From the NCBI GenBank assembly GCA_031402435.1, contig JANNSJ010000015.1:132288-196287 (forward strand): DNA of 64,000 nucleotides, written 5' to 3'. The DNA is from Bacteroidota bacterium. GTDB taxonomy: Bacteria; Bacteroidota; Ignavibacteria; UBA10030; UBA6906. The notes below the pieces were generated by a model. The model had not been told where the DNA came from, made no database searches, and saw nothing but the letters and a program-made list of their open reading frames with translations. The position numbers were made by a program, and so were the translations under genes. Every line of letters begins with the position of its first letter. Positions within the stretch are counted from its first letter, which is position 1. Positions 1 through 64,000 of the stretch are shown here, in pieces.

Positions 1-93
1 AGGGAAACGAGTATTACCAAGCTATTGAAGGCAAGGGCACACAGGCTCGCGTTGGCAAACCAACGGAAATGACATGACCATTGAGGTGATTCA

Positions 94-1902
94 ATGCGAC
101 TAAAAACCTACTGCGTTCTCATAGTTCTGTTAATTGCATTCTCATGCAAAAAGGACGACCCAACTCAACCCGTTGTTCCAACCTTTCCACAAGTCCACAT
201 CGTTAGCCCAATCAACAATAGTTCAATTGGTGGGGGTCTTGTACCCGTACTTGTTGAAGCGACTGATGATAATGGCGTGGCAAAAGTTGAGGTGTATGTT
301 GACAGCCAGCTCGACACTACGTTGGCTGTCCCGCCATACAGATATCTTTGGGACACAGGAATCTACCCTGACAGCAGCCGCCATGCGATGTTTGCCAAGG
401 CATATGACACCGACAACAATGTAACGGGGTCTACTGTTGTAGTGACCACGGTGTACACTCTGCGTCCTTCGAACCTTCAAGTGACGACAGCAACTGATAC
501 GTCCGTGACTCTGCAATGGAGCGACAATTCGAGAGTCGAAACAGGATACGAGATAGAACAAAGTGGGAACAATGGACCCTTTACGAGGGTGAAACAGGTT
601 GCGGCGAACACGATTACTGCTTTCGTTGCTGATACCTTTGATGTTGGAACCACATACAGATTCCGATTACGAGCGGTGAAAGATTCAACTGTAAGTGGCT
701 ATTCGAACGAGCCATCTTTCACATTACAGTTCCTGGCCCCAAGCAACTTAAATGTCACCTCACTTAGCGGCGGTGAAGTGAGATTGTCGTGGGTAGATAA
801 TTCAGCATTCGAAACTCGATTCCTTGTTGACCGTGCAGTGAATGGCGGCCAATACGTAACAATAGCCGCTCTGCCTGCCGATGCAGTCACTTTCAACAAT
901 ACTTCTCTCGATACGAACAATACACTTTCATATAGAATTAAGGCAGAATCAAGACATAACTCTTCATACAGCAACACAATCTCAATAAGATACTTTCCCT
1001 ACTATGACATCAGAACGCTGATTGGGGGCACCTACTCTGTCAATTCGGTTGCCTTTAGTCCAGACGGTAACACGATTGCAAGTGGGAGCTACGACCAAAA
1101 CATCAAGCTCTGGCGGGTAAGCGACGGTACTCTCCTCAGAACTCTGGCAGGACATACCAGCAGTGTCAATTCGGTTACCTTTAGCCCAAACGGTAACACG
1201 GTTGCAAGCGGAAGCTTTGATAACAGTATCAAGATCTGGCAGGTAAGCGACGGCACTTTGATCAGGACACTGACAGGGCACACTAGCAGTGTCAGATCCG
1301 TTACCTTCAGCCCAGACGGTGCCATGCTTGCAAGTGGGAGCTACGACCACAGCATCAAGCTCTGGCGGGTAAGCGACGGGACTCTACTTAGGACGCTGAT
1401 TGGAGATGCCAACGGTGTCTATTCGGTTGCCTTTAGCCCAGACGGTAACACGGTTGCAAGTGGTGGCGATGATAGCAGCATCAAGTTCTGGCGGGTAAGC
1501 GACGGTGCTCTGCTCAGAACACTGACAGGACACACCGCCCTTGTCAATTCGGTTGCCTTTAGTCCAGATGGGAACACGATTGCAAGTGGAAGCGCTGATA
1601 ACAGGATCAAGTTATGGCGGGTAGGCGACGGCGCTCTGCTCAGAACACTGCCAGGGGGGGCCGCCTACACTGTCAATTCGGTTGCCTTTGGTCCGGTCGG
1701 TAACATATTTGCAAGTGGTAGCGTTGACACCAGACTCTGGTGGCTGAGCGACGGGACTCTGCTCAGGACACAGCCAGGTGGTACCTACGGCGTCAGTTCG
1801 GTTGCTTTTAGTCCAGACGGTTATACGTTTGCAAGTGGGGGTGTCCAGAACGGCATCAAACTCTGGCAATCAGCAGGCAGCATCTGGCAGGTTGTACCAT
1901 GA
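94..1902 (+). CDS. Lipoprotein-signal protein with Ig-like/FN3 domains followed by ~7 canonical WD40 repeats
   Basis: 602-aa ORF. N-terminal signal with lipobox-like AFSC. Repeated units GHTSSVNSVTFSPDGNTVASGSYDxSIKLWRVSDGTLLRTL typical of WD40 (GH...WD-like spacing, 42 aa). Upstream FN3-like beta-rich segments (LQWSDNS, LSWVDNS). Confidence 0.8.
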   Translation: MRLKTYCVLIVLLIAFSCKKDDPTQPVVPTFPQVHIVSPINNSSIGGGLVPVLVEATDDNGVAKVEVYVDSQLDTTLAVPPYRYLWDTGIYPDSSRHAMFAKAYDTDNNVTGSTVVVTTVYTLRPSNLQVTTATDTSVTLQWSDNSRVETGYEIEQSGNNGPFTRVKQVAANTITAFVADTFDVGTTYRFRLRAVKDSTVSGYSNEPSFTLQFLAPSNLNVTSLSGGEVRLSWVDNSAFETRFLVDRAVNGGQYVTIAALPADAVTFNNTSLDTNNTLSYRIKAESRHNSSYSNTISIRYFPYYDIRTLIGGTYSVNSVAFSPDGNTIASGSYDQNIKLWRVSDGTLLRTLAGHTSSVNSVTFSPNGNTVASGSFDNSIKIWQVSDGTLIRTLTGHTSSVRSVTFSPDGAMLASGSYDHSIKLWRVSDGTLLRTLIGDANGVYSVAFSPDGNTVASGGDDSSIKFWRVSDGALLRTLTGHTALVNSVAFSPDGNTIASGSADNRIKLWRVGDGALLRTLPGGAAYTVNSVAFGPVGNIFASGSVDTRLWWLSDGTLLRTQPGGTYGVSSVAFSPDGYTFASGGVQNGIKLWQSAGSIWQVVP

Positions 1903-2070
1903 ACGTTGGGTAGAGCGCGAATTCTCAGAAGCGTTGACATTCCGAGCCGTTATTTCTATATTGTTCAGGCAATAAAGCAAGAATGGATCTGTAGCTTAAA
2001 TTGGCAGCACACCCTGTCGGCCATCCGGCCTCTCAAACGAAAAAGCACGAACATCGATGGACTTTCAAGA

Positions 2071-2799
2071 ATGAAGATTATCCGACCAGCAATCCGAGGA
2101 GTATTCAAGTCCTTTGGCTATGAGGTTGTCAAACTTGCACGATTCCATCAATCTCTCGGAACGCCTAACGACCTTCAGAATACTGAGATTATTAACCGTA
2201 CGTCGGACTATACGATGACACCCCCCGAATCGATACACAATCTTCTGAAGGGGGTTGAGTATGTTGTGGAGAATCATATTCCTGGCGCTATCGTAGAATG
2301 TGGGGTATGGAGGGGCGGGTCAATGATGGCGGTTGCAATGAAATTGAGTGAGATGAAGGTAGACAGGCCCATTTTTCTGTACGATACCTTTGCCGGCATG
2401 TCAAAACCTACCGGTGACGATGTAAATGCGAACGGCATGGTGGCGGATGATGTTCTTAAGGAAGTCGTAAACCATACGGCGGCGGGCATTGATCTCGTGA
2501 AGGGAAATATGAACTCAACCGGATACAAGAATGTTCGTTACGTTGAAGGTGACGTGGTAGAAACACTACGATCAACGAAACCGGACAATATAGCGATTCT
2601 CAGACTCGACACGGATTGGTACGAAAGTACAAAGGCAGAGCTTGAGCATCTCTATCCGTTGCTTTCTCCAGGTGGAATACTGATTGTTGACGACTATGGC
2701 GGATGGCTTGGAGCAAGGAAGGCAACAGATGAATTCTTCAAGGGAAAGAAGATGCTTACAAGGTTTGCCAGTAACGGCGGAGTAATGGCGATAAAGTAA
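2071..2799 (+). CDS. TylF/MycF-family (macrocin-type) class I SAM-dependent O-methyltransferase
   Basis: ORF 1906..2799; likely start at MKIIRP (ATG 2071). Motifs GAIVECGVWRGGSMMA, LYDTFAGM, LRLDTDWYESTKAELEHLYPLLSPGGILIVDDYGGW match TylF family signatures. Confidence 0.7.
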   Translation: MKIIRPAIRGVFKSFGYEVVKLARFHQSLGTPNDLQNTEIINRTSDYTMTPPESIHNLLKGVEYVVENHIPGAIVECGVWRGGSMMAVAMKLSEMKVDRPIFLYDTFAGMSKPTGDDVNANGMVADDVLKEVVNHTAAGIDLVKGNMNSTGYKNVRYVEGDVVETLRSTKPDNIAILRLDTDWYESTKAELEHLYPLLSPGGILIVDDYGGWLGARKATDEFFKGKKMLTRFASNGGVMAIK

Positions 2800-2817
2800 T
2801 TGTACAGTAGTTAACAT

Positions 2818-2890
2818 GGGGCTGTAGCTCAGCTGGGAGAGCGCGTGAATGGCATTCACGAGGCCAGGGGTTCGATCCCCCTCAGCTCCA
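2818..2890 (+). tRNA. tRNA-Ala (anticodon GGC)
   Basis: Cloverleaf GGGGCTG-TA-GCTC..GAGC-G-CGTGA-ATGGCAT-TCACG-..-TTCGATC-..-CAGCTCC-A. G3:U70 wobble pair, the alanine identity element. CCA not encoded (followed by CAA). Confidence 0.85.
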
Positions 2891-3073
2891 CAAAAGGGAA
2901 CCAAGAGGTTCCCTTTTCTATTCATCCGCCGCACGCCGAGGTCAAAACACGACGCTCCGTGGAATGCTTTGCTCCTCACTCAAATCACCCAATCACCCCT
3001 GTTTGGAAATCAGCATGGAAATTGGTTAATTCATGCTGAAACATTTGCTTTGTCCCATTTCCTCTCGTTCTCC

Positions 3074-4399
3074 ATGGATCCGTTCTGGATCGAAGCAATC
3101 GGCGTACTCTTTCTCATCATCCTTATCGGGCTATTCTCGGCGTGCGAGGTGGCGGTCGTCTCGACGCGCAAGAGCCGCATGAAGGAACTGGCAGACGAGG
3201 GGAACCGCAGCGCCGCCATTGTCCTCCAATTCCAGAACAACCCCGAGCAGTTCCTTGCAACAATCCACGTGGGGGTGGTGTCATTCATGACTCTTGCCTC
3301 TGGGCTGGCCGGCATCATGGGGTTCCAGCACCTTGCACCGGCGCTGCAAGCGAGTGAGACACTATGGATCAGTGAGGGGAGCGGGTGGATCTCGCTGGTG
3401 ATCATGGTTGTCGGCATTGGCTCTCTGGTTGTGGTGCTTGGAGAGCTGGTTCCCAAGTCACTTGCGCTCCGCTTTGCCGAACCCGTGGCTCTTCGCGTTG
3501 CCTCGCCGCTCTCGCTGTTTGCCGCCGTCTTCCGTTATCCCGTCAAACTGCTCACGATGGCGAGCAACCTGTTCCTGATGCCGTTCAAGGACAGGACGTC
3601 GTTCATGGAATCGAGGATCTCCGAAGAGGAACTCAAGCTGATTCTCGTGGAGGGGACGAAGACCGGCGTCATCGACAAGACCGAGCATGAACTGATCGAG
3701 AGCATCTTCGAGTTCACCGATACGACGGCGAAGGAAGTCATGATTCCGCGTCCGGATGTTGTTGCCATCAACATCGATACGCCGCGGGATAAGGTGATCA
3801 AGATCGTGCTCGAAGAGGGCTACTCACGCATGCCGGTCTACAAGGATACGATCGATAATATTCTCGGTGTGGTGTACACCAAGGACCTGCTCGGACTGCT
3901 CGAATACCGCGATCTTATTATTATTCAGGATGTGATTCGTCCGGCGTACTTCATTCCCGAGACCAAGAAGATCAGCAAGCTCATGCGTGAGTTGCAGCAG
4001 AAGAAGCTGCACATGGCCATCATCATTGATGAGTTCGGCGGGACGGAAGGCATTGTGACCATGGAGGACATCCTCGAAGAGATCGTGGGGGAAATCCACG
4101 ATGAGTACGATGAAGTGCTGAAGGACGTGGAGTCCTCCGCTGATGGTTCGTTCCTTGTGAACGCCAGGATTTCCGTGAGCGACTTCAATGAGCGCTTTCA
4201 CACCTCCATCCCCGAAGCGGATGAGTACGACACACTCAGTGGTTACCTCAACAAGCTCTCCGGCCGCATCCCCGACCTCAACGAAGAACTCAAGACCGAG
4301 TCCCTTTCGTTCACCATTGTCAAGAAGAGCCAGCGCCGCATCCGGCTGGTGAAGGTGAAGAAGCTGACGGCGGTGGCGGTTCCGACGAGGCAGGGGTAG
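3074..4399 (+). CDS. CorC/HlyC (TlyC/CNNM) family membrane protein: DUF21 transmembrane domain + CBS pair + CorC_HlyC transporter-associated domain
   Basis: True start almost certainly MDPFWIEAIGVLFLII at 3074. The upstream part of ORF 2849..4399 reads through the tRNA-Ala. TM-rich N-terminus, CBS-like segments (VMIPRPDVVAI..., MAIIIDEFGGTEGIVTMEDILEEIVGEI), C-terminal FTIVKKSQRRIRLVKVKKL typical of CorC_HlyC. Confidence 0.85.
   Translation: MDPFWIEAIGVLFLIILIGLFSACEVAVVSTRKSRMKELADEGNRSAAIVLQFQNNPEQFLATIHVGVVSFMTLASGLAGIMGFQHLAPALQASETLWISEGSGWISLVIMVVGIGSLVVVLGELVPKSLALRFAEPVALRVASPLSLFAAVFRYPVKLLTMASNLFLMPFKDRTSFMESRISEEELKLILVEGTKTGVIDKTEHELIESIFEFTDTTAKEVMIPRPDVVAINIDTPRDKVIKIVLEEGYSRMPVYKDTIDNILGVVYTKDLLGLLEYRDLIIIQDVIRPAYFIPETKKISKLMRELQQKKLHMAIIIDEFGGTEGIVTMEDILEEIVGEIHDEYDEVLKDVESSADGSFLVNARISVSDFNERFHTSIPEADEYDTLSGYLNKLSGRIPDLNEELKTESLSFTIVKKSQRRIRLVKVKKLTAVAVPTRQG
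4306..4393 (+). repeat. Direct repeat copy 1 (native 3' end of the corC-family gene); further copies at 5180..5270 and 6282..6346
   Basis: ttcgttcaccattgtcaagaagagccagcgccgcatccggctggtgaaggtgaagaagctgacggcggtggcggttccgacgaggcag recurs ~90% identical at 5180-5270 and, 5'-truncated, at 6282-6346. Confidence 0.9.
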
Positions 4400-4513
4400 G
4401 TTGGAACAACAACGACATTCATGGAGTGAACACAGTAGTTATGCGGCATTGGTTTGCAAAGTAAATGAAAATCGGGGGAGTGAAAAAGGCGAGAATCTAT
4501 CGGAGGATGAAGG

Positions 4514-4798
4514 TCACTCGTAATGCGTCCACATTCGAATGACTTTAACGATTCGCTGCTCAGGAAGGATCTGGTAGACGAGTCGATGCTGAATGTTTAT
4601 CCGTCGAGAGTATGCACCAGCCAAATCTCCGACTAGCTTTTCATATGGAGGGGGTGTCTGAAAAGGACTGAGTTCGAGAACTTTGAGGAGCCGTTCAGCT
4701 TTTGGTTTTAGTCCTGTTGAAGCTAATTTCTTAGAGTCTTTCTGAGCTTGTTTTGTGAAAACAACAGTCCATCTCACCAAGGAAGCTCCGGTGAACAT
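4514..4798 (-). CDS. yoeB: YoeB/Txe-family type II toxin (RelE/ParE superfamily mRNA interferase)
   Basis: C-terminal half ...AYSRRINIQHRLVYQILPEQRIVKVIRMWTHYE aligns with E. coli YoeB (...WSRRITEEHRLVYAV...CRYHY). True start may be an internal GTG near 4777, abutting the antitoxin stop. Confidence 0.75.
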   Translation of the reverse strand: MFTGASLVRWTVVFTKQAQKDSKKLASTGLKPKAERLLKVLELSPFQTPPPYEKLVGDLAGAYSRRINIQHRLVYQILPEQRIVKVIRMWTHYE

Positions 4799-5010
4799 TT
4801 CTCAACAGGTGTTTTCAGTCCTCGTCGAATCGACTCGCGCATCTTGGGGATCGAAAGCAAATACAAGGTCTCTTGAATTGCACGCCAATCATCAAGTGAG
4901 AGGAGAACCCCTTTGTTTTTCTTCCCGATGATATGGACAGGCTCATGAGACTTTTCAGACTCGTCAAGAAGTCTCGAAAGGTTGGCTCGTGCTGCTGATA
5001 CTGTTTTCAT
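4774..5010 (-). CDS. yefM: YefM/Phd-family antitoxin
   Basis: MKTVSAARANLSRLLDESEKSHEPVHIIGKKNKGVLLSLDDWRAIQETLYLL matches the YefM pattern (SxSEARxNL....PVxIT..G..AVLLS.EEY..L.ET.YLL). Immediately upstream of and overlapping yoeB. ORF-track start 5040 is probably an N-terminal extension. Confidence 0.7.
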   Translation of the reverse strand: MKTVSAARANLSRLLDESEKSHEPVHIIGKKNKGVLLSLDDWRAIQETLYLLSIPKMRESIRRGLKTPVEKCSPELPW

Positions 5011-5314
5011 TAAATTCACCTTATTTGTTTCTATCTTCAAGATAGCTGTTTCTCAGAAGACTGTCAACGAGTTTCAATATCACGACGAAGGCAAACCAAC
5101 GCCGTATGACAACTGCAACAGCGACACTCACATTGTTTGGCAAGGCTATGTTGAACCGCAGTTTGCTCTAAGAATTGAGTTCGTTCACCATTGTCAAGAA
5201 GAGCCAGCGCCGCATCCGGTTGGCGAAGGTGAAGAAGCTGACGGCGGTTGCGGTGCCCACGAGGCAGACATAACCATTGAGACTAATCCTGGAGGGTGAG
5301 ACATAAAAGCAATT

Positions 5315-6283
5315 GTGTATGAAAGATATGGGCCGCCCGATGTTCTTCAATTGAAGGAGGTCGAAAAGCCCACGCCCAAAGACAATGAAGTCCTGATAAA
5401 AATACACGCGACAACGGTAACATCAGGGGACTGGAGGGTACGAAGTCTCAATGTGCCTGCCGGGTTCAGACTAATGTCGCGTCTGTTTTTTGGAGTCTCA
5501 AAACCAAAGCAGCCCATCCTCGGAACGGAACTCGCCGGTGAAATTGAGTCGGTCGGCAAGGACGTAAGCAAATTCAAAGTTGGTGACAAGGTGTTTGCAT
5601 TCAACGATGTGGGCATGGGTTGTTATGCGGAGTATAAATGCATGCCGGAAGCCGGAGCGGTGGCACTCAAGCCGCCCAATCTCACCTACGATGAAGCTGC
5701 CGCATTGTCGTTTGGTGGAACAACGGCGTTGAGTTTCTTCAAAAGAGGAAAACTTCAGAGCGGGGAAAAGGTGCTCGTCAATGGCGCTTCAGGCGGAGTA
5801 GGCACCGCTGCGGTACAGCTTGCCAAACACTTCGGGGCAGAGGTGACCGGAGTGTGCAGTACAACGAACATGGAATTGGTAAAATCGCTGGGTGCCAGTC
5901 ATGTCATTGACTATACCAAAGAGGACTTCACGCAGAATGGTGAAACGTATGGCGTCATTGTCGACACTGCCGGCACGGCGCCGTTCTCACGTTGCAAAGA
6001 TTCGCTAAAGCAAGGCGGGCGCCTTCTTCAAGTATTAGGCGGACTGCCGGACCTGCTTCAGGTTCCTTGGGTGTCGCTCACGAGCAGTAAGAAAGTGATC
6101 GCCGGGCCGGCACCGGGGCGTGCAGAGGATTTGCTTTTCCTTGCGAAGCTGGTTGAGGCGGGAGAATTCAAACCGGTCATTGACCGGTGCTATCCATTCG
6201 AGCAGATCGCTGAGGCTCACCGCTACGTTGATACCGGACGCAAGAGAGGAAATGTTATCATAACTCTGGGGCGTGATGGCTAG
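5315..6283 (+). CDS. Medium-chain dehydrogenase/reductase (zinc-binding ADH / NADPH:quinone oxidoreductase family)
   Basis: 322 aa. GroES-like N-domain (VLIKIHATTVTSGDWRV) and Rossmann motif NGASGGVGTAAVQLAK. Stop codon abuts repeat copy 3. Confidence 0.8.
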   Translation: MYERYGPPDVLQLKEVEKPTPKDNEVLIKIHATTVTSGDWRVRSLNVPAGFRLMSRLFFGVSKPKQPILGTELAGEIESVGKDVSKFKVGDKVFAFNDVGMGCYAEYKCMPEAGAVALKPPNLTYDEAAALSFGGTTALSFFKRGKLQSGEKVLVNGASGGVGTAAVQLAKHFGAEVTGVCSTTNMELVKSLGASHVIDYTKEDFTQNGETYGVIVDTAGTAPFSRCKDSLKQGGRLLQVLGGLPDLLQVPWVSLTSSKKVIAGPAPGRAEDLLFLAKLVEAGEFKPVIDRCYPFEQIAEAHRYVDTGRKRGNVIITLGRDG

Positions 6284-6430
6284 CGCCGCATCTGGCTGGT
6301 GAAGGTGAAGAAGCTGACGGTAGTGGCGGTGCCGACGAGGCAGACAAGTTGAAACAACGACATAATGTCGGCTATCCACCTATGATGGGCTGAACAACGA
6401 CACTCATATCGTATCAGAGGGATCTGTGAT

Positions 6431-7420
6431 ATGGCAACCGAAATCAAGACTTGGCAGATAGTAAACGGTAAGCTCACGGTGGTGAACTCTTCTCTGCCTG
6501 AGAACAATCGCAAAGAGAGGGAAGACCTTGAACGATGGATAAAGAGCAATCCCGAGATTCTCGGGGAAGACATCGCCGTATTTGGTGAGCAAATTCAAAC
6601 CAAATCTGGTCCACTGGACTTCCTCGGAATTGATAACAATGGCAATCTTGTCATCGTTGAACTGAAGCGTGACCACCTTCCGAGAGAGGTTCTCGCACAA
6701 GCCATAGACTACGCATCTGATGTTTCAACGTGGGAGATTGATAAGCTTGGTGAAATCTGTCAAGCATTCACTGGTCAGAACCTTGAAGACTTCTTTGCCC
6801 AAAAGTTTCCAGATACGTCTATCGAGGAATTGGTAATCAATCAAGCCCAACGACTTCTCCTTGTCGGGTTCTCAATTGAAGAATCTCTGAACCGAATGAT
6901 CGAGTGGCTTTCATCCAAATACAGCATTGGCATCAACGCTATCATTCTCAAGTATGTCAAGACATCGAACGGGGACGAGCTTCTTTCCCGCACAGTTATC
7001 ATCCCCGAAGAAGTTGAGCGAGAGAAGACAAACAAGAAGAAGTTTGTAATCGCAAAGTCAAACGAGCCTGGGAACTATGATGAAGCAACGGTGAAGGAGA
7101 AGCTGACTCAATACTTATCCCTGGATATGTATTCCGCCAAACGAATTAGAGACTACGTTCTTCCGATTCTACTCAAGAACGAGGTAACGACGAGAGAGGA
7201 AATGCGGAAAGAGTTTATTAAGATGGGCGGCGCAACCGAAAGTCAGGCGGGGTATTTTCTGGCTCTCATTTCCAGTCAACTTGGTTTCAAGTGGAACGAT
7301 TTTCTCAGGCAAGTAATCAAATATGAATTCCCGAACAACGAGTGGGAGAAAGACAACTTCACTATCCGAACAGAGTACCGTGACCTTGTCAAACAAGTCT
7401 TGAAGAATCTTGGAAAATAG
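6431..7420 (+). CDS. PD-(D/E)xK nuclease-superfamily protein (NucS/DUF91/Shedu-like restriction-endonuclease fold) with uncharacterised helical C-terminal domain
   Basis: N-terminal region DLERWIKSNPEILGEDIAVFGEQIQTKSGPLDFLGIDNNGNLVIVELKRD carries the D...(D/E)xK arrangement (D-x-n-ELK) typical of NucS-like/restriction-endonuclease-like domains. Confidence 0.6.
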   Translation: MATEIKTWQIVNGKLTVVNSSLPENNRKEREDLERWIKSNPEILGEDIAVFGEQIQTKSGPLDFLGIDNNGNLVIVELKRDHLPREVLAQAIDYASDVSTWEIDKLGEICQAFTGQNLEDFFAQKFPDTSIEELVINQAQRLLLVGFSIEESLNRMIEWLSSKYSIGINAIILKYVKTSNGDELLSRTVIIPEEVEREKTNKKKFVIAKSNEPGNYDEATVKEKLTQYLSLDMYSAKRIRDYVLPILLKNEVTTREEMRKEFIKMGGATESQAGYFLALISSQLGFKWNDFLRQVIKYEFPNNEWEKDNFTIRTEYRDLVKQVLKNLGK

Positions 7421-7606
7421 ACCGTGCCCAACAGCGACAAACTGCGTCGCCACTCAATTTGCAAGGCTCGGCCAAAACATGTTGGAGCAAGCTCAGAAAG
7501 AGTTTGCTTCACACAGCACTCCATTGTAAAGAGCGCGGAGTGCGGCTGCCGTAGTTTGCGGCACGCATCCTGCTCAACTGCTTTTCATAATAGAAAGATT
7601 GCTCGA

Positions 7607-8521
7607 ATGCCGTTGTACAAACTAGCACACAAGCAGCTTGAACTCATCAAAGAGAATTCATTCAGGCTGGAGAAGGAAGTGCAAGAGATTGTCGAGGCAA
7701 ATATGGACTCTCTTTTTGGGTCAAAACTTGTCAGGCATGAGTTTTCCCTTAGTGGATTGAGAATCGATACGCTTGGATACGACAAGGATGCTCAATCGTT
7801 TGTCATCATCGAGTACAAGAGGGGATCGAACTATTCGGTTGTGGACCAGGGAATGGCTTACCTCGGATTGATGCTCAACAACAAAGCTGAGTTCATTTTG
7901 GAATACAACGAGAGATGTAATGCTTCTCTCAAACGGGATGACGTTGACTGGTCTCAATCGAAGGTGATCTTCATCTCGCCCTCATTCACAAGCTTTCAGC
8001 TTGAGGCAATCAACTTCAAGGATTTGCCGATTGAGTTGTGGGAAGTAAAACGTTACTCAAACAACACTGTCAGGTTCGACCAACACAAGCCAACGGCTAC
8101 GGTTGCTTCCATTAAGACTGTGTCAAAGAAGAGCGAGGTAGTCGAAGCAATTAACAGGGAGGTAAAGACCTACACCGAAGAAGCTCATTTGAAAGTAGCT
8201 CAGCCGACCATTGCTGAAATGTACACTAGATACAAGGAGCTTGTGTTAGCTATTAGCCCTGAGTTGTCTGTCAAACCGATGAAATGGTACATTGCCTTCC
8301 GTGCGAAGACGAATATTACCGATGTTGTTGTTCTCAAGAAGTCACTTAAGATTTTCATCAACTTGCCGAAAGGTAAATTGGAGGACCCAAAAAAGCTCGT
8401 CCGCGATGTTTCAAAAGTCGGGCACTGGGGCAACGGCGACTATCAGATTCAGATCAGTACGGACGATGAATTAGAGTATATCATCTCCCTAGTCCGGCAG
8501 GCGTACAAACTGAACGAATAG
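7607..8521 (+). CDS. Second PD-(D/E)xK nuclease-like protein (paralog-like N-domain) with C-terminal domain containing a GHWGNGDY motif (DUF5655-like?)
   Basis: Likely start MPLYKLAHK (ATG 7607); ORF-track start 7424 is an extension. EKEVQEIVEANMDSLFGSKLVRHEFSLSGLRIDTLGYDKDAQSFVIIEYKRG repeats the nuclease-core pattern of the upstream gene. Confidence 0.55.
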   Translation: MPLYKLAHKQLELIKENSFRLEKEVQEIVEANMDSLFGSKLVRHEFSLSGLRIDTLGYDKDAQSFVIIEYKRGSNYSVVDQGMAYLGLMLNNKAEFILEYNERCNASLKRDDVDWSQSKVIFISPSFTSFQLEAINFKDLPIELWEVKRYSNNTVRFDQHKPTATVASIKTVSKKSEVVEAINREVKTYTEEAHLKVAQPTIAEMYTRYKELVLAISPELSVKPMKWYIAFRAKTNITDVVVLKKSLKIFINLPKGKLEDPKKLVRDVSKVGHWGNGDYQIQISTDDELEYIISLVRQAYKLNE

Positions 8522-8610
8522 CTGTGACCAAGCGGCGCTCTTTCATTTGATAAGGCTCTATTGGTAAATGTCCAACGCCCCAATAAAGTAGAGTCGATCT
8601 TGACGCCACA

Positions 8611-8667
8611 ACCCCGCTTTAGTCAAAGACACCTGGGAAATCGGCGAGGCGTACGATTCATTCATCG
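8611..8667 (+). repeat. Partial duplicate of the 5' end of the downstream SAM-methyltransferase gene (second copy 9985..10042)
   Basis: agtcaaagacacctgggaaatcggcgaggcgtacgattcattcatcg vs agtcatggacacatgggaaatcggagaggcgtacgattcattcatcg (4 mismatches in 47 nt). Encodes DTWEIGEAYDSFI in both. Confidence 0.85.
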
Positions 8668-8687
8668 TCAGGGGTCAGGCTATAGAT

Positions 8688-9242
8688 ATGGAGGAAACAC
8701 GCATGCGTAAAATCGTATCTGCTTCAGTGGCGATCATGGTGACGGGCTGGTTGACGGCTTTCGGAGTCCCATGCTACGCGATACCTTTGCCTTTGGAATC
8801 CCAGGATCAAGCCGGGCAAGAACCAGTTGTCGGTAAGGAATTTCAAGCCATGATGGCTAAGGTCGATACCGCCCAGCTTGAACTCCAAAACGGGAGGGTG
8901 GAAGCCTTCAAGGCACTCTGGTCTCATGCTGACGATGTTACCCTTTCGGGAGGGTTCGGCGGTGCAATTGAAAAGGGATGGAGAAATGTCAGCAAGCGGC
9001 TCGATTGGGTTGGCGGGCAGTTTTCGAAGGGTACGAATACCATCGAGCGGATTGTGGTAAATGCAAATAGTGACCTTGCCTATGTGGTGCAGATCGAGCA
9101 CATCCGTTTTCACGTTCCAGGTCAGGCAAAAGAGTCGGCCCGCGACTACAGGGTAACGATGGTGTTCCGACGCGAGTCTGAGGGTTGGCGTATCGTCCAT
9201 CGCCATGCAGATTCGCAGATGATGAAACAGGCGCCGAAGTAA
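8688..9242 (+). CDS. Secreted NTF2-like (SnoaL/DUF4440-type) protein
   Basis: Signal peptide (IVSASVAIMVTGWLTAFG). Motifs FKALWSHADDVTLSGGFGG...YRVTMVFRRESEGWRIVHRHAD fit the nuclear-transport-factor-2-like fold family. Confidence 0.55.
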   Translation: MEETRMRKIVSASVAIMVTGWLTAFGVPCYAIPLPLESQDQAGQEPVVGKEFQAMMAKVDTAQLELQNGRVEAFKALWSHADDVTLSGGFGGAIEKGWRNVSKRLDWVGGQFSKGTNTIERIVVNANSDLAYVVQIEHIRFHVPGQAKESARDYRVTMVFRRESEGWRIVHRHADSQMMKQAPK

Positions 9243-9251
9243 CTGTCGTCC

Positions 9252-9956
9252 TTGCCATTCATCGGCTCCATATGGTTCGCCACGCTTTTGATATTTTCCT
9301 TACGGTCGGAATGTTCTGCTCAAGAGGAGGACTACGGAATCGGAATAATCATTCCTCCGGGCGGCGGTAATATGCACGCTGTCATCTACTCCAAGCCTTA
9401 TGTTGGTTCCGATACCATAGCCACTCTTACGAAATGGGAGTACACCTTTCACGGCCACAACGAGAAAGTGCGTCCCTACCTCGCAGGGTTTCACAGGTAT
9501 GACTATTGGGGAGTACCCATTCTGTCCATAAGCCACGACTCCTCTTGGGCAGAGGTCTTCGTTGCATCCTCCGATTGGACAACAAAAACGAAAGGGTGGA
9601 TCAACCTCAAAATTCCCAACACTACCGTTCGTGTCTGGGCAGACTTTCTGCGGACGCAATCAATGGTCTTGAACGGTAATAATCCTCCACGGTTCTACTC
9701 CAAGCCAAACAAGAGTGCCCCGCTCAGCATGAACCTGTTTCGCTTTCGCAGTCTGGACGAATTTAGTTACATTCTCAAACCCATTCGACGAGAAGGGCGT
9801 TGGTTACTCGTTGAGCTTCACACTCCATTTCTCCCCTGTGCCGATGAAGATGCGGTCGTGCACGAGCCCGGCCTTCACCCGCGAACAACCAGAGTGTGGA
9901 TTGAATACATAGACGAGCGAGGGCGACCGCTCGCTCAAGCTCCAATGATGTGCTGA
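9252..9956 (+). CDS. Hypothetical secreted protein
   Basis: 234 aa, N-terminal signal peptide (IWFATLLIFSLRSECSAQ). No recognisable motif. Lies between the two methyltransferase-5'-end repeat copies. Confidence 0.5.
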   Translation: MPFIGSIWFATLLIFSLRSECSAQEEDYGIGIIIPPGGGNMHAVIYSKPYVGSDTIATLTKWEYTFHGHNEKVRPYLAGFHRYDYWGVPILSISHDSSWAEVFVASSDWTTKTKGWINLKIPNTTVRVWADFLRTQSMVLNGNNPPRFYSKPNKSAPLSMNLFRFRSLDEFSYILKPIRREGRWLLVELHTPFLPCADEDAVVHEPGLHPRTTRVWIEYIDERGRPLAQAPMMC

Positions 9957-9975
9957 CAGCAAAGAGTTCACAATC

Positions 9976-10782
9976 TTGAAACCAGACCCTCACTCAGTCA
10001 TGGACACATGGGAAATCGGAGAGGCGTACGATTCATTCATCGGACGCTGGAGCTTGCCGGTAGCGAGGGAATTTGTGCAATGGCTTGCAGCTTCTCCTAA
10101 GAGCAAATGGCTTGATGTCGGCTGCGGTACCGGAGCGCTGAGTCGAACCATCGTTGAGCTGGTTGATCCTGCAGAAGTACATGGAATCGATTCGGCACAA
10201 GGGTTCATCTCGTTTGCACAGGAGCGAACCAGTGATCGTCGGGTAACCTTTGCCGTGGGCGATGCGGAATCCCTTCAGGTGCAAGCGGGCGTGTACAACG
10301 CAGCAGTCTCGGCTCTTATGCTCAACTTTGTTTCTCGTCCTGATAAGATCGTCTCAGAGATGCAGCGTGTGGTAAAGCCCGGTGGGGTTGTAGCCTTCTA
10401 TGTTTGGGACTACGCGGAACGAATGCAGTTGCTGCGTTACTTTTGGGATGTGGCGGTGTCTCTCAATCCGGCAGTCTCCGCTTTGGATGAGGGAAAGAGA
10501 TTTCCGCTTTGCAATCCCGACCGGCTCAACGATCTCTTCGTTGCTCAGGGTCTGCACAACATCGAGGTGAGAGCGATTGAGGTGCCTACTCAGTTCTCTG
10601 ACTTTGATGATTACTGGAAACCATTTCTTGCCGGTCAGGGACCTGCGCCGGGTTACGTTGCTTCTCTTACTCCACAAAAGCAGGTAGCAATAAGAGAACG
10701 CCTTCGCACCACTCTGCCTATTGCGACTGACGGAACGATCAGCCTGGTGGCGCGTGCATGGGCTGTGAAAGGCAACGCGTAA
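9976..10782 (+). CDS. Class I SAM-dependent methyltransferase (Methyltransf_11-like)
   Basis: LDVGCGTGALSRTIVEL (motif I), VKPGGVVAFYVWDY (post-II). Confidence 0.8.
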   Translation: MKPDPHSVMDTWEIGEAYDSFIGRWSLPVAREFVQWLAASPKSKWLDVGCGTGALSRTIVELVDPAEVHGIDSAQGFISFAQERTSDRRVTFAVGDAESLQVQAGVYNAAVSALMLNFVSRPDKIVSEMQRVVKPGGVVAFYVWDYAERMQLLRYFWDVAVSLNPAVSALDEGKRFPLCNPDRLNDLFVAQGLHNIEVRAIEVPTQFSDFDDYWKPFLAGQGPAPGYVASLTPQKQVAIRERLRTTLPIATDGTISLVARAWAVKGNA

Positions 10783-10835
10783 ACTACGAACCCGCAATGA
10801 CGTAAAAGATCGAAATGCAGAAAGAGAAGGAGTAA

Positions 10836-11501
10836 ATGAAGATCAACGCAATACTTTTCGGAGCCACCGGTATGGTGGGAGAGGGAGTCCTCATCGAAGC
10901 TCTCGCGCATCAGCACGTGGAATCAGTCCTGGTGATCGGTAGAAGGTCATGCAACAGGACTCATCCCAAACTCAAAGAACTGATCCATACTGACTTCTTT
11001 GACTACTTGAACATCGAAGCGCAACTCAAGGGATTTAATGCGTGCTTTTTCTGCCTCGGATCTTCCTCGTTGGGAATGAATGAACAGGATTACACAAGGT
11101 TGACGTACGATCTCACGATGCAGGCAGCAAGGACACTCTCCAGACTTAATCCTGATATGACGTTCTGTTATGTGTCGGGGACAGGAACCAATGAACATGG
11201 CCGCAGTATGTGGGCGCGGGTGAAGGGAAGAACGGAGGGCCATCTGGCAAAGCTGCCATTCAAAGCGGCGTACTCGTTCAGGCCGGGACTGATGAAGCCC
11301 AACAAGGGACAGAAGAATGTCAAAGCGATTTTCAAGATGGCGGGATGGTCGTATCCTCTGTGGAAGTTCTTGTTCCCCGGGGGCGTGTGCAAGTTGGAGG
11401 ATCTGGGCCTTGCGATGATTCACACTGTTGAGATGGGCTACTTAAAGCAGATTCTTGAGAATAGAGACATCACTCAGGTTGCAAAGGGTTCGCACACATG
11501 A
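10836..11501 (+). CDS. NAD(P)H-binding domain protein (atypical SDR/NmrA-like)
   Basis: N-terminal Rossmann ILFGATGMVGEGVL. 221 aa. Confidence 0.7.
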   Translation: MKINAILFGATGMVGEGVLIEALAHQHVESVLVIGRRSCNRTHPKLKELIHTDFFDYLNIEAQLKGFNACFFCLGSSSLGMNEQDYTRLTYDLTMQAARTLSRLNPDMTFCYVSGTGTNEHGRSMWARVKGRTEGHLAKLPFKAAYSFRPGLMKPNKGQKNVKAIFKMAGWSYPLWKFLFPGGVCKLEDLGLAMIHTVEMGYLKQILENRDITQVAKGSHT

Positions 11502-11713
11502 GCCGTGCATTCATGAAAGAGAGCGATGATCAATGGTTGCATGACGTTGCTCCAACCATGAGTGCGCTGCTTACGTACCTGACACGGGAGAACAACGGCA
11601 TCAGAGTCTTTGAGGAAAAGAGATCCATCGCTCCGGATGGCCTTGAGGTGTATGAAATGAGCAACGGTTTATCCTACTCAAAAGATGATGAAGGTCAATG
11701 GCGGGTTGTGTGA
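11498..11713 (+). CDS. Small hypothetical protein (71 aa)
   Basis: ATGA start/stop overlap with upstream gene. No recognisable motif. Confidence 0.3.
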   Translation: MSRAFMKESDDQWLHDVAPTMSALLTYLTRENNGIRVFEEKRSIAPDGLEVYEMSNGLSYSKDDEGQWRVV

Positions 11714-11966
11714 AGAACAACCCAACGGTAGCGCCGACCTGCCTTGCCGGACATGTTTCTCAATGCAGGCAGGCATTCTTGTCGGCAGCGAGATAACTCT
11801 AAGCGGCAAACAAGAATGCTTGCCCCACCAGTTATTTCCTGTAAACAAATACGATCTCGACGTTGTCATTGTAAACTGCCCCACGTTTTTGCCTGAATCC
11901 TTTCCACGTTGAGCACGTAAGAGACGGAAGTTGTTCCATTCCTATCTCACTCACAAGGATTCATTC

Positions 11967-13184
11967 ATGAAAGTACTCTTCCTGATACTCAGCCTGTGCC
12001 TGGGCGATGTGCAATCCTCCTCAAGTCAATCAGAGGTGACAGACTTCGAAAGCCTGCCGGCCGTACAATGGAAATTCCGCACGAATGCCCCTATACTCGC
12101 CTCTCCTGTCATTCATGGGAACCTTGCGTACGTCGGCAGTGGAGATAGCGTTCTCTACGCCATGGATACAGAAACGGGTAAGGGCCGTTGGACATTTAGA
12201 ATCCAAGGGCCGATTCTGTCGACCGTGTGCATAGGAGGGGACCAACTGTTCCTTGTGGCGGGGGATGGCTCATGCTATTCGCTTGACAAGAACTCCGGCA
12301 AAATGCTATGGAGATTCAAGACACGAGGAGAGAAGGTCTATCAATACTACGGGTACGCGGACTATCATCATTCGTCCCCCGTTTTGTACAAATCTATCGT
12401 GTATTTTGGATCAGGAGACGGCAATGTCTACGCGCTGAAATCCAACAACGGCAAGGTGCTCTGGAGTTTCAAAACGGGGGATGTCGTCCACTCTTCACCT
12501 GTAGTTGGCAATGATAAGCTGTTCATCGGGTCTTTCGACGGACATGTGTACGCTCTTGATTGCCAGAGCGGAGCGTTGGTTTGGAAATTCAAATCGGTTG
12601 GCCATCGCTTTTTCCCAAAAGGAGAGATGCAGGGTTCTCCTGTCACAGCAAACGGTCTTGTCTACATCGGTAGTAGGGATTACAATCTTTATGCAATAGA
12701 TGCTGAAAAGGGATATTGCCACTGGAATAAGCAATTTCCGAAGGGCTGGGCAATGGCACTATCTGTCAGGGATACTGTCCTCTACGTGGGTACGTCGGAT
12801 GATGATCTTATGATTGCAATGGATGGAAGGAGTGGCGCGGAGTTGTGGCGTACCGATATGAAATTCAATATGTTCGGCACGTGTACGTTTACATCCTCCA
12901 TGATGTATTTCGGGACTCTTCTGGGTAAAATCCACGGATTGGATCTGCAAACAGGCGCGATACGATGGACGTTCAATACTGATGGATACAACGAAAATCA
13001 TTCGAAGTACTTTCCATCAGAAAGCGTGATAGTGAAGAATGACTTCTATGCAAGCCTTTCGTGGCCGGATGGCTACATTACGGCGTTACATGAGCTGGGA
13101 GCAATCTTCTCGAAGCCTGCAATCTCGGGGAACCTCATAATCGTCAGCAGTACCGATGGAACGGTGTACTGTCTTCGAAAGTAG
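11967..13184 (+). CDS. PQQ-like beta-propeller repeat protein (BamB-like), secreted
   Basis: Likely start MKVLFLILSLCLG (signal). Repeated GxGDGxVYALDxxSGKxLWxFK units. Confidence 0.8.
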   Translation: MKVLFLILSLCLGDVQSSSSQSEVTDFESLPAVQWKFRTNAPILASPVIHGNLAYVGSGDSVLYAMDTETGKGRWTFRIQGPILSTVCIGGDQLFLVAGDGSCYSLDKNSGKMLWRFKTRGEKVYQYYGYADYHHSSPVLYKSIVYFGSGDGNVYALKSNNGKVLWSFKTGDVVHSSPVVGNDKLFIGSFDGHVYALDCQSGALVWKFKSVGHRFFPKGEMQGSPVTANGLVYIGSRDYNLYAIDAEKGYCHWNKQFPKGWAMALSVRDTVLYVGTSDDDLMIAMDGRSGAELWRTDMKFNMFGTCTFTSSMMYFGTLLGKIHGLDLQTGAIRWTFNTDGYNENHSKYFPSESVIVKNDFYASLSWPDGYITALHELGAIFSKPAISGNLIIVSSTDGTVYCLRK

Positions 13185-13212
13185 ATCTTGGGGGACGCTA
13201 CGGTATGAAACA

Positions 13213-13240
13213 CAAGCGGCGCCTCGCTCGGCGCCGCTTG
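13213..13240. terminator. Bidirectional rho-independent terminator between convergent genes
   Basis: Perfect 11-bp stem caagcggcgcc/ggcgccgcttg with 6-nt loop, T/A-rich flanks, between the stop of 11967..13184 (+) and the stop of 13269..16112 (-). Confidence 0.7.
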
Positions 13241-13268
13241 CAAATATATCTCTCTTCCAACTCCACAT

Positions 13269-16112
13269 CTACCGCAGCAATACCAACTTTTGTGTTTGCA
13301 CGAAGTCGCCTGCACTCAGTCTGTAGAAATACAATCCGCTTGCAAGCCCTTGAGCGTTGAACGTTTCCGAGTAATAGCCTGCAGACATCTTTCCATCCAC
13401 GAGCAATGCAACTCGCTCTCCCAGAAGATTGAACACTTCGAGTATAACGAACGATTCACGCGGCAATCCAAACTCAATCACCGTTGACGGATTGAACGGG
13501 TTCGGATAGTTTTGTGCAAGGATGAATTGATCGGGAGTTCCGGGGCGTTCCAGTACGGATGTTGTGCCCGTTGTGAAATTCCATGTTGCAGAATACGCGC
13601 CCGGTCCGCCGGCATTTCTTGCACGCACGTGCCAGTAATACTTCGTGCTGAGTGATACTCTGACGCCTTTCTGAATCGTCGTAATCGTTGAATCATTGAT
13701 CACGGTCGTTGCAAACAATGAGTCCGCTGACACCTGAAGATGAAACCCGGTTGCGCCAAGTACAACGTTCCATTGAAGCGCAAGGGAATCCGGCAGATTG
13801 GTTGCGTTGTTTGCCGGCGATACAAGTGTTGGTGTTGCAGGTGGAGCGACTGCTGTCCTGAATGTCCATGCTTCCGACCATCCGCTTGTGCCGACGCTGT
13901 TCTTTGCCCTGACCCGCCAGTAGTATTGAGTGTTATTGCTCATGCCGGTGATTGCCCGTGACGTGTCGGTCAATGTTGAATCATTGACGAATGTTGTCGT
14001 GAACGACGCGTTTGTCGAGAGCTGTACGTGATATGTCGTTGCTGTCGGAACGCCTCTCCAGATGAGCGGCAATGACGTGGGCAGCGTTGTAAGGTTGTTT
14101 GCCGGTGAAACGGGAACGGGTGCCGCTACGAGGGCGATCGAGAAATTTGCATTCGACATGTCAAAGAAGATATTGCCAACCGCTTCGATCTTCACTCGTG
14201 CCGTTCCGGTAAGTATGTTTGGAACCGTGATGGCTTGTACGCCATCATTCGGGGTGTTTGCCGCAAGTGTCGTTGGAAATGTCAGACCGCCATCCGTGGA
14301 AAGAAGGATGTTGACGTTTGTGCAACTCACGGGAGCCACATCTGTGTTGGCGACATTCCACTTTACGGTGTCTGTGGAGTTGACGACCCAACTGCCCTGC
14401 GAGGTCACAATGAATGGTCCCGCGCTGCTGCTGACATTGATGATCATATTGAGAAGACTCTTTCCCACGCCGCCCCCGCCTGCCCGGTTGTCACGGGCGG
14501 AGAGTCTGAAACTCAGAGAGCGATCATACGAGGGGAGAATTTCTCCGATTGTCTGGGTATTGTTCAGGATGTCTGCGAGTTTCGGGAATGTGCGCGTAGG
14601 ATTCCCGGTGCCTTTGAAACTGCGGAAGATGGGTGCGCTACCTGAAGGCGTGTTGGGAGCTCCTGCCGGTCCCAGGTCAAACTCCTCCCATGTAAACGTG
14701 AGAGAGTCTCCATTAAGGTCTGAAGCTGACCCCGTGATGGCAAAGGGTGTCCCGATTGGGATTGAATTCCCGCCGGGGCTATTGCTGACTGTCGGAGCAT
14801 TGTTCCCTGTAGCCGTGATTACCGCGCAACCGTTCCCCGATCCTTGTGTCGTATATGCGACGATCTCGTCGATGTTGATTCCATGAAAATAGTCGTCGCT
14901 GTTGTTCTGGGTATTCTGTGGACTGCAAATGCCGGCATAAGCCATAACCGTTGTGCCGCTGCCAGGTTCGTACGCAGTCGACGCGTTGCGGTTCCCTCCT
15001 GAACAAGATCCGGCGTTGCCGTTGAAGCTGTGGTTCCCGCCAAACTGATGCCCCATTTCATGCGCGACATAGTCAACGTAGAACGGATCGCCAATGGGAG
15101 AAGGTAGTCCTGTTACGCCTCTTGCCTTCTGTCCTGCTCTGCATATCACACCAAGGCCTGCAACTCCTCCTCCTCCCGTACTAAAGACATGCCCGATATC
15201 GTAATTTGCGGCCCCGATGATGTTGTCAATTGTCGTCTGGTTTTGCCCGAGCATCGTCGAGCCGTTGTTGTTGGTGTAAGGGTCGGTTCCTGAGTTCAGG
15301 TAAATGATCGTATCATTGTTCGCTATGAGGACCATTCTCACTGCTACTTCACGTTCATACACTCCATTCACTCTGTTCATTGCAGTAACCATTGCAGCCA
15401 ATACCAGGGGCTTCGTGCCGCCATGAAATGCTGCATACTCACCTGTACATGCCAGTGCGAGGCGGTATGTCCGCAATTGCTCGCCGATGGCATGCGCTGT
15501 ACCATTTGCCACCAGGCGGGAAATCTCTGTGGCCATTTCCGAATTTGGATCTTCGATGCCGATCTCTTCAAAGTGCCGTGACGCGTTGTACGACAGGTCC
15601 TGTTTGAAATAGCTGATGTAGTGCCGGGTGTTTCCACGACTGTACGGATCGATATAGATCGTCGGTCCTGCCGAAATGATCATCGCATGGAATCCTGTGG
15701 GAGTGATATCGAATCGGACTGTGGCAGTCCGATCATCGATGCCCTGTCCGAGGTACGTCCTGATCTCCGGATATTTCCCGCCAAGCTCAGGCGCCATGAT
15801 GGGTGATTCAACAATATGGAACCTCCCATACTCTCCATTGGGAGAAGGAAGGCTCAATATGATCGGCGAAATCCTTATATCAAAACCGCCTTCAACCGGT
15901 GCCTGGCTCAACAACGTTAACGCGGCGTTCATATCCAGAGCCAAAGTTCGGTATTCAACCGGAACAATCTGGCGATCCTGTTTGGGTGAAATTGCAGACT
16001 CGGCGATATCATTCCAAACGCCGGCTGTAGTATTCTGCGCAAACGTACTGCCTGTCAAAGCCAGAGCGCAGATGAAACAGAGTGTGATGACGTTGTACCT
16101 ATTGGTTCGCAT
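13269..16112 (-). CDS. Secreted metzincin-type zinc metalloprotease with FN3-like domains and a T9SS C-terminal sorting domain
   Basis: 947 aa. Signal peptide; HEMGHQFGGNH (HExxHxxGxxH); repeated FN3-like modules (PPATPTLVSPANNATNLP, YYWRVRAKN). C-terminus NYPNPFNPSTVIEF...LYFYRL matches Por/T9SS CTD. Confidence 0.85.
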   Translation of the reverse strand: MRTNRYNVITLCFICALALTGSTFAQNTTAGVWNDIAESAISPKQDRQIVPVEYRTLALDMNAALTLLSQAPVEGGFDIRISPIILSLPSPNGEYGRFHIVESPIMAPELGGKYPEIRTYLGQGIDDRTATVRFDITPTGFHAMIISAGPTIYIDPYSRGNTRHYISYFKQDLSYNASRHFEEIGIEDPNSEMATEISRLVANGTAHAIGEQLRTYRLALACTGEYAAFHGGTKPLVLAAMVTAMNRVNGVYEREVAVRMVLIANNDTIIYLNSGTDPYTNNNGSTMLGQNQTTIDNIIGAANYDIGHVFSTGGGGVAGLGVICRAGQKARGVTGLPSPIGDPFYVDYVAHEMGHQFGGNHSFNGNAGSCSGGNRNASTAYEPGSGTTVMAYAGICSPQNTQNNSDDYFHGINIDEIVAYTTQGSGNGCAVITATGNNAPTVSNSPGGNSIPIGTPFAITGSASDLNGDSLTFTWEEFDLGPAGAPNTPSGSAPIFRSFKGTGNPTRTFPKLADILNNTQTIGEILPSYDRSLSFRLSARDNRAGGGGVGKSLLNMIINVSSSAGPFIVTSQGSWVVNSTDTVKWNVANTDVAPVSCTNVNILLSTDGGLTFPTTLAANTPNDGVQAITVPNILTGTARVKIEAVGNIFFDMSNANFSIALVAAPVPVSPANNLTTLPTSLPLIWRGVPTATTYHVQLSTNASFTTTFVNDSTLTDTSRAITGMSNNTQYYWRVRAKNSVGTSGWSEAWTFRTAVAPPATPTLVSPANNATNLPDSLALQWNVVLGATGFHLQVSADSLFATTVINDSTITTIQKGVRVSLSTKYYWHVRARNAGGPGAYSATWNFTTGTTSVLERPGTPDQFILAQNYPNPFNPSTVIEFGLPRESFVILEVFNLLGERVALLVDGKMSAGYYSETFNAQGLASGLYFYRLSAGDFVQTQKLVLLR

Positions 16113-16344
16113 TGCTTCTCCAAACCATTTGTGAATAATGGGGTAAAATGGAATTCAAGGATGAATCTGTCAGGGAAGGTTTCTAGGAAAATATACGGGA
16201 ACATTTTTCAAGAAGCAATGAATTCAGGCAGTGTTTCAGTTGCGAAACCACAGTAGCGGCCATGTTGGTTAGTTCGGAGTTTTTAGCATATATTTCACAA
16301 CATGGGTTACTCGTATCACTGTTTGTCAATCCTGACACGGATCA

Positions 16345-17211
16345 ATGAGCAACACACCGCAGCTTTCAATAATCATTACCAATTGGAATACGAAGGAATT
16401 TGTACGTGGAGCGTTGCAGTCCATCCTTGATCATCTACCACGGGTGTCGTATGAGATAATCGTCGTTGACAATGCTTCCGAAGACGGTAGTCCTGCGATG
16501 ATTGCACAATCGTTTCCTTCTGTGCGGCTCATTCGCAACAATCAGAATGAAGGTTATGCCAGAGGGAACAATCAGGGAGCGGCGGCAGCGAAAGGAGGGA
16601 CGCTCCTGTTGTTGGGAAGTGATGTGGTTATTCCAAATGAGAGCTTGCAGAAGATGTTCGATTACTTCTCGTCTCGTTCGGATGTCGGGGCTGTCAGTTG
16701 CCGGTTGTTGAACCCTGACCGGACTGTTCAGCAGTCATGCCGCCGATTCCCCACGCTCACCGATGCCATGCTGACGTACCTTTCGCTTCACGAGCTTGCA
16801 CCATCATACAACATCCGTGATTTTGATTTCTACCGTACACAGGAGGTTGACCAGCCCGCGGCAACATGCCTGATGATCCGGAAATCGATTGTTGAAAAGA
16901 TCGGGCTCTTCGATGAGCGCTACACGATTCTCTACAATGATGTGGATCTGTGCCAGCGCATCCGTGATGCGGGATGGAAGATCATGTACTTTGCCGAAGC
17001 GGAGATTATCCACCACGGAAGCCAGAGTACGAACCGTGCAACGCACGCTGTTCGCCTTGAAATGTACCGCAACATTTTGGTATATTACTTCCGCACTGTA
17101 GGTGTTCTTGCGATCGTTCTGTTATTGCCGATCCTTGCGATTCGACTTGCAATCGTCAACAGGGGAAGAAATGTACTCGGTCTTTTTTCGCTTTCGTATC
17201 TTTCCAGGTAA
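16345..17211 (+). CDS. Family 2 glycosyltransferase (GT-A)
   Basis: LSIIITNWNTKEF...EIIVVDNASEDGS. Confidence 0.85.
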   Translation: MSNTPQLSIIITNWNTKEFVRGALQSILDHLPRVSYEIIVVDNASEDGSPAMIAQSFPSVRLIRNNQNEGYARGNNQGAAAAKGGTLLLLGSDVVIPNESLQKMFDYFSSRSDVGAVSCRLLNPDRTVQQSCRRFPTLTDAMLTYLSLHELAPSYNIRDFDFYRTQEVDQPAATCLMIRKSIVEKIGLFDERYTILYNDVDLCQRIRDAGWKIMYFAEAEIIHHGSQSTNRATHAVRLEMYRNILVYYFRTVGVLAIVLLLPILAIRLAIVNRGRNVLGLFSLSYLSR

Positions 17212-17214
17212 TTA

Positions 17215-18783
17215 ATGCAGGAAAGCCTGTCGTCTTCAAGGGCGGTCGTGAGGAGTGCGTTCTTCAACCTCCTCGGCTTTGCTGTCTCTGTTCTCTATAT
17301 GTTGTTCCTGGTCCCCATTGTTGTCGGACATGTCGGAATTGAACAATACGGTTTGTGGTCTCTTGTTCTTGCTCTCACAGGATACGTCGGCCTGATGGAT
17401 CTCGGCATTGGCACTTCCTTCGTCCCATACATCGCCCGGTATATCTCACTCAAAGCGTATAATGATGTGAACAAAGTCATCCAACATGGGATGCTGTATT
17501 ATGCCGGCCTCTCGCTGTTGGTTCTTGGAATTGGATATGCCATTGCGCCGTTGTTGTTTTCGCTCGTCAGAATTCCGGCGGTGTATCTTGAATCGGCGCG
17601 CACATTATTCCTCATCGCTCTTGTAGGCTTCTCTGTTTCTTCGTTTGCAGGTATCTTCGGGAGTGTCTTGAGCGCTCTTCAAAGAATGGATACATATAAC
17701 ATCCTTCTCACACTATTTTTGGTCGAGAAATTTGTGGCGATTGCTGTCGCTCTGGCGATGGGGTACGGATTGCTTGGTCTCATGGTTGCCGATTTGGCCG
17801 TAACGACTCTCGGGCTGATTCCGTTGCTTGTCATGACAAAAAAGTACTTTCCCGACCTCTCATTGCGGTGGATGGGATATGATGGCGCAGTGATGAAGAA
17901 GTTGTTCAAGTTTGGCACACAACTTCAGGTCAGCCGTATTGCAGAAACGATCCAATCACAATTCGACAAGCTCATCCTTTCACGGTTCATCGGACTTTCG
18001 GCAGTGTCAATGTATGATTTTGGTTCGAGGCCCGGCAGCCGGTTGAGAGCGCTGCCTATGACGGCAGTGTCATCCTTGATACCGGCCGTCTCCGCGTTGG
18101 ACGCAGTCCAGAACCGAAGCCGTATTCAGTCAGCCTTGATTCGGTCGACACGGTACCTCGCCATCGTTGCCATCCCGATGTTTTCCTTTTTCATTTGCTT
18201 TGCAGGGGAGATTATTTACATCTGGCTTGGAGATGGATTTGAACAGGCAGCCATGACGCTCAGGCTTCTCTCTATTGCGCATGTTGTCAGCGTTGTCGCA
18301 AGTGCAATGGCTCTCGTCTCACAGGGCATGGGTGAACCGGGCGTCCAGATGCGCACGACGCTGATTCAGGCGACGCTGAACATAGTTCTTTCCCTCACGC
18401 TTGCAATCATGTTTGGATTTTACGGAGCTGTTGTCGGCACGACGATCTCGGTAATTGTTGGCGGTGTGCTGCTCTTTCAATGGTATGGTAAACGGTTGAT
18501 CGACCATCCGCTTTCGTTGTTTGTGCAGGTTATGATAAAGCCGCTCGCCGTTGCTCTTCCATCGATTGCCATAGGACTTGCCGTGTCATGGATTGCACAA
18601 CGCTTATTTGACTTCCACACGAGAATTGAAATCGGAGTGCTTCTTGCCGGTGTGTCAGTTCTCTTTGTTGTTCTCTATGGCGTGATGATTGTGCGGTTCA
18701 AGGTTCTTACCCCGGACGATCGAGGGTTTATTGAGGGAGTAATGCCGGAGCGTTTCAAGTATCTCTTAAGATTCGTCACGTGA
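17215..18783 (+). CDS. Polysaccharide biosynthesis protein / Wzx-like MOP-superfamily flippase
   Basis: 522 aa with ~12-14 hydrophobic helices; typical Polysacc_synt architecture. Confidence 0.8.
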   Translation: MQESLSSSRAVVRSAFFNLLGFAVSVLYMLFLVPIVVGHVGIEQYGLWSLVLALTGYVGLMDLGIGTSFVPYIARYISLKAYNDVNKVIQHGMLYYAGLSLLVLGIGYAIAPLLFSLVRIPAVYLESARTLFLIALVGFSVSSFAGIFGSVLSALQRMDTYNILLTLFLVEKFVAIAVALAMGYGLLGLMVADLAVTTLGLIPLLVMTKKYFPDLSLRWMGYDGAVMKKLFKFGTQLQVSRIAETIQSQFDKLILSRFIGLSAVSMYDFGSRPGSRLRALPMTAVSSLIPAVSALDAVQNRSRIQSALIRSTRYLAIVAIPMFSFFICFAGEIIYIWLGDGFEQAAMTLRLLSIAHVVSVVASAMALVSQGMGEPGVQMRTTLIQATLNIVLSLTLAIMFGFYGAVVGTTISVIVGGVLLFQWYGKRLIDHPLSLFVQVMIKPLAVALPSIAIGLAVSWIAQRLFDFHTRIEIGVLLAGVSVLFVVLYGVMIVRFKVLTPDDRGFIEGVMPERFKYLLRFVT

Positions 18784-19526
18784 GTACGCCAACATTTCTG
18801 AAGCGACTGATATTACCGGGAGAGCATTGGAGTCTCGATGTCGATCTCCGCTATCTTCCCGTTGTGCGCTTTCTCAAAGCACACGCTCCCGGCACGACCG
18901 TACTTGAGGTAGGTTCGAGCAGCACAGGAATAACACCCTATGTCAATGAATTGGTGATCGGCTCTGATGCGTCGTTTCCCGGCAGTGTAGCTCCGGGATT
19001 GTTACCCGTCATCGCCATCGGAGCGTTGCCGTTTCGGGATAAGAGTTTTGATGCGGTGATCTCGCTTGACACGCTGGAACATGTTCCCCGCTCATCCCGG
19101 CAATTGTTCATGAATGAACTGGTTCGTATTGCCCGCAAGTATGTGATTGTAGGATTTCCAGAAGGCGATGCAGCAGAGCGTCATGATGCTGCGATGGAGG
19201 AATACTTTGTCAGGCAACAAGGGAGTGCCCTCGAGTTCTTTGTTGAACATCGCGAGTACAGGATTCCACGGCAGGAAGATCTGTCGATCTACTTTAAGGT
19301 AGCGGAGGAACAGAGCGGTCGCGTGTTTGATGTGCGCCGGGTAAAGAATGTTAATATCACCCTTCGTAATGTGTTTATGCGAACCATCTGGAACAAACGT
19401 CGTGCGGTACAACGTGTGTACTTTCTTCTCACGGCGTTGTCGCGGTGGGACTGGCTATTCCATCACGGTGTATGTTATCGTTCAATATATTTTCTTACGA
19501 TGAAGCAGGCGAACAATGGCCGGTAA
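18780..19526 (+). CDS. Class I SAM-dependent methyltransferase
   Basis: VLEVGSSSTGITPY..., FDAVISLDTLEHV. Confidence 0.7.
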   Translation: MSTPTFLKRLILPGEHWSLDVDLRYLPVVRFLKAHAPGTTVLEVGSSSTGITPYVNELVIGSDASFPGSVAPGLLPVIAIGALPFRDKSFDAVISLDTLEHVPRSSRQLFMNELVRIARKYVIVGFPEGDAAERHDAAMEEYFVRQQGSALEFFVEHREYRIPRQEDLSIYFKVAEEQSGRVFDVRRVKNVNITLRNVFMRTIWNKRRAVQRVYFLLTALSRWDWLFHHGVCYRSIYFLTMKQANNGR

Positions 19527-20244
19527 GATGCAATCATCCCCTGCATTCCTTGCACGGGAATATCATGATTTTCACCGGACTTCAGTGGCCCGGTTTGTTG
19601 AGTCAGTTGCTCCAACTGTCCCTGCTGGCGCCACCATTGTCGATGCCGGAGCAGGAGAAGCATGGTACGAGCCGCTATTTGCTCAGGCCCGGTATATTGC
19701 TCTTGATTATGCCGTGGGAGATTCAGCGTGGGATTATTCGAAACTCGATGTTGTGTGTGACCTCCATATCGTTCCTCTGAAAACAAATAGTGTTCCCTAT
19801 GTTCTCTGCACCCAGACGCTTGAACACATCCAACGTCCACACGTGGTGCTGGCTGAGTTGCATCGTATACTCCTTCCCGGCGGAACACTGTTCTGCTCGT
19901 TGCCCTTTATTGGGGATGCTCATCACCAGGAGCCGTACGATTTCTTTCGCTACACACGGTATGCAGTAGACTATCTCTTTACCTCTTCCGGGTTTTCGGA
20001 AGTTACGATCTCACCGATCGGCGGATACAATACGCTGCTGGTATCGCTTCTTCAGAAGGGATTGTACCGGTATGCTGAGAAGAATGTGAAGAGGCAATGG
20101 ATCATTGCGGCCCCGATAGGCTTGTTGCAGAAATTTCTTTTCCTCCTTACCCGATGGGCGAACATCCTTGCATGGAAGCAAGACCAAAAAGACCCTGACC
20201 GGTATCGTTTCGCAATGGGCTTCACTGTCATTGCCAAGAAATGA
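19516..20244 (+). CDS. Class I SAM-dependent methyltransferase
   Basis: IVDAGAGEAWY..., CTQTLEHIQRPHVVLAELHRILLPGGTL. Confidence 0.7.
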   Translation: MAGKMQSSPAFLAREYHDFHRTSVARFVESVAPTVPAGATIVDAGAGEAWYEPLFAQARYIALDYAVGDSAWDYSKLDVVCDLHIVPLKTNSVPYVLCTQTLEHIQRPHVVLAELHRILLPGGTLFCSLPFIGDAHHQEPYDFFRYTRYAVDYLFTSSGFSEVTISPIGGYNTLLVSLLQKGLYRYAEKNVKRQWIIAAPIGLLQKFLFLLTRWANILAWKQDQKDPDRYRFAMGFTVIAKK

Positions 20245-21191
20245 CGACGCCGACGGTTTCCCTTGTCATTCCGAATTGGAACGGGCTTGTGCATTTGAAG
20301 GATTGCTTTGATGCAATTGCCCGACAAACACTCCTGCCATACGAGACAATCATGGTGGACAACGGATCAACGGATGGGTCATTCGAGTTTGTCAGGCAGC
20401 GCTATCCCCATGTTCACATCATTGCCCTCTCATCGAATCATGGTTTTGCCTACGCAGTGAACCGCGGCATCGAAGCTGCACGGGGTGAGTTCATCGGTCT
20501 GCTCAACAATGACACTGACCTTGATGACCACTGGCTCGAACGATTGGTGACAGCGTTGAAAAAGGATCAGAGTCTTGGGAGCGCCGCATGCAAAATGCTG
20601 AACTTCTACAACCGTTCAATGATAGACTCGGCCGGTGATGGGCTTACGCCGTATGGTTCCGTGTACAACAGGGGACACGGCGAACAGGATGGACCAGGGT
20701 TCCATACACAAGAGCTTGTGTTTGGGGCTTGTGCGGGCGCATCCTTGTATCGCAGGGATGTGTTCAAAGAGGTGGGAGTGTTTGATGAGGACTTTGTTTC
20801 CTTTTACGAAGATGTTGATATGTCGCTCCGTCTGCAACTCGCAGGGTTCAAATGCATCTATGTCTCTGACGCAGTGTGTTACCACAAGCGTGGTGCAACG
20901 GGTGGCAAGGCATCAGCCTATCCCGTGAAGATGACCGAACGGAACCTGCTTGCGTTCTACGTAAAGAGTTTTCCTTTGCCTCTCTTGCTGTCCATGTTGC
21001 CGTTCATCATTGCTGGAACGATACGAAGGATATTCCGTGCTGTGCTGGCAGGTCTCGGCGGGCCGGCGCTGACAGGCTTCCTCGAAGGACTCAGGCTCAT
21101 GCCGGGAATGATCCGGAAACGTTCACTTGTTCAGAGTACCCGAAGGGTTGACATTTCATACTTGAAATCGCTCATGAGAAAGAACGACTGA
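20241..21191 (+). CDS. GT2 glycosyltransferase
   Basis: VSLVIPNWNG...ETIMVDNGSTDGS. Confidence 0.85.
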   Translation: MTTPTVSLVIPNWNGLVHLKDCFDAIARQTLLPYETIMVDNGSTDGSFEFVRQRYPHVHIIALSSNHGFAYAVNRGIEAARGEFIGLLNNDTDLDDHWLERLVTALKKDQSLGSAACKMLNFYNRSMIDSAGDGLTPYGSVYNRGHGEQDGPGFHTQELVFGACAGASLYRRDVFKEVGVFDEDFVSFYEDVDMSLRLQLAGFKCIYVSDAVCYHKRGATGGKASAYPVKMTERNLLAFYVKSFPLPLLLSMLPFIIAGTIRRIFRAVLAGLGGPALTGFLEGLRLMPGMIRKRSLVQSTRRVDISYLKSLMRKND

Positions 21192-21192
21192 C

Positions 21193-22176
21193 ATGACTGA
21201 CATGTCCATCATCATCGTCAACCTGAATACACGGGGCTTGCTCAAAGCGTGCCTCGATTCAGTATTCGCTGAAGGTTCAAATCTCGACCTTGAAGTGATC
21301 GTTATCGACAATGGATCGACCGATGGAAGTATAGAGATGATGACGACCGATTATCCGACGGTCAAACGCAAAGTGAATATATCAAACGAAGGCTTTGCAA
21401 AACCGAACAACGATGGCATGCGCATGGCAACCGGGCGATACCTGTTTCTCCTGAACTCCGATACCGTCGTCACGCCAGGGGCGTTCAGGACGTTGAAAAT
21501 CTTCCTTGACGCACATCCTGGTGCGGGAGTTTGCGGACCAAAGCTGTTGTATCCTGACGGCAGGCTTCAGAGATCAGTGTCCTCGTTTCATTCGCTCTGG
21601 ACTCATACGTGCGACATGCTTGCGCTGGACAAATTTCTTCCGAACACGCGGCTCTTCGGTGGTGGTGAGATGACAACGTTCCCATACGATGAGAATCAGA
21701 CTCAGGAAGTGGAGAGTTTGATGGGAGCTGCGGTGCTGGTACGGCGGGAAGTGTGGGAACAGGTTGGCGGCTTTGACGAGCGGTTGATGATCTACTACAA
21801 CGAGATGGATTGGTTTATGCGCATCAAGCGTGCGGGATGGAAGATATACTATGTACATGACGCACAGATAGTCCATCATCGAGGGATGACCGCTGCAGCG
21901 GTAAACAGCGCCTTCACGTATTTTGATGAGATGTATTTAAACACGCTCCTATTCTTCCACAAGCATTATGGCCCGTTCGCCGTTACTGCATACAAGGTTC
22001 TGCTCATCGTCGGGTTTGTTCCACGCACCATCGTGTGGTGTTTGCGCCGTTTGGTCGATCATTCGGAATATGCCGTACACATGTCCATCTACGGATGGAA
22101 GACGCTGAAGCTTGGACTGACGTTCTGGTCGCCGCTGCCGGCATCTCTCACTCATGATGATTCCCGCAATGAGTGA
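21193..22176 (+). CDS. GT2 glycosyltransferase
   Basis: MSIIIVNLNT...EVIVIDNGSTDGS. Confidence 0.85.
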   Translation: MTDMSIIIVNLNTRGLLKACLDSVFAEGSNLDLEVIVIDNGSTDGSIEMMTTDYPTVKRKVNISNEGFAKPNNDGMRMATGRYLFLLNSDTVVTPGAFRTLKIFLDAHPGAGVCGPKLLYPDGRLQRSVSSFHSLWTHTCDMLALDKFLPNTRLFGGGEMTTFPYDENQTQEVESLMGAAVLVRREVWEQVGGFDERLMIYYNEMDWFMRIKRAGWKIYYVHDAQIVHHRGMTAAAVNSAFTYFDEMYLNTLLFFHKHYGPFAVTAYKVLLIVGFVPRTIVWCLRRLVDHSEYAVHMSIYGWKTLKLGLTFWSPLPASLTHDDSRNE

Positions 22177-23200
22177 AGCCGGAATGACAGCCTCGCCCGG
22201 ACTCGTCAGCGTCATTGTCGTCAACTACAACGGGGCGAACGTTATCAGAGATTGTCTTCTGAGCGTTTTCGCCCAGCCGTATCAGCCCATCGAAGTGATT
22301 GTTGTGGATAACGCCTCAACGGACGGGAGCGTTGCGATGATCAAGCAGGAATTCCCCGGAGTAAAGCTTGTTGTGAACGGGACGAATCTTGGCTTTGCCG
22401 GTGGAAACAATCGGGGTGTATCTGCTGCACGAGGAGAGTACATCGTTCTTCTGAACAACGACACCACGGTCGAGCGGAGTTGGTTGATAGCTCTCATGGA
22501 GATGCTCCAGCAAAAGGATGTCGGTGCGGTAACATCAAGGGTTGTGACGGATGGTGTACCGGCAACATTCTACGAAATGAACGGCACAATCAATTTTCTC
22601 GGCTACAACATCATGCGTGTGTTTAAGGATCTGTCGCAGGTGTTCTTTGCGGGTGGAGCCTCGTTGATGTTCAGAAAAGAAACGGTCGGCATGCTTTTCC
22701 CGGATGAGTTCTTTGTGTATCAGGAGGATGTGTTTCTCTCATGGAAACTGCGGGTGCAGGGGATGACGGTGGCGATGGCTCAACAATCGGTTGTGCATCA
22801 TCGCGGGAGTGCAACAGCCCGCCAACAGACATCAGCATTCGTTACGTTTTATCAGGAAAGAAACAGGCTCTTGAATGTGCTGTTGTTCTATGAAGCCCGT
22901 ACTCTTGTTCTGTTGATTCCATATTTCATCGCCGATGCAGTAGCGAAGGTCCTGTTGAGCATGGTTGGCCGGCATAAGTCTCTTGTCGGTATTGTCCGAT
23001 CCTACTGGTGGATCGTCGCTCATCCTGAATGGATCAAAGGGGAGAGGCAAAGCATTCAGACACACCGCTTAGTTCCCGATACATCCATCATGAGTCTGAT
23101 GAGTTACAAAGTGATTGATGGTGATTCGTCGGTTGTGAAACTGATCAATGCAATCTCAAGGCTGTATGCGCAGCTTGTCGGACTTGCCTTCCATGATTGA
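22154..23200 (+). CDS. GT2 glycosyltransferase
   Basis: VSVIVVNYNG...EVIVVDNASTDGS. True start may be an internal Met (~22184). Confidence 0.85.
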   Translation: MMIPAMSEAGMTASPGLVSVIVVNYNGANVIRDCLLSVFAQPYQPIEVIVVDNASTDGSVAMIKQEFPGVKLVVNGTNLGFAGGNNRGVSAARGEYIVLLNNDTTVERSWLIALMEMLQQKDVGAVTSRVVTDGVPATFYEMNGTINFLGYNIMRVFKDLSQVFFAGGASLMFRKETVGMLFPDEFFVYQEDVFLSWKLRVQGMTVAMAQQSVVHHRGSATARQQTSAFVTFYQERNRLLNVLLFYEARTLVLLIPYFIADAVAKVLLSMVGRHKSLVGIVRSYWWIVAHPEWIKGERQSIQTHRLVPDTSIMSLMSYKVIDGDSSVVKLINAISRLYAQLVGLAFHD

Positions 23201-24128
23201 TCTCACCATCATCATCGTATCGTGGAACTGCAGAGAGTATCTGGAGAATTGTCTTCGATCCATAGATGCTTCTGCTCCGGCGATATCGTACAAGGTTATG
23301 GTTGTCGACAACAACTCAACGGACGCGACTGTTGAGTTGTTACGGAAGGATTTTACGAGCGTTGAGATACACGCTAACAAGGAGAATGTTGGGTTTGCGG
23401 TTGCAAACAATCAGGCAATGGGCACTGCACGGAGCCGATACATGATGTTGCTCAATCCCGATACGCTTGTCCATCCCGGCGCTTTGGATGCACTGGTGCG
23501 GTTCATGGACGGGCATCCATCGGTGTGGGCCGTAGGCCCGGCAATGCTGAACCGTGATGGTTCGCCACAGCGAACGGGGGTACGCTTTCCCAATAGTTGG
23601 AATATATTGTGTGAAGCACTGTTCCTGGACAGACTCTTTCCGACATCGATGATGTGCGGTCGCCATAAGGAATTGTACAAGGATGATGCAATCTCTCGCC
23701 CCGTTGATTATGTGCAGGGCGCATGTTTGATGATTCGATCCGATGTGTTCAAGAAAGTCGGCGGCATGGATGAGAAGTTCTTCATGTATTTTGAGGAAAC
23801 CGACTGGTGCTGCAGAATGTACAAGGCTGGCGGCCAGGTATATCTCTGTCCGGATGCGAAGGTAACGCATTTCGGCGGAGGAGACGTGGGACATTATGAT
23901 GAAGTGCGGCTCGTTCATTATCATCGCAGCCTGTTTCTGTTCTACAAAAAACATCGTTCATTGTTCTCCTCGATACTGGTAAGGATCATTGTCGCAGAAC
24001 GGTCGCTGATTCGCGTTGTTGTTTGGGTAATTGTAGCGTTGGCTCATCCACATATGCGATCATCAGCGGTGTCGAGTATCCGCGGCTACCTGCGTACTTT
24101 TAGTATCATCTTTGAACAGGTGAGGTAG
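23193..24128 (+). CDS. GT2 glycosyltransferase
   Basis: MIDLTIIIVSWNC...KVMVVDNNSTDAT. ATGATTGA start/stop overlap with the upstream gene. Confidence 0.85.
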   Translation: MIDLTIIIVSWNCREYLENCLRSIDASAPAISYKVMVVDNNSTDATVELLRKDFTSVEIHANKENVGFAVANNQAMGTARSRYMMLLNPDTLVHPGALDALVRFMDGHPSVWAVGPAMLNRDGSPQRTGVRFPNSWNILCEALFLDRLFPTSMMCGRHKELYKDDAISRPVDYVQGACLMIRSDVFKKVGGMDEKFFMYFEETDWCCRMYKAGGQVYLCPDAKVTHFGGGDVGHYDEVRLVHYHRSLFLFYKKHRSLFSSILVRIIVAERSLIRVVVWVIVALAHPHMRSSAVSSIRGYLRTFSIIFEQVR

Positions 24129-24134
24129 CAGCTT

Positions 24135-25136
24135 ATGACTCCGAATTTCTCTGTCGTTATCCCAACCCATAACCGAAAGGAATCCCTTGTCCGTTGTCTT
24201 GCATCTCTGGCCGGACAATCGTTTCCTGTATCTGACTTCGAAGTGATCGTTGTTGATGACGGTTCAACCGATGGTACACAGGCTGCACTTGAGAACCAGA
24301 AGTGGGGCTTCCACCTGACATATCTCGTTCAGCAGAACAGTGGTCCATCCGTTGCCCGGAATTTCGGTGTGAATCATGCCAGAGGGGAGACCATTGCGTT
24401 CACAGAGGACGACATTGAAGTTCATCCCGATTGGTTGACGAGGGCGGCATCATATTTTCAAGATGCCTCGCTAGGGCTTCTGGAAGGAAGAACCGTGTAC
24501 GCTGGCACAGGCAAGGATGTCAGAAGATTCGAGCATCTGCCGCGGCACGGATTCATTCCATGCAATCTCTTCATCAGAAGGGATGTAATCCATCGTCTCG
24601 GTGGATACGATCCGGCGTTTTACGATCCGAAGACAAAGCTCTACTTCCGGGAAGATGCCGATCTTGGGTTTCAGGTTCTTGAGTCTGGCGTCACGACAAC
24701 AATTGCTACCGACGTGGTGGTCGAACATCCCGAGCAGTTCTCAAATCTGGCCGCGTGCTTCCGGCATGTACAGCGGTATTATTTTGATCCATTACTCTAC
24801 AGAAAACATCCACGACTCTTCAGAGATATGATCGAAGTGAAGACCATCGTTGGCCTGACAGTACATCGTCCCCAGCATTACCTGGCACTGTTGGATGTTG
24901 TGCTGCTCGGATCCCTGATCGGTTCTCTCGTTCAGGGTGATGTCACGGGAATATATGCCTCGGGTGCCGGTGTGTTTGTGTGTTCGATTCTTTTTCGTTA
25001 TAAATATCAGGGCAGAAATGCGATCCGTAAGCATAGGATTCTCGAAACATTTGGATTTGTCCTGTTGCCTTTTGTCTACGTCTCGTCGTTTATCAGGGGA
25101 TGTTTGCGCTTCAAATCGTTTGGTTCGATTCTTTAG
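24135..25136 (+). CDS. GT2 glycosyltransferase
   Basis: FSVVIPTHNRKE...EVIVVDDGSTDGT. Confidence 0.85.
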   Translation: MTPNFSVVIPTHNRKESLVRCLASLAGQSFPVSDFEVIVVDDGSTDGTQAALENQKWGFHLTYLVQQNSGPSVARNFGVNHARGETIAFTEDDIEVHPDWLTRAASYFQDASLGLLEGRTVYAGTGKDVRRFEHLPRHGFIPCNLFIRRDVIHRLGGYDPAFYDPKTKLYFREDADLGFQVLESGVTTTIATDVVVEHPEQFSNLAACFRHVQRYYFDPLLYRKHPRLFRDMIEVKTIVGLTVHRPQHYLALLDVVLLGSLIGSLVQGDVTGIYASGAGVFVCSILFRYKYQGRNAIRKHRILETFGFVLLPFVYVSSFIRGCLRFKSFGSIL

Positions 25137-25146
25137 GAAGGCTGCC

Positions 25147-25860
25147 ATGGTATCTCACAATGTGGTTGTGGTATTCTCGTGCTCACCGGAGGACATCGGA
25201 TGGGAAGAACCCGTGGTGACGATGCCCGGCTTGCAGCCCGAGGTGGTATTGCTGCACAACGCCATTGTTGCAGACATTGTCGAGAGGCTCTCGGAACAGC
25301 CACAGTATCGTGTCATTCTTTTTGAAACGAGTGATGCACAAATTGATTTTCCGCTTCCAGCAAAAGTGGAACGGAAGATGCAATCGCCGGGACTTCTGCA
25401 CCGAAGGTTGGCTGAAGGAGTCAGAGAACTCATGGAAGGCGAGGGCGTGTCCTCAGTGATCGTGTACCTCGGGCGGAACCCGATGTATCCGGTGCCGTTG
25501 CTCGTACGCGGCTTTGAACTGCTCGCCCAGGAGGACGATGTGGTCGCGATTGGCGAGGGATTCCGCGAGTCAAACAATCCCGCTCTCATGTGGCTTGCGA
25601 TGAAGAACTATCACCCCGAATTGTTCGAGAACAACGAACGATGGTGGGAAGGAGGAGCGCCAATGCTCCAGGCAGCCGTTGATGTACCAGCGTTGGTGAT
25701 GACAGTCCGGTCCGTCAGAAACATCGCGTCGACCGACGATCTTGGATACCTCTTCCATGAAATTGAGCGCGAGGTGCTCTTGAAACAATGGTACCCTCTG
25801 CGGACGTACGAAGCACTCCACCGGATGCGTAAGAAACACCTGATACCCGAGAGCGCCTGA
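25147..25860 (+). CDS. Hypothetical protein; possibly nucleotidyltransferase-like (DUF2064-like) member of the glycan locus
   Basis: Probable start MVSHNVVVVFSC near 25147 (ORF-track start 24937 overlaps the GT2 gene). Weak resemblance to DUF2064/TIGR04282 N-terminus. Function uncertain. Confidence 0.45.
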   Translation: MVSHNVVVVFSCSPEDIGWEEPVVTMPGLQPEVVLLHNAIVADIVERLSEQPQYRVILFETSDAQIDFPLPAKVERKMQSPGLLHRRLAEGVRELMEGEGVSSVIVYLGRNPMYPVPLLVRGFELLAQEDDVVAIGEGFRESNNPALMWLAMKNYHPELFENNERWWEGGAPMLQAAVDVPALVMTVRSVRNIASTDDLGYLFHEIEREVLLKQWYPLRTYEALHRMRKKHLIPESA

Positions 25861-26438
25861 TGAAGATCGGAATCCTGGGCGGGACGTTCAATCCTCCACA
25901 TGTCGGACACTTGATCGTTGCCGAACGAGTCCGTGAAGAACTTGCACTCGATACCATTCTGTTCATTCCTTCCGCTGTCTCACCCCACAAACAACATCTT
26001 CAGCCGGTTGATGCGATCTGTCGGATGGAGATGGTGCGTCTTGCCGTGCAAGGACAGCCGCACTTCAGTACTTCGGACATCGAGGTGTCCCGCGGTGGAA
26101 TATCCTACACTATTGACACGCTTGAACAACTCAAGCAACTGCATCCCGGTGACAACTTGTACCTGCTTATCGGCATGGACAACCTCACAGAGTTCAACAC
26201 ATGGAAATCTCCGGAGAAGATCGTCGAGCTGGCTGGTCTTGTTGTCATGACACGACCCGGCTTTGAACCGAATGGAGTTCTTCAAGAATACCGGAAGAAG
26301 TTGACACTCTGCCAGGTGCCCGAGATCGGGATTTCATCAAGCGAGATTCGAGAGCGAGTGAAACAAGGGAAGTCCATCCGATACCTTGTGCCGCAGGCAG
26401 TGGAGTCGTACATTCACGCCAGGAAGTTGTATCGTTGA
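25860..26438 (+). CDS. nadD: Nicotinate-nucleotide adenylyltransferase
   Basis: MKIGILGGTFNPPHVGHL (HxGH motif), ISSSEIRERV. Confidence 0.85.
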   Translation: MKIGILGGTFNPPHVGHLIVAERVREELALDTILFIPSAVSPHKQHLQPVDAICRMEMVRLAVQGQPHFSTSDIEVSRGGISYTIDTLEQLKQLHPGDNLYLLIGMDNLTEFNTWKSPEKIVELAGLVVMTRPGFEPNGVLQEYRKKLTLCQVPEIGISSSEIRERVKQGKSIRYLVPQAVESYIHARKLYR

Positions 26439-26449
26439 AAGGAGGTTCA

Positions 26450-27019
26450 ATGGTAAAACCCCGTGTGTTGGTGCCTGAAGTTATCGAGCGGAGAATTCTT
26501 CTTGTTCGTGGACAGAAGGTGATGCTGGATGCACATCTCGCAGAGCTTTATGGAGTTGAGACAAAAACACTTAAGAGAGCTGTCAAGAGGAACATGGATC
26601 GCTTCCCGGGAGATTTCATGCTTGAGTTGACCAAGGAGGAGTCCGACTCTTTAAGGTACCAATTTGGCACCTTAAAGAGGGGAGCACACACGAAGTACAC
26701 ATCATTTGTGTTCACCGAACAAGGTGTAGCCATGCTTTCCACCGTTCTCAAGAGTAAACCAGCCATTCAGGTCAATATTGAAATCATGCGGGCATTCGTC
26801 CGACTGCGAGAGATACTCTCAACACACAAAGACCTTGCCCGCAAGCTTGAAATGCTTGAGAAGAAATACGATGAGCAATTCAGTATTGTCTTTGAGGCGA
26901 TCCGACAACTCATGACTCCGCCCGATCCACCAAAGAAACGTCCCATAGGGTTTGGTGTTGAAGAACCCAAAGTGAAGTACCGCTCGAAGCCGTCGCGATG
27001 GCCGCAGTGGCAACGGTGA
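26450..27019 (+). CDS. ORF6N domain protein (KilA-N-like DNA-binding, phage antirepressor family)
   Basis: IRGQKVMLDAHLAELYGVETKTLKRAVKRNMDRFPGDFMLEL is the ORF6N signature. Confidence 0.7.
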   Translation: MVKPRVLVPEVIERRILLVRGQKVMLDAHLAELYGVETKTLKRAVKRNMDRFPGDFMLELTKEESDSLRYQFGTLKRGAHTKYTSFVFTEQGVAMLSTVLKSKPAIQVNIEIMRAFVRLREILSTHKDLARKLEMLEKKYDEQFSIVFEAIRQLMTPPDPPKKRPIGFGVEEPKVKYRSKPSRWPQWQR

Positions 27020-27023
27020 TCTA

Positions 27024-27091
27024 CCATTTTCACTAAAGTTTCCCACCAAAACCGTAGCCCTCATAGCTCAACAGTATAGAGCACAGGTTTC
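27024..27091 (+). repeat. Truncated duplicate of tRNA-Arg 5' half plus ~30 nt of its upstream region (partner copy 29392..29459)
   Basis: ccattttcactaaagtttcccaccaaaaccgtagccctcatagctcaacagtatagagcacaggtttc vs ccattttcactaaatttttccaccaaaaccgtagccctcatagctcaacaggatagagcacaggtttc. Confidence 0.85.
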
Positions 27092-27286
27092 TCCCCTTCC
27101 TCCCAGAAATTCCCAATGAATAGCCCATTCGCTTGACAATCGTATTTCCTTTGTGTACGATACCAGCGAATTGCCGGGAGAATTTCAATCCACTCTCCTC
27201 CTTTCGGCCGGTTCGCCGCATTACCAATGCACCCTCTGCATAGCGAGCTCCGGTCGTTCGTTTAGCCAACCACAGTGTGAACCGGT

Positions 27287-29332
27287 ATGAATTCATCGGA
27301 CGAACATCGCAGCCTCGCAGCCATCATGTTTACTGACATGGTGGGGTATAGCGCTCTGGCACAGGCAGACGAAGCTCTGGCCATTGAACTGCTTGAAGAG
27401 CAAAGAAGCATTCTGCGCGCACTGTTTACGAAGCATCACGGGCATGAGATCGAAGCCATTGGTGATGGTTTCTTCGTTGAATTTGCCAGCTCACTTGAGT
27501 GTGTTCAGTGCGCCATCGACATCCAAAAAACTTTATTCTCGCGAAACGACGGGGTGGCTGCCGAACGGAGGATTCGCGTGCGCATTGGCCTGCACGTTGG
27601 CGATGTTGTACACAAGGAAGGCCGCGTGCATGGGCACGGCGTGAACATTGCCGCGCGTCTCGAGCCCATTGCGCCGCCAGGTGGAATCTGCCTTTCTGAA
27701 GACATCGCCCGCCAGATAACAAATAAAATTGACCTGCCACTGGAGAAACTCGGGGCGATACCGTTGAAGAACATCAGCCAACCGATGAGCTTATACAGGG
27801 TTGTTCTCCCATGGGACCAGCAGCCGCGTGGTTCGTCCGTACAGTCTGCCATGAGCGTCATAGGAAAACATCGGCGCGCCGTTATTGTGGCCGTTATTGC
27901 GATCGTTGCGGTTGCAGCTTTCTCGCTCTTCGTCTTCAAACAATCCAGTGTTGGAAGAGAACATTTCCTCGCCGTGCTGCCTTTCAAGAATATGAACGAG
28001 AAGGGGGAGGGGGATTATTTTAGCGATGGCATTACTGAAGACGTGATTATGCACCTCTCACGGGTCAACAGATTTCGGGTGACGTCACGAACGTCCATTA
28101 TGCCGTACAAGAATTCGGAGAAGAGTCTGCAGGATATTGGCAGGGAACTCGGTGTGCAGTATGTGCTGGAAGGAAGTGTTCGCCGCGTGGGCGACCGTAT
28201 TCGCATTGTTGCCCAGTTGATTGATGCGGCCATTGATGCCCACATTTGGTCGGAGACATACGACCAGGACTATACAAATATTCTCTCGATTCAAACCGAT
28301 GTTGCAAAAAAAATAGCAAAGGCATTGCAGCCGTCGCTTACGCCTACCGAGACGCAGCGCATTGAATCTCCTCCGACAGAAAATCTTGAGGCGTACGAAC
28401 TCTACATGAAGGGGCGTTACCAGTGGAACAAACGTATGCCCGCTGCCCTTCACAAGAGCGTCACATACTTCCAGGAAGCGATCCGCCAGGATTCGACATT
28501 TACAATTGCCTATGCCGGTTTGGCGGATGCATATATCCTGCTGGGAGACTACACGGAGTTGCGCCCTGAAGATGCATTTGCGAAAGCAAAAGCAATGGCG
28601 CAAAAAGCCATCCGACTCGACCCTGACCTGCCTGAAGCACACACCTCGCTTGGGTATGCCATCATGCACTACGATTGGGATTGGGAAGCAGCCTCAAAGG
28701 AATTCGAGCGTGCAATACAACTCTCCCCAAATAGTGCACAGGCTCATAGCTGGTATGCACTCCTTCAGGCCGTCCGAGGAAAGAACGATGAGGCAATACG
28801 GCTCATCAACAAGGCGCAGGAGTTGGATCCATTCTCTGCTGTCATTCGCACTGACGCTGGATTGGTGTTGTATTTGCTCCGGAAATACGAGATGGCAAAG
28901 GAACAGTGCCGGAAAGCGATGGAGCTTGACCCTATGTTCGGCGCCGCGTATATGCTTGACGGAGCTCTCAAAGAACAGACGGGAAGGAATGCGGAGGCAA
29001 TTGAGAGATACTCACAGATCAGCGCGATGTCACCTGGACATCAAATGATCATAGCCGCTCTTGGACATGCCTTTGCCGCTGGTGGAAAAAAAGAAGATGC
29101 AGAGAATATGCTTGAGCTTCTCCAGGACAAGGCAAAGGGTCAGTATGTGGCCTCGTATTGCTTCGCTGCAATCTACGCAGGCCTAGAGCAACGCGATCAA
29201 TCGATTGCATGGCTTGAACGCGCCTATCATGATCGGGACGGCTTATTACTCTTTCTTGCAGTTGATCCTCGATTTGATAAACTGAGAACTGATATCAGGT
29301 TTATGCGATTGTTGAAACAGATCGGTTTCTGA
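27287..29332 (+). CDS. Adenylate/guanylate cyclase catalytic domain protein with transmembrane helix and C-terminal TPR repeats
   Basis: AIMFTDMVGYSAL...IGLHVGDVV...GVNIAARLE (class III cyclase motifs). Hydrophobic stretch AVIVAVIAIVAVAAFSLFVF. TPR-like repeats in the C-terminal half. Confidence 0.85.
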   Translation: MNSSDEHRSLAAIMFTDMVGYSALAQADEALAIELLEEQRSILRALFTKHHGHEIEAIGDGFFVEFASSLECVQCAIDIQKTLFSRNDGVAAERRIRVRIGLHVGDVVHKEGRVHGHGVNIAARLEPIAPPGGICLSEDIARQITNKIDLPLEKLGAIPLKNISQPMSLYRVVLPWDQQPRGSSVQSAMSVIGKHRRAVIVAVIAIVAVAAFSLFVFKQSSVGREHFLAVLPFKNMNEKGEGDYFSDGITEDVIMHLSRVNRFRVTSRTSIMPYKNSEKSLQDIGRELGVQYVLEGSVRRVGDRIRIVAQLIDAAIDAHIWSETYDQDYTNILSIQTDVAKKIAKALQPSLTPTETQRIESPPTENLEAYELYMKGRYQWNKRMPAALHKSVTYFQEAIRQDSTFTIAYAGLADAYILLGDYTELRPEDAFAKAKAMAQKAIRLDPDLPEAHTSLGYAIMHYDWDWEAASKEFERAIQLSPNSAQAHSWYALLQAVRGKNDEAIRLINKAQELDPFSAVIRTDAGLVLYLLRKYEMAKEQCRKAMELDPMFGAAYMLDGALKEQTGRNAEAIERYSQISAMSPGHQMIIAALGHAFAAGGKKEDAENMLELLQDKAKGQYVASYCFAAIYAGLEQRDQSIAWLERAYHDRDGLLLFLAVDPRFDKLRTDIRFMRLLKQIGF

Positions 29333-29424
29333 AAGTGCCTTGAGCACCTCCAGGATTTTTCCCCGCAGACTGAAGTGCTTGCTTGCAACCTCCATTTTCA
29401 CTAAATTTTTCCACCAAAACCGTA

Positions 29425-29497
29425 GCCCTCATAGCTCAACAGGATAGAGCACAGGTTTCCTAAACCTGGAATCGAGGTTCGAGTCCCCGTGAGGGCA
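29425..29497 (+). tRNA. tRNA-Arg (anticodon CCU)
   Basis: GCCCTCA-TA-GCTC..GAGC-A-CAGGT-TTCCTAA-ACCTG-..-TTCGAGT-..-TGAGGGC-A. CCA not encoded. Confidence 0.85.
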
Positions 29498-29526
29498 CAA
29501 GGGATTTATGATTGTTGATTTTGGAT

Positions 29527-29616
29527 TGTGGATTGAAAAGCAGAACAATCCACGAATAGACACGAATAACACGAAGTAAAGAGCGGATCCACTAAGGACA
29601 CGAAGAAACACGAATC
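29527..29616 (+). repeat. Inverted repeat (tgtggattg/caatccacg) followed by five direct ACACGAA heptamers
   Basis: cCACGAAtagACACGAAtaACACGAAg...ggACACGAAgaaACACGAAtc, immediately 3' of tRNA-Arg and 5' of proS. Confidence 0.7.
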
Positions 29617-29798
29617 AAAAAGATATATAGGATTAGGTTTCCTTCGTGACACTTAGTGTACTTCCTGCCCGACTGTTAGCAAGCCGTAAACGGTCAGGCG
29701 GGCGTGGATCGTTTCATCGTTCGGATTGAAATCAAATGGGACAGGCAAGAATGCCTGTCCTGCGTTTTATTAACTATACATTTTGGACACTGAGTTTC

Positions 29799-31481
29799 AT
29801 GCGCCTTAGCAAAAGCTTCATCCCCACCGTAAAGGAAACACCTTCGGACGCTGTAATTCCCAGTCACCAATTGATGATCCGTGCGGGAATGGTTCGTTTG
29901 CTCGCTGCGGGAGTGTATTCATTCCTGCCACTCGGACAACGGGTGATGAAGAAGGTGATGGAGATAGTCCGGGAAGAAATGGATGCCATCGGCGGACAGG
30001 AATTCCATCTGCCTGCACTGAGTCCGATAGAATTGTGGGAACAAACAGGAAGAGTCAAGGCCTTCGGCGACAACCTGTTTCATCTCAAGAACCGCGCACT
30101 TGTGCTCGCCCCGACGCATGAGGAAGTGATCTGCCTGCTGGCGAAGAACCATATCTCATCCTACAAAGACATGCCGCAGATATGGTACCAGATCCAGACG
30201 AAGTTCAGGAACGAGCCGAGGCCACGATCCGGCGTACTGCGTGGACGGCAGTTCATCATGAAGGACAGCTACAGTCTCGATACTTCATGGGAAGCGCTTG
30301 ACCGGAGCTATGACCTGCACGCCGAGGCATACAAGAAAATCTTCACACGTTGCGGACTTAAGTTCTTCATCGTCGGAGCGTCAAGCGGAGCGATGGGTGG
30401 AACAGGTTCACAGGAATTTATGATGGAGGCGGATGCCGGCGAGGATGTTATCGCTCTCGCGGATTCGTACGCTGCAAACATCGAAGTGGCGACGTCCAAT
30501 GTACCGAAGGCGGAGCGCTCTGCTGAAAGCAAGCCCATGGCCGAAGTTCACACGCCGAATATCAAGACCATCGACCAGCTTGCGGAGTTCCTGAAGGTTG
30601 AGCATGCGAGACTGGCAAAGTCCGTGGTGTACTGGGCTGACGATAAGCCTGTGCTTGTGTTGATGATGGGGAATGATGAGCTGAACGAATCAAAGCTGAT
30701 GTCCGTGATGGGCGCGGATGTTCGTCCGATAGAGGCGGAGAAACTGCTGGCACTTACCGGCGCAGATGGCGGGTCAATTGGTCCTGTGGGACTCAAAGGT
30801 TTCAAGATCATTGCCGACAAGCGGCTTGAGGGTGCGAACAATCTTGTCAGTGGAGCAAACAAGAATGACTACCATCTGGTGAACATCGACCTTCAGCGCG
30901 ACTGCAAGGTCGAAAGCTACCACGATCTCCGCACTGTTCAGGCAGGAGAGCCGAGCCCGGATGGGAAGGGAAACCTGAGGATCGTGAAAGGTGTGGAGCT
31001 TGGCCACATCTTCAAGCTCGGGACGAAGTACTCTGATGCGTTGACGGCGACATTCCTTGATGAGACCGGCGTTGCTCATCCGATCATCATGGGAAGCTAC
31101 GGCATCGGCATGGAGCGCATCGTTGCCTGCCACATCGAACAGAACCACGACGCCAATGGCATCATCTGGGACAAAGCCATGGCTCCGTTTCAGATTCACC
31201 TGATCGCTGTCTCCAAGAGTGAAGTGGTACGTGAAATGGCTGAAAAGATTTATACCGACTTGATCGATGATGGCGTTGAAGTATTGTTTGATGACAGGGT
31301 GGACACGAGTCCAGGCTTCAAGTTCAAAGATGCGGATTTACTCGGCATGCCGTATCAAGTGATTGTGGGAGAGAAGAACCTTGCGGCAGGGAAGATCGAG
31401 ATCAAGGAACGCAAGACCGGTGAGAGAACGTTGGTTGATGCTGCCGATATCATAACGAAGATTCAATCACTCTTGGTGTAA
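29799..31481 (+). CDS. proS: Prolyl-tRNA synthetase
   Basis: Class II aaRS motifs; N-terminus PSHQLMIRAGMVRLLAAGVYSFLPLG typical of ProRS. Start MRLSKSF at 29799 preferred over ORF-track 29736. Confidence 0.9.
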   Translation: MRLSKSFIPTVKETPSDAVIPSHQLMIRAGMVRLLAAGVYSFLPLGQRVMKKVMEIVREEMDAIGGQEFHLPALSPIELWEQTGRVKAFGDNLFHLKNRALVLAPTHEEVICLLAKNHISSYKDMPQIWYQIQTKFRNEPRPRSGVLRGRQFIMKDSYSLDTSWEALDRSYDLHAEAYKKIFTRCGLKFFIVGASSGAMGGTGSQEFMMEADAGEDVIALADSYAANIEVATSNVPKAERSAESKPMAEVHTPNIKTIDQLAEFLKVEHARLAKSVVYWADDKPVLVLMMGNDELNESKLMSVMGADVRPIEAEKLLALTGADGGSIGPVGLKGFKIIADKRLEGANNLVSGANKNDYHLVNIDLQRDCKVESYHDLRTVQAGEPSPDGKGNLRIVKGVELGHIFKLGTKYSDALTATFLDETGVAHPIIMGSYGIGMERIVACHIEQNHDANGIIWDKAMAPFQIHLIAVSKSEVVREMAEKIYTDLIDDGVEVLFDDRVDTSPGFKFKDADLLGMPYQVIVGEKNLAAGKIEIKERKTGERTLVDAADIITKIQSLLV

Positions 31482-32911
31482 TGGAAGCTTCGAAATTCCT
31501 GGTTGGCGGTGCATGGCGGGCATCCAGCGAAACCAAATTCGTCATCAATCCTTACAGCAATACCGTCGTCGGTGAAGTGTATCAGGCCTCCAGCCAGGAC
31601 ATTGATGATGCCATCCAGGCTGCCTCAACCGCCTTCAAGAAGACCCGCCAGCTTCAATCGTATGAACGGGCAGACATTCTCTCGTGCATTTCCAGCCATC
31701 TTGAAGCCGACAAAGAGAAGTTTGCCCGGCTTATTACTGCTGAAACCGGAAAGCCGATAACCTTCTCTCGCTCCGAGGTGGATCGTAGCGTGTTCACGTT
31801 CCAGTATGCCGCTGAAGAGGCGAAGCGCATGGAAGGTTCCGTGCTCCCGCTCGATCTCGCTATGCATGCATCCAACCGATTCGGGATTGTCCAGAGGTTT
31901 CCTCTTGGCGTGGTTGGAGCTATAACACCGTTCAACTTCCCGATCAACCTGGTTGCTCATAAGGTGGCTCCGGCTATTGCGGCTGGCAACAGCTTCATCC
32001 TCAAGCCTTCATCGAACGCGCCGATGACAGCCTTGCTTCTTGGAGAGATCATTCTGAAATCTGGCTATCCGACTGAAGCAATTAATATCATACCATGCAG
32101 TGGAAACAAAGCAGATCAACTTGTTGCAGACGAGCGGGTTAAGCTGATAAGCTTCACTGGAAGTCCGGCTATCGGTTGGCCTTTGAAAACGAAAGCAGGG
32201 AAGAAGAGCGTGGTGTTGGAACTCGGAGGCAACGCCGCAGTTATCGTGGACAAAGGAACCGACCTGCCTCCGGCGGTCAAAAGAATTGCATCGGGTGCGT
32301 ATGGTAATGCAGGGCAGTCATGTATCGCCGTGCAGCGCGTATATGTCTACAAAGAACAGTATCAGAGCTTCCTTGATGAGCTTGTAGTTGAATCAAAGGC
32401 AATAAAGGTCGGCGATCCGGCAGATGAGGCAACGGTCGTCGGTCCAATGATTGATGAAGCATCGGCTAAGAAAGTAGAGGAGTGGATTACTGAAGCAGTG
32501 CGAGGCGGAGCACGAATACTCTGTGGCGGAAAACGACATGGAGCAGTTCTTGATCCTACGGTTATTGTGGACGTAAAGCACGATATGAAAATAAGTTGCC
32601 ATGAAGTCTTCGCTCCAGTCGTGACGGTGGCGCCATTTGACAGCTTCGAGCAGGCAGTGGAAATGGCCAACAACTCCGCTTTCGGACTGCAGGCCGGCGT
32701 ATTCACCAATGACTTCTCACACGTTCTCTATGCGTACAAGACTTTGGAAGTGGGAGGAGTGATCATCAACGACTACCCGACATTCCGGATTGATCATATG
32801 CCGTATGGGGGAGTGAAAGATTCCGGCTTCGGCCGTGAAGGTATCAAGTATGCAATCGAAGAGATGACGGAGTCCAAGTTGTTGGTAGTCAATCAACAGT
32901 CTGCTTCATGA
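31481..32911 (+). CDS. NAD(P)-dependent aldehyde dehydrogenase family protein
   Basis: ELGGNAAVIV (Glu), GQSCIAVQRVYV (catalytic Cys), 476 aa. Confidence 0.85.
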   Translation: MEASKFLVGGAWRASSETKFVINPYSNTVVGEVYQASSQDIDDAIQAASTAFKKTRQLQSYERADILSCISSHLEADKEKFARLITAETGKPITFSRSEVDRSVFTFQYAAEEAKRMEGSVLPLDLAMHASNRFGIVQRFPLGVVGAITPFNFPINLVAHKVAPAIAAGNSFILKPSSNAPMTALLLGEIILKSGYPTEAINIIPCSGNKADQLVADERVKLISFTGSPAIGWPLKTKAGKKSVVLELGGNAAVIVDKGTDLPPAVKRIASGAYGNAGQSCIAVQRVYVYKEQYQSFLDELVVESKAIKVGDPADEATVVGPMIDEASAKKVEEWITEAVRGGARILCGGKRHGAVLDPTVIVDVKHDMKISCHEVFAPVVTVAPFDSFEQAVEMANNSAFGLQAGVFTNDFSHVLYAYKTLEVGGVIINDYPTFRIDHMPYGGVKDSGFGREGIKYAIEEMTESKLLVVNQQSAS

Positions 32912-33082
32912 TGAGTGATGCATTCGACGAGATGATGTTGTTGCCCGTTTACTGAATTGCGTGTGGTAAAATTGTTCACAACTTCTCGTTCGTCCCTCTT
33001 GCCTTTTGGCTCGTCTCTCGTTACAATAATTCAGACGCTGTCATTTGATGTTTGATTCTTGAAATTTGGATACTTGACTACG

Positions 33083-36000
33083 ATGTCACAGTTTGTACAT
33101 CTACACAATCATTCCCATTACAGCCTTCTCGACGGTGCCTGCCGCATTGATGATCTGATTGGGGCTGCTGTGGAAAACAAGATGCCCGCTGTCGCTTTAA
33201 CTGACCATGGCGTCATGTTTGGAGCCATTGAATTCTACAAGAAGGCTGAGAAGGCCGGCATCAAGCCGATTATCGGCATGGAAGCCTACATCGTTACGAA
33301 GGGAAGCCGCTTCGAAAAGTCTACTCAGCCCACTGAATCCGGTGGCAAGCGCTCTGCTTACCACCACATGGTTCTTCTTGCCAAGGATGAGCAAGGATAT
33401 AAGAACCTTATCAAGCTCTGCACAATCGGCCACGTCGATGGGTTCTACTACAAACCAAGAATTGATACAGAAGTGCTCCGGCAGTACCGTGAAGGATTGG
33501 TGGCGACTTCTGCCTGCGCTGGCGGGGTGGTTTCTGCTCATCTCATTGCGGGCAGGGATGCTGAGGCATACGAGGCGGCGCAAATCTACAAGGATATCTT
33601 TGGCGAAGACTTTTACATTGAGATTCAGAATCATGGACTGGAAGCCGAAGCAGTGGTCCGGGCAAAAGCGCCCAAGCTTGCAAAGGATCTTGGACTGAAG
33701 CTGATTTGCACGAACGACATCCATTATCTCAAGCACGAACACGCGATCGCACATAACATCATGCTGCTGATCCCTGATTCGAGCAGTACAAACACTCCCG
33801 ACTATACCCAGCTTCGTTATAAGACAGATCAGGTTTACTTCAAGTCTACCAAGGAGATGCTTGACCTCTTCAAGGATTTTCCCGAGGCCATTGCGTCAAC
33901 GCTGGAGGTTGCGGAGAAGTGCAATCTGAAGTTGAACCTCAAAAAGAATTTCATGCCGGACTTTCCGATCCCGAAGGAAGCCGGTGTGAGTACGCTTGAT
34001 GAATACTTTGACAAGTTGAGCCGTCAGGGATTTCAGAAGCGATATCCAAAGCCATCTCCTGATCTCCAGGCGAGGTTGGAGCACGAGCTGAACGTAATCA
34101 AGAAAATGGGGTATGCGGGATATTTCCTGATTGTGGCTGATTTTATCTCTGCCGCGCGAGCGATGGGCGTTGCCGTTGGTCCCGGACGAGGAAGCGCTGC
34201 AGGTAGTGTTGTTTCGTATGCTCTTGGTATCACAAACGTCGATCCCATCAAGTACGATTTGCTTTTCGAGCGGTTCCTCAACCCTGATCGTGTGAGCATG
34301 CCTGATATTGACATTGACTTCTCCGACACGAAGCGCGATAAGGTCATCCAATACGTGCGTGAGAAGTATGGACAGGATTCCGTCTCTCAGATCATCACGT
34401 TCGGTACGTTGTCATCCCGCGCAGTGTTGAAGGATGTCGGTCGCGTGTTGGGCATCCCGCTGAGTACGATCGACTCAATCACGAAAGCAATTCCAGTGGA
34501 GCAAGGGAAAGTGCGCCCTCTTGCCGATGCTCTTGAAACGCTTCCCGACTTAAAGTGGGTCAAGGAAAGTAACGATCCGAAGATCAAAACACTGATTGAG
34601 GCGTCGCTGGTACTGGAGGGAATGAACCGCGGTGCAGGCATGCATGCTGCGGGAGTTGTTATTGCACCCGGCAACATCAGCGACTTCGTGCCGCTGTACA
34701 AAACTCCGAACACGGAGATGATGACGCAGTACAATATGAAGGATCTTGAGACGGCGGGTCTGCTTAAGATGGACTTCCTCGGACTGCGAACGCTCTCGGT
34801 ACTCGAGAATGCTCTCCTCTTGATCAAGCAGAAGCACGGAGTTGAAGTTGATCTTGATGCGCTGCCGGAGGATGATGCGAAAACGTTCGAACTGTTCGCC
34901 CGCGGTGATACGGTAGGCGTGTTCCAGTTTGAAAGCTCCGGCATGCGTGACTGGCTCACGAAGCTTAAACCGACATCAATCAGCGATCTGGTTGCAATGA
35001 ACGCTTTGTATCGTCCCGGCCCGATGGAAATGATCGGTGACTTCATTGCACGTAAACACGGACTGCAGAAGATCAACTACGACCACCCGAAACTCGAAGG
35101 CGTGCTGAAGGAAACGTACGGCGTTATCGTGTATCAGGAACAGGTGATGAAGATTGCAAGTGAGATTGCCGGCTTTACACTCGCCAAAGCCGACCTGATG
35201 CGCCGTGCCATGGGGAAGAAGGACAAGAACCTCATGGCCGAGTTGAAGGAAGAGTTCGTGAAGGGCGCTGTGGAGAAGGAGACAGCGAAAAAGACCGCTG
35301 GCGAAATCTTCGACTTGATTGAGAAGTTCGCATCGTACGGGTTCAACAAGTCGCATAGCGTTGCCTATTCCGTTGTTGCGTACCAAACCGCATACCTCAA
35401 GGCGCATTACCAGGCGGAGTTCATGGCTGCAACACTCTCCTCCGAAATTGGCAATACGGATCGTATCGTAAAGCTGATTGATGACTGCCGGAAGCTGAAC
35501 ATCAAAGTGTTGCCCCCGGACGTGAACGAGAGTGGTAACGACTTCAACGTTGTGAATGGCGATATCCGCTTCGGTCTTTGCGCAATCCGTAACGTGGGCG
35601 AGAGTGCAATCGATTCCGTGATCAAGACGAGGTTGGAAGAGGGATCGTTCAAGAATGTGTTTGATTTCTGCAAGCGTGTCGACTTACGGCTCGTGAACAA
35701 GAAGTGTCTCGAAAGTCTTGTCCAGTCCGGTGCATTTGATGGATTCGGAATTCATCGTGCGCAGTTGTTCGAGAACATCGAACGTGCAATAACGTTTGGC
35801 TCAACCTATCAGACCCAGTCAATGAGCGGCCAGTCGGCATTATTCGATGACTTCAGCAAGCAAAGTCAGACCGTCAGCTATCCCCAGTTGAACGAAGCCA
35901 AAGCATGGACGGAAAGCGAGAAACTGACGCGGGAGAAGGCGATGCTCGGATTTTATGTTTCCGGCCACCCGCTGCTCAAGTTTGAGCATGAGATTAACGA

Positions 36001-36541
36001 GTTTGCCAATGTGCATTTCGGCGATGTGAACGGATTCAAGAATGGAAGTACTGTGAAGGCATGCGGCATTGTCAGTGCAGTGAAGAAGAAAATCGACAAG
36101 CGCGGCAACACGATGGCATTCATTGACATTGAGGACTTCAGCGGCAAGGCAGAGTGCATTGTCTTCTCCGATGCGTTCGCGAAGTACCAGCAGTTCCTTC
36201 AGCCGGATGCGATGGTGATGGTCTCCGGCAAAGGAGAGGTAAACGGTGAACTTCTCAAGATCCTTGTGAATGATGTTGACCCGATGGAAAAAGTGAGAGA
36301 GAAGTTCACAAAGAGTATTATCCTCTCCATCAACCTAAACGATGTTCAGGAACATGCCATCGCCGAGTTGCGTGTATTGATGGAAAAGAGCAAAGGGAAC
36401 TGCTCATGCTATTTTAATGTTGTTCAAGCAGGAGCCAACAAGATATATCATACGAGAAAGTTTTCCATCGAGCCCTCTGATGCATTTGTCGGTGAGGCCA
36501 CGCGGATTCTCGGGCCGCACAGCGTCAGGTTCTCGGCTTGA
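33083..36541 (+). CDS. dnaE: DNA polymerase III alpha subunit
   Basis: PHP domain start MSQFVHLHNHSHYSLLDGA..., ~1150 aa. Confidence 0.9.
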   Translation: MSQFVHLHNHSHYSLLDGACRIDDLIGAAVENKMPAVALTDHGVMFGAIEFYKKAEKAGIKPIIGMEAYIVTKGSRFEKSTQPTESGGKRSAYHHMVLLAKDEQGYKNLIKLCTIGHVDGFYYKPRIDTEVLRQYREGLVATSACAGGVVSAHLIAGRDAEAYEAAQIYKDIFGEDFYIEIQNHGLEAEAVVRAKAPKLAKDLGLKLICTNDIHYLKHEHAIAHNIMLLIPDSSSTNTPDYTQLRYKTDQVYFKSTKEMLDLFKDFPEAIASTLEVAEKCNLKLNLKKNFMPDFPIPKEAGVSTLDEYFDKLSRQGFQKRYPKPSPDLQARLEHELNVIKKMGYAGYFLIVADFISAARAMGVAVGPGRGSAAGSVVSYALGITNVDPIKYDLLFERFLNPDRVSMPDIDIDFSDTKRDKVIQYVREKYGQDSVSQIITFGTLSSRAVLKDVGRVLGIPLSTIDSITKAIPVEQGKVRPLADALETLPDLKWVKESNDPKIKTLIEASLVLEGMNRGAGMHAAGVVIAPGNISDFVPLYKTPNTEMMTQYNMKDLETAGLLKMDFLGLRTLSVLENALLLIKQKHGVEVDLDALPEDDAKTFELFARGDTVGVFQFESSGMRDWLTKLKPTSISDLVAMNALYRPGPMEMIGDFIARKHGLQKINYDHPKLEGVLKETYGVIVYQEQVMKIASEIAGFTLAKADLMRRAMGKKDKNLMAELKEEFVKGAVEKETAKKTAGEIFDLIEKFASYGFNKSHSVAYSVVAYQTAYLKAHYQAEFMAATLSSEIGNTDRIVKLIDDCRKLNIKVLPPDVNESGNDFNVVNGDIRFGLCAIRNVGESAIDSVIKTRLEEGSFKNVFDFCKRVDLRLVNKKCLESLVQSGAFDGFGIHRAQLFENIERAITFGSTYQTQSMSGQSALFDDFSKQSQTVSYPQLNEAKAWTESEKLTREKAMLGFYVSGHPLLKFEHEINEFANVHFGDVNGFKNGSTVKACGIVSAVKKKIDKRGNTMAFIDIEDFSGKAECIVFSDAFAKYQQFLQPDAMVMVSGKGEVNGELLKILVNDVDPMEKVREKFTKSIILSINLNDVQEHAIAELRVLMEKSKGNCSCYFNVVQAGANKIYHTRKFSIEPSDAFVGEATRILGPHSVRFSA

Positions 36542-36559
36542 ATCGAAGGCTCAACACAA

Positions 36560-36604
36560 GTCACCATGACCCCAAGCAACACCATCGCGTCGTGGTGACG
36601 TTTT
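36560..36604 (+). terminator. Putative hairpin terminator after dnaE
   Basis: gtcaccatgac ... gtcgtggtgac (10/11 bp) followed by gtttt. Confidence 0.4.
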
Positions 36605-36626
36605 AATGAAACCCTAAGGAGGAGCA

Positions 36627-36956
36627 GTGAAACCAATCGAACTTACTGATGCAAATTTTGAACAGGAAGTGCTCAAGTCTGACAGCCCCGTGCTTATTGA
36701 TTTCTGGGCGGTCTGGTGCGGACCGTGCAAGATGATCGGCCCTGTTGTGGAGGAGATTGCCAACGAGTACGAAGGCAAACTGAAGGTTGGAAAACTCGAC
36801 GTCGATAAGAATCCGGAAGTGTCCATGAAATTCGGGATTCGCAGCATTCCCACGTTGATGGTTTTCAAAGGCGGGAAAGTTGTCGAGCAGATCATCGGCG
36901 CTGTGCCGAAGAAGAACCTGGTCGACAAAGTTCTTCCACACATTTCAGTGAACTAG
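36627..36956 (+). CDS. trxA: Thioredoxin
   Basis: WAVWCGPCKMIGPV active site. GTG start preceded by aggagg. Confidence 0.9.
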   Translation: MKPIELTDANFEQEVLKSDSPVLIDFWAVWCGPCKMIGPVVEEIANEYEGKLKVGKLDVDKNPEVSMKFGIRSIPTLMVFKGGKVVEQIIGAVPKKNLVDKVLPHISVN

Positions 36957-36981
36957 CTTCTCAGTTGTTTAGTAGCAGGAT

Positions 36982-37012
36982 GCCCGGTCTTTAACAAGGC
37001 CGGGCTTTTGTA
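36982..37012 (+). terminator. Rho-independent terminator after trxA
   Basis: gcccggtc-tttaacaag-gccgggc followed by ttttgtatttg. Confidence 0.6.
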
Positions 37013-37109
37013 TTTGTATCCGCCTGTTTGCAACTCGTATTTGTTTTCGATATTTTTGCAGTCACAAGTTCATTTCATCTCCTTCTTCATTCAATTCCCC
37101 GGAGCTTTC

Positions 37110-40100
37110 ATGCGGCTGTCGATATTCGTCGGTATTAGCACAGTCCTCTTGACCTTCCCATCATACTCCCAAAAATCCACATCACTTCAAATTGTTGTTG
37201 GTTCGCCCAAAGGCGAGATGGCAACGATCGATCAAGCCCAAACAATCTTTGTTTCCTTCAATGAAGCAATGGTACCGTTGAAGGAGATTCCGGCAGATGA
37301 AGACGAGGGACCGATGACCGTCGAGCCGAAGATCAAGGGCAAATACCGCTGGATGGGAACAAGAACGCTGGCATTTATTCCCACAGATACGCTTCCGTTT
37401 TCAACGAAGTACACAGTCACCATTCCCGTGGGCACGAAATCCGTTGCCGGACATTCGCTAAGCAAGGAATATCGCTGGCAGTTCGAGACACCCCGGCCAA
37501 AAGTGCTCTCTACCGATCCGTCCAATGAGCAACGATTCGTTGAGTTGGATCATTCGATCAGGATCCGGTTTAATCAACGGGTGAACCCGGAGATGGCGTC
37601 AAAGTTCATCTCGATTGAAGAACGGTCAAGCAGCAGTATGAACTATCCGGCGTTCACTTCACGCTGGCCAACTGAAGAGGAAGAGAAGCCTTCGAATGAT
37701 ACAAGACGATGGCAGCCGGGAAGTCAGTTGCCGCGTGAATACACCATTGTCCTTACTCCAACAGAGCCTCTCAGGAGAGGAACAGTATATACGATTCGCT
37801 GCAAGAAGGATCTTCCCGGCGCTCAGGGAATGTTGGGAATGAACAATGAATTCACTTCTTCATTCTCTACGTTCAATGAACTGAAGTTCGTAAGGGTGAA
37901 GAATGACGACCAATTCAATCCCGCCCAGTCGCTTGTTCTTGTATTTACGAATCCGGTTGCTGTCAAAGAAGTTGCAAAACTTCTCGTGTTCGATCCTCCT
38001 CTCGCTGTGAATTATGATCAGTTCGGTTGGGACTATCAGGGCGAAGAGGTTGCAATTCAATTGCCGCTTCTTCCTGAAAAGAAATACACGGGCACTATCA
38101 AGGCTGGCCTGAAGGATCGCTTCGGCAACGAGATAAAAACGGATACGAAGTTCGCCTTCCGTACTGGATCTTTTGCCTCGTACGTCAGGATGACGACGGG
38201 TCCAGGTGTGCTTGAAGCGTATGAGTCGCATCGCTATCCGATCTCGTTCATGAACATCGACTCAGTGCATTTAAAAATGGGGAGGATATCACCCGACAGA
38301 ATCGTGCCGCTCATGCGCAGGATGGACTTCTCGTACTACGAACAGCTCGCTCAAGAAGCCGGCATTCTCGAAGATGTTGATACGAAGAGTGAACATCAAT
38401 CTGAATTTTCCATCTCTAAGATGTGGCATATCGGCGGAGCAAGAAATAAGCAAACAGTAAAGCCAATCGAGCTTGATGACGTACTGGGTAGCTCCTCGCT
38501 TGGAGTTGCTCTTGTGCAGGTTGATAACCGTCGTCCCGATCCCAATCACAGGTTCTACAAAGCCGTCGTTCAGGTAACGAACCTTGGAATCACTGCCAAG
38601 TTCTCCCCGGGCTCAACGCTTGTCTGGATAACACATCTCAAGGATGCATCACCAGTTGGAGACGCAAATATTGAGCTGCGCAGCGATTCGAACGAAGTCG
38701 TATGGAAGGGAACAACGGACGCCAAGGGCCTTGCCAAAGGTCCCGGATGGGAATCGGTTGGCTTGCGTTCGGACGATGAATGGAGACAGCCGCGCATTTG
38801 GGTGATCGTGAAGAGTGATGATGATGTTGCATTCTCAAGCTCCGATTGGCAGCAAGGCATTGAGCCGTGGCAGTTCGGCATTGCGCAGGACTGGAATCCC
38901 AAGCTTGAGCCGATGCAATCCTCACTGATGACTGACCGCGGATTGTACAAGGCAGGCGAACAAGTCGAGATCAAAGGCGTCGTACGGGTGAGAAAAGATG
39001 GAATCTGGAAGATTCCGCCCAAGAATGTTCTGAAACTCACCGTACGCAACCCGCGGAACGAAGAGATTTCTGTCTTGACGCCAAAGCTCTCACCATTTGG
39101 TTCCTTTGCAGCAAGTGTGCCGCTCACATCCAGCGCGCCGCTCGGATATTATTCGATGACGTTATCATTGAGCGAGATGGTAAAGGGAAAGGAAACATGG
39201 AGAGACATCGGGAGCGAATCGTTTCGCGTTGAGGCATTTCGTGCCGCTGAGTTCGAAGTGACTGCCCGCAGTGAAGAAAAAAGGTACATCGTCGGCGATA
39301 CGTTCAAGGGTTATCTGAATGCGAGGTTTCTCTTTGGAGCGGCATTAAGCAATGAGCAGATATCGTGGCGCGTGTCTGTAACAAATACATCGTGGCAGCC
39401 TGAAGGGTTCGAGGGATATTACTTTGGTCCGATGCCCTGGCTTTCGAGATACACTGGTCGGAATAACTACAGAGTTCTTGTTAGCAAGCAGGAGAAATTG
39501 GATGACAAGGGTGGAATCCAGGTCTCTGCCGATCTGAAGGTTGGTGAGGTTACCGGGACTGCATCACTGTTGTTTGAAGGCGATGTCACATCTCCCACGC
39601 GCCAGCAGATTTCGGGAAGAACGTCGGCTATAGTCCATGGCAGTGAATTCTACATTGGTGTTGCGCCATCAACCACATTCCTTCAGACAGATTCCACGCT
39701 GAAGTATAAACTCATAACCGTCACGCATGAAGGAAAGAATGTTTTCGATGCACAACTCTCCGTGAAAATTCTTCAGCGTATCTGGCGCTCTGTCCGGAAG
39801 GCCGAATCAGGTGGAAGGTATGCATGGGTTTCGGAGGAAGACAATGTTGTCGTTGACTCATCTGTTGTGAAGACTGGCGAAAAGCCAATTGAGCTATCGT
39901 TCAAAACCAAACAGGCAGGCTTTTACTTCATCGAAGTACAAGGCAACGATAAGCGGGGCAACCTGGTTCTGACACACGCGTACTTCTACGTCAGTGGATC
40001 AGGCTACGTTCCATGGGAACGCAGTAATGATGACAAGATTGAGCTTGTGGCAAACAAGACGAACTTCGCTCCCGGTGATGTTGCAAACATTCTCGTGAAG

Positions 40101-42782
40101 TCACCGTACGAACGGTCCATCGCTCTCATATCCATTGAGCGTGAAGGGATTATTCAACATTACACCACAACGCTTGTTGGCAGCGCTCCGCAAATCAACA
40201 TTCCGATTCTTAAGGACTATCTCCCCAACGTGTATGTTTCCGTGGTGTTGCTCCAGGGAAGAAATGCCGATGCCGGGAAGACCAAAGAGTCTGATGTTGG
40301 ACGTCCATCATTCAAAGTCGGGTACGTGAAGCTCTCCGTGAGTCCAAAAGAGAAGGAACTGAAACTCACGGCAAGCACAGACCGGAAAGATTACCGACCC
40401 GGCGATACGGTGGAAGTAATTCTGAATGTGAAAGACGCATCGGGCAAAGGAGTTTCCTCTGAAGTAACCCTCAGCGTTGCTGATCTCGGCGTGTTGAACC
40501 TGACAGGATATCGACTGCCGAGGTTGTTCAATGAATTCTATGCCGAGCGACCGCTTGCCGTGAAGACGACAGAGACTCGCATGCATTTAGTTGAGCAGAG
40601 AGAGTATGGAGAGAAAGGTGAGGATGAAGGCGGTGGCGGCGCAAATGAAAAGATGATGGCGGGAGTCGATGCCGAAGGTATCCGAAAAGATTTCAGAGCT
40701 TCTGCATATTGGAACCCATCGATCCTTACTGACTCAAAAGGTGAGGCACATGTACGGTTCAAGCTCCCTGACAATCTTACATCGTTCGAGGTTATGGCCA
40801 TTGCGCACACGCTCAATGCTGAGTTTGGCTATGCCGAAGAGAACTTCACAGTAAGCAAGCCCTTGCTGTTGCAGCCATCATTCCCGAGGTTTGCCCGCGT
40901 TGGAGATTCGTTTGAAGGCGGAGTGATGCTCATGAACTACTCCGGGAAAGAGAAGCGAGTGAATCTTACGATGCGTGTGAGTGGTGTGAAGGGAATGGGT
41001 GATTCATCATTTCTTGTGTTGAAACCGGGGGAAGCTCGCGAAGTGCGAAACAAGTACGCTGCCGATCGCGTTGGACGGGCAACGTTCGTCTTCAAGGCAA
41101 AAACTGATGACGATGCAGATGGATTACAATGGACAATCCCCATCAATGTGCCGCGGACGCGTGAATCAGTGGCGTTGTACGAGTCAACTATAGACAGTCT
41201 GACCAGAGAAAAACTCGTCGCTCCCCAAAACATGTTTACTGAACTTGGCGGCGTTGAGTATACGGCGGCATCCACAGCGATGGTCGGACTCTCAGGAGGT
41301 ATCTCATATCTCTTCGGTTATCCTTACGGATGCCTTGAGCAACGCCTATCGGCAGTTCTTCCAATTATCCTTGCAAAGGACCTCGTCGAGGCGTTCAAAC
41401 TCGACGTATACAAAGATAAGGATTACAAGCAGGTTGTCGAGAAAACGTTGGATGAGATTCCTGCATTCCAGAAATGGAACGGTGGTTATTCATACTGGAA
41501 AAATGTTGATGAGACATGGCCGTATGTTTCCGCATATGCTGTGTATACCCTTGTGCAGGCGAAGCGAGCAGGTTTCCGCGTGAACGAAGGGCAGCTCACG
41601 TTGGGAATGGACTATTTGCGGCGTGTGCTCGATGGAAGTGAACCTTGCAAATATTACGGCGAGTATGCCTGGCGTTCTACACGGGCTCTTATTCTCTATA
41701 CGTTTGCATTGGCCGGCAAACCGGATCATGGATCGATGGAGAAACTGTATGGTGAACGAGGTAAGCTTCCTTTGTTTGCCAGAGCGTATTTACTTCGCGC
41801 ACTCTTCGTCGCCAAGGGCAATGGGAAGATGATTTTAGAACTTGCCCGCGACCTCACGAACCAGGCGAAGATTGCTCCCACTTCGGCTCATTTTGAAGAG
41901 CGTGATGACCAAGGCCTCGATTGGATATTCGATTCCAATACTCGTACAACTGCGCTCGCCATGCAGGCGCTTGTCGAGACACAACCGGAGAATCCGCTCA
42001 TCCCAAAAACAGTCAAATGGCTGTTGGAGAAACGTGAGCAAGGGCGATGGAGGACCACGCAGGAAAATCTCTATGTGGTTGATGCCTTGGCGACATACTT
42101 CAAAACGTATGAAAAGGATGAGCCGCATTTCCGCGCGCAGATTGATCTCGCCGGCAAGACTGTCTTGCAAGAGATGTTTGAAGGGAGGAGTTTCAAGGTT
42201 GTAACCGCCCGTCAATCGTGGACTGATCTGGAGGCAGGAAAGGAATATCCTGTTGATGTAAAGAAGGCAGGAGCTGGACGATTGTACTACGGCGTGCGCA
42301 TGAACTTCTATCCCAAGGCCGCTGCTATTGCGAAAGAGGAAGGCTTCAGCATTATCAAGACTGTCGAGCCGGTGAATGGCGGAGCAATGAAAAATGGAGG
42401 CTTTGCTGCAGGCTCAATGGTTCGCGTTACTCTTTCAGTTGTCACTAATCAGGAGAGACACTTCGTTGTTGTTGATGATCCACTACCCGCGGGATTTGAA
42501 GCTGTGAACAGTTCATTCATCACAACAGCAAGTAACGTCGACGAGTACACGCAGCAACAGGGAAGAGATTGGTGGGAATTCAACCCGTTCAACCACACAG
42601 AAATGAAGGATGACCGTGTGTTATTATTTGGGGATTACCTTCCTGCAGGTGTTCACTCATTCACATATCTGGCGCGGGCGACATCGTTCGGTACGTTCCA
42701 GATGCCATCCACGAGAGTCGAAGGAATGTACGAACCGGAAGTGTTTGGACAAACCGGGGGAAGGATCATCACAATCAAGTAG
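37110..42782 (+). CDS. Bacterial alpha-2-macroglobulin family protein (MG domains, thioester CLEQ)
   Basis: ~1890 aa from MRLSIFVGISTVLL (signal) at 37110. Thioester motif GYPYGCLEQR. Overall size and architecture of YfhM-type A2M. Confidence 0.85.
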   Translation: MRLSIFVGISTVLLTFPSYSQKSTSLQIVVGSPKGEMATIDQAQTIFVSFNEAMVPLKEIPADEDEGPMTVEPKIKGKYRWMGTRTLAFIPTDTLPFSTKYTVTIPVGTKSVAGHSLSKEYRWQFETPRPKVLSTDPSNEQRFVELDHSIRIRFNQRVNPEMASKFISIEERSSSSMNYPAFTSRWPTEEEEKPSNDTRRWQPGSQLPREYTIVLTPTEPLRRGTVYTIRCKKDLPGAQGMLGMNNEFTSSFSTFNELKFVRVKNDDQFNPAQSLVLVFTNPVAVKEVAKLLVFDPPLAVNYDQFGWDYQGEEVAIQLPLLPEKKYTGTIKAGLKDRFGNEIKTDTKFAFRTGSFASYVRMTTGPGVLEAYESHRYPISFMNIDSVHLKMGRISPDRIVPLMRRMDFSYYEQLAQEAGILEDVDTKSEHQSEFSISKMWHIGGARNKQTVKPIELDDVLGSSSLGVALVQVDNRRPDPNHRFYKAVVQVTNLGITAKFSPGSTLVWITHLKDASPVGDANIELRSDSNEVVWKGTTDAKGLAKGPGWESVGLRSDDEWRQPRIWVIVKSDDDVAFSSSDWQQGIEPWQFGIAQDWNPKLEPMQSSLMTDRGLYKAGEQVEIKGVVRVRKDGIWKIPPKNVLKLTVRNPRNEEISVLTPKLSPFGSFAASVPLTSSAPLGYYSMTLSLSEMVKGKETWRDIGSESFRVEAFRAAEFEVTARSEEKRYIVGDTFKGYLNARFLFGAALSNEQISWRVSVTNTSWQPEGFEGYYFGPMPWLSRYTGRNNYRVLVSKQEKLDDKGGIQVSADLKVGEVTGTASLLFEGDVTSPTRQQISGRTSAIVHGSEFYIGVAPSTTFLQTDSTLKYKLITVTHEGKNVFDAQLSVKILQRIWRSVRKAESGGRYAWVSEEDNVVVDSSVVKTGEKPIELSFKTKQAGFYFIEVQGNDKRGNLVLTHAYFYVSGSGYVPWERSNDDKIELVANKTNFAPGDVANILVKSPYERSIALISIEREGIIQHYTTTLVGSAPQINIPILKDYLPNVYVSVVLLQGRNADAGKTKESDVGRPSFKVGYVKLSVSPKEKELKLTASTDRKDYRPGDTVEVILNVKDASGKGVSSEVTLSVADLGVLNLTGYRLPRLFNEFYAERPLAVKTTETRMHLVEQREYGEKGEDEGGGGANEKMMAGVDAEGIRKDFRASAYWNPSILTDSKGEAHVRFKLPDNLTSFEVMAIAHTLNAEFGYAEENFTVSKPLLLQPSFPRFARVGDSFEGGVMLMNYSGKEKRVNLTMRVSGVKGMGDSSFLVLKPGEAREVRNKYAADRVGRATFVFKAKTDDDADGLQWTIPINVPRTRESVALYESTIDSLTREKLVAPQNMFTELGGVEYTAASTAMVGLSGGISYLFGYPYGCLEQRLSAVLPIILAKDLVEAFKLDVYKDKDYKQVVEKTLDEIPAFQKWNGGYSYWKNVDETWPYVSAYAVYTLVQAKRAGFRVNEGQLTLGMDYLRRVLDGSEPCKYYGEYAWRSTRALILYTFALAGKPDHGSMEKLYGERGKLPLFARAYLLRALFVAKGNGKMILELARDLTNQAKIAPTSAHFEERDDQGLDWIFDSNTRTTALAMQALVETQPENPLIPKTVKWLLEKREQGRWRTTQENLYVVDALATYFKTYEKDEPHFRAQIDLAGKTVLQEMFEGRSFKVVTARQSWTDLEAGKEYPVDVKKAGAGRLYYGVRMNFYPKAAAIAKEEGFSIIKTVEPVNGGAMKNGGFAAGSMVRVTLSVVTNQERHFVVVDDPLPAGFEAVNSSFITTASNVDEYTQQQGRDWWEFNPFNHTEMKDDRVLLFGDYLPAGVHSFTYLARATSFGTFQMPSTRVEGMYEPEVFGQTGGRIITIK

Positions 42783-42784
42783 AG

Positions 42785-43570
42785 TTACTTTGGTGATGTG
42801 GCTACGTCCACTTCTGAAGAAGGAACATTCCGGAACGAGGCCACCTGATCGACAATCATCTGGCGCACTCTCGCCGTCAGGGCGATGGCATCATCTTTTG
42901 TCAAGCCTGCGGTATCCACTTCGGGCAATACGCGGACTTGCACATCCGAGGGCTTCCCGAACTTCCAGCTCTTCTTGGGCAGGCAATTGAATGAGCCTTC
43001 CACTGCCACGGGAAGTATCGGTACCTGCGCCTTGATCGCAAGATGAAACGCACCTTCATTGAATCGCCCGACGCGCCCATCGGGAGAGCGGGTTCCCTCC
43101 GGGAAAAAAATAACTGAACACTTCTGATCGAGATATCGCATTGCGGTCAGCAGCATTTTTGCTCCGCTTCGCCTGTCACTCCTGTCCACGGGAATATCAC
43201 CCGCGAGTTTCATCATCCATCCGATAAATGGAAGTGAGAAGAGTTCCTTCTTGCCGATCCATTTCATTTCCCATGGAAGATGGGAGAGGATGGGAATATC
43301 GGCGTGAGACTGGTGATTGCTCACGACGACATACGGTCGTCGGGGATTCTCGATTTCGTGATCGGAGAGATGAATGCGCCACGATGGATTCACCCGTGTC
43401 ATTGCCACGCCGAGCCGCCGGAACCACCGGCCCGTTCGGTAGTGTACCGGGTCGTGGTCAAACAGCCTGATCAGCGCAAGTAAGGGAACCCAGAGGATGA
43501 TAAGGGCAATGACTGCGAACCAAACCCAGAGCGAACGGAGTGACGAGAGCATCGGGCTACCTGCTGTCAT
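42785..43570 (-). CDS. 1-acyl-sn-glycerol-3-phosphate acyltransferase (PlsC/LPLAT family)
   Basis: NHQSHADIPIL (HX4D) and FPEGTRS motifs. Confidence 0.8.
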   Translation of the reverse strand: MTAGSPMLSSLRSLWVWFAVIALIILWVPLLALIRLFDHDPVHYRTGRWFRRLGVAMTRVNPSWRIHLSDHEIENPRRPYVVVSNHQSHADIPILSHLPWEMKWIGKKELFSLPFIGWMMKLAGDIPVDRSDRRSGAKMLLTAMRYLDQKCSVIFFPEGTRSPDGRVGRFNEGAFHLAIKAQVPILPVAVEGSFNCLPKKSWKFGKPSDVQVRVLPEVDTAGLTKDDAIALTARVRQMIVDQVASFRNVPSSEVDVATSPK

Positions 43571-44027
43571 CCAGCCACTTGGTCATGATGTGGCGTGGAT
43601 GTTCCGTGAAGCCTGACTTGCGATACAGATTATGCGCTTGATGGTTTACGTGTTCCACTTCCAGCCGCAATGCCCTGACTCCTTGAGCGGCACAGAACTC
43701 CTGCACGAACGCAAGCACGCTCTTGCCAATGCCTCTTCCCCTGTAGCCCGCGCCGATGTGAAGCTCATCCAGGAATGCTGCCTTGCCATAAAACTCAAGA
43801 CTGTACCAGAAGGTGACGACAAAATACCCGACCGGATGTTCAGCTTCTTCGATGAGCCAAATGCAGCCGAGTGACTCATGAGCAAGAAGATGTTTGATGG
43901 TTTTCAATGCTGCGCGAGAATCAAACTTCAAATGATCATAGGCGTAGTATTCGCGCATGAGCGAGAGAAGGGTCTCAATATCTGCAACAGAAGCAGGTCG
44001 GAAGCTTGCTTCTTTTTTTGACTTCAT
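43557..44027 (-). CDS. GNAT family N-acetyltransferase
   Basis: RGRGIGKSVLAFVQEF acetyl-CoA binding motif. Confidence 0.75.
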   Translation of the reverse strand: MKSKKEASFRPASVADIETLLSLMREYYAYDHLKFDSRAALKTIKHLLAHESLGCIWLIEEAEHPVGYFVVTFWYSLEFYGKAAFLDELHIGAGYRGRGIGKSVLAFVQEFCAAQGVRALRLEVEHVNHQAHNLYRKSGFTEHPRHIMTKWLDDSR

Positions 44028-44491
44028 GGTTGTAATTCCTCGATTCCGGATTGAGCGAGTTGATCGGCACGTTCGTTGAGTTCAACGCCTGCATGTCCGG
44101 CAACCTTATGAAAATGAATTCTATGCTGTCTCATGAGTTCCAGCAATCGAGACCAGAGATCCTGATTCTCAACGGGTTGCTTCTTGGCATTCTTCCAGCC
44201 ATTCTTCTCCCATTTCACGTACCACTTTTGCTGCATACAGTTGATAAGATATGCGCTATCGGAATAAATGTCGATAGGAATAGCGTTCGACTTGACGGTC
44301 TCAAGGGCTTTGATACAGGCGGTCAGTTCCATGCGTTGGTTGGAAGTGTTGCGTTCACCGCCAAAGATTTCTTTCGCCTTGCCATTGTACTTCAACACAG
44401 CGCCCCAGCCACCCAGGTTGGTTGCGGACTGATTGCCTGAGCATGCACCGTCACAGTACACAATGATGCTGTCTTGAGAGTTTGTCACCAT
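44024..44491 (-). CDS. rnhA: Ribonuclease HI
   Basis: IVYCDGACSGN...NQRMELTA...IYSDSAYLIN...HAGVELNERADQLA (DEDD catalytic residues). Confidence 0.85.
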   Translation of the reverse strand: MVTNSQDSIIVYCDGACSGNQSATNLGGWGAVLKYNGKAKEIFGGERNTSNQRMELTACIKALETVKSNAIPIDIYSDSAYLINCMQQKWYVKWEKNGWKNAKKQPVENQDLWSRLLELMRQHRIHFHKVAGHAGVELNERADQLAQSGIEELQP

Positions 44492-44588
44492 TCCAGGGAA
44501 AGCTTGCAGTCAGTGATCCTTTTCAGTAGCTTGCCATGAAGGCGCATCCAATCTACTTATATCACGTGCGAGATTCAAGAACGAAAAG

Positions 44589-46931
44589 ATGATAGGACGA
44601 ATCGGGGTGACAATTGCCGTTGTTGTGCTTCTGCTCTTTGCCTCGGTCTTTCTGCCATTACCGGGAAAGGATTTTCGCAAAGAAGGCATCCATTCGTTGC
44701 GGGTAGTTGATCGGAATGGATTACTTCTGAGGGAGTTTCTGAATGACGAACAAGGAAGGGGACAATGGCGATCTCTTGACCGGGTGGCGTCATCGTTGCA
44801 GAGTGCCACCATTGCAATCGAAGATCGGCGGTTCTACAGTCATGTTGGTGTTGATCCGTTGGCCCTTTTGAGGGCAACGGTTGAAAATGTGAAGTCGATG
44901 CAGTTTGTCTCCGGCGGCTCCACGCTTACGCAGCAAGTCATTCGTAATGTGTACCACCATCAACGCTCAGTTTCGAACAAGGTGATCGAAGCCTGGCGGG
45001 CACTTCGGCTGGAAAGAATGATGAGCAAGGATGCAATTCTGGAACAGTATCTCAATCGAGCGCCGTATGGCAATCAGTTGATTGGAGTAGAAGCGGCTGC
45101 ACAGCATTACTTTGGAAAACCTGCCCACGCGCTTTCGCTTGCCGAGTCGGCATTTCTCGCTGCATTGCCCAATGCGCCGTCCACTCTCAACCCACATCGT
45201 AATCTCGATGCAGCGTTGTCACGACAGCATCTTGTGTTAAGAAGAATGCGGGAACAGGATCTCATTGGTGATGAAGAATATGACCGCGCCGTGAGCCAGC
45301 CGATAACAATAAATTCTCCCGAGGCGGATTTCCGGGCTCCCCATGTCGTTGAGATGGCGGTGGGATCTCGTGCGATGTCTTCTGGTATCTCGTTCGTTCA
45401 AACGACAATCGACTACCCTCTACAGCAGAACATTCAATTTCTTCTCAGGGGCCACCTTGCAACGCTTGCAAAGAAGAATGTCACCAATGGCGCCGTCGTT
45501 GTAATCGAGAATGCAACAGGAGAGGTGTGTGCACTGGTGGGTTCGGCAAATTACTTCGATGAACAACACAACGGACAAGTGAACGGAGCCACGGCTCTGC
45601 GTCAGCCTGGCTCCGCTATCAAGCCATTCACGTATGGATTGGCTCTAGAAGCTGGGTACTCTGCAGCAACCCTTCTGGCTGACATTCCTCTTCACATCAC
45701 TGATGATAAGGGAGATTACATTCCTGAGAATTATGACAAGCGATACCACGGCCCGGTGCGCATGCGAACGGCTCTCGCGTGCTCGTACAATATTCCGGCT
45801 GTGCGGACACTTCAGTTTGTAGGTACCGAAAATCTCCTGCAACGACTCCGCCTTGCGGGCATCAGTTCTCTCACGCGAACTGCCGATTATTACGGGTTTG
45901 GTTTGACGCTGGGGAACGCCGAGGTTTCGCTGTTCGACCTTACGAACGCCTATGCATCAATTGCCAACGGGGGAATGTGGAGGCCTGCAAGAATGGTTCT
46001 TTCCTCCCATGATGTGAACGGAGGAGATCGCGAGGTTGAACCCATGCAGTTTAGACATAGAGTATACGGCGAGAACGTGGCCTTCCTGCTGACGAGCATC
46101 CTCAGCGATCCTGCTGCACGACGGCCTGCGTTCGGTAATGCATTCCACTTCCCCTTTCAATGTGCTGTAAAGACCGGAACAACAAAAGACTACAGGGACA
46201 ATTGGGCGATGGGTTTTACCGCCGAGTATACGGTGGGTGTCTGGGTCGGCAACTTTGATGGAAGTGAGATGCGTGGAGTATCCGGCATAACCGGCGCAGG
46301 ACAGGTCTTTGCAGACGTGATGATGTTGCTGCACATGCCCCCACATGGCAACCTTCCGGGTGAGTTTGTTGCTCCTCGTGAAATGATGCGCGTGGCTATG
46401 TGTCCACGGTCTGGCAAACTTCCCGGTGCTGATTGTAACAAGTCTACAGAAGAATGGTTCATAAGCGGAACTGCACCCGTTGAGCGGTGCGATGTTCATC
46501 GGCGATATCGATTTCAGGGCGAAGCTGGAAGAATGGTGGATCGCGTGTTTGAAGTTCTTCCTGCGCAATTCAGCGAGTGGGCTTCCCAACAACAAATGGA
46601 GAAGCCTCCTTCAGCATCAGTAAGGGTGAACAAGAAAGAGAACAAGACTGCAGATCGAGTTGAACGGCTCACAATCCTCTCACCGAATGACGGAGACTTG
46701 TTTAAACTCGATCCAACTTTACGACGGGAATATCAAACTGTTAAGATTGTTGCCGCGGTTCCGGAGCGCGCCGCAAGTGTGAAGGTTCTTGTAGATGGTG
46801 AGGAATTGCTGGAATATGATCGAAAAGGAGTGTGGTGGCATCTCAAGCAGGGGAGCCATAATCTCCAACTTGTCGGTATGATCCGAAATCGAAACATCAC
46901 GAGCGAGCAAGTAACGATCCACGTAGAATAG
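44589..46931 (+). CDS. pbpC: Penicillin-binding protein 1C (GT51 transglycosylase + transpeptidase)
   Basis: GT51 motifs EDRRFYSHVGVD, GGSTLTQQ. Transpeptidase SAIKPF (SxxK), C-terminal PbpC-type extension. 780 aa. Confidence 0.85.
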   Translation: MIGRIGVTIAVVVLLLFASVFLPLPGKDFRKEGIHSLRVVDRNGLLLREFLNDEQGRGQWRSLDRVASSLQSATIAIEDRRFYSHVGVDPLALLRATVENVKSMQFVSGGSTLTQQVIRNVYHHQRSVSNKVIEAWRALRLERMMSKDAILEQYLNRAPYGNQLIGVEAAAQHYFGKPAHALSLAESAFLAALPNAPSTLNPHRNLDAALSRQHLVLRRMREQDLIGDEEYDRAVSQPITINSPEADFRAPHVVEMAVGSRAMSSGISFVQTTIDYPLQQNIQFLLRGHLATLAKKNVTNGAVVVIENATGEVCALVGSANYFDEQHNGQVNGATALRQPGSAIKPFTYGLALEAGYSAATLLADIPLHITDDKGDYIPENYDKRYHGPVRMRTALACSYNIPAVRTLQFVGTENLLQRLRLAGISSLTRTADYYGFGLTLGNAEVSLFDLTNAYASIANGGMWRPARMVLSSHDVNGGDREVEPMQFRHRVYGENVAFLLTSILSDPAARRPAFGNAFHFPFQCAVKTGTTKDYRDNWAMGFTAEYTVGVWVGNFDGSEMRGVSGITGAGQVFADVMMLLHMPPHGNLPGEFVAPREMMRVAMCPRSGKLPGADCNKSTEEWFISGTAPVERCDVHRRYRFQGEAGRMVDRVFEVLPAQFSEWASQQQMEKPPSASVRVNKKENKTADRVERLTILSPNDGDLFKLDPTLRREYQTVKIVAAVPERAASVKVLVDGEELLEYDRKGVWWHLKQGSHNLQLVGMIRNRNITSEQVTIHVE

Positions 46932-47240
46932 CTTACATATTCCTCCAGGAACAAAAGCGGGTTTCTTCTTCAAGAAGTTTGAACTTCTGCGCTACGAGAG
47001 AAGCGCACACACGAATCGGGAAAGAAAGGACCGGGTATGAGTATTCTAGCTATTTACCCCATCAGTGACTCCGTAAACGTCAAGTCCTGAACTGTGAAGC
47101 TGCGGGCATCCACCAAGGAATGACCGGCATTTTACACTCCGCTGACTGATCATGGAACGATTGGCATACTCTCCGGTGTTTACACCCCGTCGGGGATAGT
47201 ACACACGAACGCTGGTCCACTAAACAAAGCGAAATAGCAG

Positions 47241-47807
47241 ATGTCCATTCTTCACGTTCTTGGAATCTCGGGAAGTCTCCGAACAGGTTCATTCAATACA
47301 GGATTGCTTCGTGCAGCGACAGAATTGCTTCCCGAAGGAATGACTTTGGAAGTATTTGATCTTACACCGATCCCTGTCTACAACGCTGATGCAGATGGGG
47401 CAAATGCACCGGAATCGGTTCGTCATTTCAAATCACGTATTGCCACTGCCGACGCGCTGTTGATCGCTACGCCGGAATATAACTATTCCATTCCGGGTGT
47501 ACTGAAGAATGCCATCGATTGGGCATCTCGGACTCCAAAGGATTCTCCACTATCGGGCAAGCCGGTTGCAATGATGGGTGCGGGAGGAGTCATGGGCACC
47601 GTAAGAGCGCAAATGCACTTACGACAAATCCTGTTGTTCAACGGCACGCTCCTGCTTGCGAAGCCTGAACTCTATGTGGCAGGAGCGCGGGACAAGTTTG
47701 ATGTTGCTGGAAACCTGACTGATGAAGTGACAAAGAAGGCAATCCGTGCCTTGCTTGAAGCACTCGCCGCGTGGACACTTCGCCTTAATCCAAAACACAC
47801 AACGTAA
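47241..47807 (+). CDS. NADPH-dependent FMN reductase family protein
   Basis: LGISGSLRTGSFNTGLL flavodoxin-like motif. Confidence 0.8.
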   Translation: MSILHVLGISGSLRTGSFNTGLLRAATELLPEGMTLEVFDLTPIPVYNADADGANAPESVRHFKSRIATADALLIATPEYNYSIPGVLKNAIDWASRTPKDSPLSGKPVAMMGAGGVMGTVRAQMHLRQILLFNGTLLLAKPELYVAGARDKFDVAGNLTDEVTKKAIRALLEALAAWTLRLNPKHTT

Positions 47808-47818
47808 AGGAATCAGAG

Positions 47819-48148
47819 ATGGCCCCTCGAACAGAATCTGGAACTTTTTCACTCAGGGAATACATGGCCGACATCGCTCTTCCCCCGAATCCTCCCGAGG
47901 AGTTCTTCTCAATGATTCCATTACAGCGGCTTCATATCAACAGACTTCTTGATAACGGTGTTGTTACAAGCTATTGTCTCGCGTTCGACAGGTCTCGTTT
48001 ATGGGTAACATTGCGTGCTCATTCGGAAGAGGCGGCTGTGGAAATTGTCGCGGCATTTCCCTTGTTCCGTTGGATGGAGGTTGAGATCGAGCAATTGATG
48101 TTTCGGAACACGGTTGTGACGACCATGCCCGTTGTGTCCATGAACTAA
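47819..48148 (+). CDS. Muconolactone delta-isomerase-like small protein
   Basis: LWVTLRAHSEEAAVEIVAAFPLFRWMEVEIEQL resembles the MIase C-terminal region (..LPLFPYMDIEV..). Start uncertain (47819 or 47864). Confidence 0.45.
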   Translation: MAPRTESGTFSLREYMADIALPPNPPEEFFSMIPLQRLHINRLLDNGVVTSYCLAFDRSRLWVTLRAHSEEAAVEIVAAFPLFRWMEVEIEQLMFRNTVVTTMPVVSMN

Positions 48149-48211
48149 ATAATCACCCGTCAGAGCACGTTGAGTAACCCACCAATCAAATCATTATATC
48201 AAGGAGTAAGC

Positions 48212-48802
48212 ATGAACAACATAACGTCAATAGTCTTGGGAGCAATACTCTTCGTTGCAACCGGCAGCGTTCACGCGGGAACATGGAAGATGGATAGGTC
48301 GCACAGCCAGGTGACGTTTTCCGTATCTCACATGGTAATCTCCGAAGTGACCGGCGTCTTCAAGGAATTCGATATCACGTTCATGTCTGAGAAAGAGGAT
48401 CTGACAGATACGAAGGTCGAAGCGACCATCAAAACGGGAAGCATTGATACAGGAAGCGAGAGGCGCGACAACCACGTTCGTTCTGACGATTTCTTGAATA
48501 CAGAGAAATTCCCCGAGATGAAGTTCAAGAGCACCGATGTTGAAAAAACCGGTCAGGATACGTACAAGATCACGGGGGATCTGACTATTCGTGACATCAC
48601 CAAGAGCGTTGTGCTTGAGACGAAATATAGAGGCAGTATTAAAGATGCCATGGGAAATACCAGAATCGCATTCAAGGCTACTGGGACAATTGACCGCTTT
48701 GAGTTCGGTACGACATGGAACAAGGCAATCGAAACCGGCGGGCTCGTTGCAGGCAAGGAAATTCAGGTCACTTTGCTGATGGAATTTACAAAGCCAAAGT
48801 AA
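48212..48802 (+). CDS. YceI-like periplasmic polyisoprenoid-binding protein
   Basis: Signal peptide then GTWKMDRSHSQVTFSVSHMVISEVTGVF. SD aaggag before ATG 48212. Confidence 0.8.
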   Translation: MNNITSIVLGAILFVATGSVHAGTWKMDRSHSQVTFSVSHMVISEVTGVFKEFDITFMSEKEDLTDTKVEATIKTGSIDTGSERRDNHVRSDDFLNTEKFPEMKFKSTDVEKTGQDTYKITGDLTIRDITKSVVLETKYRGSIKDAMGNTRIAFKATGTIDRFEFGTTWNKAIETGGLVAGKEIQVTLLMEFTKPK

Positions 48803-48992
48803 GCGGCACCACCGAGAAAACTTGTGAAGTATAGCGACAGGGCTCTCCGCTTCGGCGGTGGGCCCTGGTGTCTCACCTGCAGTTCATTCCCACCTCAACC
48901 TCGTCCGGCTTTATTGCTTTTCTTCCTTGATGTTTCATCAAAGAGTTGCTACTTTTGTGGCGACGTGAAACTCCATCAGCTCCAATGAATTA

Positions 48993-49370
48993 ATGCTCAC
49001 GCTCTCAGTCTTGCCTGAAACGTTCGCCGTATGCAGAATGGAGAATAACTTGCCCATTCCACCATGGGCGACGGCAGGCTCGTTCTTCTCGATTACCAGA
49101 ACACTTGATGAACTCTCGGTCGTGTGCCCCGATCAGTTCGTGCCCAAAGAAATTCGCAGCAGTGATGGGTGGAAGTGCCTGAAAGTGAAGGGCCCGATTG
49201 ATTTCTCTGCGATCGGAGTGGTTCAGTCCCTTGTTCAGCCTCTGGCCGCAGCTAACATAAGCGTCTTTGTAACATCGACATTCGATACGGATTATGTGAT
49301 GGTCAAAGAGAAGGACGTAGAGTCTGCGCTCAGTGTTCTTTCGGAAGCTGGCCACCATGTTCAACAATAG
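48993..49370 (+). CDS. ACT-domain-like small protein
   Basis: 125 aa, beta-alpha-beta-beta-alpha-like pattern (ISVFVTSTFDTDYVMVKEKDVESALSVL). Confidence 0.5.
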   Translation: MLTLSVLPETFAVCRMENNLPIPPWATAGSFFSITRTLDELSVVCPDQFVPKEIRSSDGWKCLKVKGPIDFSAIGVVQSLVQPLAAANISVFVTSTFDTDYVMVKEKDVESALSVLSEAGHHVQQ

Positions 49371-50280
49371 TCCAGCGGATGTAACACGCGGGTCATCATC
49401 AAACAAAGAGACATCCAGTACGATCGGAGTACGCTCAACGCTCGTGAGCGTGGCTGCCAATGCGATACTTGCCGCGATAAAAGGTATTGCAGGAATACTT
49501 GGCAACTCATACGCGTTGATTGCAGACGCAATTGAATCAGCATTCGACATTGTCAGTTCGCTTGTGGTGATGGGTGGATTGAAGATTGCCGCTGTGCCGC
49601 CTGATGAGGACCATCCCTATGGCCATGGCAAGGCAGAACCTCTCGCCGCCATGGTCGTTGCCATTGCGTTGTTCACGGCTGCAGTGGCAATTGCGATTGA
49701 GAGTATCCGTGAAATTGAGACCCCGCATCATGCACCAGCTGCATTCACGCTGATTGTTCTTGTCGTCGTCATCATTGTGAAGGAAGGGTTATTCCGTTTT
49801 GTCTTCCGGGTGGGACAGGCAGTGGAGAGTACAGCGCTCAAAGTTGACGCATGGCATCACCGCAGCGATGCGTTGACCTCGGCGGCGGCGTTCGTGGGTA
49901 TCAGCATTGCCCTTGTCGGTGGAGCGGGATATGAGAGCGCCGACGATTGGGCAGCATTATTTGCAGCGTGTGTCATTCTGTTCAATGCGTGCAGACTTAT
50001 TCTACCGGCAATCAACGAGATCATGGATGCTGCACCTAATCCGGCAATTAGGGATGAGGCAAGGAGAGTTGCAAGCGGAGTAGCAGGAGTTGTTGCTCTT
50101 GAGAAGTGTATCGTTCGTAAAATGGGGCTGGAGTATTATGTGGATTTTCATGTCGTTGTTGATGGAAGCATTTCCGTACATGATGGACACGACATTGCCC
50201 ATCGGGTGAAGGATGCGATCAGGCAATCCAACCCGCGTATCAGTGACGTCCTTATTCATATCGAACCTCACGATCATTGA
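49357..50280 (+). CDS. Cation diffusion facilitator (CDF) family metal efflux transporter
   Basis: Six TM helices, HPYGHGKAEPLAAM motif, C-terminal cytoplasmic domain. Confidence 0.85.
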   Translation: MFNNSPADVTRGSSSNKETSSTIGVRSTLVSVAANAILAAIKGIAGILGNSYALIADAIESAFDIVSSLVVMGGLKIAAVPPDEDHPYGHGKAEPLAAMVVAIALFTAAVAIAIESIREIETPHHAPAAFTLIVLVVVIIVKEGLFRFVFRVGQAVESTALKVDAWHHRSDALTSAAAFVGISIALVGGAGYESADDWAALFAACVILFNACRLILPAINEIMDAAPNPAIRDEARRVASGVAGVVALEKCIVRKMGLEYYVDFHVVVDGSISVHDGHDIAHRVKDAIRQSNPRISDVLIHIEPHDH

Positions 50281-50291
50281 AGGAAAACACC

Positions 50292-50777
50292 ATGGAGATA
50301 GCACAACACCAGTATGCAGGCTTTTGGAAACGATTCGTTGCGTACATTATCGATGGAATTCTCATCTGCATTATGAGCGGCGTGCTATTCATTCCGTTCC
50401 TCGCGGTGGTTGGCCTTGGTGCATTCTCCATGCACGATGCTGATCTTTTTTATGATTCAGAGACCGCTGTCGGTTTTTTGTTCGCAATGATTGCTGGCTA
50501 CTTCCTGTTCATCATTGCGATATGGATTGGCGGCTGGCTCTATTTCGCGCTCATGGAATCCTCCAGCCAGCAGGGAACGCTGGGCAAAATGGCGCTCGGT
50601 ATCAAAGTCACGGATATGAGCGGCAACAGGATCACATTCGGAAGAGCAACCGGCCGCTATTTTTCAAAGATCATTTCTTCGCTGACGATGGGCATCGGTT
50701 ACATTATCGCAGGCTTCACACAGCAGAAGCAAGCCCTGCATGACATCATTGCCGGGTGTCTTGTTGTAAACAAGTAA
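50292..50777 (+). CDS. RDD family membrane protein
   Basis: AGFWKRFVAYIIDGILI...R...D pattern of RDD domain. Confidence 0.7.
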   Translation: MEIAQHQYAGFWKRFVAYIIDGILICIMSGVLFIPFLAVVGLGAFSMHDADLFYDSETAVGFLFAMIAGYFLFIIAIWIGGWLYFALMESSSQQGTLGKMALGIKVTDMSGNRITFGRATGRYFSKIISSLTMGIGYIIAGFTQQKQALHDIIAGCLVVNK

Positions 50778-50951
50778 CGGTTGAGTGCGAATCGACCCAC
50801 TCATTCTCCTTTTGATTTCGATCTTTGAAACTTCATACGTCTCTCCGGATGTTCTTAGCCTCGTTTGAAACTCACGCATTTTTTGCCTATCTTTCACCGT
50901 TAATAAGTGATTTGATTACAGCAAGTTACACTCTTTCAACTGGAGTTCCTG

Positions 50952-52718
50952 GTGGCTTCGTTCAAGAAACGCACTCACACATGTGGTGAATTGCGCGCTA
51001 CAGACATTGGAAAAGCCGTAACCCTTACCGGCTGGGTCGATACGCGACGTGACCTTGGCGGTGTTGTGTTCATTGATTTACGTGACCGGTATGGCAGGAT
51101 GCAGGTGGTATTCAATCCGCAGACAGATGCAGCGGTTCACGGACTTGCCGGTACATTGCGTAGTGAATTCGTCATCTCTGTAAGTGGAAAGGTTGAGCGC
51201 CGGCCGGAGGGAACCGTAAATACTGATCTGGTAACCGGGGAGGTTGACGTGATGGCAACGGAACTCATGGTCCTGAATAAAGCTGATACTCCGCCGTTTC
51301 CCATTGATGACAAGGTTGAGGCGAACGAAGACCTTCGCCTCAAGTATCGCTATCTTGATTTGCGCAGACCGGCACTACAGCAGAACATGATTTTCCGGCA
51401 CAGGATGTATCAACTTGTTCATCGCCATTTTGACGAGCTGAACTTTATTGAAGTCGAGACACCGGTGTTGATGAAAAGTACTCCGGAAGGTGCGCGTGAC
51501 TATCTTGTCCCGAGCCGTGTGCAACGCGGGAAATTCTATGCGCTTCCACAATCTCCGCAAACATATAAGCAACTACTCATGGTGGCCGGACTTGACCGGT
51601 ATGTCCAGATTGTGAAATGTTTCCGTGATGAAGACCTTCGTGCGGATCGACAACCCGAGTTCACGCAGATCGATGTGGAGATGTCATTCATTGATGAGTC
51701 CGACATCCAGGCGGTAACGGAAGTGTTGATCCAGAAGATGTTCAAGGAACTGAAGGGGATTGATGTTTCATTGCCGTTGCCTCGCTTGACATACAAGCAG
51801 GCAATGGAATGGTATGGCAGTGACAAGCCGGACACAAGGTTTGATTTAAAAGTCACGACACTGAATGATCTCGTCAAGGATTCGGGCTTCAAAGTGTTCT
51901 CTGATGTTGTGAAGAAGGGCGGAGTGGTTGCCGGGTTTGTTGTTCCTGGTGGCGCGTCGTTCACACGCAACCAGATGGACAACCTCGTGGACTTTACCAA
52001 GAATCTGGGTGCTGGCGGGCTTGCGTACTTCAAGTGGACGGAGAATGGTCTTGAAGCGGCAATCGAGAAATTCCTCGGCAAAGAGCTGATGCAGAAGATT
52101 GCCGACGCAATGGGCGCAAAGAAGGGCGACCTGATGTTGTTCGCCTCGGATGTGTGGAGCAAGGCATACAGCATTCTCGGCACATTACGTCTCGAAATGG
52201 CAAGACGGCTTAACCTCATCGACGAAAGCAAATTCAATCTGTTATGGGTAACGGAGTTTCCGCTGTTCGATTGGAGTGAAGAAGAGAAACGTTTCGTCTC
52301 CGTCCATCACCCATTCACGTCGCCCCATCTCGATGACCTTGCATTGCTGGACACTGATCTTGGGAAAGTGCGGGCACGTGCGTATGATCTAGTTCTTAAC
52401 GGGACAGAAATTGCCGGGGGCAGTATTCGTATTCACGATTCAGCGCTGCAACAGAAAGCATTCAAACTGCTTGGGATTGAAGAAGAGGAAGCCAACAAAA
52501 AATTCGGGTTCTTGCTGAATGCATTCAAGTATGGCGCACCGCCGCACGGCGGCATTGCCTTCGGGTTTGACCGCGTCGCAATGCTCATGACCGGGTCGAA
52601 GTCTATTCGTGATGTGATTGCCTTCCCCAAGACTGCCAGTGCCGTCTCGCTGATGGATGAAGCGCCGAGCGAGGTGGATGAAAAGCAATTGAGAGAATTA
52701 CACATTCGAGTCGTCTGA
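50952..52718 (+). CDS. aspS: Aspartyl-tRNA synthetase
   Basis: OB-fold N-domain (GWVDTRRDLGGVVFIDLRD), class II motifs (FRDEDLRADRQPEFTQID, GGIAFGFDRVAML). GTG start. Confidence 0.9.
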   Translation: MASFKKRTHTCGELRATDIGKAVTLTGWVDTRRDLGGVVFIDLRDRYGRMQVVFNPQTDAAVHGLAGTLRSEFVISVSGKVERRPEGTVNTDLVTGEVDVMATELMVLNKADTPPFPIDDKVEANEDLRLKYRYLDLRRPALQQNMIFRHRMYQLVHRHFDELNFIEVETPVLMKSTPEGARDYLVPSRVQRGKFYALPQSPQTYKQLLMVAGLDRYVQIVKCFRDEDLRADRQPEFTQIDVEMSFIDESDIQAVTEVLIQKMFKELKGIDVSLPLPRLTYKQAMEWYGSDKPDTRFDLKVTTLNDLVKDSGFKVFSDVVKKGGVVAGFVVPGGASFTRNQMDNLVDFTKNLGAGGLAYFKWTENGLEAAIEKFLGKELMQKIADAMGAKKGDLMLFASDVWSKAYSILGTLRLEMARRLNLIDESKFNLLWVTEFPLFDWSEEEKRFVSVHHPFTSPHLDDLALLDTDLGKVRARAYDLVLNGTEIAGGSIRIHDSALQQKAFKLLGIEEEEANKKFGFLLNAFKYGAPPHGGIAFGFDRVAMLMTGSKSIRDVIAFPKTASAVSLMDEAPSEVDEKQLRELHIRVV

Positions 52719-54079
52719 TGAAAGAGAAAATTAGAATTGCCAGTGGCCAGGGATTCTGGGGCGACTTACTTACGGCTCCCTATGACCAGGTAACAAAAGG
52801 GCCGGTTGATTACATGATGATGGACTATCTTGCCGAAGTCACGATGTCCATCATGCAGAAGCAGAAGAGAAAAGATCCAAGCCTTGGGTATGCCAAGGAT
52901 CTGATTCCACTTATGGAACAAATCCTACCCATTATTGTTGAGAGGAATATCAAGGTCATCACGAACGGCGGTGGGGTAAATCCGGGAGCATGTCGTGATG
53001 CGATCTTCAGCGTGGCCAGGAAACTTGGTATCAAGGGATTGAATATTGGCGTGGTTCTTGGCGATGATATTCTTGATCAGTTGGATGTGCTTAAGGTAAA
53101 AGGTGTTCCGCTTAACAATATGGAGACCGGCGAGAAGCTTGATTCGGTGCGAAAGAAGGTCATGAGCGCAAACGTATACTTCGGCGCATGGCCGGTTGTT
53201 GAAGCATTACAACAAGGGGCTCAAATCGTTATCACAGGACGAACTACAGACACAGGTCTCACACTTGCTCCAATGATTCATGAGTTTGGTTGGAAAGAAA
53301 ATGATTGGGATAAGATTGCTGCCGGAACCGTTGCCGGACATATCCTCGAATGCGGTGGACAGGCAAGCGGGGGAAACTTCTCAGCTGATTGGAAGTCTGT
53401 TCCGGATCTTGCGCATATTGGCTTTCCTATAGCTGAAGCATATCCTAATGGCGAAGTGATAATCACCAAGCATGAAAATACGGGCGGACTGGTTTCGGTG
53501 CAGACGGTGAAGGAACAGCTCATGTACGAGATCGGAAATCCAGCAAACTACATCACACCTGACTGCATTGCTGACTTCACAACAATCAGGCTTCAAGAGG
53601 TTGGCAAGAATAGGGTTAGAATGTTTGATGTGAAGGGACAACCAGCTACAGATTTATACAAAGTCTCAATGTCATATCTCGACGGATACACAGCCATCGG
53701 CACTCTCACGTACGCATGGCCTGACGCTTTGGAGAAGGCGAAGGCTGCAGATCAAATCCTTCGCACACGTCTTGCTGACCTGGGCCTCAAGTTTGATGAG
53801 ATACGGACTGAGTTCATGGGATATAACTCGTGTCACGGTGCGCTTTCCGTTATGCCGAACGAGATTAACGAGGTCGTGCTCCGCTTTGGCGTAAGAGGGT
53901 ACGATCATAACGCGGTTGAACGCTTTGGCAAAGAACTGGCTCCATTGATTCTCACTGGTCCGCCCGCCGTGACTGGATTTGCCGGTGGAAGGCCGAAACC
54001 CAGTGAAGTGATTGCCTACTGGCCGGCATTGATGCCGAAGTCTGCCGTAACGCCTGTTGTCGAAGTGGCAACAGTGTAA
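52718..54079 (+). CDS. DUF1446 (acyclic terpene utilisation AtuA-like) family protein
   Basis: N-terminal IASGQGFWGD, DYMMMDYLAEVTMSI. 453 aa, typical size. Confidence 0.65.
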   Translation: MKEKIRIASGQGFWGDLLTAPYDQVTKGPVDYMMMDYLAEVTMSIMQKQKRKDPSLGYAKDLIPLMEQILPIIVERNIKVITNGGGVNPGACRDAIFSVARKLGIKGLNIGVVLGDDILDQLDVLKVKGVPLNNMETGEKLDSVRKKVMSANVYFGAWPVVEALQQGAQIVITGRTTDTGLTLAPMIHEFGWKENDWDKIAAGTVAGHILECGGQASGGNFSADWKSVPDLAHIGFPIAEAYPNGEVIITKHENTGGLVSVQTVKEQLMYEIGNPANYITPDCIADFTTIRLQEVGKNRVRMFDVKGQPATDLYKVSMSYLDGYTAIGTLTYAWPDALEKAKAADQILRTRLADLGLKFDEIRTEFMGYNSCHGALSVMPNEINEVVLRFGVRGYDHNAVERFGKELAPLILTGPPAVTGFAGGRPKPSEVIAYWPALMPKSAVTPVVEVATV

Positions 54080-54108
54080 TCTGAAATCAGTAATCCATTG
54101 TCGATACC

Positions 54109-54438
54109 ATGAAAATCCAATTGATACACCTGGCCCACGCTCGCTCCGGCGACAAAGGAGACACTGGAAATGTTGGCGTCATAGCTCGCAAGGATGAGTA
54201 CTACCCATTGCTTGTGAAGTACCTGACCGTCGACAGGGTGCAGAAGCATTTCGAAGGGATTGCATTGGGGAAGGTCGAGCGGTTTGAGATCCCGAATCTT
54301 GGGGCGATCAACTTCCTGCTCCACGAATCACTTGGTGGCGGCGGGACAAAGTCATTGAAGAATGATGCACAGGGAAAGACCCTGAGCAGCGCCATGCTGC
54401 GTATGGAATTGGATATCGACGAGAAAATCAATCTCTAA
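54109..54438 (+). CDS. DUF4387-like small protein (usual partner of DUF1446)
   Basis: LAHARSGDKGDTGNVGVIA... motif. Positioned immediately downstream of the AtuA-like gene, as in many genomes. Confidence 0.55.
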   Translation: MKIQLIHLAHARSGDKGDTGNVGVIARKDEYYPLLVKYLTVDRVQKHFEGIALGKVERFEIPNLGAINFLLHESLGGGGTKSLKNDAQGKTLSSAMLRMELDIDEKINL

Positions 54439-54449
54439 CAGGACAAACC

Positions 54450-55560
54450 ATGTTTGAAGCCCAGAAAGAATCGATCAAAGAGTTGCACAAGCGTTTGACC
54501 ACACTCAGAGGTTATCTTTGACATCGATGGAAAGGAAATAACCGTTGCCGGATTGCAGGCGAAGACGGAAACGCCAACCTTCTGGGATGACAATGTCGAC
54601 GCTCAAAAGGTGATGTCGCAGATCAGCGAGTTGAATGAGTGGATCAACGGATGGAAGAATCTCAACCGCATCGTCAACGATTCGACGTCCCTTATCGAAC
54701 TTGCCGAAGAATCCAAAGACGAGTCCTTTGTTCCTGAAATAGAAAAGGATCTGGAGACAGTTCGTAAGGGCATAGAAGAGCTTGAATTTCGTAACATGCT
54801 CAGTGCAGAGGATGATGAACGCAATGCAATCCTTACCGTGCATTCCGGAGCGGGCGGTACTGAATCTCAAGATTGGGCGGAAATGCTCCTGCGAATGTAT
54901 ACGCGTTGGGCTGAGCGAAAGGGGTATAAGGTTTCTCTTGTTGACCGGCAGGATGGGGATGGTGCCGGAATCAAGAGCGCAACAGTTGAAGTAGTTGGTA
55001 AATACGCCTACGGTTATATGAAGGCAGAGAACGGTGTTCATCGACTTGTCCGCATTTCGCCTTTCGATTCAAACGCCCGCCGGCACACTTCATTTGCGTC
55101 AGTGTTTGTGTATCCGGAACTGGATGATGACGTTGCCATTGAGATAAATCCCGTTGACTTGAAGATTGACACGTATCGAGCTGGAGGAAAGGGAGGACAG
55201 AACGTCAACAAAGTCGAGACTGCCGTTCGCATTACACACGTCCCATCGGGAATCATCGTTGCCTGTCAACAGGAGCGATCGCAGTTCCAGAACAAAGAGC
55301 GTGCGCTCAAAATGCTGAAGTCCCAATTGTACCAGCGGCGCAAAGAGGAAGAAGAAGCCCGCCTGAGTGCCATCGAAAGTACAAAGAAGAGAATCGAGTG
55401 GGGGAGCCAGATTCGTTCGTATGTCTTCCATCCGTACAACATGGTCAAGGATCACCGGACGGAAGTCGAGACGAGTAATGTTCAGGGCGTGATGGACGGA
55501 GCGCTTGATGAATTCATCAAAGCGTACTTGATGGAGTCCAGCTCGAAAGGCACTGCGTAA
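54450..55560 (+). CDS. prfB: Peptide chain release factor 2, with programmed +1 ribosomal frameshift (ORF0 54450..54518, +1 frame 54520..55560)
   Basis: ORF0 [23 protein letters not shown] ends at CTT TGA C (54516-54522), preceded by SD-like agagg; the +1 frame continues DIDGKEI... SPF and GGQ motifs present. Confidence 0.85.
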
Positions 55561-55568
55561 GCCCCCTC

Positions 55569-56786
55569 ATGTCTTACACCTCCCTTATCGCCACCCGCTA
55601 TCTTCAATCCAAACACAACGACGGCTTTGTCTCATTCGTTACTGCCATTGGCATTCTCGGCGTTGCGTTGGGTTGTGCAACCCTTATCATTGCGCTGGCT
55701 GTGCTCGGAGGGTTTGAGCGTGAGATCACTGAGAAGGTGGTGGGGTTCACGAGTCATGTTCAAATCCAGGGATACCAGAACACGCCTCTCAAAGACTACG
55801 AACGAAACGCACGCATCATAGAGGACAGTATCCCATTGGTAAGGTCTGCTGCTCCATATATTTCCCGAGAGGCATTGATTCGCTCGAAAGATGGAGTGGA
55901 TGGAATCCTTCTGAAGGGTCTCGACCCTCTCAATGATATTTCTGTCACAAGGAAATACATCGTTGCCGGCCGGTACGACATCACCGGGAACGAAGGCACG
56001 CCTCCGCGCATCGTTTTGGGCAGAAGACTTGCTGGACAATTGGGAGTGGATATTGGTGAGAAGGTAACCGTTTTTGGAATCGGTCGGCTTGTGGAACAGG
56101 GGCAGTATAAGGTGATGCAGTTTACCGTCAGCGGATTGTACGAGAGCGGCATGTCGGAGTATGATGACGTGTACGCATTCACGTCGCTTGCTGCTGCGCA
56201 ACATATATTCCAACTCGGAGACGCTGTTACGGGGTATGATGTTCTTGTCACGTCGGTTGACAGCGCAGAAGTTGTCGCCGACAGGATTCAAGCCCTTCTT
56301 GGTTACCCTCATTACGGGCGGACGGTGTTTCAAACGTACCGTAACATCTTCAGTTGGATTGAACTACAGAAAAAACCCATTCCTCTCATCCTTGGACTTA
56401 TTATCGCGGTTGCAACAGTGAATATCATTGGAACGCTGTTGATGATGGTACTCAGCAAGACAAGAGACATCGGTGTGCTTATGTCCATGGGAGCCACACG
56501 ATTGGGAATCATGAAGATTTTCCTCCGTCAAGGGTTGACGATTGCGCTGACCGGAACGACGATCGGCAATGTTCTCGCTCTTGGCGTTTGTTTTGCGCAA
56601 ATGAAATTCAGATTTTTCTCATTGCCGAGCGATATCTACTTCATGTCATCTGTTCCGATCCTCATTCGCCCCGAGTATTTTCTCGTTGTCTCCTTGATCA
56701 GTATTGCACTCTGCATGGTAAGTTCCATCATTCCGGCCAGGCTTGCTTCACGACTGCATCCGCTCAATGCCCTGAGGTTTTCGTAG
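55569..56786 (+). CDS. LolC/LolE-type (FtsX/MacB-like) ABC transporter permease
   Basis: N-terminal TM, large periplasmic domain, C-terminal FtsX 3-TM bundle. Confidence 0.8.
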   Translation: MSYTSLIATRYLQSKHNDGFVSFVTAIGILGVALGCATLIIALAVLGGFEREITEKVVGFTSHVQIQGYQNTPLKDYERNARIIEDSIPLVRSAAPYISREALIRSKDGVDGILLKGLDPLNDISVTRKYIVAGRYDITGNEGTPPRIVLGRRLAGQLGVDIGEKVTVFGIGRLVEQGQYKVMQFTVSGLYESGMSEYDDVYAFTSLAAAQHIFQLGDAVTGYDVLVTSVDSAEVVADRIQALLGYPHYGRTVFQTYRNIFSWIELQKKPIPLILGLIIAVATVNIIGTLLMMVLSKTRDIGVLMSMGATRLGIMKIFLRQGLTIALTGTTIGNVLALGVCFAQMKFRFFSLPSDIYFMSSVPILIRPEYFLVVSLISIALCMVSSIIPARLASRLHPLNALRFS

Positions 56787-56788
56787 CC

Positions 56789-58018
56789 ATGCGATATGAA
56801 CATTTCATAGCGCGTCGGTATCTCCGGTCAAAACGGCAACTGCGGTTCATCAATATCATCATGCTCGTATCCGTCATCGGCATAACTGTAGGTGTGGCGG
56901 CTCTGATTATTGTTCTTTCGGTATTCAACGGTTTCAGCAATGTTGTCACGCAAGTGCTTGTTGGTTTTGACCCACACCTGCGGGTGGAGGCAGCGAAGGG
57001 CAAGTCGATCGAAGTTTCCGATTCTCTTCTCGCGGCTGTGACAGCCTCTCCCGGGGTTGCGGGCGTATCGCCCTTTATCGAAAGCAAGGCACTGCTGGTT
57101 GTCCGTGGACAGAACCGCGTTGTCATTGTTCGCGGCGTTGTTGATTCAACGGTGGCGAGGGTTTCAGGTGTTGCCAAAAGTACTGTGCTGGGGAAGTTCA
57201 GATTTGAGGATTCAAGATTGTCCGGAGGGATTGTGCTTGGACTTGCACTTGCGGACAGGCTTGGTGCGACCGTAGGCACCGAAGTGACCGTGATCAGCCC
57301 TGTCGGTGTTGATGCAATGCTGATGCAGTTTGGCCAGCCATTGATGAGAAAGTGTATCGTTGTCGGTATTTATGATTCCAACAACAAGGATTATGATGCA
57401 CACTATGCCTACATTTCATTGGAGTTGGCGAAATACCTCTTCAATTATGAACGCGGGGTTGGTGGGATTGAAATGAAATTGCACAATATCGCGGATGCAG
57501 AAGCAACAAAGACATCATTGATATCCCGCCTTGGCGATGCATACACTGTGTCCACATGGTATGACTTGCATAAGAATCTCTACTCCGTGATGAAGATCGA
57601 GCGATGGGGTGCATACCTTATTCTTTGCCTCATCGTCGGCGTGGCAACATTCAATGTGTTGGGCTCATTGACGATGGGTGTTATTGAAAAAAAACGCGAC
57701 ATTGGCATTCTAAAATCACTCGGGGCGACGGGCAAGAGTATTACACGCTTGTTCATGTTTGAAGGACTCCTGGTCGGAGCCATAGGCACCGGTCTCGGAT
57801 TGTTGCTTGGTATCATCGCGTGTTTTCTCCAAATCAATTATCAATTGTTCCCTCTTGACCCGAATGTCTATATCATTCCGGCAATTCCCGTTGAAGTCCG
57901 CTGGGTGGATTTCGTTACTGTTGCCCTTGCATCAATGTTGTTGTGTACATTCGCGTCTCTCTATCCGGCACGGAGAGCTGCTCGATTGCAGCCGGTAGCA
58001 GCAATACGCTGGGAGTAA
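56789..58018 (+). CDS. Second LolC/LolE-type ABC transporter permease
   Basis: Start MRYEHFIARRYLRSKR at 56789; ORF-track start 56588 overlaps the upstream gene. Same architecture as the first permease. Confidence 0.8.
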   Translation: MRYEHFIARRYLRSKRQLRFINIIMLVSVIGITVGVAALIIVLSVFNGFSNVVTQVLVGFDPHLRVEAAKGKSIEVSDSLLAAVTASPGVAGVSPFIESKALLVVRGQNRVVIVRGVVDSTVARVSGVAKSTVLGKFRFEDSRLSGGIVLGLALADRLGATVGTEVTVISPVGVDAMLMQFGQPLMRKCIVVGIYDSNNKDYDAHYAYISLELAKYLFNYERGVGGIEMKLHNIADAEATKTSLISRLGDAYTVSTWYDLHKNLYSVMKIERWGAYLILCLIVGVATFNVLGSLTMGVIEKKRDIGILKSLGATGKSITRLFMFEGLLVGAIGTGLGLLLGIIACFLQINYQLFPLDPNVYIIPAIPVEVRWVDFVTVALASMLLCTFASLYPARRAARLQPVAAIRWE

Positions 58019-58021
58019 CCC

Positions 58022-58732
58022 ATGGCGAAGAAGAAACCTGTTGAGTTGATCATCAGAGTCCAGGATGTTACAAAAACATTTGCGCTTGGTGAGCAGCAGG
58101 ATCGTAAACTGTTTGTCCTCCGCGGCATTAACCTAAATATTCAACGGGGAGAAATTCTTGCCATTGTTGGCGCGTCGGGGGCAGGGAAGAGTACACTCCT
58201 GCACATCATGGGAACGCTGGATCGCCCGACGTCGGGAACGATATTCTACGACGACACCGATGTCTTCGCAATGGACGACGACCACCTTTCCCGGTTCCGC
58301 AATCAGCAGATAGGGTTTGTGTTTCAGTTTCACCACTTGCTTCCGGAGTTTACAGCATACGAGAATGTTGCCATGCCCGCGCTCATCGAGGGTAAAAGTT
58401 TGACGCAAGTGAATGGGAGAGTGATGGAGTTGCTTGGTCTTGTGGGACTGGCCGACAAAGCCGAATCAAAATCGACCCAACTGTCGGGCGGGGAACAACA
58501 GCGGGTTGCAGTTGCTCGGGCGTTGATGAATTCACCCCGTGTTATTCTTGCGGATGAGCCGTCGGGGAATCTCGATACGGAAAATGCAACTCAGCTTCAT
58601 GAACTTATTTGGAAATTGAGCCGTGAGTTTGAGCAAACATTTATCGTTGTTACTCACAACGAGGCATTGGCAAAAAAAGCGGACAGGATTGTTCGGATCC
58701 AGGACGGAGTTGTCCAAACCCCGAACGGTTAG
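58022..58732 (+). CDS. lolD: ABC transporter ATP-binding protein (LolD-like)
   Basis: Walker [10 protein letters not shown], signature [15 protein letters not shown], Walker [12 protein letters not shown]. Confidence 0.8.
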
Positions 58733-58869
58733 CCTGCGGCTATTTAGTTAAAGAGATTCTCAAGGACACTCGCCTAAGATTTTACTTGACAATGTTGAAG
58801 AATTGTGTTAATTACTTTCAGACCTGTATGACAGTTTCTCCCCTGACTGTTGTATGTTGTAATGGTCGA

Positions 58870-58900
58870 GCCCGGCGTTCCCCCCAACGCTGGGCTTTTT
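58870..58900 (+). terminator. Rho-independent terminator after lolD
   Basis: gcccggcgtt-cccccc-aacgctgggc followed by ttttt. Confidence 0.6.
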
Positions 58901-58931
58901 CTTTCACAATACAAATCATTTAGGTGCTTTC

Positions 58932-59204
58932 ATGGCAAAAGTCGTAGGCAAGAAGAAACCGCAACGGCTAAAGGGATTCCGGGAGGGATCCATCCCGCTT
59001 GCAAAAGAGAACTATGTGATCATGGGTGTTGGTATTGCCGTCATTGTAGCCGGTTACTTGGCAATGCTCGAGGGTTCGATAGAAGGGTTTCTCCCGCTGG
59101 TTGTCTCGCCAATCCTTCTCGTGGTTGGATACTGCGTGATCATTCCATTGGGAATACTCTACAAGAAATCTCGCACTCCTTCCGGGGAAGTCAGTTCCAG
59201 CTAA
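58932..59204 (+). CDS. DUF3098-like small membrane protein
   Basis: MAKVVGKKKPQ..F..AKENYVIMGVGIAVIVAGYLAM plus a second TM; pattern common in Bacteroidota. Confidence 0.55.
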   Translation: MAKVVGKKKPQRLKGFREGSIPLAKENYVIMGVGIAVIVAGYLAMLEGSIEGFLPLVVSPILLVVGYCVIIPLGILYKKSRTPSGEVSSS

Positions 59205-60281
59205 CAGTCGGATAACTCTGATCACGATTCTTGATTGGGGTGTTCTACCCTAGATGCCCTGTGGCCGCAATTGAAATCGCTGAGCACGCCTGCACAATCG
59301 ATCTTCCAACACGTGACGTGCGACTGTTTGCTTCTGATCATGTTTCATGTAAGAACACACTTCCCAACTTCCACGGCAACATCCAGATACGTTCTTTCCA
59401 CCTTCGGGATGTCGAAGGGAGGAGCGAGCGACGCCGCTAGTCAATTCCTTGTATAGCAAAGCATTGTGTTTAGCGGCTGGTTGGAGAAGCTAATGGCCAA
59501 CAATTGCCTTGCAGACCCTGATCTCCAATTCCTCGACCGAGTCATAGCGCATTCCTTCGATGATCTCCCACACAAATTCCCGGCTCACGTTCAGGTCATG
59601 TGCAATTTCCGATGCAATATCTATCGTAGCCTTGAACATCGCTTTGCCCTCCACATTTTGTGCAATTAATAATGCACCAAAAGGCTTGCCAAAAATAGTT
59701 TTGTTCAATATCGAATCAAAAGTAGAAACCGTGAAAACTGGGGGGGAAGGAATGACACCAATAGCGTAGTTTGGTATTGCCAAATTGGTTGAAACGCGGA
59801 CTTTACATCGTGGAAACCAATCCGCACTTGTCGTTAATGATAATGATACGAAGGTGAAGATGAGGAATGCCGTGCATGTTGTTCTTAGATAGGTATTTCG
59901 CACTTGACATTCTTGAGCGCATTCGCTACGTTTACCGTGTAATTGTGCTTTCGGTCTGGCTTGTGCCGATCAAAAGTGACCTTCACTTTCTTGGTGATTT
60001 CCCGCTGGACCACGGAACAAAATGCGCAATGTTGATTCTCGGCCTGATCCATGATGTTGATGAGCGAAGTCCCCACCTATATGCTTGCTGTGTGTATGAG
60101 CGAGATGCTGGCCTCTTGCGCCTGCTGGCAATTCGATATCACATATGGCAAGACCAACCTGAAGCTTGTACAACATACGTAACGCATGTGACCGATGAAC
60201 GGTCAAAGTTTTCCCGGCTGTGATAACGTTTTTGGTTTTGCAATGTGAAAGAACATCATTGAACCTTGATGCAGGGATCCC

Positions 60282-60986
60282 GTGCCAACGTTTCGCTTTA
60301 GACATGATGTTGCAGCCAAGGTGACGAATGCTGCAAAAAAAGTTGATGACAAGAACCCGGAGGATGTCAAGGAAAAGAATCCTTCTAGCGGCGCCACAAG
60401 AGAGAAAATTGTGCCGGGTGTCGAAGCAACAATACCGGAGTCTTCCGGGGTAGTAACAGCAGAACCCGACAACCAGAATGCCTTCGTTGCTAAAGGTGAT
60501 CAGACAGAAACAGTTACGACAGAAGACACGGCGACGACTGAGAGTGAAGCGATACAACAAGCCGTTGAACCCGCGTCCGATGAAAACACCATAGATATGA
60601 AAAATCCGTTCGCAGATGAAATTTCTGCTCCCGATCAGGTTGCAGTTGAAATGATCTCTGATATTGTGGTAACAGAGAGTGCTTCAACAGGCGATGTAGC
60701 TATCACAGATGCGGCAGCTCCTGATTTCGACAATCTGTTTGGCGATCCACTTTTTGTGCAAACGTCAGAAGGACTCTCTTCGTGTGAATTGGAACCTTCG
60801 ATCACCGATGAGAACACTGGTCTGGTCAGCGAGCTTAAGACAGAATTGATGAAGGAATTGAGAGAAGAATTGAAAGACGAATTGCGAGCTGAAATCAAGG
60901 AAGAGCTCAAGGCTGAATTGAAGGCAAAGCTGAAAGTAGAACTTAGAAGCAAACTAAAAAACGATTCCGGAACCGAAGAAAGTTAA
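60282..60986 (+). CDS. Acidic low-complexity protein with C-terminal EELK/AELK heptad-like repeats
   Basis: Asp/Glu/Thr-rich body. C-terminus ELMKELREELKDELRAEIKEELKAELKAKLKVELRSKLK. GTG start uncertain. Confidence 0.45.
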   Translation: MPTFRFRHDVAAKVTNAAKKVDDKNPEDVKEKNPSSGATREKIVPGVEATIPESSGVVTAEPDNQNAFVAKGDQTETVTTEDTATTESEAIQQAVEPASDENTIDMKNPFADEISAPDQVAVEMISDIVVTESASTGDVAITDAAAPDFDNLFGDPLFVQTSEGLSSCELEPSITDENTGLVSELKTELMKELREELKDELRAEIKEELKAELKAKLKVELRSKLKNDSGTEES

Positions 60987-61042
60987 CCTGGATTCGCGCA
61001 AGGGATGAAAACCGGATCCAGTCCTCTGAAAGGAGTCATGTT

Positions 61043-61780
61043 GTGGCAATACCGATAATACCTCAAATACTGACTCAGGCCGACTGGGATCGCCAGAAGG
61101 GTCTTCTTGCGAAGATGGCTGGTGAGACCGGTATCGGAGCGCAAATGAACAAAGTAAAGGCCGCATACAATGCCGTTGACTGGGGCAAGTTTGATGCGAA
61201 GATTGCGTGCCAGAATACAAAGGACGTAACAGTGGTCGAGAGCGCTCTTGCGGATGCAAAGGGCGAGTACGCGAAAGTTGAAACCGTGAGAAAGGAATTG
61301 CGGTCACTTGAGGCCATTGCAAGGAAAACGCAGGCAAAGTTCAAGAGCAACCGTGCGATACCAAGCTCGTCAACCGATCATGTTGGGAAAATTGCAAAGG
61401 CAGCAGATCAGATGACCGTCGCCTGCAAGAGCATGGACGCGGAGTTCAAGTCGTTTGAGGAAATGAAGAAGAGAATTGTGGAACTTGGTGAGGTGTCCAA
61501 GAAAGCCCTTCAGTCGTATCTTGTGAAGTGTCAGGGAGGGATATCACAGGTGAATGCAAAACCGACAGACGAAAGTTTTGAAAAATTCTGGAAGGAAAAT
61601 ATTCGAGGTCTTTCGGCGGCGTTGGCATTGCAAAAGGACTTGTCTGAACACCATGGTGCTTGGAAAACCATGAGCAGCGATTCGTTCAAACCAAAGAAAG
61701 GCGCTGATGCAAATACCATCAAGGCGAAGGTAAAGCAAGTTGAGTCCGCATTGAATAAGCTCAAAACCGCAGTCAAGTAG
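61043..61780 (+). CDS. Hypothetical alpha-helical Ala/Lys-rich protein
   Basis: 245 aa. GTG start with aaaggag SD 8 nt upstream. No recognisable family. Confidence 0.55.
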   Translation: MAIPIIPQILTQADWDRQKGLLAKMAGETGIGAQMNKVKAAYNAVDWGKFDAKIACQNTKDVTVVESALADAKGEYAKVETVRKELRSLEAIARKTQAKFKSNRAIPSSSTDHVGKIAKAADQMTVACKSMDAEFKSFEEMKKRIVELGEVSKKALQSYLVKCQGGISQVNAKPTDESFEKFWKENIRGLSAALALQKDLSEHHGAWKTMSSDSFKPKKGADANTIKAKVKQVESALNKLKTAVK

Positions 61781-61833
61781 AAGAGGGTTACCATCGTAGT
61801 ACTCGAGAGTGAAATAGTGAACAGGCACAAAGC

Positions 61834-63180
61834 GTGAAACTTCAGAAAGTCCAGTGGAAGGATGGCGATGTCATCACCGAGCAGCACTTCCGCAGTCTTG
61901 AGTCGTGGAGCGAGATGACACATGCGGTTCTTGCAACACAAGCGTCAGGTCACGGGTTGTTGCATGTTGTCGCGGCAGAGGGTGTGTGTAACGATTGTTC
62001 TTCGGTGGCAGTGAAGAACCTGCAGGGTACACAATACCAGATCACGCTTCAACGGTTCCAGGGTATTACCAGCAAGGGGAGAATTGTTTCCCTGTTCGAT
62101 ATGCAACAGTTTGACGTCAACCTGCGAACGACCGAACGTGACAGCGATGGCTTCTTTGTTCTCTTCCTGATCCCTGTGGAAGGTGAAGGAGGTGGTTCAA
62201 AAGGGGGCGATGTGACGAGTGGTGAACCCGTTCTCTATGAACCACTCTACAAAGCTCAGGTCACCGATGAAGGTCACGACGGTTTGTGTGTTGGCCGGTT
62301 CAAAGCGGATGGCGCAATCATTGCACACGATCCGAATTTTCTTCCGCTTTGCTATACGATCAACGCCTCGCCGCAAAGCCTGCGGCGTTTTGAATCCATC
62401 GGAAAGACCTACCAGCGGCTAATGGATTCTCTCGAGGCCTATGTAAAGGCGCTTGTGAATCGTAAGGGTCTTGAACCCATCTGGGTGTTCTCAGTTGAAT
62501 TGTTCAGGCTCCTCAACCGGCACAAATCGATACTCTCCAACAGCAATCAACAGTCGCAAGTGTACTTTGTTTCCATCCAGGCACTCATTGACGCAATTGT
62601 CGGTGAACTGAAATTACTTGCGTCTGAATACAAGGAAGCGAAGCTTCTTGCCGATGTGCACTCTGCGATCGACCACCTTTCACATCCATTGTTGACGGTT
62701 TCGCTTGACATGAACATGACGCGACCCTATGACGTGGTGAAGGATGCCATTGATGAGGTCGCTCACCTGTTGAGCCGTTTCCCTGAGGGTCCGGCGGTCG
62801 AGGCATCGCTTGCGATCAAGGAAATGACGTTCAGCAAGGGCACTGCATATAACAAACTGGTAATTCAGTTCGTCGAAGAGATCCCGTATTCCAGGGAACA
62901 AAGTAAACTCCTCTTTAAGTTAAGGGATTTCTCAACGCGCGAGCCCTCCACTTGGGATATCCGTCTTGCTCTTGGTGGTGATATGCCGTACGGCAGTCTG
63001 CCGCAGTTGAACAACCTGTTGAAGCGCGTCGGCTCGGACGAGTTTGATTTCCGGATTGAATGTCCGGGTGAGGTCATTGGCACCGGCAAGATGCGTCAGT
63101 TAACGATGTACCTGCCCCCACCTCTTGGCGAAAGCGTTGACACACCCAGGGCGCGGGTCACCGTTTCCATGGTTTCATGA
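61834..63180 (+). CDS. tssK: TssK-like protein (type VI secretion baseplate subunit family, VasE)
   Basis: 448 aa (typical TssK size). N-terminus KVQWKDGDVITEQHFRS resembles the TssK consensus (W.EGMFLRPQHFQ). Internal DPNFLPLCYTINASPQSL resembles the E. coli TssK segment DPRFIPPLLTLSASPSLM. Confidence 0.55.
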   Translation: MKLQKVQWKDGDVITEQHFRSLESWSEMTHAVLATQASGHGLLHVVAAEGVCNDCSSVAVKNLQGTQYQITLQRFQGITSKGRIVSLFDMQQFDVNLRTTERDSDGFFVLFLIPVEGEGGGSKGGDVTSGEPVLYEPLYKAQVTDEGHDGLCVGRFKADGAIIAHDPNFLPLCYTINASPQSLRRFESIGKTYQRLMDSLEAYVKALVNRKGLEPIWVFSVELFRLLNRHKSILSNSNQQSQVYFVSIQALIDAIVGELKLLASEYKEAKLLADVHSAIDHLSHPLLTVSLDMNMTRPYDVVKDAIDEVAHLLSRFPEGPAVEASLAIKEMTFSKGTAYNKLVIQFVEEIPYSREQSKLLFKLRDFSTREPSTWDIRLALGGDMPYGSLPQLNNLLKRVGSDEFDFRIECPGEVIGTGKMRQLTMYLPPPLGESVDTPRARVTVSMVS

Positions 63181-63199
63181 AATATCATTCGATGAATTA

Positions 63200-64000
63200 T
63201 GCATCAGGCTTCAACTGACATAGGAAGAGACTTCACGCTCAAGTACGAATCGATTGTGAAGCATCTTGTCTCGCTGGAAATGACAGGGCGCGTTGCTGAT
63301 GAACATGGCTTCGCCTCAACGCTTGCGGAGTACTTTGACTTTATGAAGAACCTGCCCGAGATGCTTGCGGGGTCAGACTTTGGCTACACCGCCCTCTACG
63401 AAGTGGATCGTGTACTGGAAGGGTTTTACTCGGAAGCGGCAATGCAACTCTACCAGGAAAGGCCGAAGGAGATGCGCAGTATCGTCATAGACTTCTCTGC
63501 CCTTCTGCAGAAGTTTTATCTCATGCCTAAACTGACGCAAGTCGATGGACGCTACGGCAAGCTTCCAGGCGTCGAGCGATTCTATGCGAATTGGAAAGAG
63601 GATCTCGGACGTGATCTCAACGGTGCGAAACCGGCAACGGAGTACGAACGCGTTTGCGCTGTCGCCGATGTTCTGGTCAAGAGGACTGAACTCAGCATCG
63701 AAGTGCGCTATTTTCTTATCTCCAAACTCGGCGAGATTGTTGTAACCCTGGGAGTTGATCTGGATTTTGTACAGAGCCGCCTTCGCAACTTTGCCGATCA
63801 CATCGCCAGCCGGGAGCCGTTTGAAGACAGCGTTGTTGGAGGGGAGGTACTGTTGAACCTCCAGGTGCTGAAAACACTTGGACATGACATGAAGAGTTCA
63901 GGTATTCCCGTGGATAGCCTCGCAAAGGCAATGCGTTATTGGAGCAGCCGGGACCAGTTTCTTGACACCATGTTCAAAAGATGGAAATGGACTTGGCTCA
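63200..64000 (+). CDS. Hypothetical protein, 5' partial view (ORF continues beyond window end)
   Basis: Open frame from ATG 63200 to the window edge (>266 codons). MHQASTDIGRDFTLKYESIVKHLVSLEMTGRV... Not in the supplied ORF track, presumably because no stop lies within the window. Confidence 0.5.

What the first reader, a model, noticed from the sequence alone, without database searches (positions are those of the whole stretch)
8611..10042. Duplicated 5' end of the SAM-methyltransferase gene brackets a 1.3 kb segment encoding two secreted proteins
~50-65 nt encoding the MTase N-terminus (DTWEIGEAYDSFI) plus ~15 nt of its leader recur 1.37 kb upstream (8611-8667 vs 9985-10042, 4 mismatches in the 47-nt core). 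The intervening DNA carries an NTF2-like secreted protein and an unknown secreted protein.

This is the mirror image of the corC 3' repeats. Together they subdivide the whole corC-to-MTase interval (4400-9975) into at least four modules with target-derived boundaries.
Basis: seen in the sequence. Interest (0 to 1): 0.5.

Follow-up and report, generated by a model that had tools for sequence, protein, structure and literature searches.

The report
Leftover stump of a second methyltransferase cassette
The repeat is real. It is most likely the 70-base stump of a second, slightly different copy of a mobile methyltransferase gene, left in a decaying integron-like gene-cassette island of an Ignavibacteriota genome, so it looks like a recombination scar rather than the footprint of a new insertion system.

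Summary
Window 8621-8667 and 9996-10042 match at 43 of 47 bases; with the leader, about 71 bases match at 83% with one indel. No shuffle reproduces this. Two independent short-read assemblies carry the same arrangement.

The methyltransferase (MTase) is not a fixed chromosomal target. It is an accessory gene inside a roughly 9 kb island (4400-13268) between corC and an M12 protease gene. In a sister species the same position holds a canonical integron-type attC cassette array. The unknown secreted protein sits in attC-bearing arrays elsewhere, in one case as a cassette bounded on both sides. An 85%-identical MTase allele appears to be bounded by GTT cores.

No intact attC survives in the window's island, only fragments. 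No recombinase gene was recognised among the larger ORFs of the 64 kb.

The upstream copy encodes the "SVKDTWEIG" form seen in the other allele, and its two private coding changes are silent. It therefore looks like the 5' stump of a second MTase cassette, cut at codon 23 by a non-homologous junction.

The corC-tail copies (4 of 5 changes silent) and a duplicated tRNA-Arg 5' half look like scars of the same kind. The best model is displacement by recombination that is homologous on one side and illegitimate on the other. Interest is moderate to low.

The parts
8598..8667 (+). Stump: the truncated 5' end (leader plus about 23 codons, with a 1-nt insertion) of a second, divergent MTase cassette allele. 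It encodes ..V-K-D-T-W-E-I-G-E-A-Y-D-S-F-I.
   Evidence: It is 88.6% identical to L082 and 83.1% to the resident copy. The K-type N-terminus matches P0002.
9973..10042 (+). The matching leader and first codons of the intact MTase gene.
   Evidence: It is 91.4% identical to L082 over this block.
9976..10782 (+). Intact class I SAM-dependent methyltransferase (TTG start at 9976, or ATG at 10000). It is an accessory cassette gene.
   Evidence: Pfam Methyltransf_11/25. The closest relative is 85% identical and the rest are about 60%, from other phyla.
8668..9972 (+). The bracketed block. It holds the SnoaL_3/NTF2-like gene (8688-9242) and the unknown signal-peptide protein (9252-9956), fused with no attC between them (9-nt and 19-nt gaps).
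   Evidence: Homologues of the unknown protein lie in attC arrays in L203 (attC on both sides) and L207.
8516..8567 (+). Fragment of an attC left half (inner box GGCGCTCTTTCATTTGATAAGG), directly upstream of the stump and after the second NucS-like gene.
   Evidence: An nhmmer profile built only from L213/L203 attC left halves gives E=8.4e-5 and 19 bits; the best of 20 shuffles was 8.9 bits. Alignment; blast match.
4306..4393 (+). T1: the functional 3' tail of corC.
5180..5267 (+). T2: a displaced corC tail, 94% identical to T1, with 4 of 5 substitutions synonymous. It is followed by its own in-frame stop codon.
6283..6343 (+). T3: a shorter displaced corC tail that abuts the stop codon of the dehydrogenase gene. 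It is followed by a stop codon and a decayed copy of the sequence found downstream of corC.
4433..4445 (+). Conserved core CAGTAGTTATGCG, 34 nt after the corC stop. It is the presumed first cassette insertion point (attI-like, G|TTATGC). It is also the left arm of the 25-nt inverted repeat around the toxin-antitoxin module.
   Evidence: The same core lies after corC in the sister species (L213, L220), and the sequences diverge after it. Inverted repeat 4433-4457 / 5091-5115. The reconstituted junction folds as a hairpin, z=-2.3.
5109..5154 (+). Fragment of an attC left half at the right end of the toxin-antitoxin module, just upstream of T2.
   Evidence: nhmmer E=0.047, 10.3 bits, above all 20 shuffles; alignment.
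11714..11833 (+). Hairpin element ending in ..CCACCAGTT. It is homologous to the element just after the MTase stop in L082, and homology stops at GTT.
   Evidence: 29 of 30 identical, E=2e-9; fold z=-2.5.
4400..13268 (.). The whole variable island between corC and the M12/Reprolysin protease gene that carries a type IX secretion sorting tail (13269-16112, minus strand).
   Evidence: Related genomes go from corC into the glycosyltransferase cluster. The sister species L213 has a different, attC-bearing array between corC and the same protease.
27024..27091 (+). A scar of the same style: the displaced leader plus 5' half of tRNA-Arg(CCT), ending in the anticodon loop. Its partner is 29392-29459. 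The pair brackets one adenylate-cyclase/TPR gene.

Best explanation
What is shown. The region 4400-13268 is a lineage-specific island of accessory genes. It sits where a sister species carries a canonical integron-type attC cassette array without an adjacent integrase. At least two of the window's island genes, the unknown secreted protein and the MTase, behave as attC-bounded cassettes in other genomes. In this genome the attC sites are reduced to fragments.

What is inferred. The 8598-8667 copy is the 5' stump of a second MTase cassette of a different allele. It still lies directly downstream of the attC fragment of the preceding cassette. At 8667/8668 it is joined, without homology, to a block that reads SnoaL - unknown protein - intact MTase.

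Most likely mechanism, also inferred. DNA from a related strain's array recombined with this array. The shared MTase cassette or its downstream flank served as the homologous anchor on the right. An illegitimate join formed on the left, inside the recipient's own MTase, about 70 nt from its start. The old 5' end was therefore pushed upstream and kept as a dead stump.

The corC-tail copies T2 and T3 are the mirror image, with the anchor in corC and the old tails pushed downstream. The tRNA-Arg half copy fits the same logic. Only short stumps (47-88 nt) persist, because longer direct repeats would either have allowed ordinary two-sided homologous replacement or would later be deleted by homologous recombination.
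For: Island and cassette context.
- In many relatives the corC stop is followed within about 100 nt by the glycosyltransferase cluster, which lies 12 kb away in the window.
- L213 (corC 83% identical at the protein level) has corC, then 11 small ORFs, all but one on the same strand, then the same M12 protease. At least two of its intergenic regions are canonical attC sites (R'' GCATAAC or GCCTAAC, R' GTTAGGC or GTTATGC, 11 of 11 inner pairs, fold z=-3.35); the others were read by eye only.
- A core CAGTAGTTATGCG is conserved after corC in both species.
- Homologues of the unknown protein lie in attC arrays in L203 (attC on both sides) and L207.
- The L082 MTase allele appears to be bounded by GTT cores on both sides; the upstream one was read by eye.
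- attC left-half fragments lie just upstream of the stump (E=8.4e-5) and just upstream of T2 (E=0.047).

The stump as a separate allele.
- It encodes K where the resident gene has M, as P0002 does.
- Its two private changes in the 47-nt coding core are synonymous (AAG>AAA, GGA>GGC).
- It is 88.6% identical to L082 but 83.1% to the resident copy.

The corC copies as separate alleles.
- 4 of 5 T1/T2 differences are synonymous; P=0.012 if substitutions were random.

No dedicated machinery.
- No ORF scanned against Pfam across the 64 kb matches an integrase or transposase family.
- No inverted repeats lie at the junctions.
- Only one of four junctions has G|TT.
- None of 78 related species' corC loci shows corC-tail repeats, nor does L213.

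Precedent.
- Strings of displaced gene ends at Rhs and T6SS loci, with one-sided homologous plus illegitimate recombination proposed as the cause (PMC5361080).
Against: - No donor-like or intermediate arrangement was found. There is no intact NucS-like gene followed by a K-type MTase, and no SnoaL-unknown-MTase block without a stump. The direction and number of events are therefore inferred.
- With only three alleles and 70 nt, the tree cannot be rooted. L082 sits near the centre, with the resident 91.4% and the stump 88.6% identical to it, so 'separate allele' rests on very few sites.
- Four scars that all lie 47-88 nt from a gene end, one ending exactly in a tRNA anticodon loop, is also what a site-specific system would produce.
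- Microhomology can be judged at only one junction (GCTAG versus GCCAG, at T3).
- A simple internal deletion between two MTase cassettes already present in one array would give the same stump without any gene transfer.
- Whether this organism can take up DNA naturally was not tested.
Confidence: 0.5

Rival explanations
1. Site-specific integration of modules that lack their own integrase. Each module (toxin-antitoxin, dehydrogenase, SnoaL plus unknown protein, adenylate cyclase) would carry an attP-like copy of 50-90 nt of the target gene's end. A tyrosine recombinase encoded elsewhere in the genome would insert it, rebuilding the target gene and leaving the old end as the far repeat. This resembles the accretion of cis-mobilisable elements at the 3' ends of genes or at tRNA genes.
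For: Three different gene ends within 25 kb show the same repeat-bracketed layout. The repeats are of att-like size. Each corC-tail copy keeps an in-frame stop codon. The tRNA-Arg repeat ends inside the anticodon loop, a classic crossover position. Silent-site-biased divergence would also be expected for an attP that has to encode the tail of the target gene.
Against: No recombinase gene was recognised in the 64 kb, nor within 10 kb either side of corC in L213. The three corC copies have different left boundaries (4306 register versus 4333 register) and different right ends. The dehydrogenase stop codon abuts T3, leaving no room for arm sites. There are no inverted repeats or shared core at the MTase junctions. 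The MTase 'target' is itself mobile cargo. No relative shows corC-tail repeats. Two of the three sites would need an attP that carries the 5' end and leader of the target, which as far as I know is rare.
Confidence: 0.2
2. Internal deletion within a single array. The array once held two divergent MTase cassettes, as paralogous cassettes are common in chromosomal arrays. One illegitimate deletion then removed everything from codon 23 of the first copy to just upstream of the SnoaL gene. No gene transfer would be involved.
For: A single event explains the stump, its correct position after an attC fragment, and its allelic divergence. attC sites are also missing between SnoaL, the unknown protein and the MTase, so deletions have clearly happened here.
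Against: This does not explain the corC-tail copies or the tRNA-Arg half copy, because those sequences are not cassettes and should occur only once. No 3' remnant of a second MTase is left anywhere in the window.
Confidence: 0.17
3. Duplication in place. Replication template switching or a staggered-break insertion copied about 70 nt of the resident MTase on either side of the inserted DNA, and the upstream copy has since decayed.
For: The layout (repeat, insert, repeat) is what template switching gives. The stump does carry a 1-nt insertion that breaks its frame.
Against: The stump shares K (AAA/AAG) and ACC with the L082 allele rather than with the resident copy. Its private core changes are synonymous, which is not expected for a dead copy. 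For corC, 4 of 5 T1/T2 differences are synonymous, P=0.012. A 17% divergence would require great age, yet the leader is still alignable.
Confidence: 0.1
4. Assembly artefact: alternative strain alleles were stitched together in series.
For: The window comes from a metagenome-assembled genome. Logan contigs break near the repeats. The T1-toxin/antitoxin-T2 stretch has no independent confirmation.
Against: Two independent short-read contigs from two runs cross the stump, its junction and T3 at 100% identity.
Confidence: 0.03

Closest known systems
Clusters of attC sites lacking an integron integrase (CALIN) and sedentary chromosomal integron cassette arrays (IntegronFinder papers; PMC9024848)
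   Same: A mostly one-directional string of small accessory ORFs sits at a fixed chromosomal spot. A toxin-antitoxin module lies in the opposite orientation. The same genes occur as attC-bounded cassettes in other genomes. The sister species has canonical attC sites at the same locus. No adjacent integrase is seen. Integrons are already reported in Ignavibacteriae, and CALINs are regarded as degraded integrons.
   Different: The window's own island has no intact attC, only left-half fragments and a conserved first core. Several cassettes are fused. It also contains stumps of neighbouring genes, which integron recombination at G|TT does not produce.
Orphan-module 'displacement' arrays at Rhs, contact-dependent inhibition and T6SS effector-immunity loci (Kirchberger 2017, PMC5361080; Jackson 2009, cited there)
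   Same: Successive incoming modules push the older gene ends away from a conserved anchor gene. The displaced pieces keep a short stretch of the conserved sequence and come from different alleles. The proposed cause is recombination that is homologous on one side and illegitimate on the other.
   Different: Here the anchors are a housekeeping transporter gene (corC), a tRNA gene and a cassette-borne MTase, not toxin genes. There are no toxin/immunity pairs whose retention is selected. The MTase and tRNA cases are displaced at the 5' end rather than the 3' end.
Tandem accretion of integrative elements and cis-mobilisable elements at gene 3' ends or tRNA genes, with att repeats (from my own knowledge; not checked in a paper here)
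   Same: Direct repeats of 50-90 nt of the target gene's end separate successive cargo modules, and the target gene is kept intact.
   Different: No integrase, excisionase or their remnants are present. The repeat boundaries are not in register. The modules are 0.8-2.3 kb and hold one or two genes. Two of the three sites duplicate the 5' end.
Homology-facilitated illegitimate recombination in naturally transformable bacteria and in conjugation (PMC3240628; de Vries and Wackernagel, cited in PMC5361080)
   Same: One homologous anchor plus one non-homologous joint inserts a few kb of foreign DNA next to a conserved sequence.
   Different: That is an experimental mechanism, and nothing here demonstrates it. 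From memory, the reported events usually delete recipient DNA rather than leave a short duplicate of the anchor's edge.

Membership tests
Integron cassette array / CALIN | Two or more attC sites (R''-L''...L'-R' imperfect palindromes with a GTT core) separating the ORFs | tested here: not met
   A geometric attC scan finds canonical sites in L213, L203 and L207 but none in the window island. The four hits elsewhere in the window are at shuffle level. The island's intergenic regions do not fold as attC hairpins (z from -2.06 to +0.8). Only left-half fragments remain, at 8528-8557 (E=8.4e-5) and 5109-5154 (E=0.047).
Integron cassette array / CALIN | The same locus is an attC array in close relatives (homology by position) | tested here: met
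   L213: corC, then an attC-separated ORF array, then the M12 protease. A shared core CAGTAGTTATGCG follows corC in both species.
Integron cassette array / CALIN | The genes occur elsewhere as single-ORF cassettes bounded by attC | tested here: met
   Homologues of the unknown protein lie in attC arrays in L203 (attC on both sides) and L207. The homology block of the L082 MTase allele ends at GTT, and a GTT read by eye lies 28 nt before its start. The other island genes were not tested.
Complete integron | An adjacent integron integrase gene (intI) | tested here: not met
   Pfam scans of 40 ORFs covering the larger genes across the 64 kb, but not every ORF, found no tyrosine recombinase. None is called within 10 kb either side of corC in L213. 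The rest of the genome could not be read.
Integrative element with att duplication (accretion of cis-mobilisable elements) | A recombinase gene in the element or array | tested here: not met
Integrative element with att duplication (accretion of cis-mobilisable elements) | Repeat copies share a common core and in-register boundaries | tested here: not met
   The left ends of the corC copies differ by 26 nt and their right ends also differ. The MTase junctions share no core or inverted repeat.
Integrative element with att duplication (accretion of cis-mobilisable elements) | Empty site or excised circle in the population | not testable with these tools
   Only two Logan contigs carry these genes, and both show the occupied arrangement.
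Displacement array formed by one-sided homologous plus illegitimate recombination | Displaced fragments keep a short piece of the conserved anchor and derive from different alleles | tested here: met
   T1/T2: 4 of 5 differences synonymous, P=0.012. The stump is K-type like P0002 and its private core changes are synonymous. The numbers are small.
Displacement array formed by one-sided homologous plus illegitimate recombination | Non-homologous junction with at most microhomology | tested here: inconclusive
   Junctions at 8667/8668, 6282/6283, 5179/5180 and 27091/27092 show an abrupt loss of similarity. Only T3 allows a comparison (GCTAG versus GCCAG). The donor sequences are unknown.
Transposon target-site duplication | Transposase, terminal inverted repeats, and identical short duplications of fixed length | tested here: not met
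   There is no transposase. The repeats are 47-88 nt and 6-17% diverged. No terminal inverted repeats flank 8668-9972.

The most novel reading that the evidence does not exclude
The gene-end blocks would be working recombination sites rather than scars. In this lineage the attC sites have decayed, and cassettes would instead move as units that each carry 50-90 nt of the neighbouring gene's end (the corC tail, the MTase head, the tRNA-Arg 5' half up to the anticodon loop). They would be inserted either by an unlinked recombinase or by RecA-dependent single crossover of circularised cassettes. That would amount to a cassette system without attC and without a linked integrase, which rebuilds its target gene at each insertion, including at 5' ends.
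Probability: 0.12. Interest if true: 0.7.

Novelty: new member of a known kind. Interest (0 to 1): 0.33.

Why it matters
If the main reading is right, this finding is mostly housekeeping. It explains a puzzling repeat as a pseudogene stump. It also identifies the corC-to-protease interval of this Ignavibacteriota clade as an integron-type cassette hotspot that is intact in one species and decaying in another.

It has modest value as a natural record of how such arrays are remodelled once attC sites are lost. Remodelling appears to proceed by displacement that leaves short stumps of whichever gene served as the homologous anchor. The same logic was proposed for Rhs and T6SS orphan arrays, but here it involves a housekeeping gene, a tRNA gene and a cassette.

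Three scars within 25 kb also give a concrete, testable case for asking whether one-sided homologous recombination really builds accessory islands in uncultured bacteria.

Tried and rejected
- Metagenome DNA scan with the corC-tail 20-mer GGNGAAGGTGAAGAAGCTGA. 
- Exact-protein look-ups of the MTase (260 aa), P0001, the toxin and the antitoxin. Nothing is on record.
- Strain-level relatives of corC. None is closer than 85% at the protein level, so no intermediate arrangement could be found.
- Conserved adjacency of the unknown protein and an MTase. In L207/L208 the homologue is followed by a methyltransferase, but that gene gave no tblastn match to the window MTase at E below 1e-5. Rejected.
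- Intact attC sites in the window. Folding, an inverted-repeat search and a purpose-written scan were all negative. A first, stricter version of the scan missed known sites and was replaced.
- Integron-integrase recombination at secondary sites as the source of the stumps. Only one of four junctions (5179/5180, G|TTCG) has G|TT at the boundary, which is about chance level. Rejected as a general explanation.
- Transposon, miniature-element or target-site-duplication reading. Only the toxin-antitoxin module has 25-nt inverted repeats, and these contain the attC-type core. The reconstituted junction folds like an attC.
- Rooting the three MTase 5' alleles. This is impossible with three sequences of 70 nt. 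My first identity table was off by one base and misaligned; the blast figures were used instead.
- Rfam search. It found only the two tRNA genes.
- Sigma-70 promoter scan at 8400-10200. Nothing was found.
Full report
**1. The observation**

Window 8621-8667 and 9996-10042 are a 47-nt direct repeat with 43 of 47 bases identical, 1375 nt apart. A 40-nt core with up to three mismatches occurs only at these two places in 64 kb and in none of 100 shuffles. Similarity continues more weakly upstream to 8597/9973, giving 83.1% over 71 nt with one single-base indel.

The downstream copy is the start of an intact class I SAM methyltransferase (MTase) at 9976/10000-10782. The upstream copy reads AAAGAC where the gene reads ATGGAC. 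Between the copies lie a SnoaL_3 (NTF2-like) gene at 8688-9242 and a 234-aa gene with no Pfam match at 9252-9956. Both begin with a hydrophobic, signal-peptide-like segment, judged by eye.

Two Logan short-read contigs from different sequencing runs match the window at 100%. L081 covers 5349-10053 and L222 covers 6228-9136. Both cross the upstream copy and its junction, so the arrangement is real.

A third case, which the finding does not mention, lies at 27024-27091 versus 29392-29459 (96% identical). It comprises the leader plus the 5' half of tRNA-Arg(CCT), ends in the anticodon loop, and brackets a single adenylate-cyclase/TPR gene.

**2. What the surroundings are**

The corC protein places the window in Ignavibacteriota; the best species-level relatives are 82-85% identical.

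In many relatives the corC stop is followed within about 100 nt by the homologue of the glycosyltransferase gene that sits at 16345 in the window. None of 80 related loci carries any of the genes between 4400 and 13268 next to corC. That interval is therefore a lineage-specific island, and the MTase is part of its cargo rather than a conserved chromosomal target.

The most informative relative is a sister species (corC protein P0137, 83% identical, found on 12 contigs). In L213, corC is followed by about 8 kb holding eleven small accessory ORFs, all but one on the plus strand. These are followed by the homologue, on the opposite strand, of the window's M12/Reprolysin protease at 13269-16112.

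Several intergenic regions of L213 look like textbook integron attC sites, although only two were confirmed by the scan. Their R'' box is GCATAAC or GCCTAAC, in one case overlapping the stop codon. Their R' box is GTTAGGC, GTTATGC or GTTAGCT. L''/L' pairing is 11 of 11, and the fold z-score is -3.35.

Thirty-four nucleotides after the corC stop in the window (and 45 to 80 in the sister species), both carry the same core CAGTAGTTATGCG, after which the sequences diverge. This is what a first insertion point (G|TTATGC) would look like. No integrase is called within 10 kb either side of corC in L213, and Pfam scans of 40 ORFs covering the larger genes of the 64-kb window found none. Integrons have been reported in Ignavibacteriae, and attC clusters without an integrase (CALINs) are regarded as degraded integrons (PMC9024848).

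**3. The island genes as cassettes**

The unknown secreted protein belongs to a rare family with only 12 hits. Its homologues sit in unrelated contexts. In L203 the homologue is flanked by canonical attC sites on both sides, and in L207 it lies in an array that has canonical attC sites further upstream. The methyltransferase that follows it in L207 gave no tblastn match to the window MTase at E below 1e-5, so that adjacency carries no weight.

The only close MTase relative, P0002, is 85% identical and lies on a 993-nt JGI contig, L082. Its homology to the window runs from about 20-28 nt upstream of the TTG start to about 30 nt past the stop. It then resumes at window 11804-11833 (29 of 30 identical, E=2e-9) and ends in both sequences exactly at ...CCACCAGTT. 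Upstream of the L082 gene...GAGACGTTATGAGG lies 28 nt before the start. The MTase is therefore itself a cassette bounded by GTT cores. Relative to L082, the window has an extra NAD-binding gene and a 71-aa ORF between the MTase and its terminal hairpin.

**4. The state of the array in the window**

No intact attC survives in the window's island. A geometric scan that recovers sites in L213, L203 and L207 finds none there, and its hits elsewhere in the window are at shuffle level. The island's intergenic regions do not fold as attC hairpins.

Fragments do remain. A profile built only from attC left halves of L213 and L203 hits window 8528-8557 (E=8.4e-5, 19 bits) and 5109-5154 (E=0.047, 10.3 bits). 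The best score in 20 shuffles was 8.9 bits (alignment). The short motif AACARCGACA occurs seven times against 0.3 expected, and five of these occurrences lie at island boundaries.

Several cassettes are fused. Only 9 nt separate SnoaL from the unknown protein, and only 19 nt separate the latter's stop from the TTG at 9976 (43 nt to the ATG at 10000).

The toxin-antitoxin module lies in the opposite orientation and is flanked by 25-nt inverted repeats at 4433-4457 and 5091-5115 that contain the core. When the two ends are joined as they would be in a circular cassette, they fold as a 20-bp hairpin with z=-2.3.

**5. What the upstream MTase copy is**

It lies directly downstream of the attC fragment that follows the second NucS-like gene, which is where a cassette should start. 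It encodes ...V-K-D-T-W-E-I-G-E-A-Y-D-S-F-I. P0002 has the same K (SVKDTWEIG), whereas the resident gene has M.

Within the 47-nt coding core, the stump's two private differences (AAG>AAA and GGA>GGC) are both synonymous. It shares ACC with L082, where the resident copy has ACA. Over the 70-nt block, the stump is 88.6% identical to L082 and 83.1% to the resident copy, and the resident copy is 91.4% identical to L082.

The copy carries a 1-nt insertion in the N-terminal extension and stops abruptly at 8667, after codon 23. No other piece of a second MTase exists anywhere in the window. The junctions have no inverted repeats or shared core apart from a small hairpin at 8556-8588.

The plain description is therefore a 5' stump of a second, divergent MTase cassette, joined without homology to a block that reads SnoaL - unknown protein - intact MTase.

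The corC copies tell the same story with slightly better statistics. T1 and T2 differ at five positions in 88 nt. Four of these are synonymous and one changes V to A. If substitutions were random, the probability of this would be 0.012. The two copies therefore diverged as parts of working corC genes in different lineages. Each copy keeps its own in-frame stop codon. Their left boundaries differ (4306 register versus 4333 register), and T3 abuts the stop codon of the dehydrogenase gene.

**6. Mechanism**

Shown:
- The site is a cassette hotspot.
- At least two of the island genes, the unknown protein and the MTase, behave as cassettes elsewhere.
- The attC sites are degraded.
- The stumps derive from other alleles.
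- The junctions are non-homologous.
- No recombinase was found in the parts of the window that were scanned.

Inferred: each stump is a displacement scar. DNA from a related strain's island recombined through a homologous anchor on one side. The anchor was the MTase cassette or its flank for the stump at 8598, corC for T2 and T3, and tRNA-Arg/proS for the tRNA half copy. On the other side an illegitimate joint landed a few tens of bases inside the recipient's copy of the anchor, so the old gene end was pushed away and kept.

The uniformly short length of the stumps (47-88 nt) has a simple explanation. Longer overlaps would have supported ordinary two-sided replacement, or would later be removed by recombination between the repeats.

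This is the logic proposed for strings of orphan gene ends at Rhs and T6SS loci, where homology-facilitated illegitimate recombination was suggested (PMC5361080; see also PMC3240628).

The absence of corC-tail repeats in 78 other species' corC loci and in L213 argues for rare accidents rather than a dedicated system.

I put this reading at about 0.5.

**7. Rivals**

(a) Site-specific insertion of integrase-less modules that carry an att-like copy of the target end, catalysed by a recombinase encoded elsewhere: about 0.2. In its favour are the att-like sizes, the retained stop codons and the anticodon-loop boundary. Against it are the lack of any recombinase, the out-of-register boundaries, the lack of room for arm sites at the dehydrogenase/T3 junction, the mobile nature of the 'target', and the need for attP sites that carry 5' ends.

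(b) A single illegitimate deletion between two MTase cassettes already present in one array: about 0.17. It explains the stump but not the corC or tRNA copies.

(c) Duplication in place by template switching, followed by decay: about 0.1. The silent-site bias and the character states shared with L082 argue against it.

(d) Assembly artefact: about 0.03, and excluded for this stump by two independent contigs.

Integron-integrase action at secondary sites was considered and set aside, because only one of four junctions has G|TT at the boundary.

**8. Comparison with known systems, and novelty**

By position and gene content the island is a decayed integron-type array, most like a CALIN. It fails the defining attC test in this genome, however, so I describe it as derived from such an array rather than as a member. 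The stumps behave like the displaced ends in Rhs and T6SS orphan arrays, but they involve a housekeeping gene, a tRNA gene and a cassette, and two of them are displaced at the 5' end.

Neither component is a new kind of system. The finding is a new example of known processes in a little-studied phylum.

The reading that would be truly new is that the gene-end blocks are working recombination sites of a cassette system without attC and without a linked integrase. The evidence does not exclude it, but I rate it at about 0.12.

**9. Limits**

- No strain-level relatives or intermediates were available.
- The only metagenome DNA scan was lost to an over-permissive pattern.
- The allele argument for the MTase stump rests on a handful of sites.
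- The rest of the source genome could not be read.
- The T1-toxin/antitoxin-T2 stretch lacks independent assembly support.

Noticed in passing
window 27024-27091 and 29392-29459: The 33-nt leader plus the first 35 nt of tRNA-Arg(CCT), up to the anticodon loop, is duplicated 2.37 kb upstream at 96% identity. The pair brackets a single adenylate-cyclase/TPR gene (27287-29332) with no recombinase. In relatives, nadD and tRNA-Arg are 0.1-1.2 kb apart with different content between them (L010, L001).
   Followed up: partly
window 4433-4457 and 5091-5115: 25-nt inverted repeats (84% complementary) flank the opposite-strand YoeB/ParE-like toxin and Phd/YefM antitoxin pair. The left arm contains the core CAGTAGTTATGCG that is conserved after corC in the sister species. 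Joining the two ends as in a circular cassette gives a 20-bp hairpin (z=-2.3).
   Followed up: partly
window 4408, 5117, 6353, 6393, 7430: The motif AACARCGACA occurs 7 times in 64 kb against 0.3 expected. Five occurrences, all on the plus strand, lie at module boundaries of the island. The motif aligns with the L''/inner-box part of attC left halves from L213 and L203.
   Followed up: partly
window 10783-11833: Relative to the 85% MTase allele in L082, the window carries an extra NAD(P)-binding gene (10836-11501) and a 71-aa ORF (11498-11713) between the MTase stop and its terminal hairpin. Sequences resembling the start of the L082 attC occur on both sides of this insert (about 10783-10810 and 11714-11735).
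   Followed up: partly
window 11739-11773: Logan contigs L223 and L224, from two sequencing runs, lack these 35 nt but otherwise match the window at 99.9-100%. The short form would read GCCGAC-CATTCTT-GTCGGC. This is either a strain polymorphism or an assembly difference inside the hairpin element.
   Followed up: no
L213 11380-11414 versus L220: A 35-nt indel flanked by CCAG lies between the corC stop and the conserved core in two populations of the sister species.
   Followed up: no
window 975-1867: Six to seven tandem 126-nt (42-codon) repeats at 64-85% identity lie in a coding region, consistent with a WD40-like or beta-propeller repeat protein.
   Followed up: no
window 6431-7420 and 7604-8521: Two adjacent cassette-like genes each have a weak NucS_C / PD-(D/E)XK-like N-terminal match. 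The second also has a DUF5655 domain. They might be defence-related nucleases, but their function was not examined.
   Followed up: no
L203 5600-8871; L207 260-1010: These are well-preserved integron-type cassette arrays in metagenome contigs, with attC sites of 103-210 nt that share an inner box GCGCTC.CTCATTTG..AAGG with the Ignavibacteriota sites. No integrase lies on the contigs.
   Followed up: partly
window 2818-2891: tRNA-Ala(GGC) lies directly upstream of corC, and the long 2849-4399 ORF overlaps it. The real corC start is probably near 3074.
   Followed up: no

What the first reader, a model, noticed from the sequence alone, without database searches (positions are those of the whole stretch)
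27024..29459. Partial duplication of tRNA-Arg (5' half + leader) flanks a 2.3 kb islet carrying an adenylate cyclase-TPR signalling gene
A 66-nt segment is present at 27024-27091 (truncated copy) and 29392-29459 (part of the intact tRNA-Arg), with 3-4 mismatches. It comprises ~30 nt of upstream leader plus tRNA positions 1-~38, ending in the anticodon stem-loop. The only gene between the copies is a class III nucleotidyl cyclase with a TM helix and TPR repeats.

A crossover in the anticodon-loop region, with the incoming DNA supplying a new 5' half, is how some tRNA-targeting integrases work. But a 2.3 kb element without an integrase cannot be autonomous. An ORF6N (KilA-N-like) gene lies immediately left of the truncated copy.
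Basis: partly seen in the sequence, partly recalled or inferred. Interest (0 to 1): 0.5.

Follow-up and report, generated by a model that had tools for sequence, protein, structure and literature searches.

The report
Dead tRNA-Arg half marks cyclase insertion
A 2.4 kb piece of DNA carrying a signalling (cyclase) gene was spliced into the anticodon loop of a tRNA-Arg gene in an Ignavibacteriota bacterium, bringing its own new front half of the tRNA and leaving the old front half behind as a decaying stump; this is an unusual, integrase-less, mirror-image version of a well-known kind of insertion scar.

Summary
The repeat is real. It is 68 nt (27024-27091 and 29392-29459), 65/68 identical, and consists of 33 nt of leader plus tRNA-Arg(CCT) nt 1-35. 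It ends exactly after the first anticodon base. The only gene between the copies is a class III cyclase-TM-TPR gene.

A 96.5%-identical sister genome has the same junctions. Every other related species lacks them, including clean "empty" NadD-tRNA-ProRS loci. The left copy is decaying independently in the two strains.

The breakpoint, between anticodon nt 34 and 35, recurs to the nucleotide in tRNA-Arg(CCT) fragments of at least four other Ignavibacteriota lineages. One of these (L077) is a whole tRNA-Arg nested inside a split older one. This argues for a site-specific process, not random breakage.

However, there is no recombinase in the islet or anywhere in the 64 kb window. Composition is native. 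The repeat also includes lineage-specific leader, so the incoming copy came from the same lineage.

Best reading: a fixed, non-autonomous scar of a mirror-orientation (5'-half-supplying) insertion at an anticodon-loop hot spot. ORF6N adjacency is incidental.

Moderately interesting: a new variant of a known kind.

The parts
27024..27056 (+). Left copy, leader part (33 nt). It is truncated on its left by ORF6N (stop codon at 27017-27019).
   Evidence: In sister strain L084 the homology to the true leader runs about 16-24 nt further upstream.
27057..27091 (+). Displaced 5' fragment (pseudogene) of tRNA-Arg(CCT), nt 1-35. It ends after the first anticodon base and carries a G-to-T change in the conserved D-loop GG.
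   Evidence: ARAGORN and Rfam do not call it.
27092..29391 (+). Unique DNA between the copies; it begins TCCCCTTCC directly after the breakpoint.
   Evidence: GC is 0.50-0.54, like the flanks. It is absent from 90+ related loci.
27133..27161 (+). Sigma-70-like promoter match (TTGACA-17-TACGAT, 10/12), 126 nt upstream of the cyclase ATG.
   Evidence: This is a consensus match only; function is not shown.
27287..29332 (+). Class III nucleotidyl cyclase with TM, TolB-like and TPR regions (681 aa); the only cargo gene.
   Evidence: Pfam Guanylate_cyc 1.7e-15 plus TPR families. There are 7,774 homologues and the best non-self hit is 64% identical. The PycC match is only 20 bits.
29365..29424 (+). 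Leader of the functional tRNA-Arg. Positions 29392-29424 are duplicated in the window; about 29365/29376-29391 are additionally duplicated in the sister strain.
29425..29498 (+). Intact tRNA-Arg(CCT). Nt 1-35 (29425-29459) form the right copy of the repeat.
   Evidence: ARAGORN; Rfam tRNA 62.1 bits.
29551..29658 (+). Trailer of older origin: five CACGAA repeats (29551, 29561, 29570, 29599, 29609), GGATCC at 29585-29590, and a long hairpin pairing 29590-29605 with 29642-29658. It is homologous to the DNA that separates the intact tRNA from a displaced 3' fragment in related species.
   Evidence: fold z = -3.7.
29737..29762 (+). Terminator-like hairpin plus T-run that closes the tRNA unit before ProRS.
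26450..27019 (+). ORF6N-domain gene (context only, not part of the duplication).
   Evidence: Pfam ORF6N 7e-33; PADLOC PDC-S05 1e-55. In sister strain L084 it lies 5.2 kb from the stump.

Best explanation
The left copy is the dead, displaced front end (leader plus nt 1-35) of the resident tRNA-Arg(CCT) gene.

In a recent ancestor of this species, a DNA segment of about 2.37 kb was joined into the gene at the phosphodiester between anticodon nucleotides 34 and 35. This segment contained a cyclase gene with its own promoter, followed by a second copy of the same leader and tRNA 5' half. Its 5' half fused to the resident 3' half and regenerated a working gene. The old 5' half was pushed 2,368 bp upstream. 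This is a Campbell-type, single-crossover geometry in 'mirror' orientation.

The junction position is dictated by a site-specific activity acting in trans on the anticodon loop, a hot spot used repeatedly in this phylum. Because the duplicated leader is lineage-specific, the inserted segment came from a conspecific chromosome in which the cyclase already lay just upstream of tRNA-Arg.

The islet is now fixed, non-mobile chromosomal DNA and the stump is decaying.

Shown: the anatomy, the presence/absence pattern, the age relative to the strain split, the decay, and the recurrent breakpoint.
Inferred: the enzyme, a circular or unequal-exchange intermediate, and the conspecific donor.
For: - Exact repeat and breakpoint.
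- The sister genome GCA_031379955.1 is 96.4-96.6% identical over 10-14 kb. It has the same stump/cyclase junction (L084) and the same cyclase/tRNA junction (L085).
- Comparison of the four copies shows 1 difference shared by both left copies against both right copies. There are 2 private changes in the window's left copy and 4 in the sister's left copy, versus 0 and 1 in the right copies. The event therefore predates the strain split, and only the left copy is unconstrained.
- Empty sites: L087-L090 have NadD, 44 nt, tRNA-Arg, ProRS (ProRS 88% identical). Other species carry a methyltransferase, RRM plus nitroreductase, PPK2 or other genes there, and never the cyclase.
- The breakpoint between anticodon nt 34 and 35 recurs to the nucleotide in L077 (5' and 3' fragments), L002, L094 and L087-90/L003.
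- In L077 the two fragments rejoin into a perfect cloverleaf that is 72/76 identical to the L041 tRNA. They flank a 220-nt insert carrying a different, intact tRNA-Arg.
- The leader is not conserved in the nearest species, so the duplicated leader is lineage-specific.
- In the sister strain, leader homology ends about 32-44 nt after the cyclase stop and no trace of a second cyclase copy remains. This fits insertion into a cyclase-less recipient.
- The 5'-fragment-upstream configuration is recognised but rare (PMC4383910; PMC8371274; bioRxiv 10.1101/2020.11.02.365908).
Against: - No integrase, transposase or other recombinase domain was found in the islet, in about 50 window ORFs, or next to the fragments in L056, L077 and L038.
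- The left copy keeps no 3' arm of the anticodon stem. In L077 the 5' and 3' fragments abut with zero overlap. This does not fit the shared overlap expected of a tyrosine recombinase (6-8 bp) or a serine recombinase (2 bp).
- No donor haplotype, no circle and no polymorphic empty site within the species was found. Two metagenome scans and two viral scans returned nothing.
- The breakpoint evidence from L002 and L094 on the 5' side rests on only 6-8 nt.
Confidence: 0.5

Rival explanations
1. Tandem segmental duplication followed by loss. Unequal or illegitimate exchange between sister chromosomes joined tRNA nt 35 to position 27092. This duplicated the unit [cyclase-leader-5' half]. The upstream cyclase copy was later deleted or overwritten by ORF6N and defence cassettes, leaving only its tail (leader plus 5' half).
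For: - It explains naturally why the lineage-specific leader is duplicated and why composition is native.
- No recombinase is needed.
- The DNA to the left of the stump is clearly being remodelled, since it differs between the two strains.
Against: - It needs two events.
- No trace of a second cyclase remains in either strain. Leader homology stops inside the about 60-nt spacer after the cyclase stop, which is roughly a 3% chance for a random deletion end point within 2.3 kb.
- It does not explain why the breakpoint coincides to the nucleotide with those in at least four other lineages.
Confidence: 0.2
2. Relic of a once-autonomous, mirror-oriented integrative element. Its attP was the tRNA 5' half, and its integrase and other genes have since been deleted, leaving only the cyclase.
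For: - 5'-half att sites exist: pTN3-like integrases (PMC8371274) and Klebsiella arg2 islands.
- The configuration passes Islander's fragment and orientation rules.
- The tRNA-Arg locus of this clade is littered with anticodon-loop and T-loop fragments.
Against: - Identity extends at least 33-55 nt into a leader not shared even by the nearest species. This is unexpected for an element's own attP.
- GC content is native.
- No integrase pseudogene or other element gene lies between the copies, and the cyclase fills the interval.
- No viral or metagenomic contig carries this tRNA half.
Confidence: 0.15
3. One-off homology-facilitated illegitimate recombination of transformed conspecific DNA. The right end was anchored in tRNA/ProRS homology and the left end joined by chance at tRNA nt 35. 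The shared breakpoint with other lineages would be coincidence, or a hairpin-induced fragile site.
For: - The source is the same lineage (leader identity).
- No recombinase is present.
- The anticodon stem-loop is a small hairpin that could stall replication.
Against: - About five independent events break at the same phosphodiester out of about 75 possible.
- Insert ends are non-random: they start TC(C/T)C and end (G/T)GGA.
- HFIR usually deletes recipient DNA rather than duplicating it (this rests on established knowledge, not a tool result).
Confidence: 0.1

Closest known systems
tDNA-flanked genomic islands (Reiter 1989; Williams 2002; Islander, PMC4383910)
   Same: An intact tRNA gene plus a cognate fragment in direct orientation bracket DNA that related genomes lack. 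The fragment is on the correct side (5' fragment upstream).
   Different: There is no integrase. The interval is only 2.3 kb with one housekeeping-type signalling gene and native GC. The repeat includes lineage-specific leader. It is in mirror orientation, so the regenerated tRNA is driven by the incoming promoter; the review states that bacterial cases use the original promoter 'with very few exceptions'.
5'-half-targeting integrases: archaeal pTN3-like (PMC8371274) and Klebsiella arg2 clade I.d islands (bioRxiv 10.1101/2020.11.02.365908)
   Same: The element lies upstream of the tRNA gene, and the att repeat is the 5' part of the gene.
   Different: Those elements encode their integrase. The Klebsiella site covers the acceptor stem, D-stem and D-loop, not the anticodon loop. 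Here the repeat runs to the first anticodon base and no integrase is present.
Anticodon-loop 'symmetric sublocation' att sites of tyrosine integrases (Williams 2002, as summarised)
   Same: The breakpoint is inside the 7-nt anticodon loop. T-loop fragments also occur in the same clade (L038, L087-90, L094).
   Different: There is no retained stem symmetry and no shared overlap. 5' fragments end at nt 34 and 3' fragments start at nt 35.
Segmental tandem duplication / homology-facilitated illegitimate recombination
   Same: The two copies share same-lineage sequence on both sides, and no mobile-element genes are present.
   Different: Only one copy of the intervening gene is present, and the breakpoint recurs across lineages.

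Membership tests
tDNA-integrated genomic island (Islander criteria) | Intact tDNA plus a cognate fragment, same orientation, with the fragment on the correct side | tested here: met
   tRNA-Arg is at 29425-29498. The 5' fragment at 27057-27091 lies upstream on the same strand.
tDNA-integrated genomic island (Islander criteria) | Integrase gene inside the interval | tested here: not met
   The only ORF is the cyclase. No recombinase domain was found in about 50 window ORFs.
tDNA-integrated genomic island (Islander criteria) | Interval absent from related genomes (empty site) | tested here: met
   L087-L090 have NadD, 44 nt, tRNA, ProRS. No cyclase was found in 90+ loci.
tDNA-integrated genomic island (Islander criteria) | Foreign composition or mobility genes | tested here: not met
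   GC is 0.50-0.54, the same as the flanks.
Anticodon-loop tyrosine-integrase att site | Crossover within the anticodon loop | tested here: met
   Identity ends after loop nt 3, the first anticodon base.
Anticodon-loop tyrosine-integrase att site | Both recombinant sites keep the 6-8 bp overlap and the flanking inverted stem arms | tested here: not met
   The left copy continues TCCCCTTCC, with no ACCTG arm. The L077 5' and 3' fragments abut with zero overlap.
5'-half-targeting integrase elements (pTN3-like / Klebsiella arg2) | att repeat is the 5' part of the tRNA gene, and the element lies upstream | tested here: met
   Literature.
5'-half-targeting integrase elements (pTN3-like / Klebsiella arg2) | Cognate integrase encoded by the element | tested here: not met
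   The rest of the genome could not be tested.
Tandem segmental duplication | Two copies of the whole duplicated unit | tested here: not met
   tblastn finds a single cyclase in the window. There is no cyclase remnant left of the stump in L084.
Pycsar (PycC cyclase plus effector) | PycC-type cyclase with an adjacent cNMP-sensing effector | tested here: not met
   The PycC match is 20 bits, E 6.7e-5, which is generic domain similarity. No effector gene is present.
Group I intron in a tRNA anticodon loop | Intron ribozyme between the two exon halves, with a 5' splice site after U | tested here: not met
   No Rfam hit other than the tRNA. The break follows C, and the downstream 'exon' is a complete gene with its own leader.

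The most novel reading that the evidence does not exclude
Ignavibacteriota may harbour an undescribed site-specific insertion process that opens tRNA-Arg(CCT) genes precisely between anticodon nucleotides 34 and 35, with no overlap or target duplication. Its inserts would carry a replacement for what they destroy: a whole tRNA-Arg in L077, and leader plus 5' half in this window. They would come with conserved hairpin modules (GGATCC-stem...stem-GGGA) and sometimes cargo such as this cyclase. The enzyme would be encoded elsewhere, and the scars accumulate on both sides of the gene.
Probability: 0.25. Interest if true: 0.7.

Novelty: new variant of a known kind. Interest (0 to 1): 0.45.

Why it matters
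tRNA-gene fragments are the standard landmarks for mapping genomic islands, and nearly all mark the 3' side with an integrase next door. Here a 5' fragment, including the promoter-bearing leader, brackets a single ordinary signalling gene with no recombinase. This shows how chromosomal genes can be shuffled into a tRNA hot spot, and that the active tRNA promoter can be replaced in the process. The nucleotide-exact recurrence of the breakpoint in several lineages, with zero overlap and a tRNA nested in a tRNA, hints at a targeting mechanism that current integrase models do not fully describe. That mechanism could be tested directly.

Tried and rejected
- Assembly artefact: rejected. Both junctions are reproduced in the sister MAG and in a Logan contig.
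- Generic promoter motif or chance repeat: rejected. The 32-mer occurs twice against 0 in shuffles, and 35 of the 68 nt are tRNA.
- Foreign island by composition: rejected.
- Donor search through cyclase homologues: the best non-self hit is 64% identical and sits in an unrelated context.
- Exact-pattern scans of JGI metagenomes for the repeat core and for any 5' fragment of this allele: no hits.
- Viral contigs scanned for either tRNA half: no hits.
- Integrase next to fragments in other loci: none.
- Integrase anywhere in the window: none.
- Pycsar/defence role of the cyclase: only 20 bits to PycC.
- Riboswitch or other ncRNA between the stump and the cyclase: none.
- Group I intron reading: rejected, with no ribozyme and the wrong splice-site base.
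- IS110-type core (CT) or serine-recombinase dinucleotide at both junctions: does not fit the sequences.
- An eyeballed similarity between the upstream region of L094 and window 27110-27135: not significant by BLAST.
- ORF6N as part of the mobilised unit: rejected, because the sister strain has 5.2 kb between ORF6N and the stump.
Full report
**Observation**

The window holds one direct-repeat family of 68 nt, at 27024-27091 and 29392-29459, identical at 65 of 68 positions. A 32-nt core occurs exactly twice in the window and never in 100 dinucleotide-preserving shuffles.

ARAGORN and Rfam find a single intact tRNA-Arg(CCT) at 29425-29498, scoring 62 bits. The repeat is therefore 33 nt of upstream leader plus tRNA nt 1-35. 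It stops exactly after the first anticodon base. The gene reads CAGGTTTC|CTAAACCTG, while the left copy reads CAGGTTTC|TCCCCTTCC. The left copy has no 3' arm of the anticodon stem and no 3' half. It also carries a G-to-T change in the conserved D-loop GG.

Between the copies the only real ORF is 27287-29332. It encodes a class III nucleotidyl cyclase with a TM segment, a TolB-like region and TPR repeats. ORF6N probably starts at the ATG at 26450, which follows an AAGGAGG. It ends 4 nt before the left copy.

**Not an artefact**

An independent Logan contig (L081, 2,396 nt) runs from inside the left copy, carrying its private T, to inside the right copy. This is what a de Bruijn graph would give at a 32-nt exact repeat. 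A sister MAG, GCA_031379955.1, reproduces both junctions on two contigs.

**Context and organism**

The neighbourhood runs as follows: glycosyltransferases, a hypothetical gene, NadD (25860-26438), ORF6N, the stump, the cyclase, tRNA-Arg, ProRS, an aldehyde dehydrogenase, DnaE. ProRS relatives place the window in Ignavibacteriota/Bacteroidota MAGs.

Across 80 GTDB species loci and 13 further contigs, the order NadD, tRNA-Arg(CCT), ProRS, ALDH, DnaE is ancestral. None carries the cyclase there. GC of the islet (0.50-0.54) matches the flanks.

No integrase, transposase or other recombinase domain occurs in the islet or in about 50 ORFs of at least 90 aa across the 64 kb.

**Presence and absence**

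The sister genome is 96.4-96.6% identical over 10-14 kb.
- L084 has NadD, ORF6N, a 5.2 kb insert, the stump, then the cyclase, where the contig ends.
- L085 has the cyclase, tRNA-Arg, ProRS.

The next nearest species have ProRS 85-89% identical and lack the arrangement:
- L087-L090 have a clean NadD, 44 nt, tRNA-Arg, ProRS.
- L001 and L091 have a methyltransferase.
- L092 has an RRM protein plus a nitroreductase.
- L093 and L095 have PPK2.
- L094 has other ORFs.

The islet is thus species-specific, and the NadD-tRNA interval is a variable spot.

**Age and decay**

I aligned the four copies: window left and right, sister left and right.
- One difference is shared by both left copies against both right copies.
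- The window's left copy has two private changes.
- The sister's left copy has four private changes, including an indel and an A-to-G at tRNA nt 9.
- The right copies have zero and one.

The duplication therefore predates the strain split by only a little. The left copy evolves without constraint, at about 9% between strains against about 3.5% genome-wide. The right copy is conserved.

In the sister strain the left copy's leader homology runs about 16-24 nt further upstream, to about 29365-29376 in window coordinates. The window's boundary at 27024 is therefore secondary erosion. The original repeat was about 85-95 nt. This leader is not conserved in the closest other species.

**A recurrent breakpoint**

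I searched each related locus for partial copies of its own tRNA-Arg(CCT) and read the hits. This gave the following fragments.

- L077:
  - A 5' fragment at 7156-7192 ends ...GGTTTC|TCTC.
  - A 3' fragment from 7413 begins GGGA|CTAAACC.
  - Joined, the two form a perfect 76-nt cloverleaf tRNA-Arg(CCT), 72/76 identical to the intact gene of L041.
  - They flank a 220-nt insert carrying a different, intact tRNA-Arg. That gene is 63/76 identical to the old one and 73/76 to L047, with a compensated acceptor pair.
  - This is a tRNA gene nested in the anticodon loop of another, with zero overlap and no duplication.
- L002: the intact tRNA is followed by GGGTTTC|TCCCGC...(89 nt)...TTTGGGA|CTAAACC... 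. The rest of the 3' half is there too, interrupted again in the T-loop.
- L087-L090 and L003: a 3' fragment begins TTTTTGGA|CTAAACC about 90 nt downstream of the intact gene.
- L094: GAGGTTTC|TCCGCC... and TTTGGGA|C... .

Every 5' piece ends at anticodon nt 34 and every 3' piece starts at nt 35. Inserts begin TC(C/T)C and end (G/T)GGA. With about 75 possible positions, five or so independent events at one phosphodiester cannot be chance. The 5'-side evidence in L002 and L094 is only 6-8 nt long, but it is tied to a homologous module.

T-loop fragments also occur, in L038, L087-90 and L094. In this clade the tRNA-Arg(CCT) gene is therefore a repeatedly used, site-specific target.

**What this means for the window**

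The geometry is that of a single-crossover (Campbell-type) or precise insertion in which the incoming DNA supplies promoter/leader plus 5' half. The order is old leader plus 5' half, breakpoint, unique DNA with the cyclase, new leader plus 5' half, then the resident 3' half. The literature recognises this mirror configuration but calls it rare.

Three points limit the integrase reading.

1. No recombinase is present.
2. The left copy shows no retained overlap or stem symmetry, and L077 shows zero overlap. This is unlike classical tyrosine or serine recombination. Heterology-tolerant integrases of the CTnDOT/Tn916 type, or HUH enzymes, would fit better. That suggestion rests on my knowledge, not on a test.
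3. The duplicated leader is lineage-specific, so the incoming copy originated in the same lineage.

The simplest consistent history starts from a conspecific haplotype that had the cyclase directly upstream of the tRNA leader. The segment [27092...tRNA nt 35] was then moved, as a circle or by unequal exchange at the hot spot, into a chromosome that had other genes upstream of the same leader.

The leader homology in the sister strain stops about 32-44 nt after the cyclase stop. No remnant of a second cyclase exists. This favours that history over a tandem duplication followed by deletion. A random deletion end point would fall in that spacer only about 3% of the time.

**An older layer**

The trailer of the window's tRNA (29551-29658) contains CACGAA repeats, a GGATCC and a long hairpin (z = -3.7). 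It is homologous to the segment that separates the intact tRNA from the displaced 3' fragment in L089, L003 and L094. An earlier event of classical orientation therefore predates these species. Its 3' fragment is no longer recognisable in the window.

**Function of the cargo and neighbours**

The cyclase belongs to a very large family of cyclase-TolB-like-TPR proteins, with 7,774 hits. The best non-self hit is 64% identical and lies in an unrelated context.

It has a sigma-70-like promoter match of its own at 27133-27161. It therefore need not depend on the stump's promoter, which is damaged differently in the two strains. Its similarity to Pycsar PycC is only generic, at 20 bits.

ORF6N matches the defence-candidate family PDC-S05 at 1e-55. 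In the sister strain it is followed by an ORF6N fragment, a TPR protein, a MazG-like protein and a Schlafen-type helicase with an S24 domain that gives AbiO/Nhi-like hits. The DNA to the left of the stump is thus a small, fast-changing defence-like patch. ORF6N's adjacency to the stump in the window is incidental.

**Verdict**

The finding is real. It is best read as a fixed, non-autonomous scar of a mirror-orientation insertion at an anticodon-loop hot spot (confidence about 0.5). The rivals are tandem duplication plus loss (0.2), a gutted integrative element (0.15), and one-off illegitimate recombination (0.1).

It is a new variant of a known kind. The more novel possibility is an undescribed zero-overlap tRNA-Arg-targeting insertion process that carries replacement tRNA parts. 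It is not excluded (about 0.25) and would be considerably more interesting.

Noticed in passing
L077:7156-7452: A complete tRNA-Arg(CCT) gene (7260-7335) sits inside a 220-nt insert that splits an older tRNA-Arg(CCT) exactly between anticodon nt 34 and 35. The two old halves rejoin into a perfect cloverleaf (72/76 identical to the L041 gene). The 5' half keeps a native-looking TTTGTACATTGG leader motif.
   Followed up: yes
L002:6474-6531; L094:1974-2035; L077:7351-7412 and 7193-7241: A conserved hairpin module (GGATCC, then a 9-12 bp stem with a 1-nt bulge, an inner hairpin, ending in GGGA) abuts the displaced 3' fragment of tRNA-Arg. The stem shows compensatory changes between lineages (CAAAGTGAC/GTCACTTTG versus CGAATCGAC/GTCGATTCG). 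Among 1.5 Mb of loci it is found only next to tRNA-Arg.
   Followed up: partly
window:29551-29658: Five CACGAA repeats at about 10-nt spacing, an inverted TTCGTG, and a long hairpin (29590-29605 pairing with 29642-29658, z = -3.7) lie downstream of tRNA-Arg. CACGAA repeats are conserved in L089, L003 and L094 and also follow the L077 5' fragment. Their function is unknown; binding sites are one possibility.
   Followed up: partly
L084:10534-15779: The sister strain carries a 5.2 kb cassette between ORF6N and the tRNA stump. It contains an ORF6N C-terminal fragment, a 649-aa TPR protein, a MazG-like protein, and a Schlafen-group-3 helicase fused to a peptidase S24 domain (PADLOC PDC-S41/AbiO/Nhi-like). 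It looks like a strain-variable defence islet.
   Followed up: partly
Two diverged ORF6N copies in L084 share about 60 nt of near-identical DNA at the C-terminal LMTPPDPPKKRPIGF motif. This could be gene conversion or a recombination anchor.
   Followed up: no
L038:9402-9800; L089:4720-4766; L094:2040-2086: A second module consists of the hairpin CCGCCATCTTTTTGGCGG, then AA, then the last 17 nt of tRNA-Arg. It occurs twice in tandem (141-nt spacing) in L038, and once in L087-90 and L094. The 3' fragments in L002 and L089 are additionally interrupted in the T-loop.
   Followed up: partly
L001, L091, L092, L093/L095, L094 (interval NadD to tRNA-Arg): The interval upstream of tRNA-Arg(CCT) holds different genes in each species: a SAM methyltransferase, an RRM protein plus nitroreductase, PPK2, or unknown ORFs. 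In L087-90 it is empty. It is a general hot spot for gene turnover.
   Followed up: partly
window:29736-29801: The mechanical ProRS ORF start at 29736 overlaps a terminator-like hairpin (29737-29762). Homologues align from residue 22, so the real start is probably the ATG at 29799 (MRLSKSF...).
   Followed up: partly
window:6431-8521: Two adjacent ORFs have a weak NucS-like nuclease domain and DUF5655. They may form another small defence-type pair.
   Followed up: no
L081 (= window 27045-29440): The public Logan contig for this gene is bounded exactly by the 32-nt identical core of the repeat. This illustrates how such repeats fragment short-read assemblies.
   Followed up: yes

What the first reader, a model, noticed from the sequence alone, without database searches (positions are those of the whole stretch)
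61834..64000. Apparently orphan TssK-like baseplate gene, flanked by unknown proteins and lacking other T6SS genes in >4 kb of context: possible non-canonical TssK-based system
The 448-aa product matches TssK in size, in the N-terminal W-x-DG...QHF(R/Q) motif (KVQWKDGDVITEQHFRS) and in an internal block (DPNFLPLCYTINASPQSL vs E. coli TssK DPRFIPPLLTLSASPSLM).

Canonical loci place tssK beside tssJ/tssL/tssM or sheath/baseplate genes. Here the upstream neighbours are the acidic-repeat and helical unknowns. The downstream neighbour (63200->, >266 aa, runs off the window) is also unrecognisable; it is not obviously DotU/TssL, TssE or TssA.

TssK is structurally related to phage receptor-binding-protein shoulder domains. 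This could be a divergent T6SS (for example a Bacteroidota-type variant), or a different TssK-derived membrane-anchoring module.
Basis: partly seen in the sequence, partly recalled or inferred. Interest (0 to 1): 0.7.

Follow-up and report, generated by a model that had tools for sequence, protein, structure and literature searches.

The report
First gene of a divergent T6SS cluster
The "orphan" TssK-like gene is a real but very divergent baseplate gene that opens a type VI secretion gene cluster cut off by the window edge; the cluster is unusual because a dedicated GTPase always follows tssK where the usual membrane-anchor gene would sit.

Summary
The 448-aa ORF at 61834..63180 is real and is a distant TssK. 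TIGR03353 gives E=2.8e-9 and PF05936 E=6.5e-5, both below the curated cut-offs. The 14 best Foldseek hits of its AlphaFold model against the PDB are all TssK.

It is not orphan. A public contig (L008) is 100% identical to window 60921..64000 and continues the sequence. Its gene order is tssK, a 730-aa GTPase, a 250-aa unknown, ClpV, Hcp-like paralogues, a putative TssB, TssC (PF17541, the model in which the Bacteroidota-type TssC is found), then VgrG. Orthologous loci add putative TssE and TssF, TssG, PAAR, a Tae4-type effector and a Ser/Thr kinase.

The system is still not a textbook one. All of these points hold:
- tssK is followed by the GTPase in all 8 loci that show both genes, down to 24-29% TssK identity.
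- The GTPase has conserved G1, G3 and G4 motifs and no transmembrane segment.
- Its family has only 61 relatives among 1.84 billion protein clusters.
- No TssN, TssP, TssJLM or TssA was detected.

Verdict: a new variant of a known kind, a T6SSiii-related lineage in uncultured Bacteroidota. Interest is moderate.

The parts
61834..63180 (+). tssK-like baseplate gene (448 aa), the first gene of the T6SS cluster
63181..63198 (+). 18-nt tssK-GTPase intergenic spacer, suggesting an operon junction
   Evidence: Read from the sequence. The same tight spacing, 4-47 nt, is seen in related loci.
63199..64000 (+). First 267 codons (helical N-terminal domain) of a 730-aa soluble GTPase that is conserved directly downstream of tssK. 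It is cut by the window end; the full length is P0082 / L008:2279-4471
   Evidence: 59% identity from residue 1 to the L001 728-aa protein. L008 is identical to the window. G1, G3 and G4 motifs are conserved. MMR_HSR1 and DO-GTPase2 hits. PDB profile hits to G-alpha13, Arf1 and Rab3. Synteny.

Best explanation
The gene 61834..63180 encodes a highly divergent TssK, the trimeric baseplate protein that links the TssE/F/G wedge to the cell-envelope anchor. It is the promoter-proximal gene of a chromosomal type VI secretion cluster that continues beyond the window.

Gene order:
- Shown for this genome through VgrG: tssK, GTPase, 250-aa unknown, clpV, Hcp-like, putative tssB, three Hcp-like genes, tssC, vgrG.
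- Shown in orthologous clusters: putative tssE, putative tssF, tssG, then PAAR and effector genes and a transmembrane Ser/Thr kinase.

The sheath protein matches PF17541, the Pfam TssC model in which the Bacteroidota-type TssC is found. The hosts are uncultured Bacteroidota (Kapaibacteria-like MAGs). The system therefore belongs to a deep, rare branch related to T6SSiii.

Inferred mechanism: TssK trimers sit on TssF2G wedges through the N-terminal shoulder. ClpV recycles the contracted TssBC sheath. VgrG and PAAR carry peptidoglycan-targeting effectors, so this is an antibacterial weapon.

Inferred and less certain: the soluble 730-aa GTPase always encoded next to tssK takes the place that tssN occupies in canonical T6SSiii. 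It may act as a nucleotide-switch partner of TssK that controls baseplate recruitment or assembly, possibly under the kinase pathway.
For: TssK identity:
- TIGR03353 E=2.8e-9 over residues 4-271; PF05936 E=6.5e-5.
- Foldseek ranks 1-14 are TssK chains at probability 1.00.

Not orphan:
- L008 is 100% identical to window 60921..64000 over 3080 nt.
- L008 carries ClpV, TssC (PF17541, 111.8 bits) and VgrG (TIGR03361, E=1e-34) downstream.

Orthologous clusters:
- TssG is found with PF06996 at 37.6 bits, above its cut-off.
- They also show PAAR, a Tae4 effector (E=1.1e-16) and a Ser/Thr kinase.
- A profile of the Hcp-like proteins hits PDB 6bdc 'Hcp1' at full length, E=0.0075.

GTPase:
- GxSxxGK[ST], DYxG and [NT]KxD are invariant across relatives of 30-100% identity.
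- A family profile hits G-alpha13, Arf1, Rab3 and EngA.
- DO-GTPase2 matches 15 of 33 members, best E=3.3e-15.
- It lies directly after tssK in all 8 loci that show both genes, and is present in 3 more truncated loci.
- The family has only 61 relatives among 1.84 billion representatives.

Context:
- Canonical T6SSiii places tssN between tssK and tssG, and tssN and tssP are nearly ubiquitous there (PMC10781749).
- The genes upstream of tssK differ between lineages. tssK is therefore the cluster boundary.
Against: - Both TssK profile scores fall below the curated cut-offs: 22.3 against 23.4 bits, and 36.6 against 100 bits.
- A family profile finds no TssK among PDB sequences.
- Residues 1-49 of the model are low confidence.
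- TssE, TssF and TssB are assigned only by position, size and conservation. PDB profile searches found nothing for them.
- For this exact genome the sequence seen ends shortly after VgrG, so TssE/F/G are shown only in orthologues with 57-63% TssK identity.
- The role of the GTPase is inferred from synteny alone. Its model was poor (pLDDT 56) and had no significant structural match.
- Absence of TssN and TssP rests on HMM non-detection and hydropathy within about 10 kb. T6SSiii genes are often split over several loci.
Confidence: 0.88

Rival explanations
1. This is an ordinary canonical T6SSiii. The membrane complex TssN/O/P/Q/R exists but is too divergent to detect or is encoded at another locus, and the GTPase is a lineage-specific accessory or regulator rather than a replacement.
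For: - The TssC type is PF17541.
- A 195-aa lipoprotein-like protein after the kinase gives a weak TssQ_fam hit: E=9.5e-5, 22.9 bits against a cut-off of 65.
- T6SSiii loci are often split, and TssO/Q/R are often missed by HMMs.
- More distant loci (L004, L005) do carry single- and multi-TM proteins beside tssK.
Against: - tssN and tssP are nearly ubiquitous and detectable in described T6SSiii, with tssN next to tssK.
- Here there is no transmembrane protein between tssK and tssG in L007, L012 or L022.
- No TssN or TssP hit was found.
- The position after tssK is always taken by the GTPase.
Confidence: 0.3
2. This is a genuinely orphan TssK-derived module that works with its unknown neighbours independently of any contractile sheath.
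For: Within the window alone, no other T6SS gene is recognisable.
Against: - The identical contig L008 continues into ClpV, TssC and VgrG.
- The same holds for all 8 related loci that reach far enough downstream.
- The upstream unknowns are not conserved with tssK.
Confidence: 0.02
3. The cluster is an extracellular or cytoplasmic contractile injection system (eCIS, or T6SSiv-like) and not a membrane-anchored T6SS. That would explain why no membrane complex is seen.
For: - No TssJLM or TssN/P was detected.
- All conserved unknowns in the close clade are soluble.
Against: - ClpV, TssK, TssG and a T6SS-type TssC are present. From my own knowledge, eCIS and T6SSiv lack ClpV and TssK and use Afp-type baseplates.
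- Tae4 and PAAR cargo are typical of T6SS.
Confidence: 0.06
4. The TssK resemblance is spurious, and the ORF encodes an unrelated protein.
For: - Scores fall below the curated cut-offs.
- Identity to solved TssK structures is only 11-15%.
Against: - Two profile databases, the fold search and the genomic context all point to TssK.
- A T6SS baseplate needs a TssK, and no other candidate exists in the cluster.
Confidence: 0.02

Closest known systems
T6SSiii of Bacteroidota (Bacteroides fragilis / Flavobacterium johnsoniae type; Russell et al. 2014 from my own knowledge; Bongiovanni et al. 2024, PMC10781749)
   Same: - TssC matches PF17541 and not the proteobacterial VipB model.
- ClpV, VgrG, TssG, TssK and several Hcp paralogues are present.
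- TssJ/L/M and TssA are absent.
- The hosts are labelled Bacteroidota and carry T9SS CTD proteins.
- PAAR and Tae4-type cargo are present.
   Different: - There is no detectable TssN between tssK and tssG, and no TssP.
- A soluble 730-aa GTPase always follows tssK.
- Nearly all core proteins are too divergent for the curated HMM cut-offs.
- A Ser/Thr kinase lies at the distal end of the cluster.
- The family is very rare: 12 TssK, 46 TssC and 61 GTPase relatives were found.
TssK of T6SSi (EAEC TssK, PDB 5m30, 5mwn, 6n38, 6giy; 5y0e)
   Same: - The predicted three-part architecture matches: beta-sandwich shoulder, helical neck and C-terminal head.
- It is the best Foldseek match.
- The N-terminal W-x-DG...QHF motif region aligns to TIGR03353.
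   Different: - Identity is only 11-15%.
- The C-terminal head has a family-specific invariant YLPPPxGE motif.
- The gene neighbours are not tssJ/L/M.
Cytoplasmic NTPase domain of TssM/IcmF, and the PpkA-Fha threonine-phosphorylation pathway of T6SSi (from my own knowledge of the field)
   Same: - A P-loop NTPase is genetically coupled to TssK.
- A transmembrane Ser/Thr kinase is present in the cluster.
- 2 of 33 members of the GTPase family carry FHA domains.
   Different: - No sequence relationship to IcmF/TssM domains was detected.
- The protein is soluble, with NKxD GTP specificity and a C-terminal coiled coil.
DO-GTPase1/2 (Pfam PF19975 and PF19993, 'Double-GTPase' of conflict systems) and Arf/G-alpha-type TRAFAC GTPases
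   Same: - G1, G3 and G4 motifs are conserved.
- These are the best Pfam hits among family members (best E=3.3e-15).
- PDB profile hits go to G-alpha13, Arf1 and Rab3.
   Different: - There is a single GTPase domain, flanked by a 300-aa helical N-terminal domain and a coiled-coil C-terminus.
- The window's own protein scores below the cut-off (18.7 against 27 bits).
- The context is a T6SS cluster.

Membership tests
TssK (PF05936 / TIGR03353) | Statistically significant match to the family profiles | tested here: met
   TIGR03353 E=2.8e-9 over residues 4-271; PF05936 E=6.5e-5.
TssK (PF05936 / TIGR03353) | Score reaches the curated family cut-off | tested here: not met
   22.3 against 23.4 bits for Pfam, and 36.6 against 100 bits for NCBIfam. 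It is a remote relative, not an equivalog by sequence.
TssK (PF05936 / TIGR03353) | Shoulder, neck and head fold of solved TssK | tested here: met
TssK (PF05936 / TIGR03353) | Encoded within a T6SS cluster that has sheath, spike and wedge genes | tested here: met
   L008 is identical to the window and carries ClpV, TssC and VgrG. TssG is found in orthologous loci.
TssK (PF05936 / TIGR03353) | Forms trimers that bind TssF2G and the membrane anchor | not testable with these tools
   No multimer prediction or experiment was available.
T6SSiii (Bacteroidota type) | TssC matching PF17541, the Pfam model in which the Bacteroidota-type TssC is found | tested here: met
   111.8 bits for L008 and 109.5 bits for L001; no other TssC or VipB family was listed.
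T6SSiii (Bacteroidota type) | ClpV (TssH), VgrG (TssI) and TssG present | tested here: met
   TIGR03345 E=4e-185; TIGR03361 E=1e-34; PF06996 at 37.6 bits against a cut-off of 24.6.
T6SSiii (Bacteroidota type) | TssB, TssD (Hcp), TssE and TssF present | tested here: inconclusive
   The Hcp-like profile hits PDB 6bdc Hcp1 at E=0.0075, and PF17642 gives E=0.031. The TssB, TssE and TssF candidates are conserved, syntenic and of the right size, but have no profile or PDB hit.
T6SSiii (Bacteroidota type) | TssN (multi-TM hub) encoded between tssK and tssG, and TssP present | tested here: not met
   No Pfam or NCBIfam hit. No TM protein lies between tssK and tssG in L007, L012 or L022. The position after tssK is held by a soluble GTPase. 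This applies only to the roughly 20 kb seen; other loci of the genomes were not examined.
T6SSiii (Bacteroidota type) | TssO, TssQ and TssR present | tested here: inconclusive
   There is only a weak TssQ_fam hit, E=9.5e-5 and 22.9 bits against a cut-off of 65, for the L007 195-aa protein.
T6SSiii (Bacteroidota type) | Host belongs to Bacteroidota | tested here: inconclusive
   Relatives are labelled Bacteroidota, Bacteroidetes, Kapabacteria or Kapaibacterium MAGs. The window encodes a T9SS CTD protein.
T6SSi (proteobacterial type) | TssJ, TssL and TssM membrane complex, and TssA | tested here: not met
   No hits in any cluster protein scanned.
eCIS / T6SSiv | Afp-type baseplate, with no ClpV and no TssK (defining features from my own knowledge) | tested here: not met
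   ClpV, TssK and TssG are present.
TRAFAC-class GTPase (downstream neighbour) | G1 P-loop, G3 DxxG and G4 [NT]KxD motifs | tested here: met
   GRSNVGKSS, DYRGG and NKID are conserved to 30% identity. PDB profile hits go to G-alpha13, Arf1, Rab3 and EngA.
DO-GTPase2 (PF19993) | Score above the Pfam gathering cut-off | tested here: inconclusive
   The window genome's protein scores 18.7 bits against a cut-off of 27. 15 of 33 family members match, best E=3.3e-15.

The most novel reading that the evidence does not exclude
These clusters may represent an undescribed T6SS architecture, a deep sister lineage of T6SSiii in Kapaibacteria-like Bacteroidota. In it, a soluble Arf/G-alpha-like GTPase is genetically locked to tssK and replaces TssN (T6SSiii) or the TssL/TssM cytoplasmic domains (T6SSi) as the docking and assembly partner of the baseplate. 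Baseplate recruitment would then be controlled by a GTP switch, possibly downstream of the cluster's Ser/Thr kinase.
Probability: 0.3. Interest if true: 0.7.

Novelty: new variant of a known kind. Interest (0 to 1): 0.42.

Why it matters
As originally stated, an orphan TssK founding a non-T6SS module, the finding dissolves into a window-edge effect.

What remains is a rare and very divergent T6SS lineage, known only from metagenome-assembled genomes. Standard profiles miss most of its core genes. It shows no recognisable membrane complex, and it has a conserved GTPase next to tssK.

How the baseplate is tethered and triggered differs between T6SS classes. The T6SSiii answer, TssN, was found only in 2024. 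A lineage that apparently uses a GTPase at this position offers a natural experiment on baseplate-to-envelope coupling. It also means that T6SS surveys based on current HMMs undercount such systems.

Tried and rejected
- **Exact look-up of the window's TssK:** not on record, although the identical gene sits in L008. This is probably a start-codon translation mismatch.
- **PDB sequence-profile searches:** the TssK family, the close GTPase family, and the TssB, TssE, TssF and p246 candidates gave nothing usable.
- **GTPase AlphaFold model:** poor, with mean pLDDT 56. Its Foldseek search gave no hit with E<=0.001, so nothing is concluded from it.
- **afdb50 fold library:** not available.
- **Metagenome scan with a TssG alignment:** found nothing. 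The second scan, with TssC, gave 10 loci.
- **Genome-contig scan:** gave only three distant relatives at 25-28% identity and no named close species. The cluster look-up gave no organism names.
- **Literature searches:** T6SS with Ignavibacteria, with Kapabacteria, and with GTPase, TssK and Bacteroidota found nothing relevant.
- **The upstream 234-aa and 245-aa genes as cluster members:** rejected. They have no homologue in any other locus, and different housekeeping genes lie upstream of tssK elsewhere.
- **The GTPase as a TssM/IcmF fragment:** considered, but no IcmF family hit supports it.
- **Promoter and terminator scan upstream of tssK:** not above shuffled expectation.
Full report
**Observation**

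The ORF 61834..63180 (+ strand, GTG start, 448 aa) exists as described. They fall on columns that are invariant in a 12-member family alignment: W8 G11 D12 V13 E16 H18, and D166 P171 T175.

The upstream ORFs 60282..60986 (234 aa, acidic with KEL-type repeats) and 61043..61780 (245 aa, helical) have no significant family match. An ORF starts at 63199, 18 nt after the tssK stop, and runs off the window after 267 codons.

**Is it TssK?**

Profile searches give significant scores that fall below the curated cut-offs:
- TIGR03353 gives E=2.8e-9 and 36.6 bits (cut-off 100) over residues 4-271.
- PF05936 gives E=6.5e-5 and 22.3 bits (gathering score 23.4).

A profile of the family finds no TssK among PDB sequences.

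An AlphaFold2 model built from the family alignment has mean pLDDT 75, with residues 1-49 and 117-136 poor. It shows a beta-rich N-terminal part, a helical middle (residues 180-315) and a beta-rich C-terminal domain. Foldseek against the PDB returns TssK chains (5y0e, 5m30, 6giy, 6n38, 5mwn) as ranks 1-14, at E=1.9e-10 to 2.8e-6 and probability 1.00, with full-length alignments at 11-15% identity.

I conclude that this is a remote but genuine TssK homologue.

**Is it orphan?**

No. Only 12 homologues exist in the 5.8-billion-protein collection. In every contig that could be read, the gene is followed by a T6SS cluster.

The decisive evidence is locus L008. It was fetched through the TssC homologue P0017 and is found both on a Logan contig and on a 206.8-kb NCBI contig. 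L008 is 100% identical to window 60921..64000 over 3080 nt, so it is the continuation of this very genome.

Its gene order is:
- the 234-aa gene (partial) and the 245-aa gene
- tssK (448 aa)
- a 730-aa protein
- a 250-aa protein
- ClpV (743 aa)
- a 147-aa protein
- a 176-aa protein
- proteins of 147, 146 and 149 aa
- TssC (478 aa; PF17541, 111.8 bits)
- VgrG (589 aa; TIGR03361, E=1e-34)

The contig ends soon after VgrG.

Orthologous clusters L007/L001 and L012, with 57-63% TssK identity, continue further:
- a 148-160-aa protein and a 505-aa protein, at the positions and sizes expected for TssE and TssF
- TssG (PF06996, 37.6 bits, above its cut-off)
- PAAR and peptidoglycan-binding proteins
- a transmembrane Ser/Thr kinase with PEGA and CarboxypepD_reg domains
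- a 195-aa protein with a weak TssQ_fam hit

A more distant cluster, L022, carries a Tae4 amidase-effector domain right after tssG (E=1.1e-16).

The 140-150-aa paralogues are Hcp-like. Their profile aligns at full length to PDB 6bdc 'Hcp1' (E=0.0075), and one gives a weak PF17642 hit.

The genes upstream of tssK differ from lineage to lineage: an amidase; PI3/4-kinase-like and 840-aa proteins; HerA-like and OMP genes; or the two unknowns here. The window's two upstream unknowns have no homologue in any other locus, and no further T6SS gene lies elsewhere in the window. tssK is therefore the first gene of the cluster, and the window simply ends 820 nt into the second gene.

**The downstream neighbour**

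The window fragment 63199..64000 is 59% identical, from residue 1, to the 728-aa protein that follows tssK in L001. The full protein (P0082, 730 aa) has these features:
- no hydrophobic segment of transmembrane type (for the L001 orthologue; for the other loci)
- a helical N-terminal 300 residues
- a central domain with GRSNVGKSS (G1), DYRGG (G3) and NKID (G4)
- a C-terminal coiled coil

The three nucleotide motifs are invariant in relatives down to 30% identity.

Family-level evidence for a GTPase:
- Pfam gives borderline MMR_HSR1 and DO-GTPase2 hits for the window genome's protein.
- Across 33 family members, 15 match DO-GTPase2 (best E=3.3e-15), 10 match DO-GTPase1, and 2 carry FHA domains.
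- A family profile hits G-alpha13, Arf1, Rab3, EngA and FtsY in the PDB (best E=8.9e-6).

An exhaustive HMMER search of 1.84 billion cluster representatives finds only 61 relatives. This is not a component of the hundreds of described Bacteroidota T6SSiii.

tblastn mapping of a reference cluster onto 12 loci shows the GTPase gene immediately after tssK in all 8 loci that contain both genes. It is also present at the cut end of 3 more loci. These include loci where TssK identity is only 24-29%: L004, L005, L006 and L022. The intergenic gaps are 4-47 nt. The 250-aa third gene is conserved only in the close subclade and matches nothing known.

**Comparison with known systems**

The sheath protein matches PF17541 and not the proteobacterial model. 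No TssJ/L/M or TssA is found. Relatives are labelled Bacteroidota, Kapabacteria or Kapaibacterium MAGs, and Kapaibacterium sits in Bacteroidota in the NCBI taxonomy. The window also encodes a protease with a T9SS C-terminal sorting domain. The closest known kind is therefore T6SSiii.

In T6SSiii, however, TssN is a multi-TM hub whose cytoplasmic domain recruits TssK. It is 'systematically' encoded between tssK and tssG, and tssN and tssP are 'nearly ubiquitous' (PMC10781749). In these clusters:
- no TssN or TssP hit appears
- no transmembrane protein lies between tssK and tssG in L007, L012 or L022
- the slot next to tssK is always filled by the soluble GTPase

This is why I file the system as a new variant of a known kind, not as a plain new member. 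Two caveats apply. T6SSiii genes are often split over several loci and are divergent, and I saw only about 20 kb per genome. The more distant loci L004 and L005 do have an OmpA-domain single-TM protein and a 3-TM protein beside tssK.

**Mechanism**

Shown:
- gene content and order
- the TssK fold
- the GTPase motifs
- strict tssK-GTPase synteny
- antibacterial-type cargo in related clusters

Inferred from established T6SS biology:
- TssK trimers decorate TssF2G wedges.
- TssBC contracts around an Hcp tube tipped by VgrG and PAAR.
- ClpV recycles the sheath.

Speculative (about 0.3-0.5):
- The GTPase binds TssK, perhaps through its strongly conserved C-terminal head with the invariant YLPPPxGE motif.
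- It would then act as a nucleotide-dependent switch or adaptor for baseplate docking and assembly, functionally analogous to TssN or to the TssM NTPase/TssL cytoplasmic domains.
- It may be wired to the cluster's Ser/Thr kinase, given the FHA fusions in two relatives.

**Verdict**

The TssK call is right. The residual interest lies in a rare, HMM-invisible, T6SSiii-related lineage with a tssK-linked GTPase and no recognisable membrane complex. I found no paper describing it, although the library searched is incomplete.

Noticed in passing
window 54450..55560: prfB (RF2) has the canonical +1 programmed frameshift. ATG at 54450 opens a 23-codon frame that ends in CTT TGA C (54516..54522). The long ORF listed from 54553 is in the +1 frame. 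This is a known feature and not novel.
   Followed up: partly
window 60282..60986 and 61043..61780: Two unknown genes lie just upstream of tssK: a 234-aa acidic protein with C-terminal KEL-type repeats, and a 245-aa helical protein. They have no family match and no homologue in any other T6SS locus of this family. They appear to be lineage-specific and not core components. Whether they are co-transcribed with the cluster, or are cargo, is unknown.
   Followed up: partly
window 59205..60281: About 1.1 kb has no convincing plus-strand ORF between the DUF3098 gene and the 234-aa gene. A minus-strand 137-aa ORF (59490..59903) has a signal-peptide-like N-terminus and no Pfam hit. Promoter-like sites there are not above shuffled expectation.
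   Followed up: partly
window 37008..42782 and 44589..46931: A 1924-aa bacterial alpha-2-macroglobulin lies near a PBP1C-type penicillin-binding protein (Transgly, Transpeptidase and BiPBP_C domains). From my own knowledge, this is the known A2M-PBP1C pairing.
   Followed up: no
window 13269..16112 (- strand): A 946-aa reprolysin-like metalloprotease carries a T9SS C-terminal sorting domain (Por_Secre_tail). This points to a host in Bacteroidota or the FCB group.
   Followed up: no
window 52718..54079 and 54109..54438: An AtuA-family gene and an AtuA_ferredoxin-like gene form a pair (acyclic terpene utilisation family), between aspS and prfB.
   Followed up: no
L004:6233-9690 and L005:8927-9925, 13560-15408: In the distant relatives, a 333-aa single-TM protein with a C-terminal OmpA domain, a 479/490-aa protein with about 3 TM segments, and a 114/118-aa TM protein flank the tssK-GTPase pair. 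They are candidate envelope anchors. The close clade, including the window's genome, lacks them near tssK.
   Followed up: partly
P0082 family (alignment A4): 2 of 33 members of the tssK-linked GTPase family carry FHA / Yop-YscD_cpl domains. The clusters also end with a transmembrane Ser/Thr kinase. This hints at a PpkA/Fha-like phosphorylation control.
   Followed up: no
L005 (CAYVTD010000016.1): The contig is labelled 'uncultured Hyphomicrobiales' but encodes proteins with T9SS Por_Secre_tail domains and this Bacteroidota-type T6SS. It is probably a mis-binned contig.
   Followed up: no
L022:16093-16935; L012:15495-16780; L021:20287-21009: Cargo region after tssG in related clusters: a Tae4 amidase-effector domain (E=1.1e-16), PAAR, a LysM/PG_binding protein, and a weak Tlde1 hit. 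Together these suggest peptidoglycan-targeting antibacterial effectors.
   Followed up: partly
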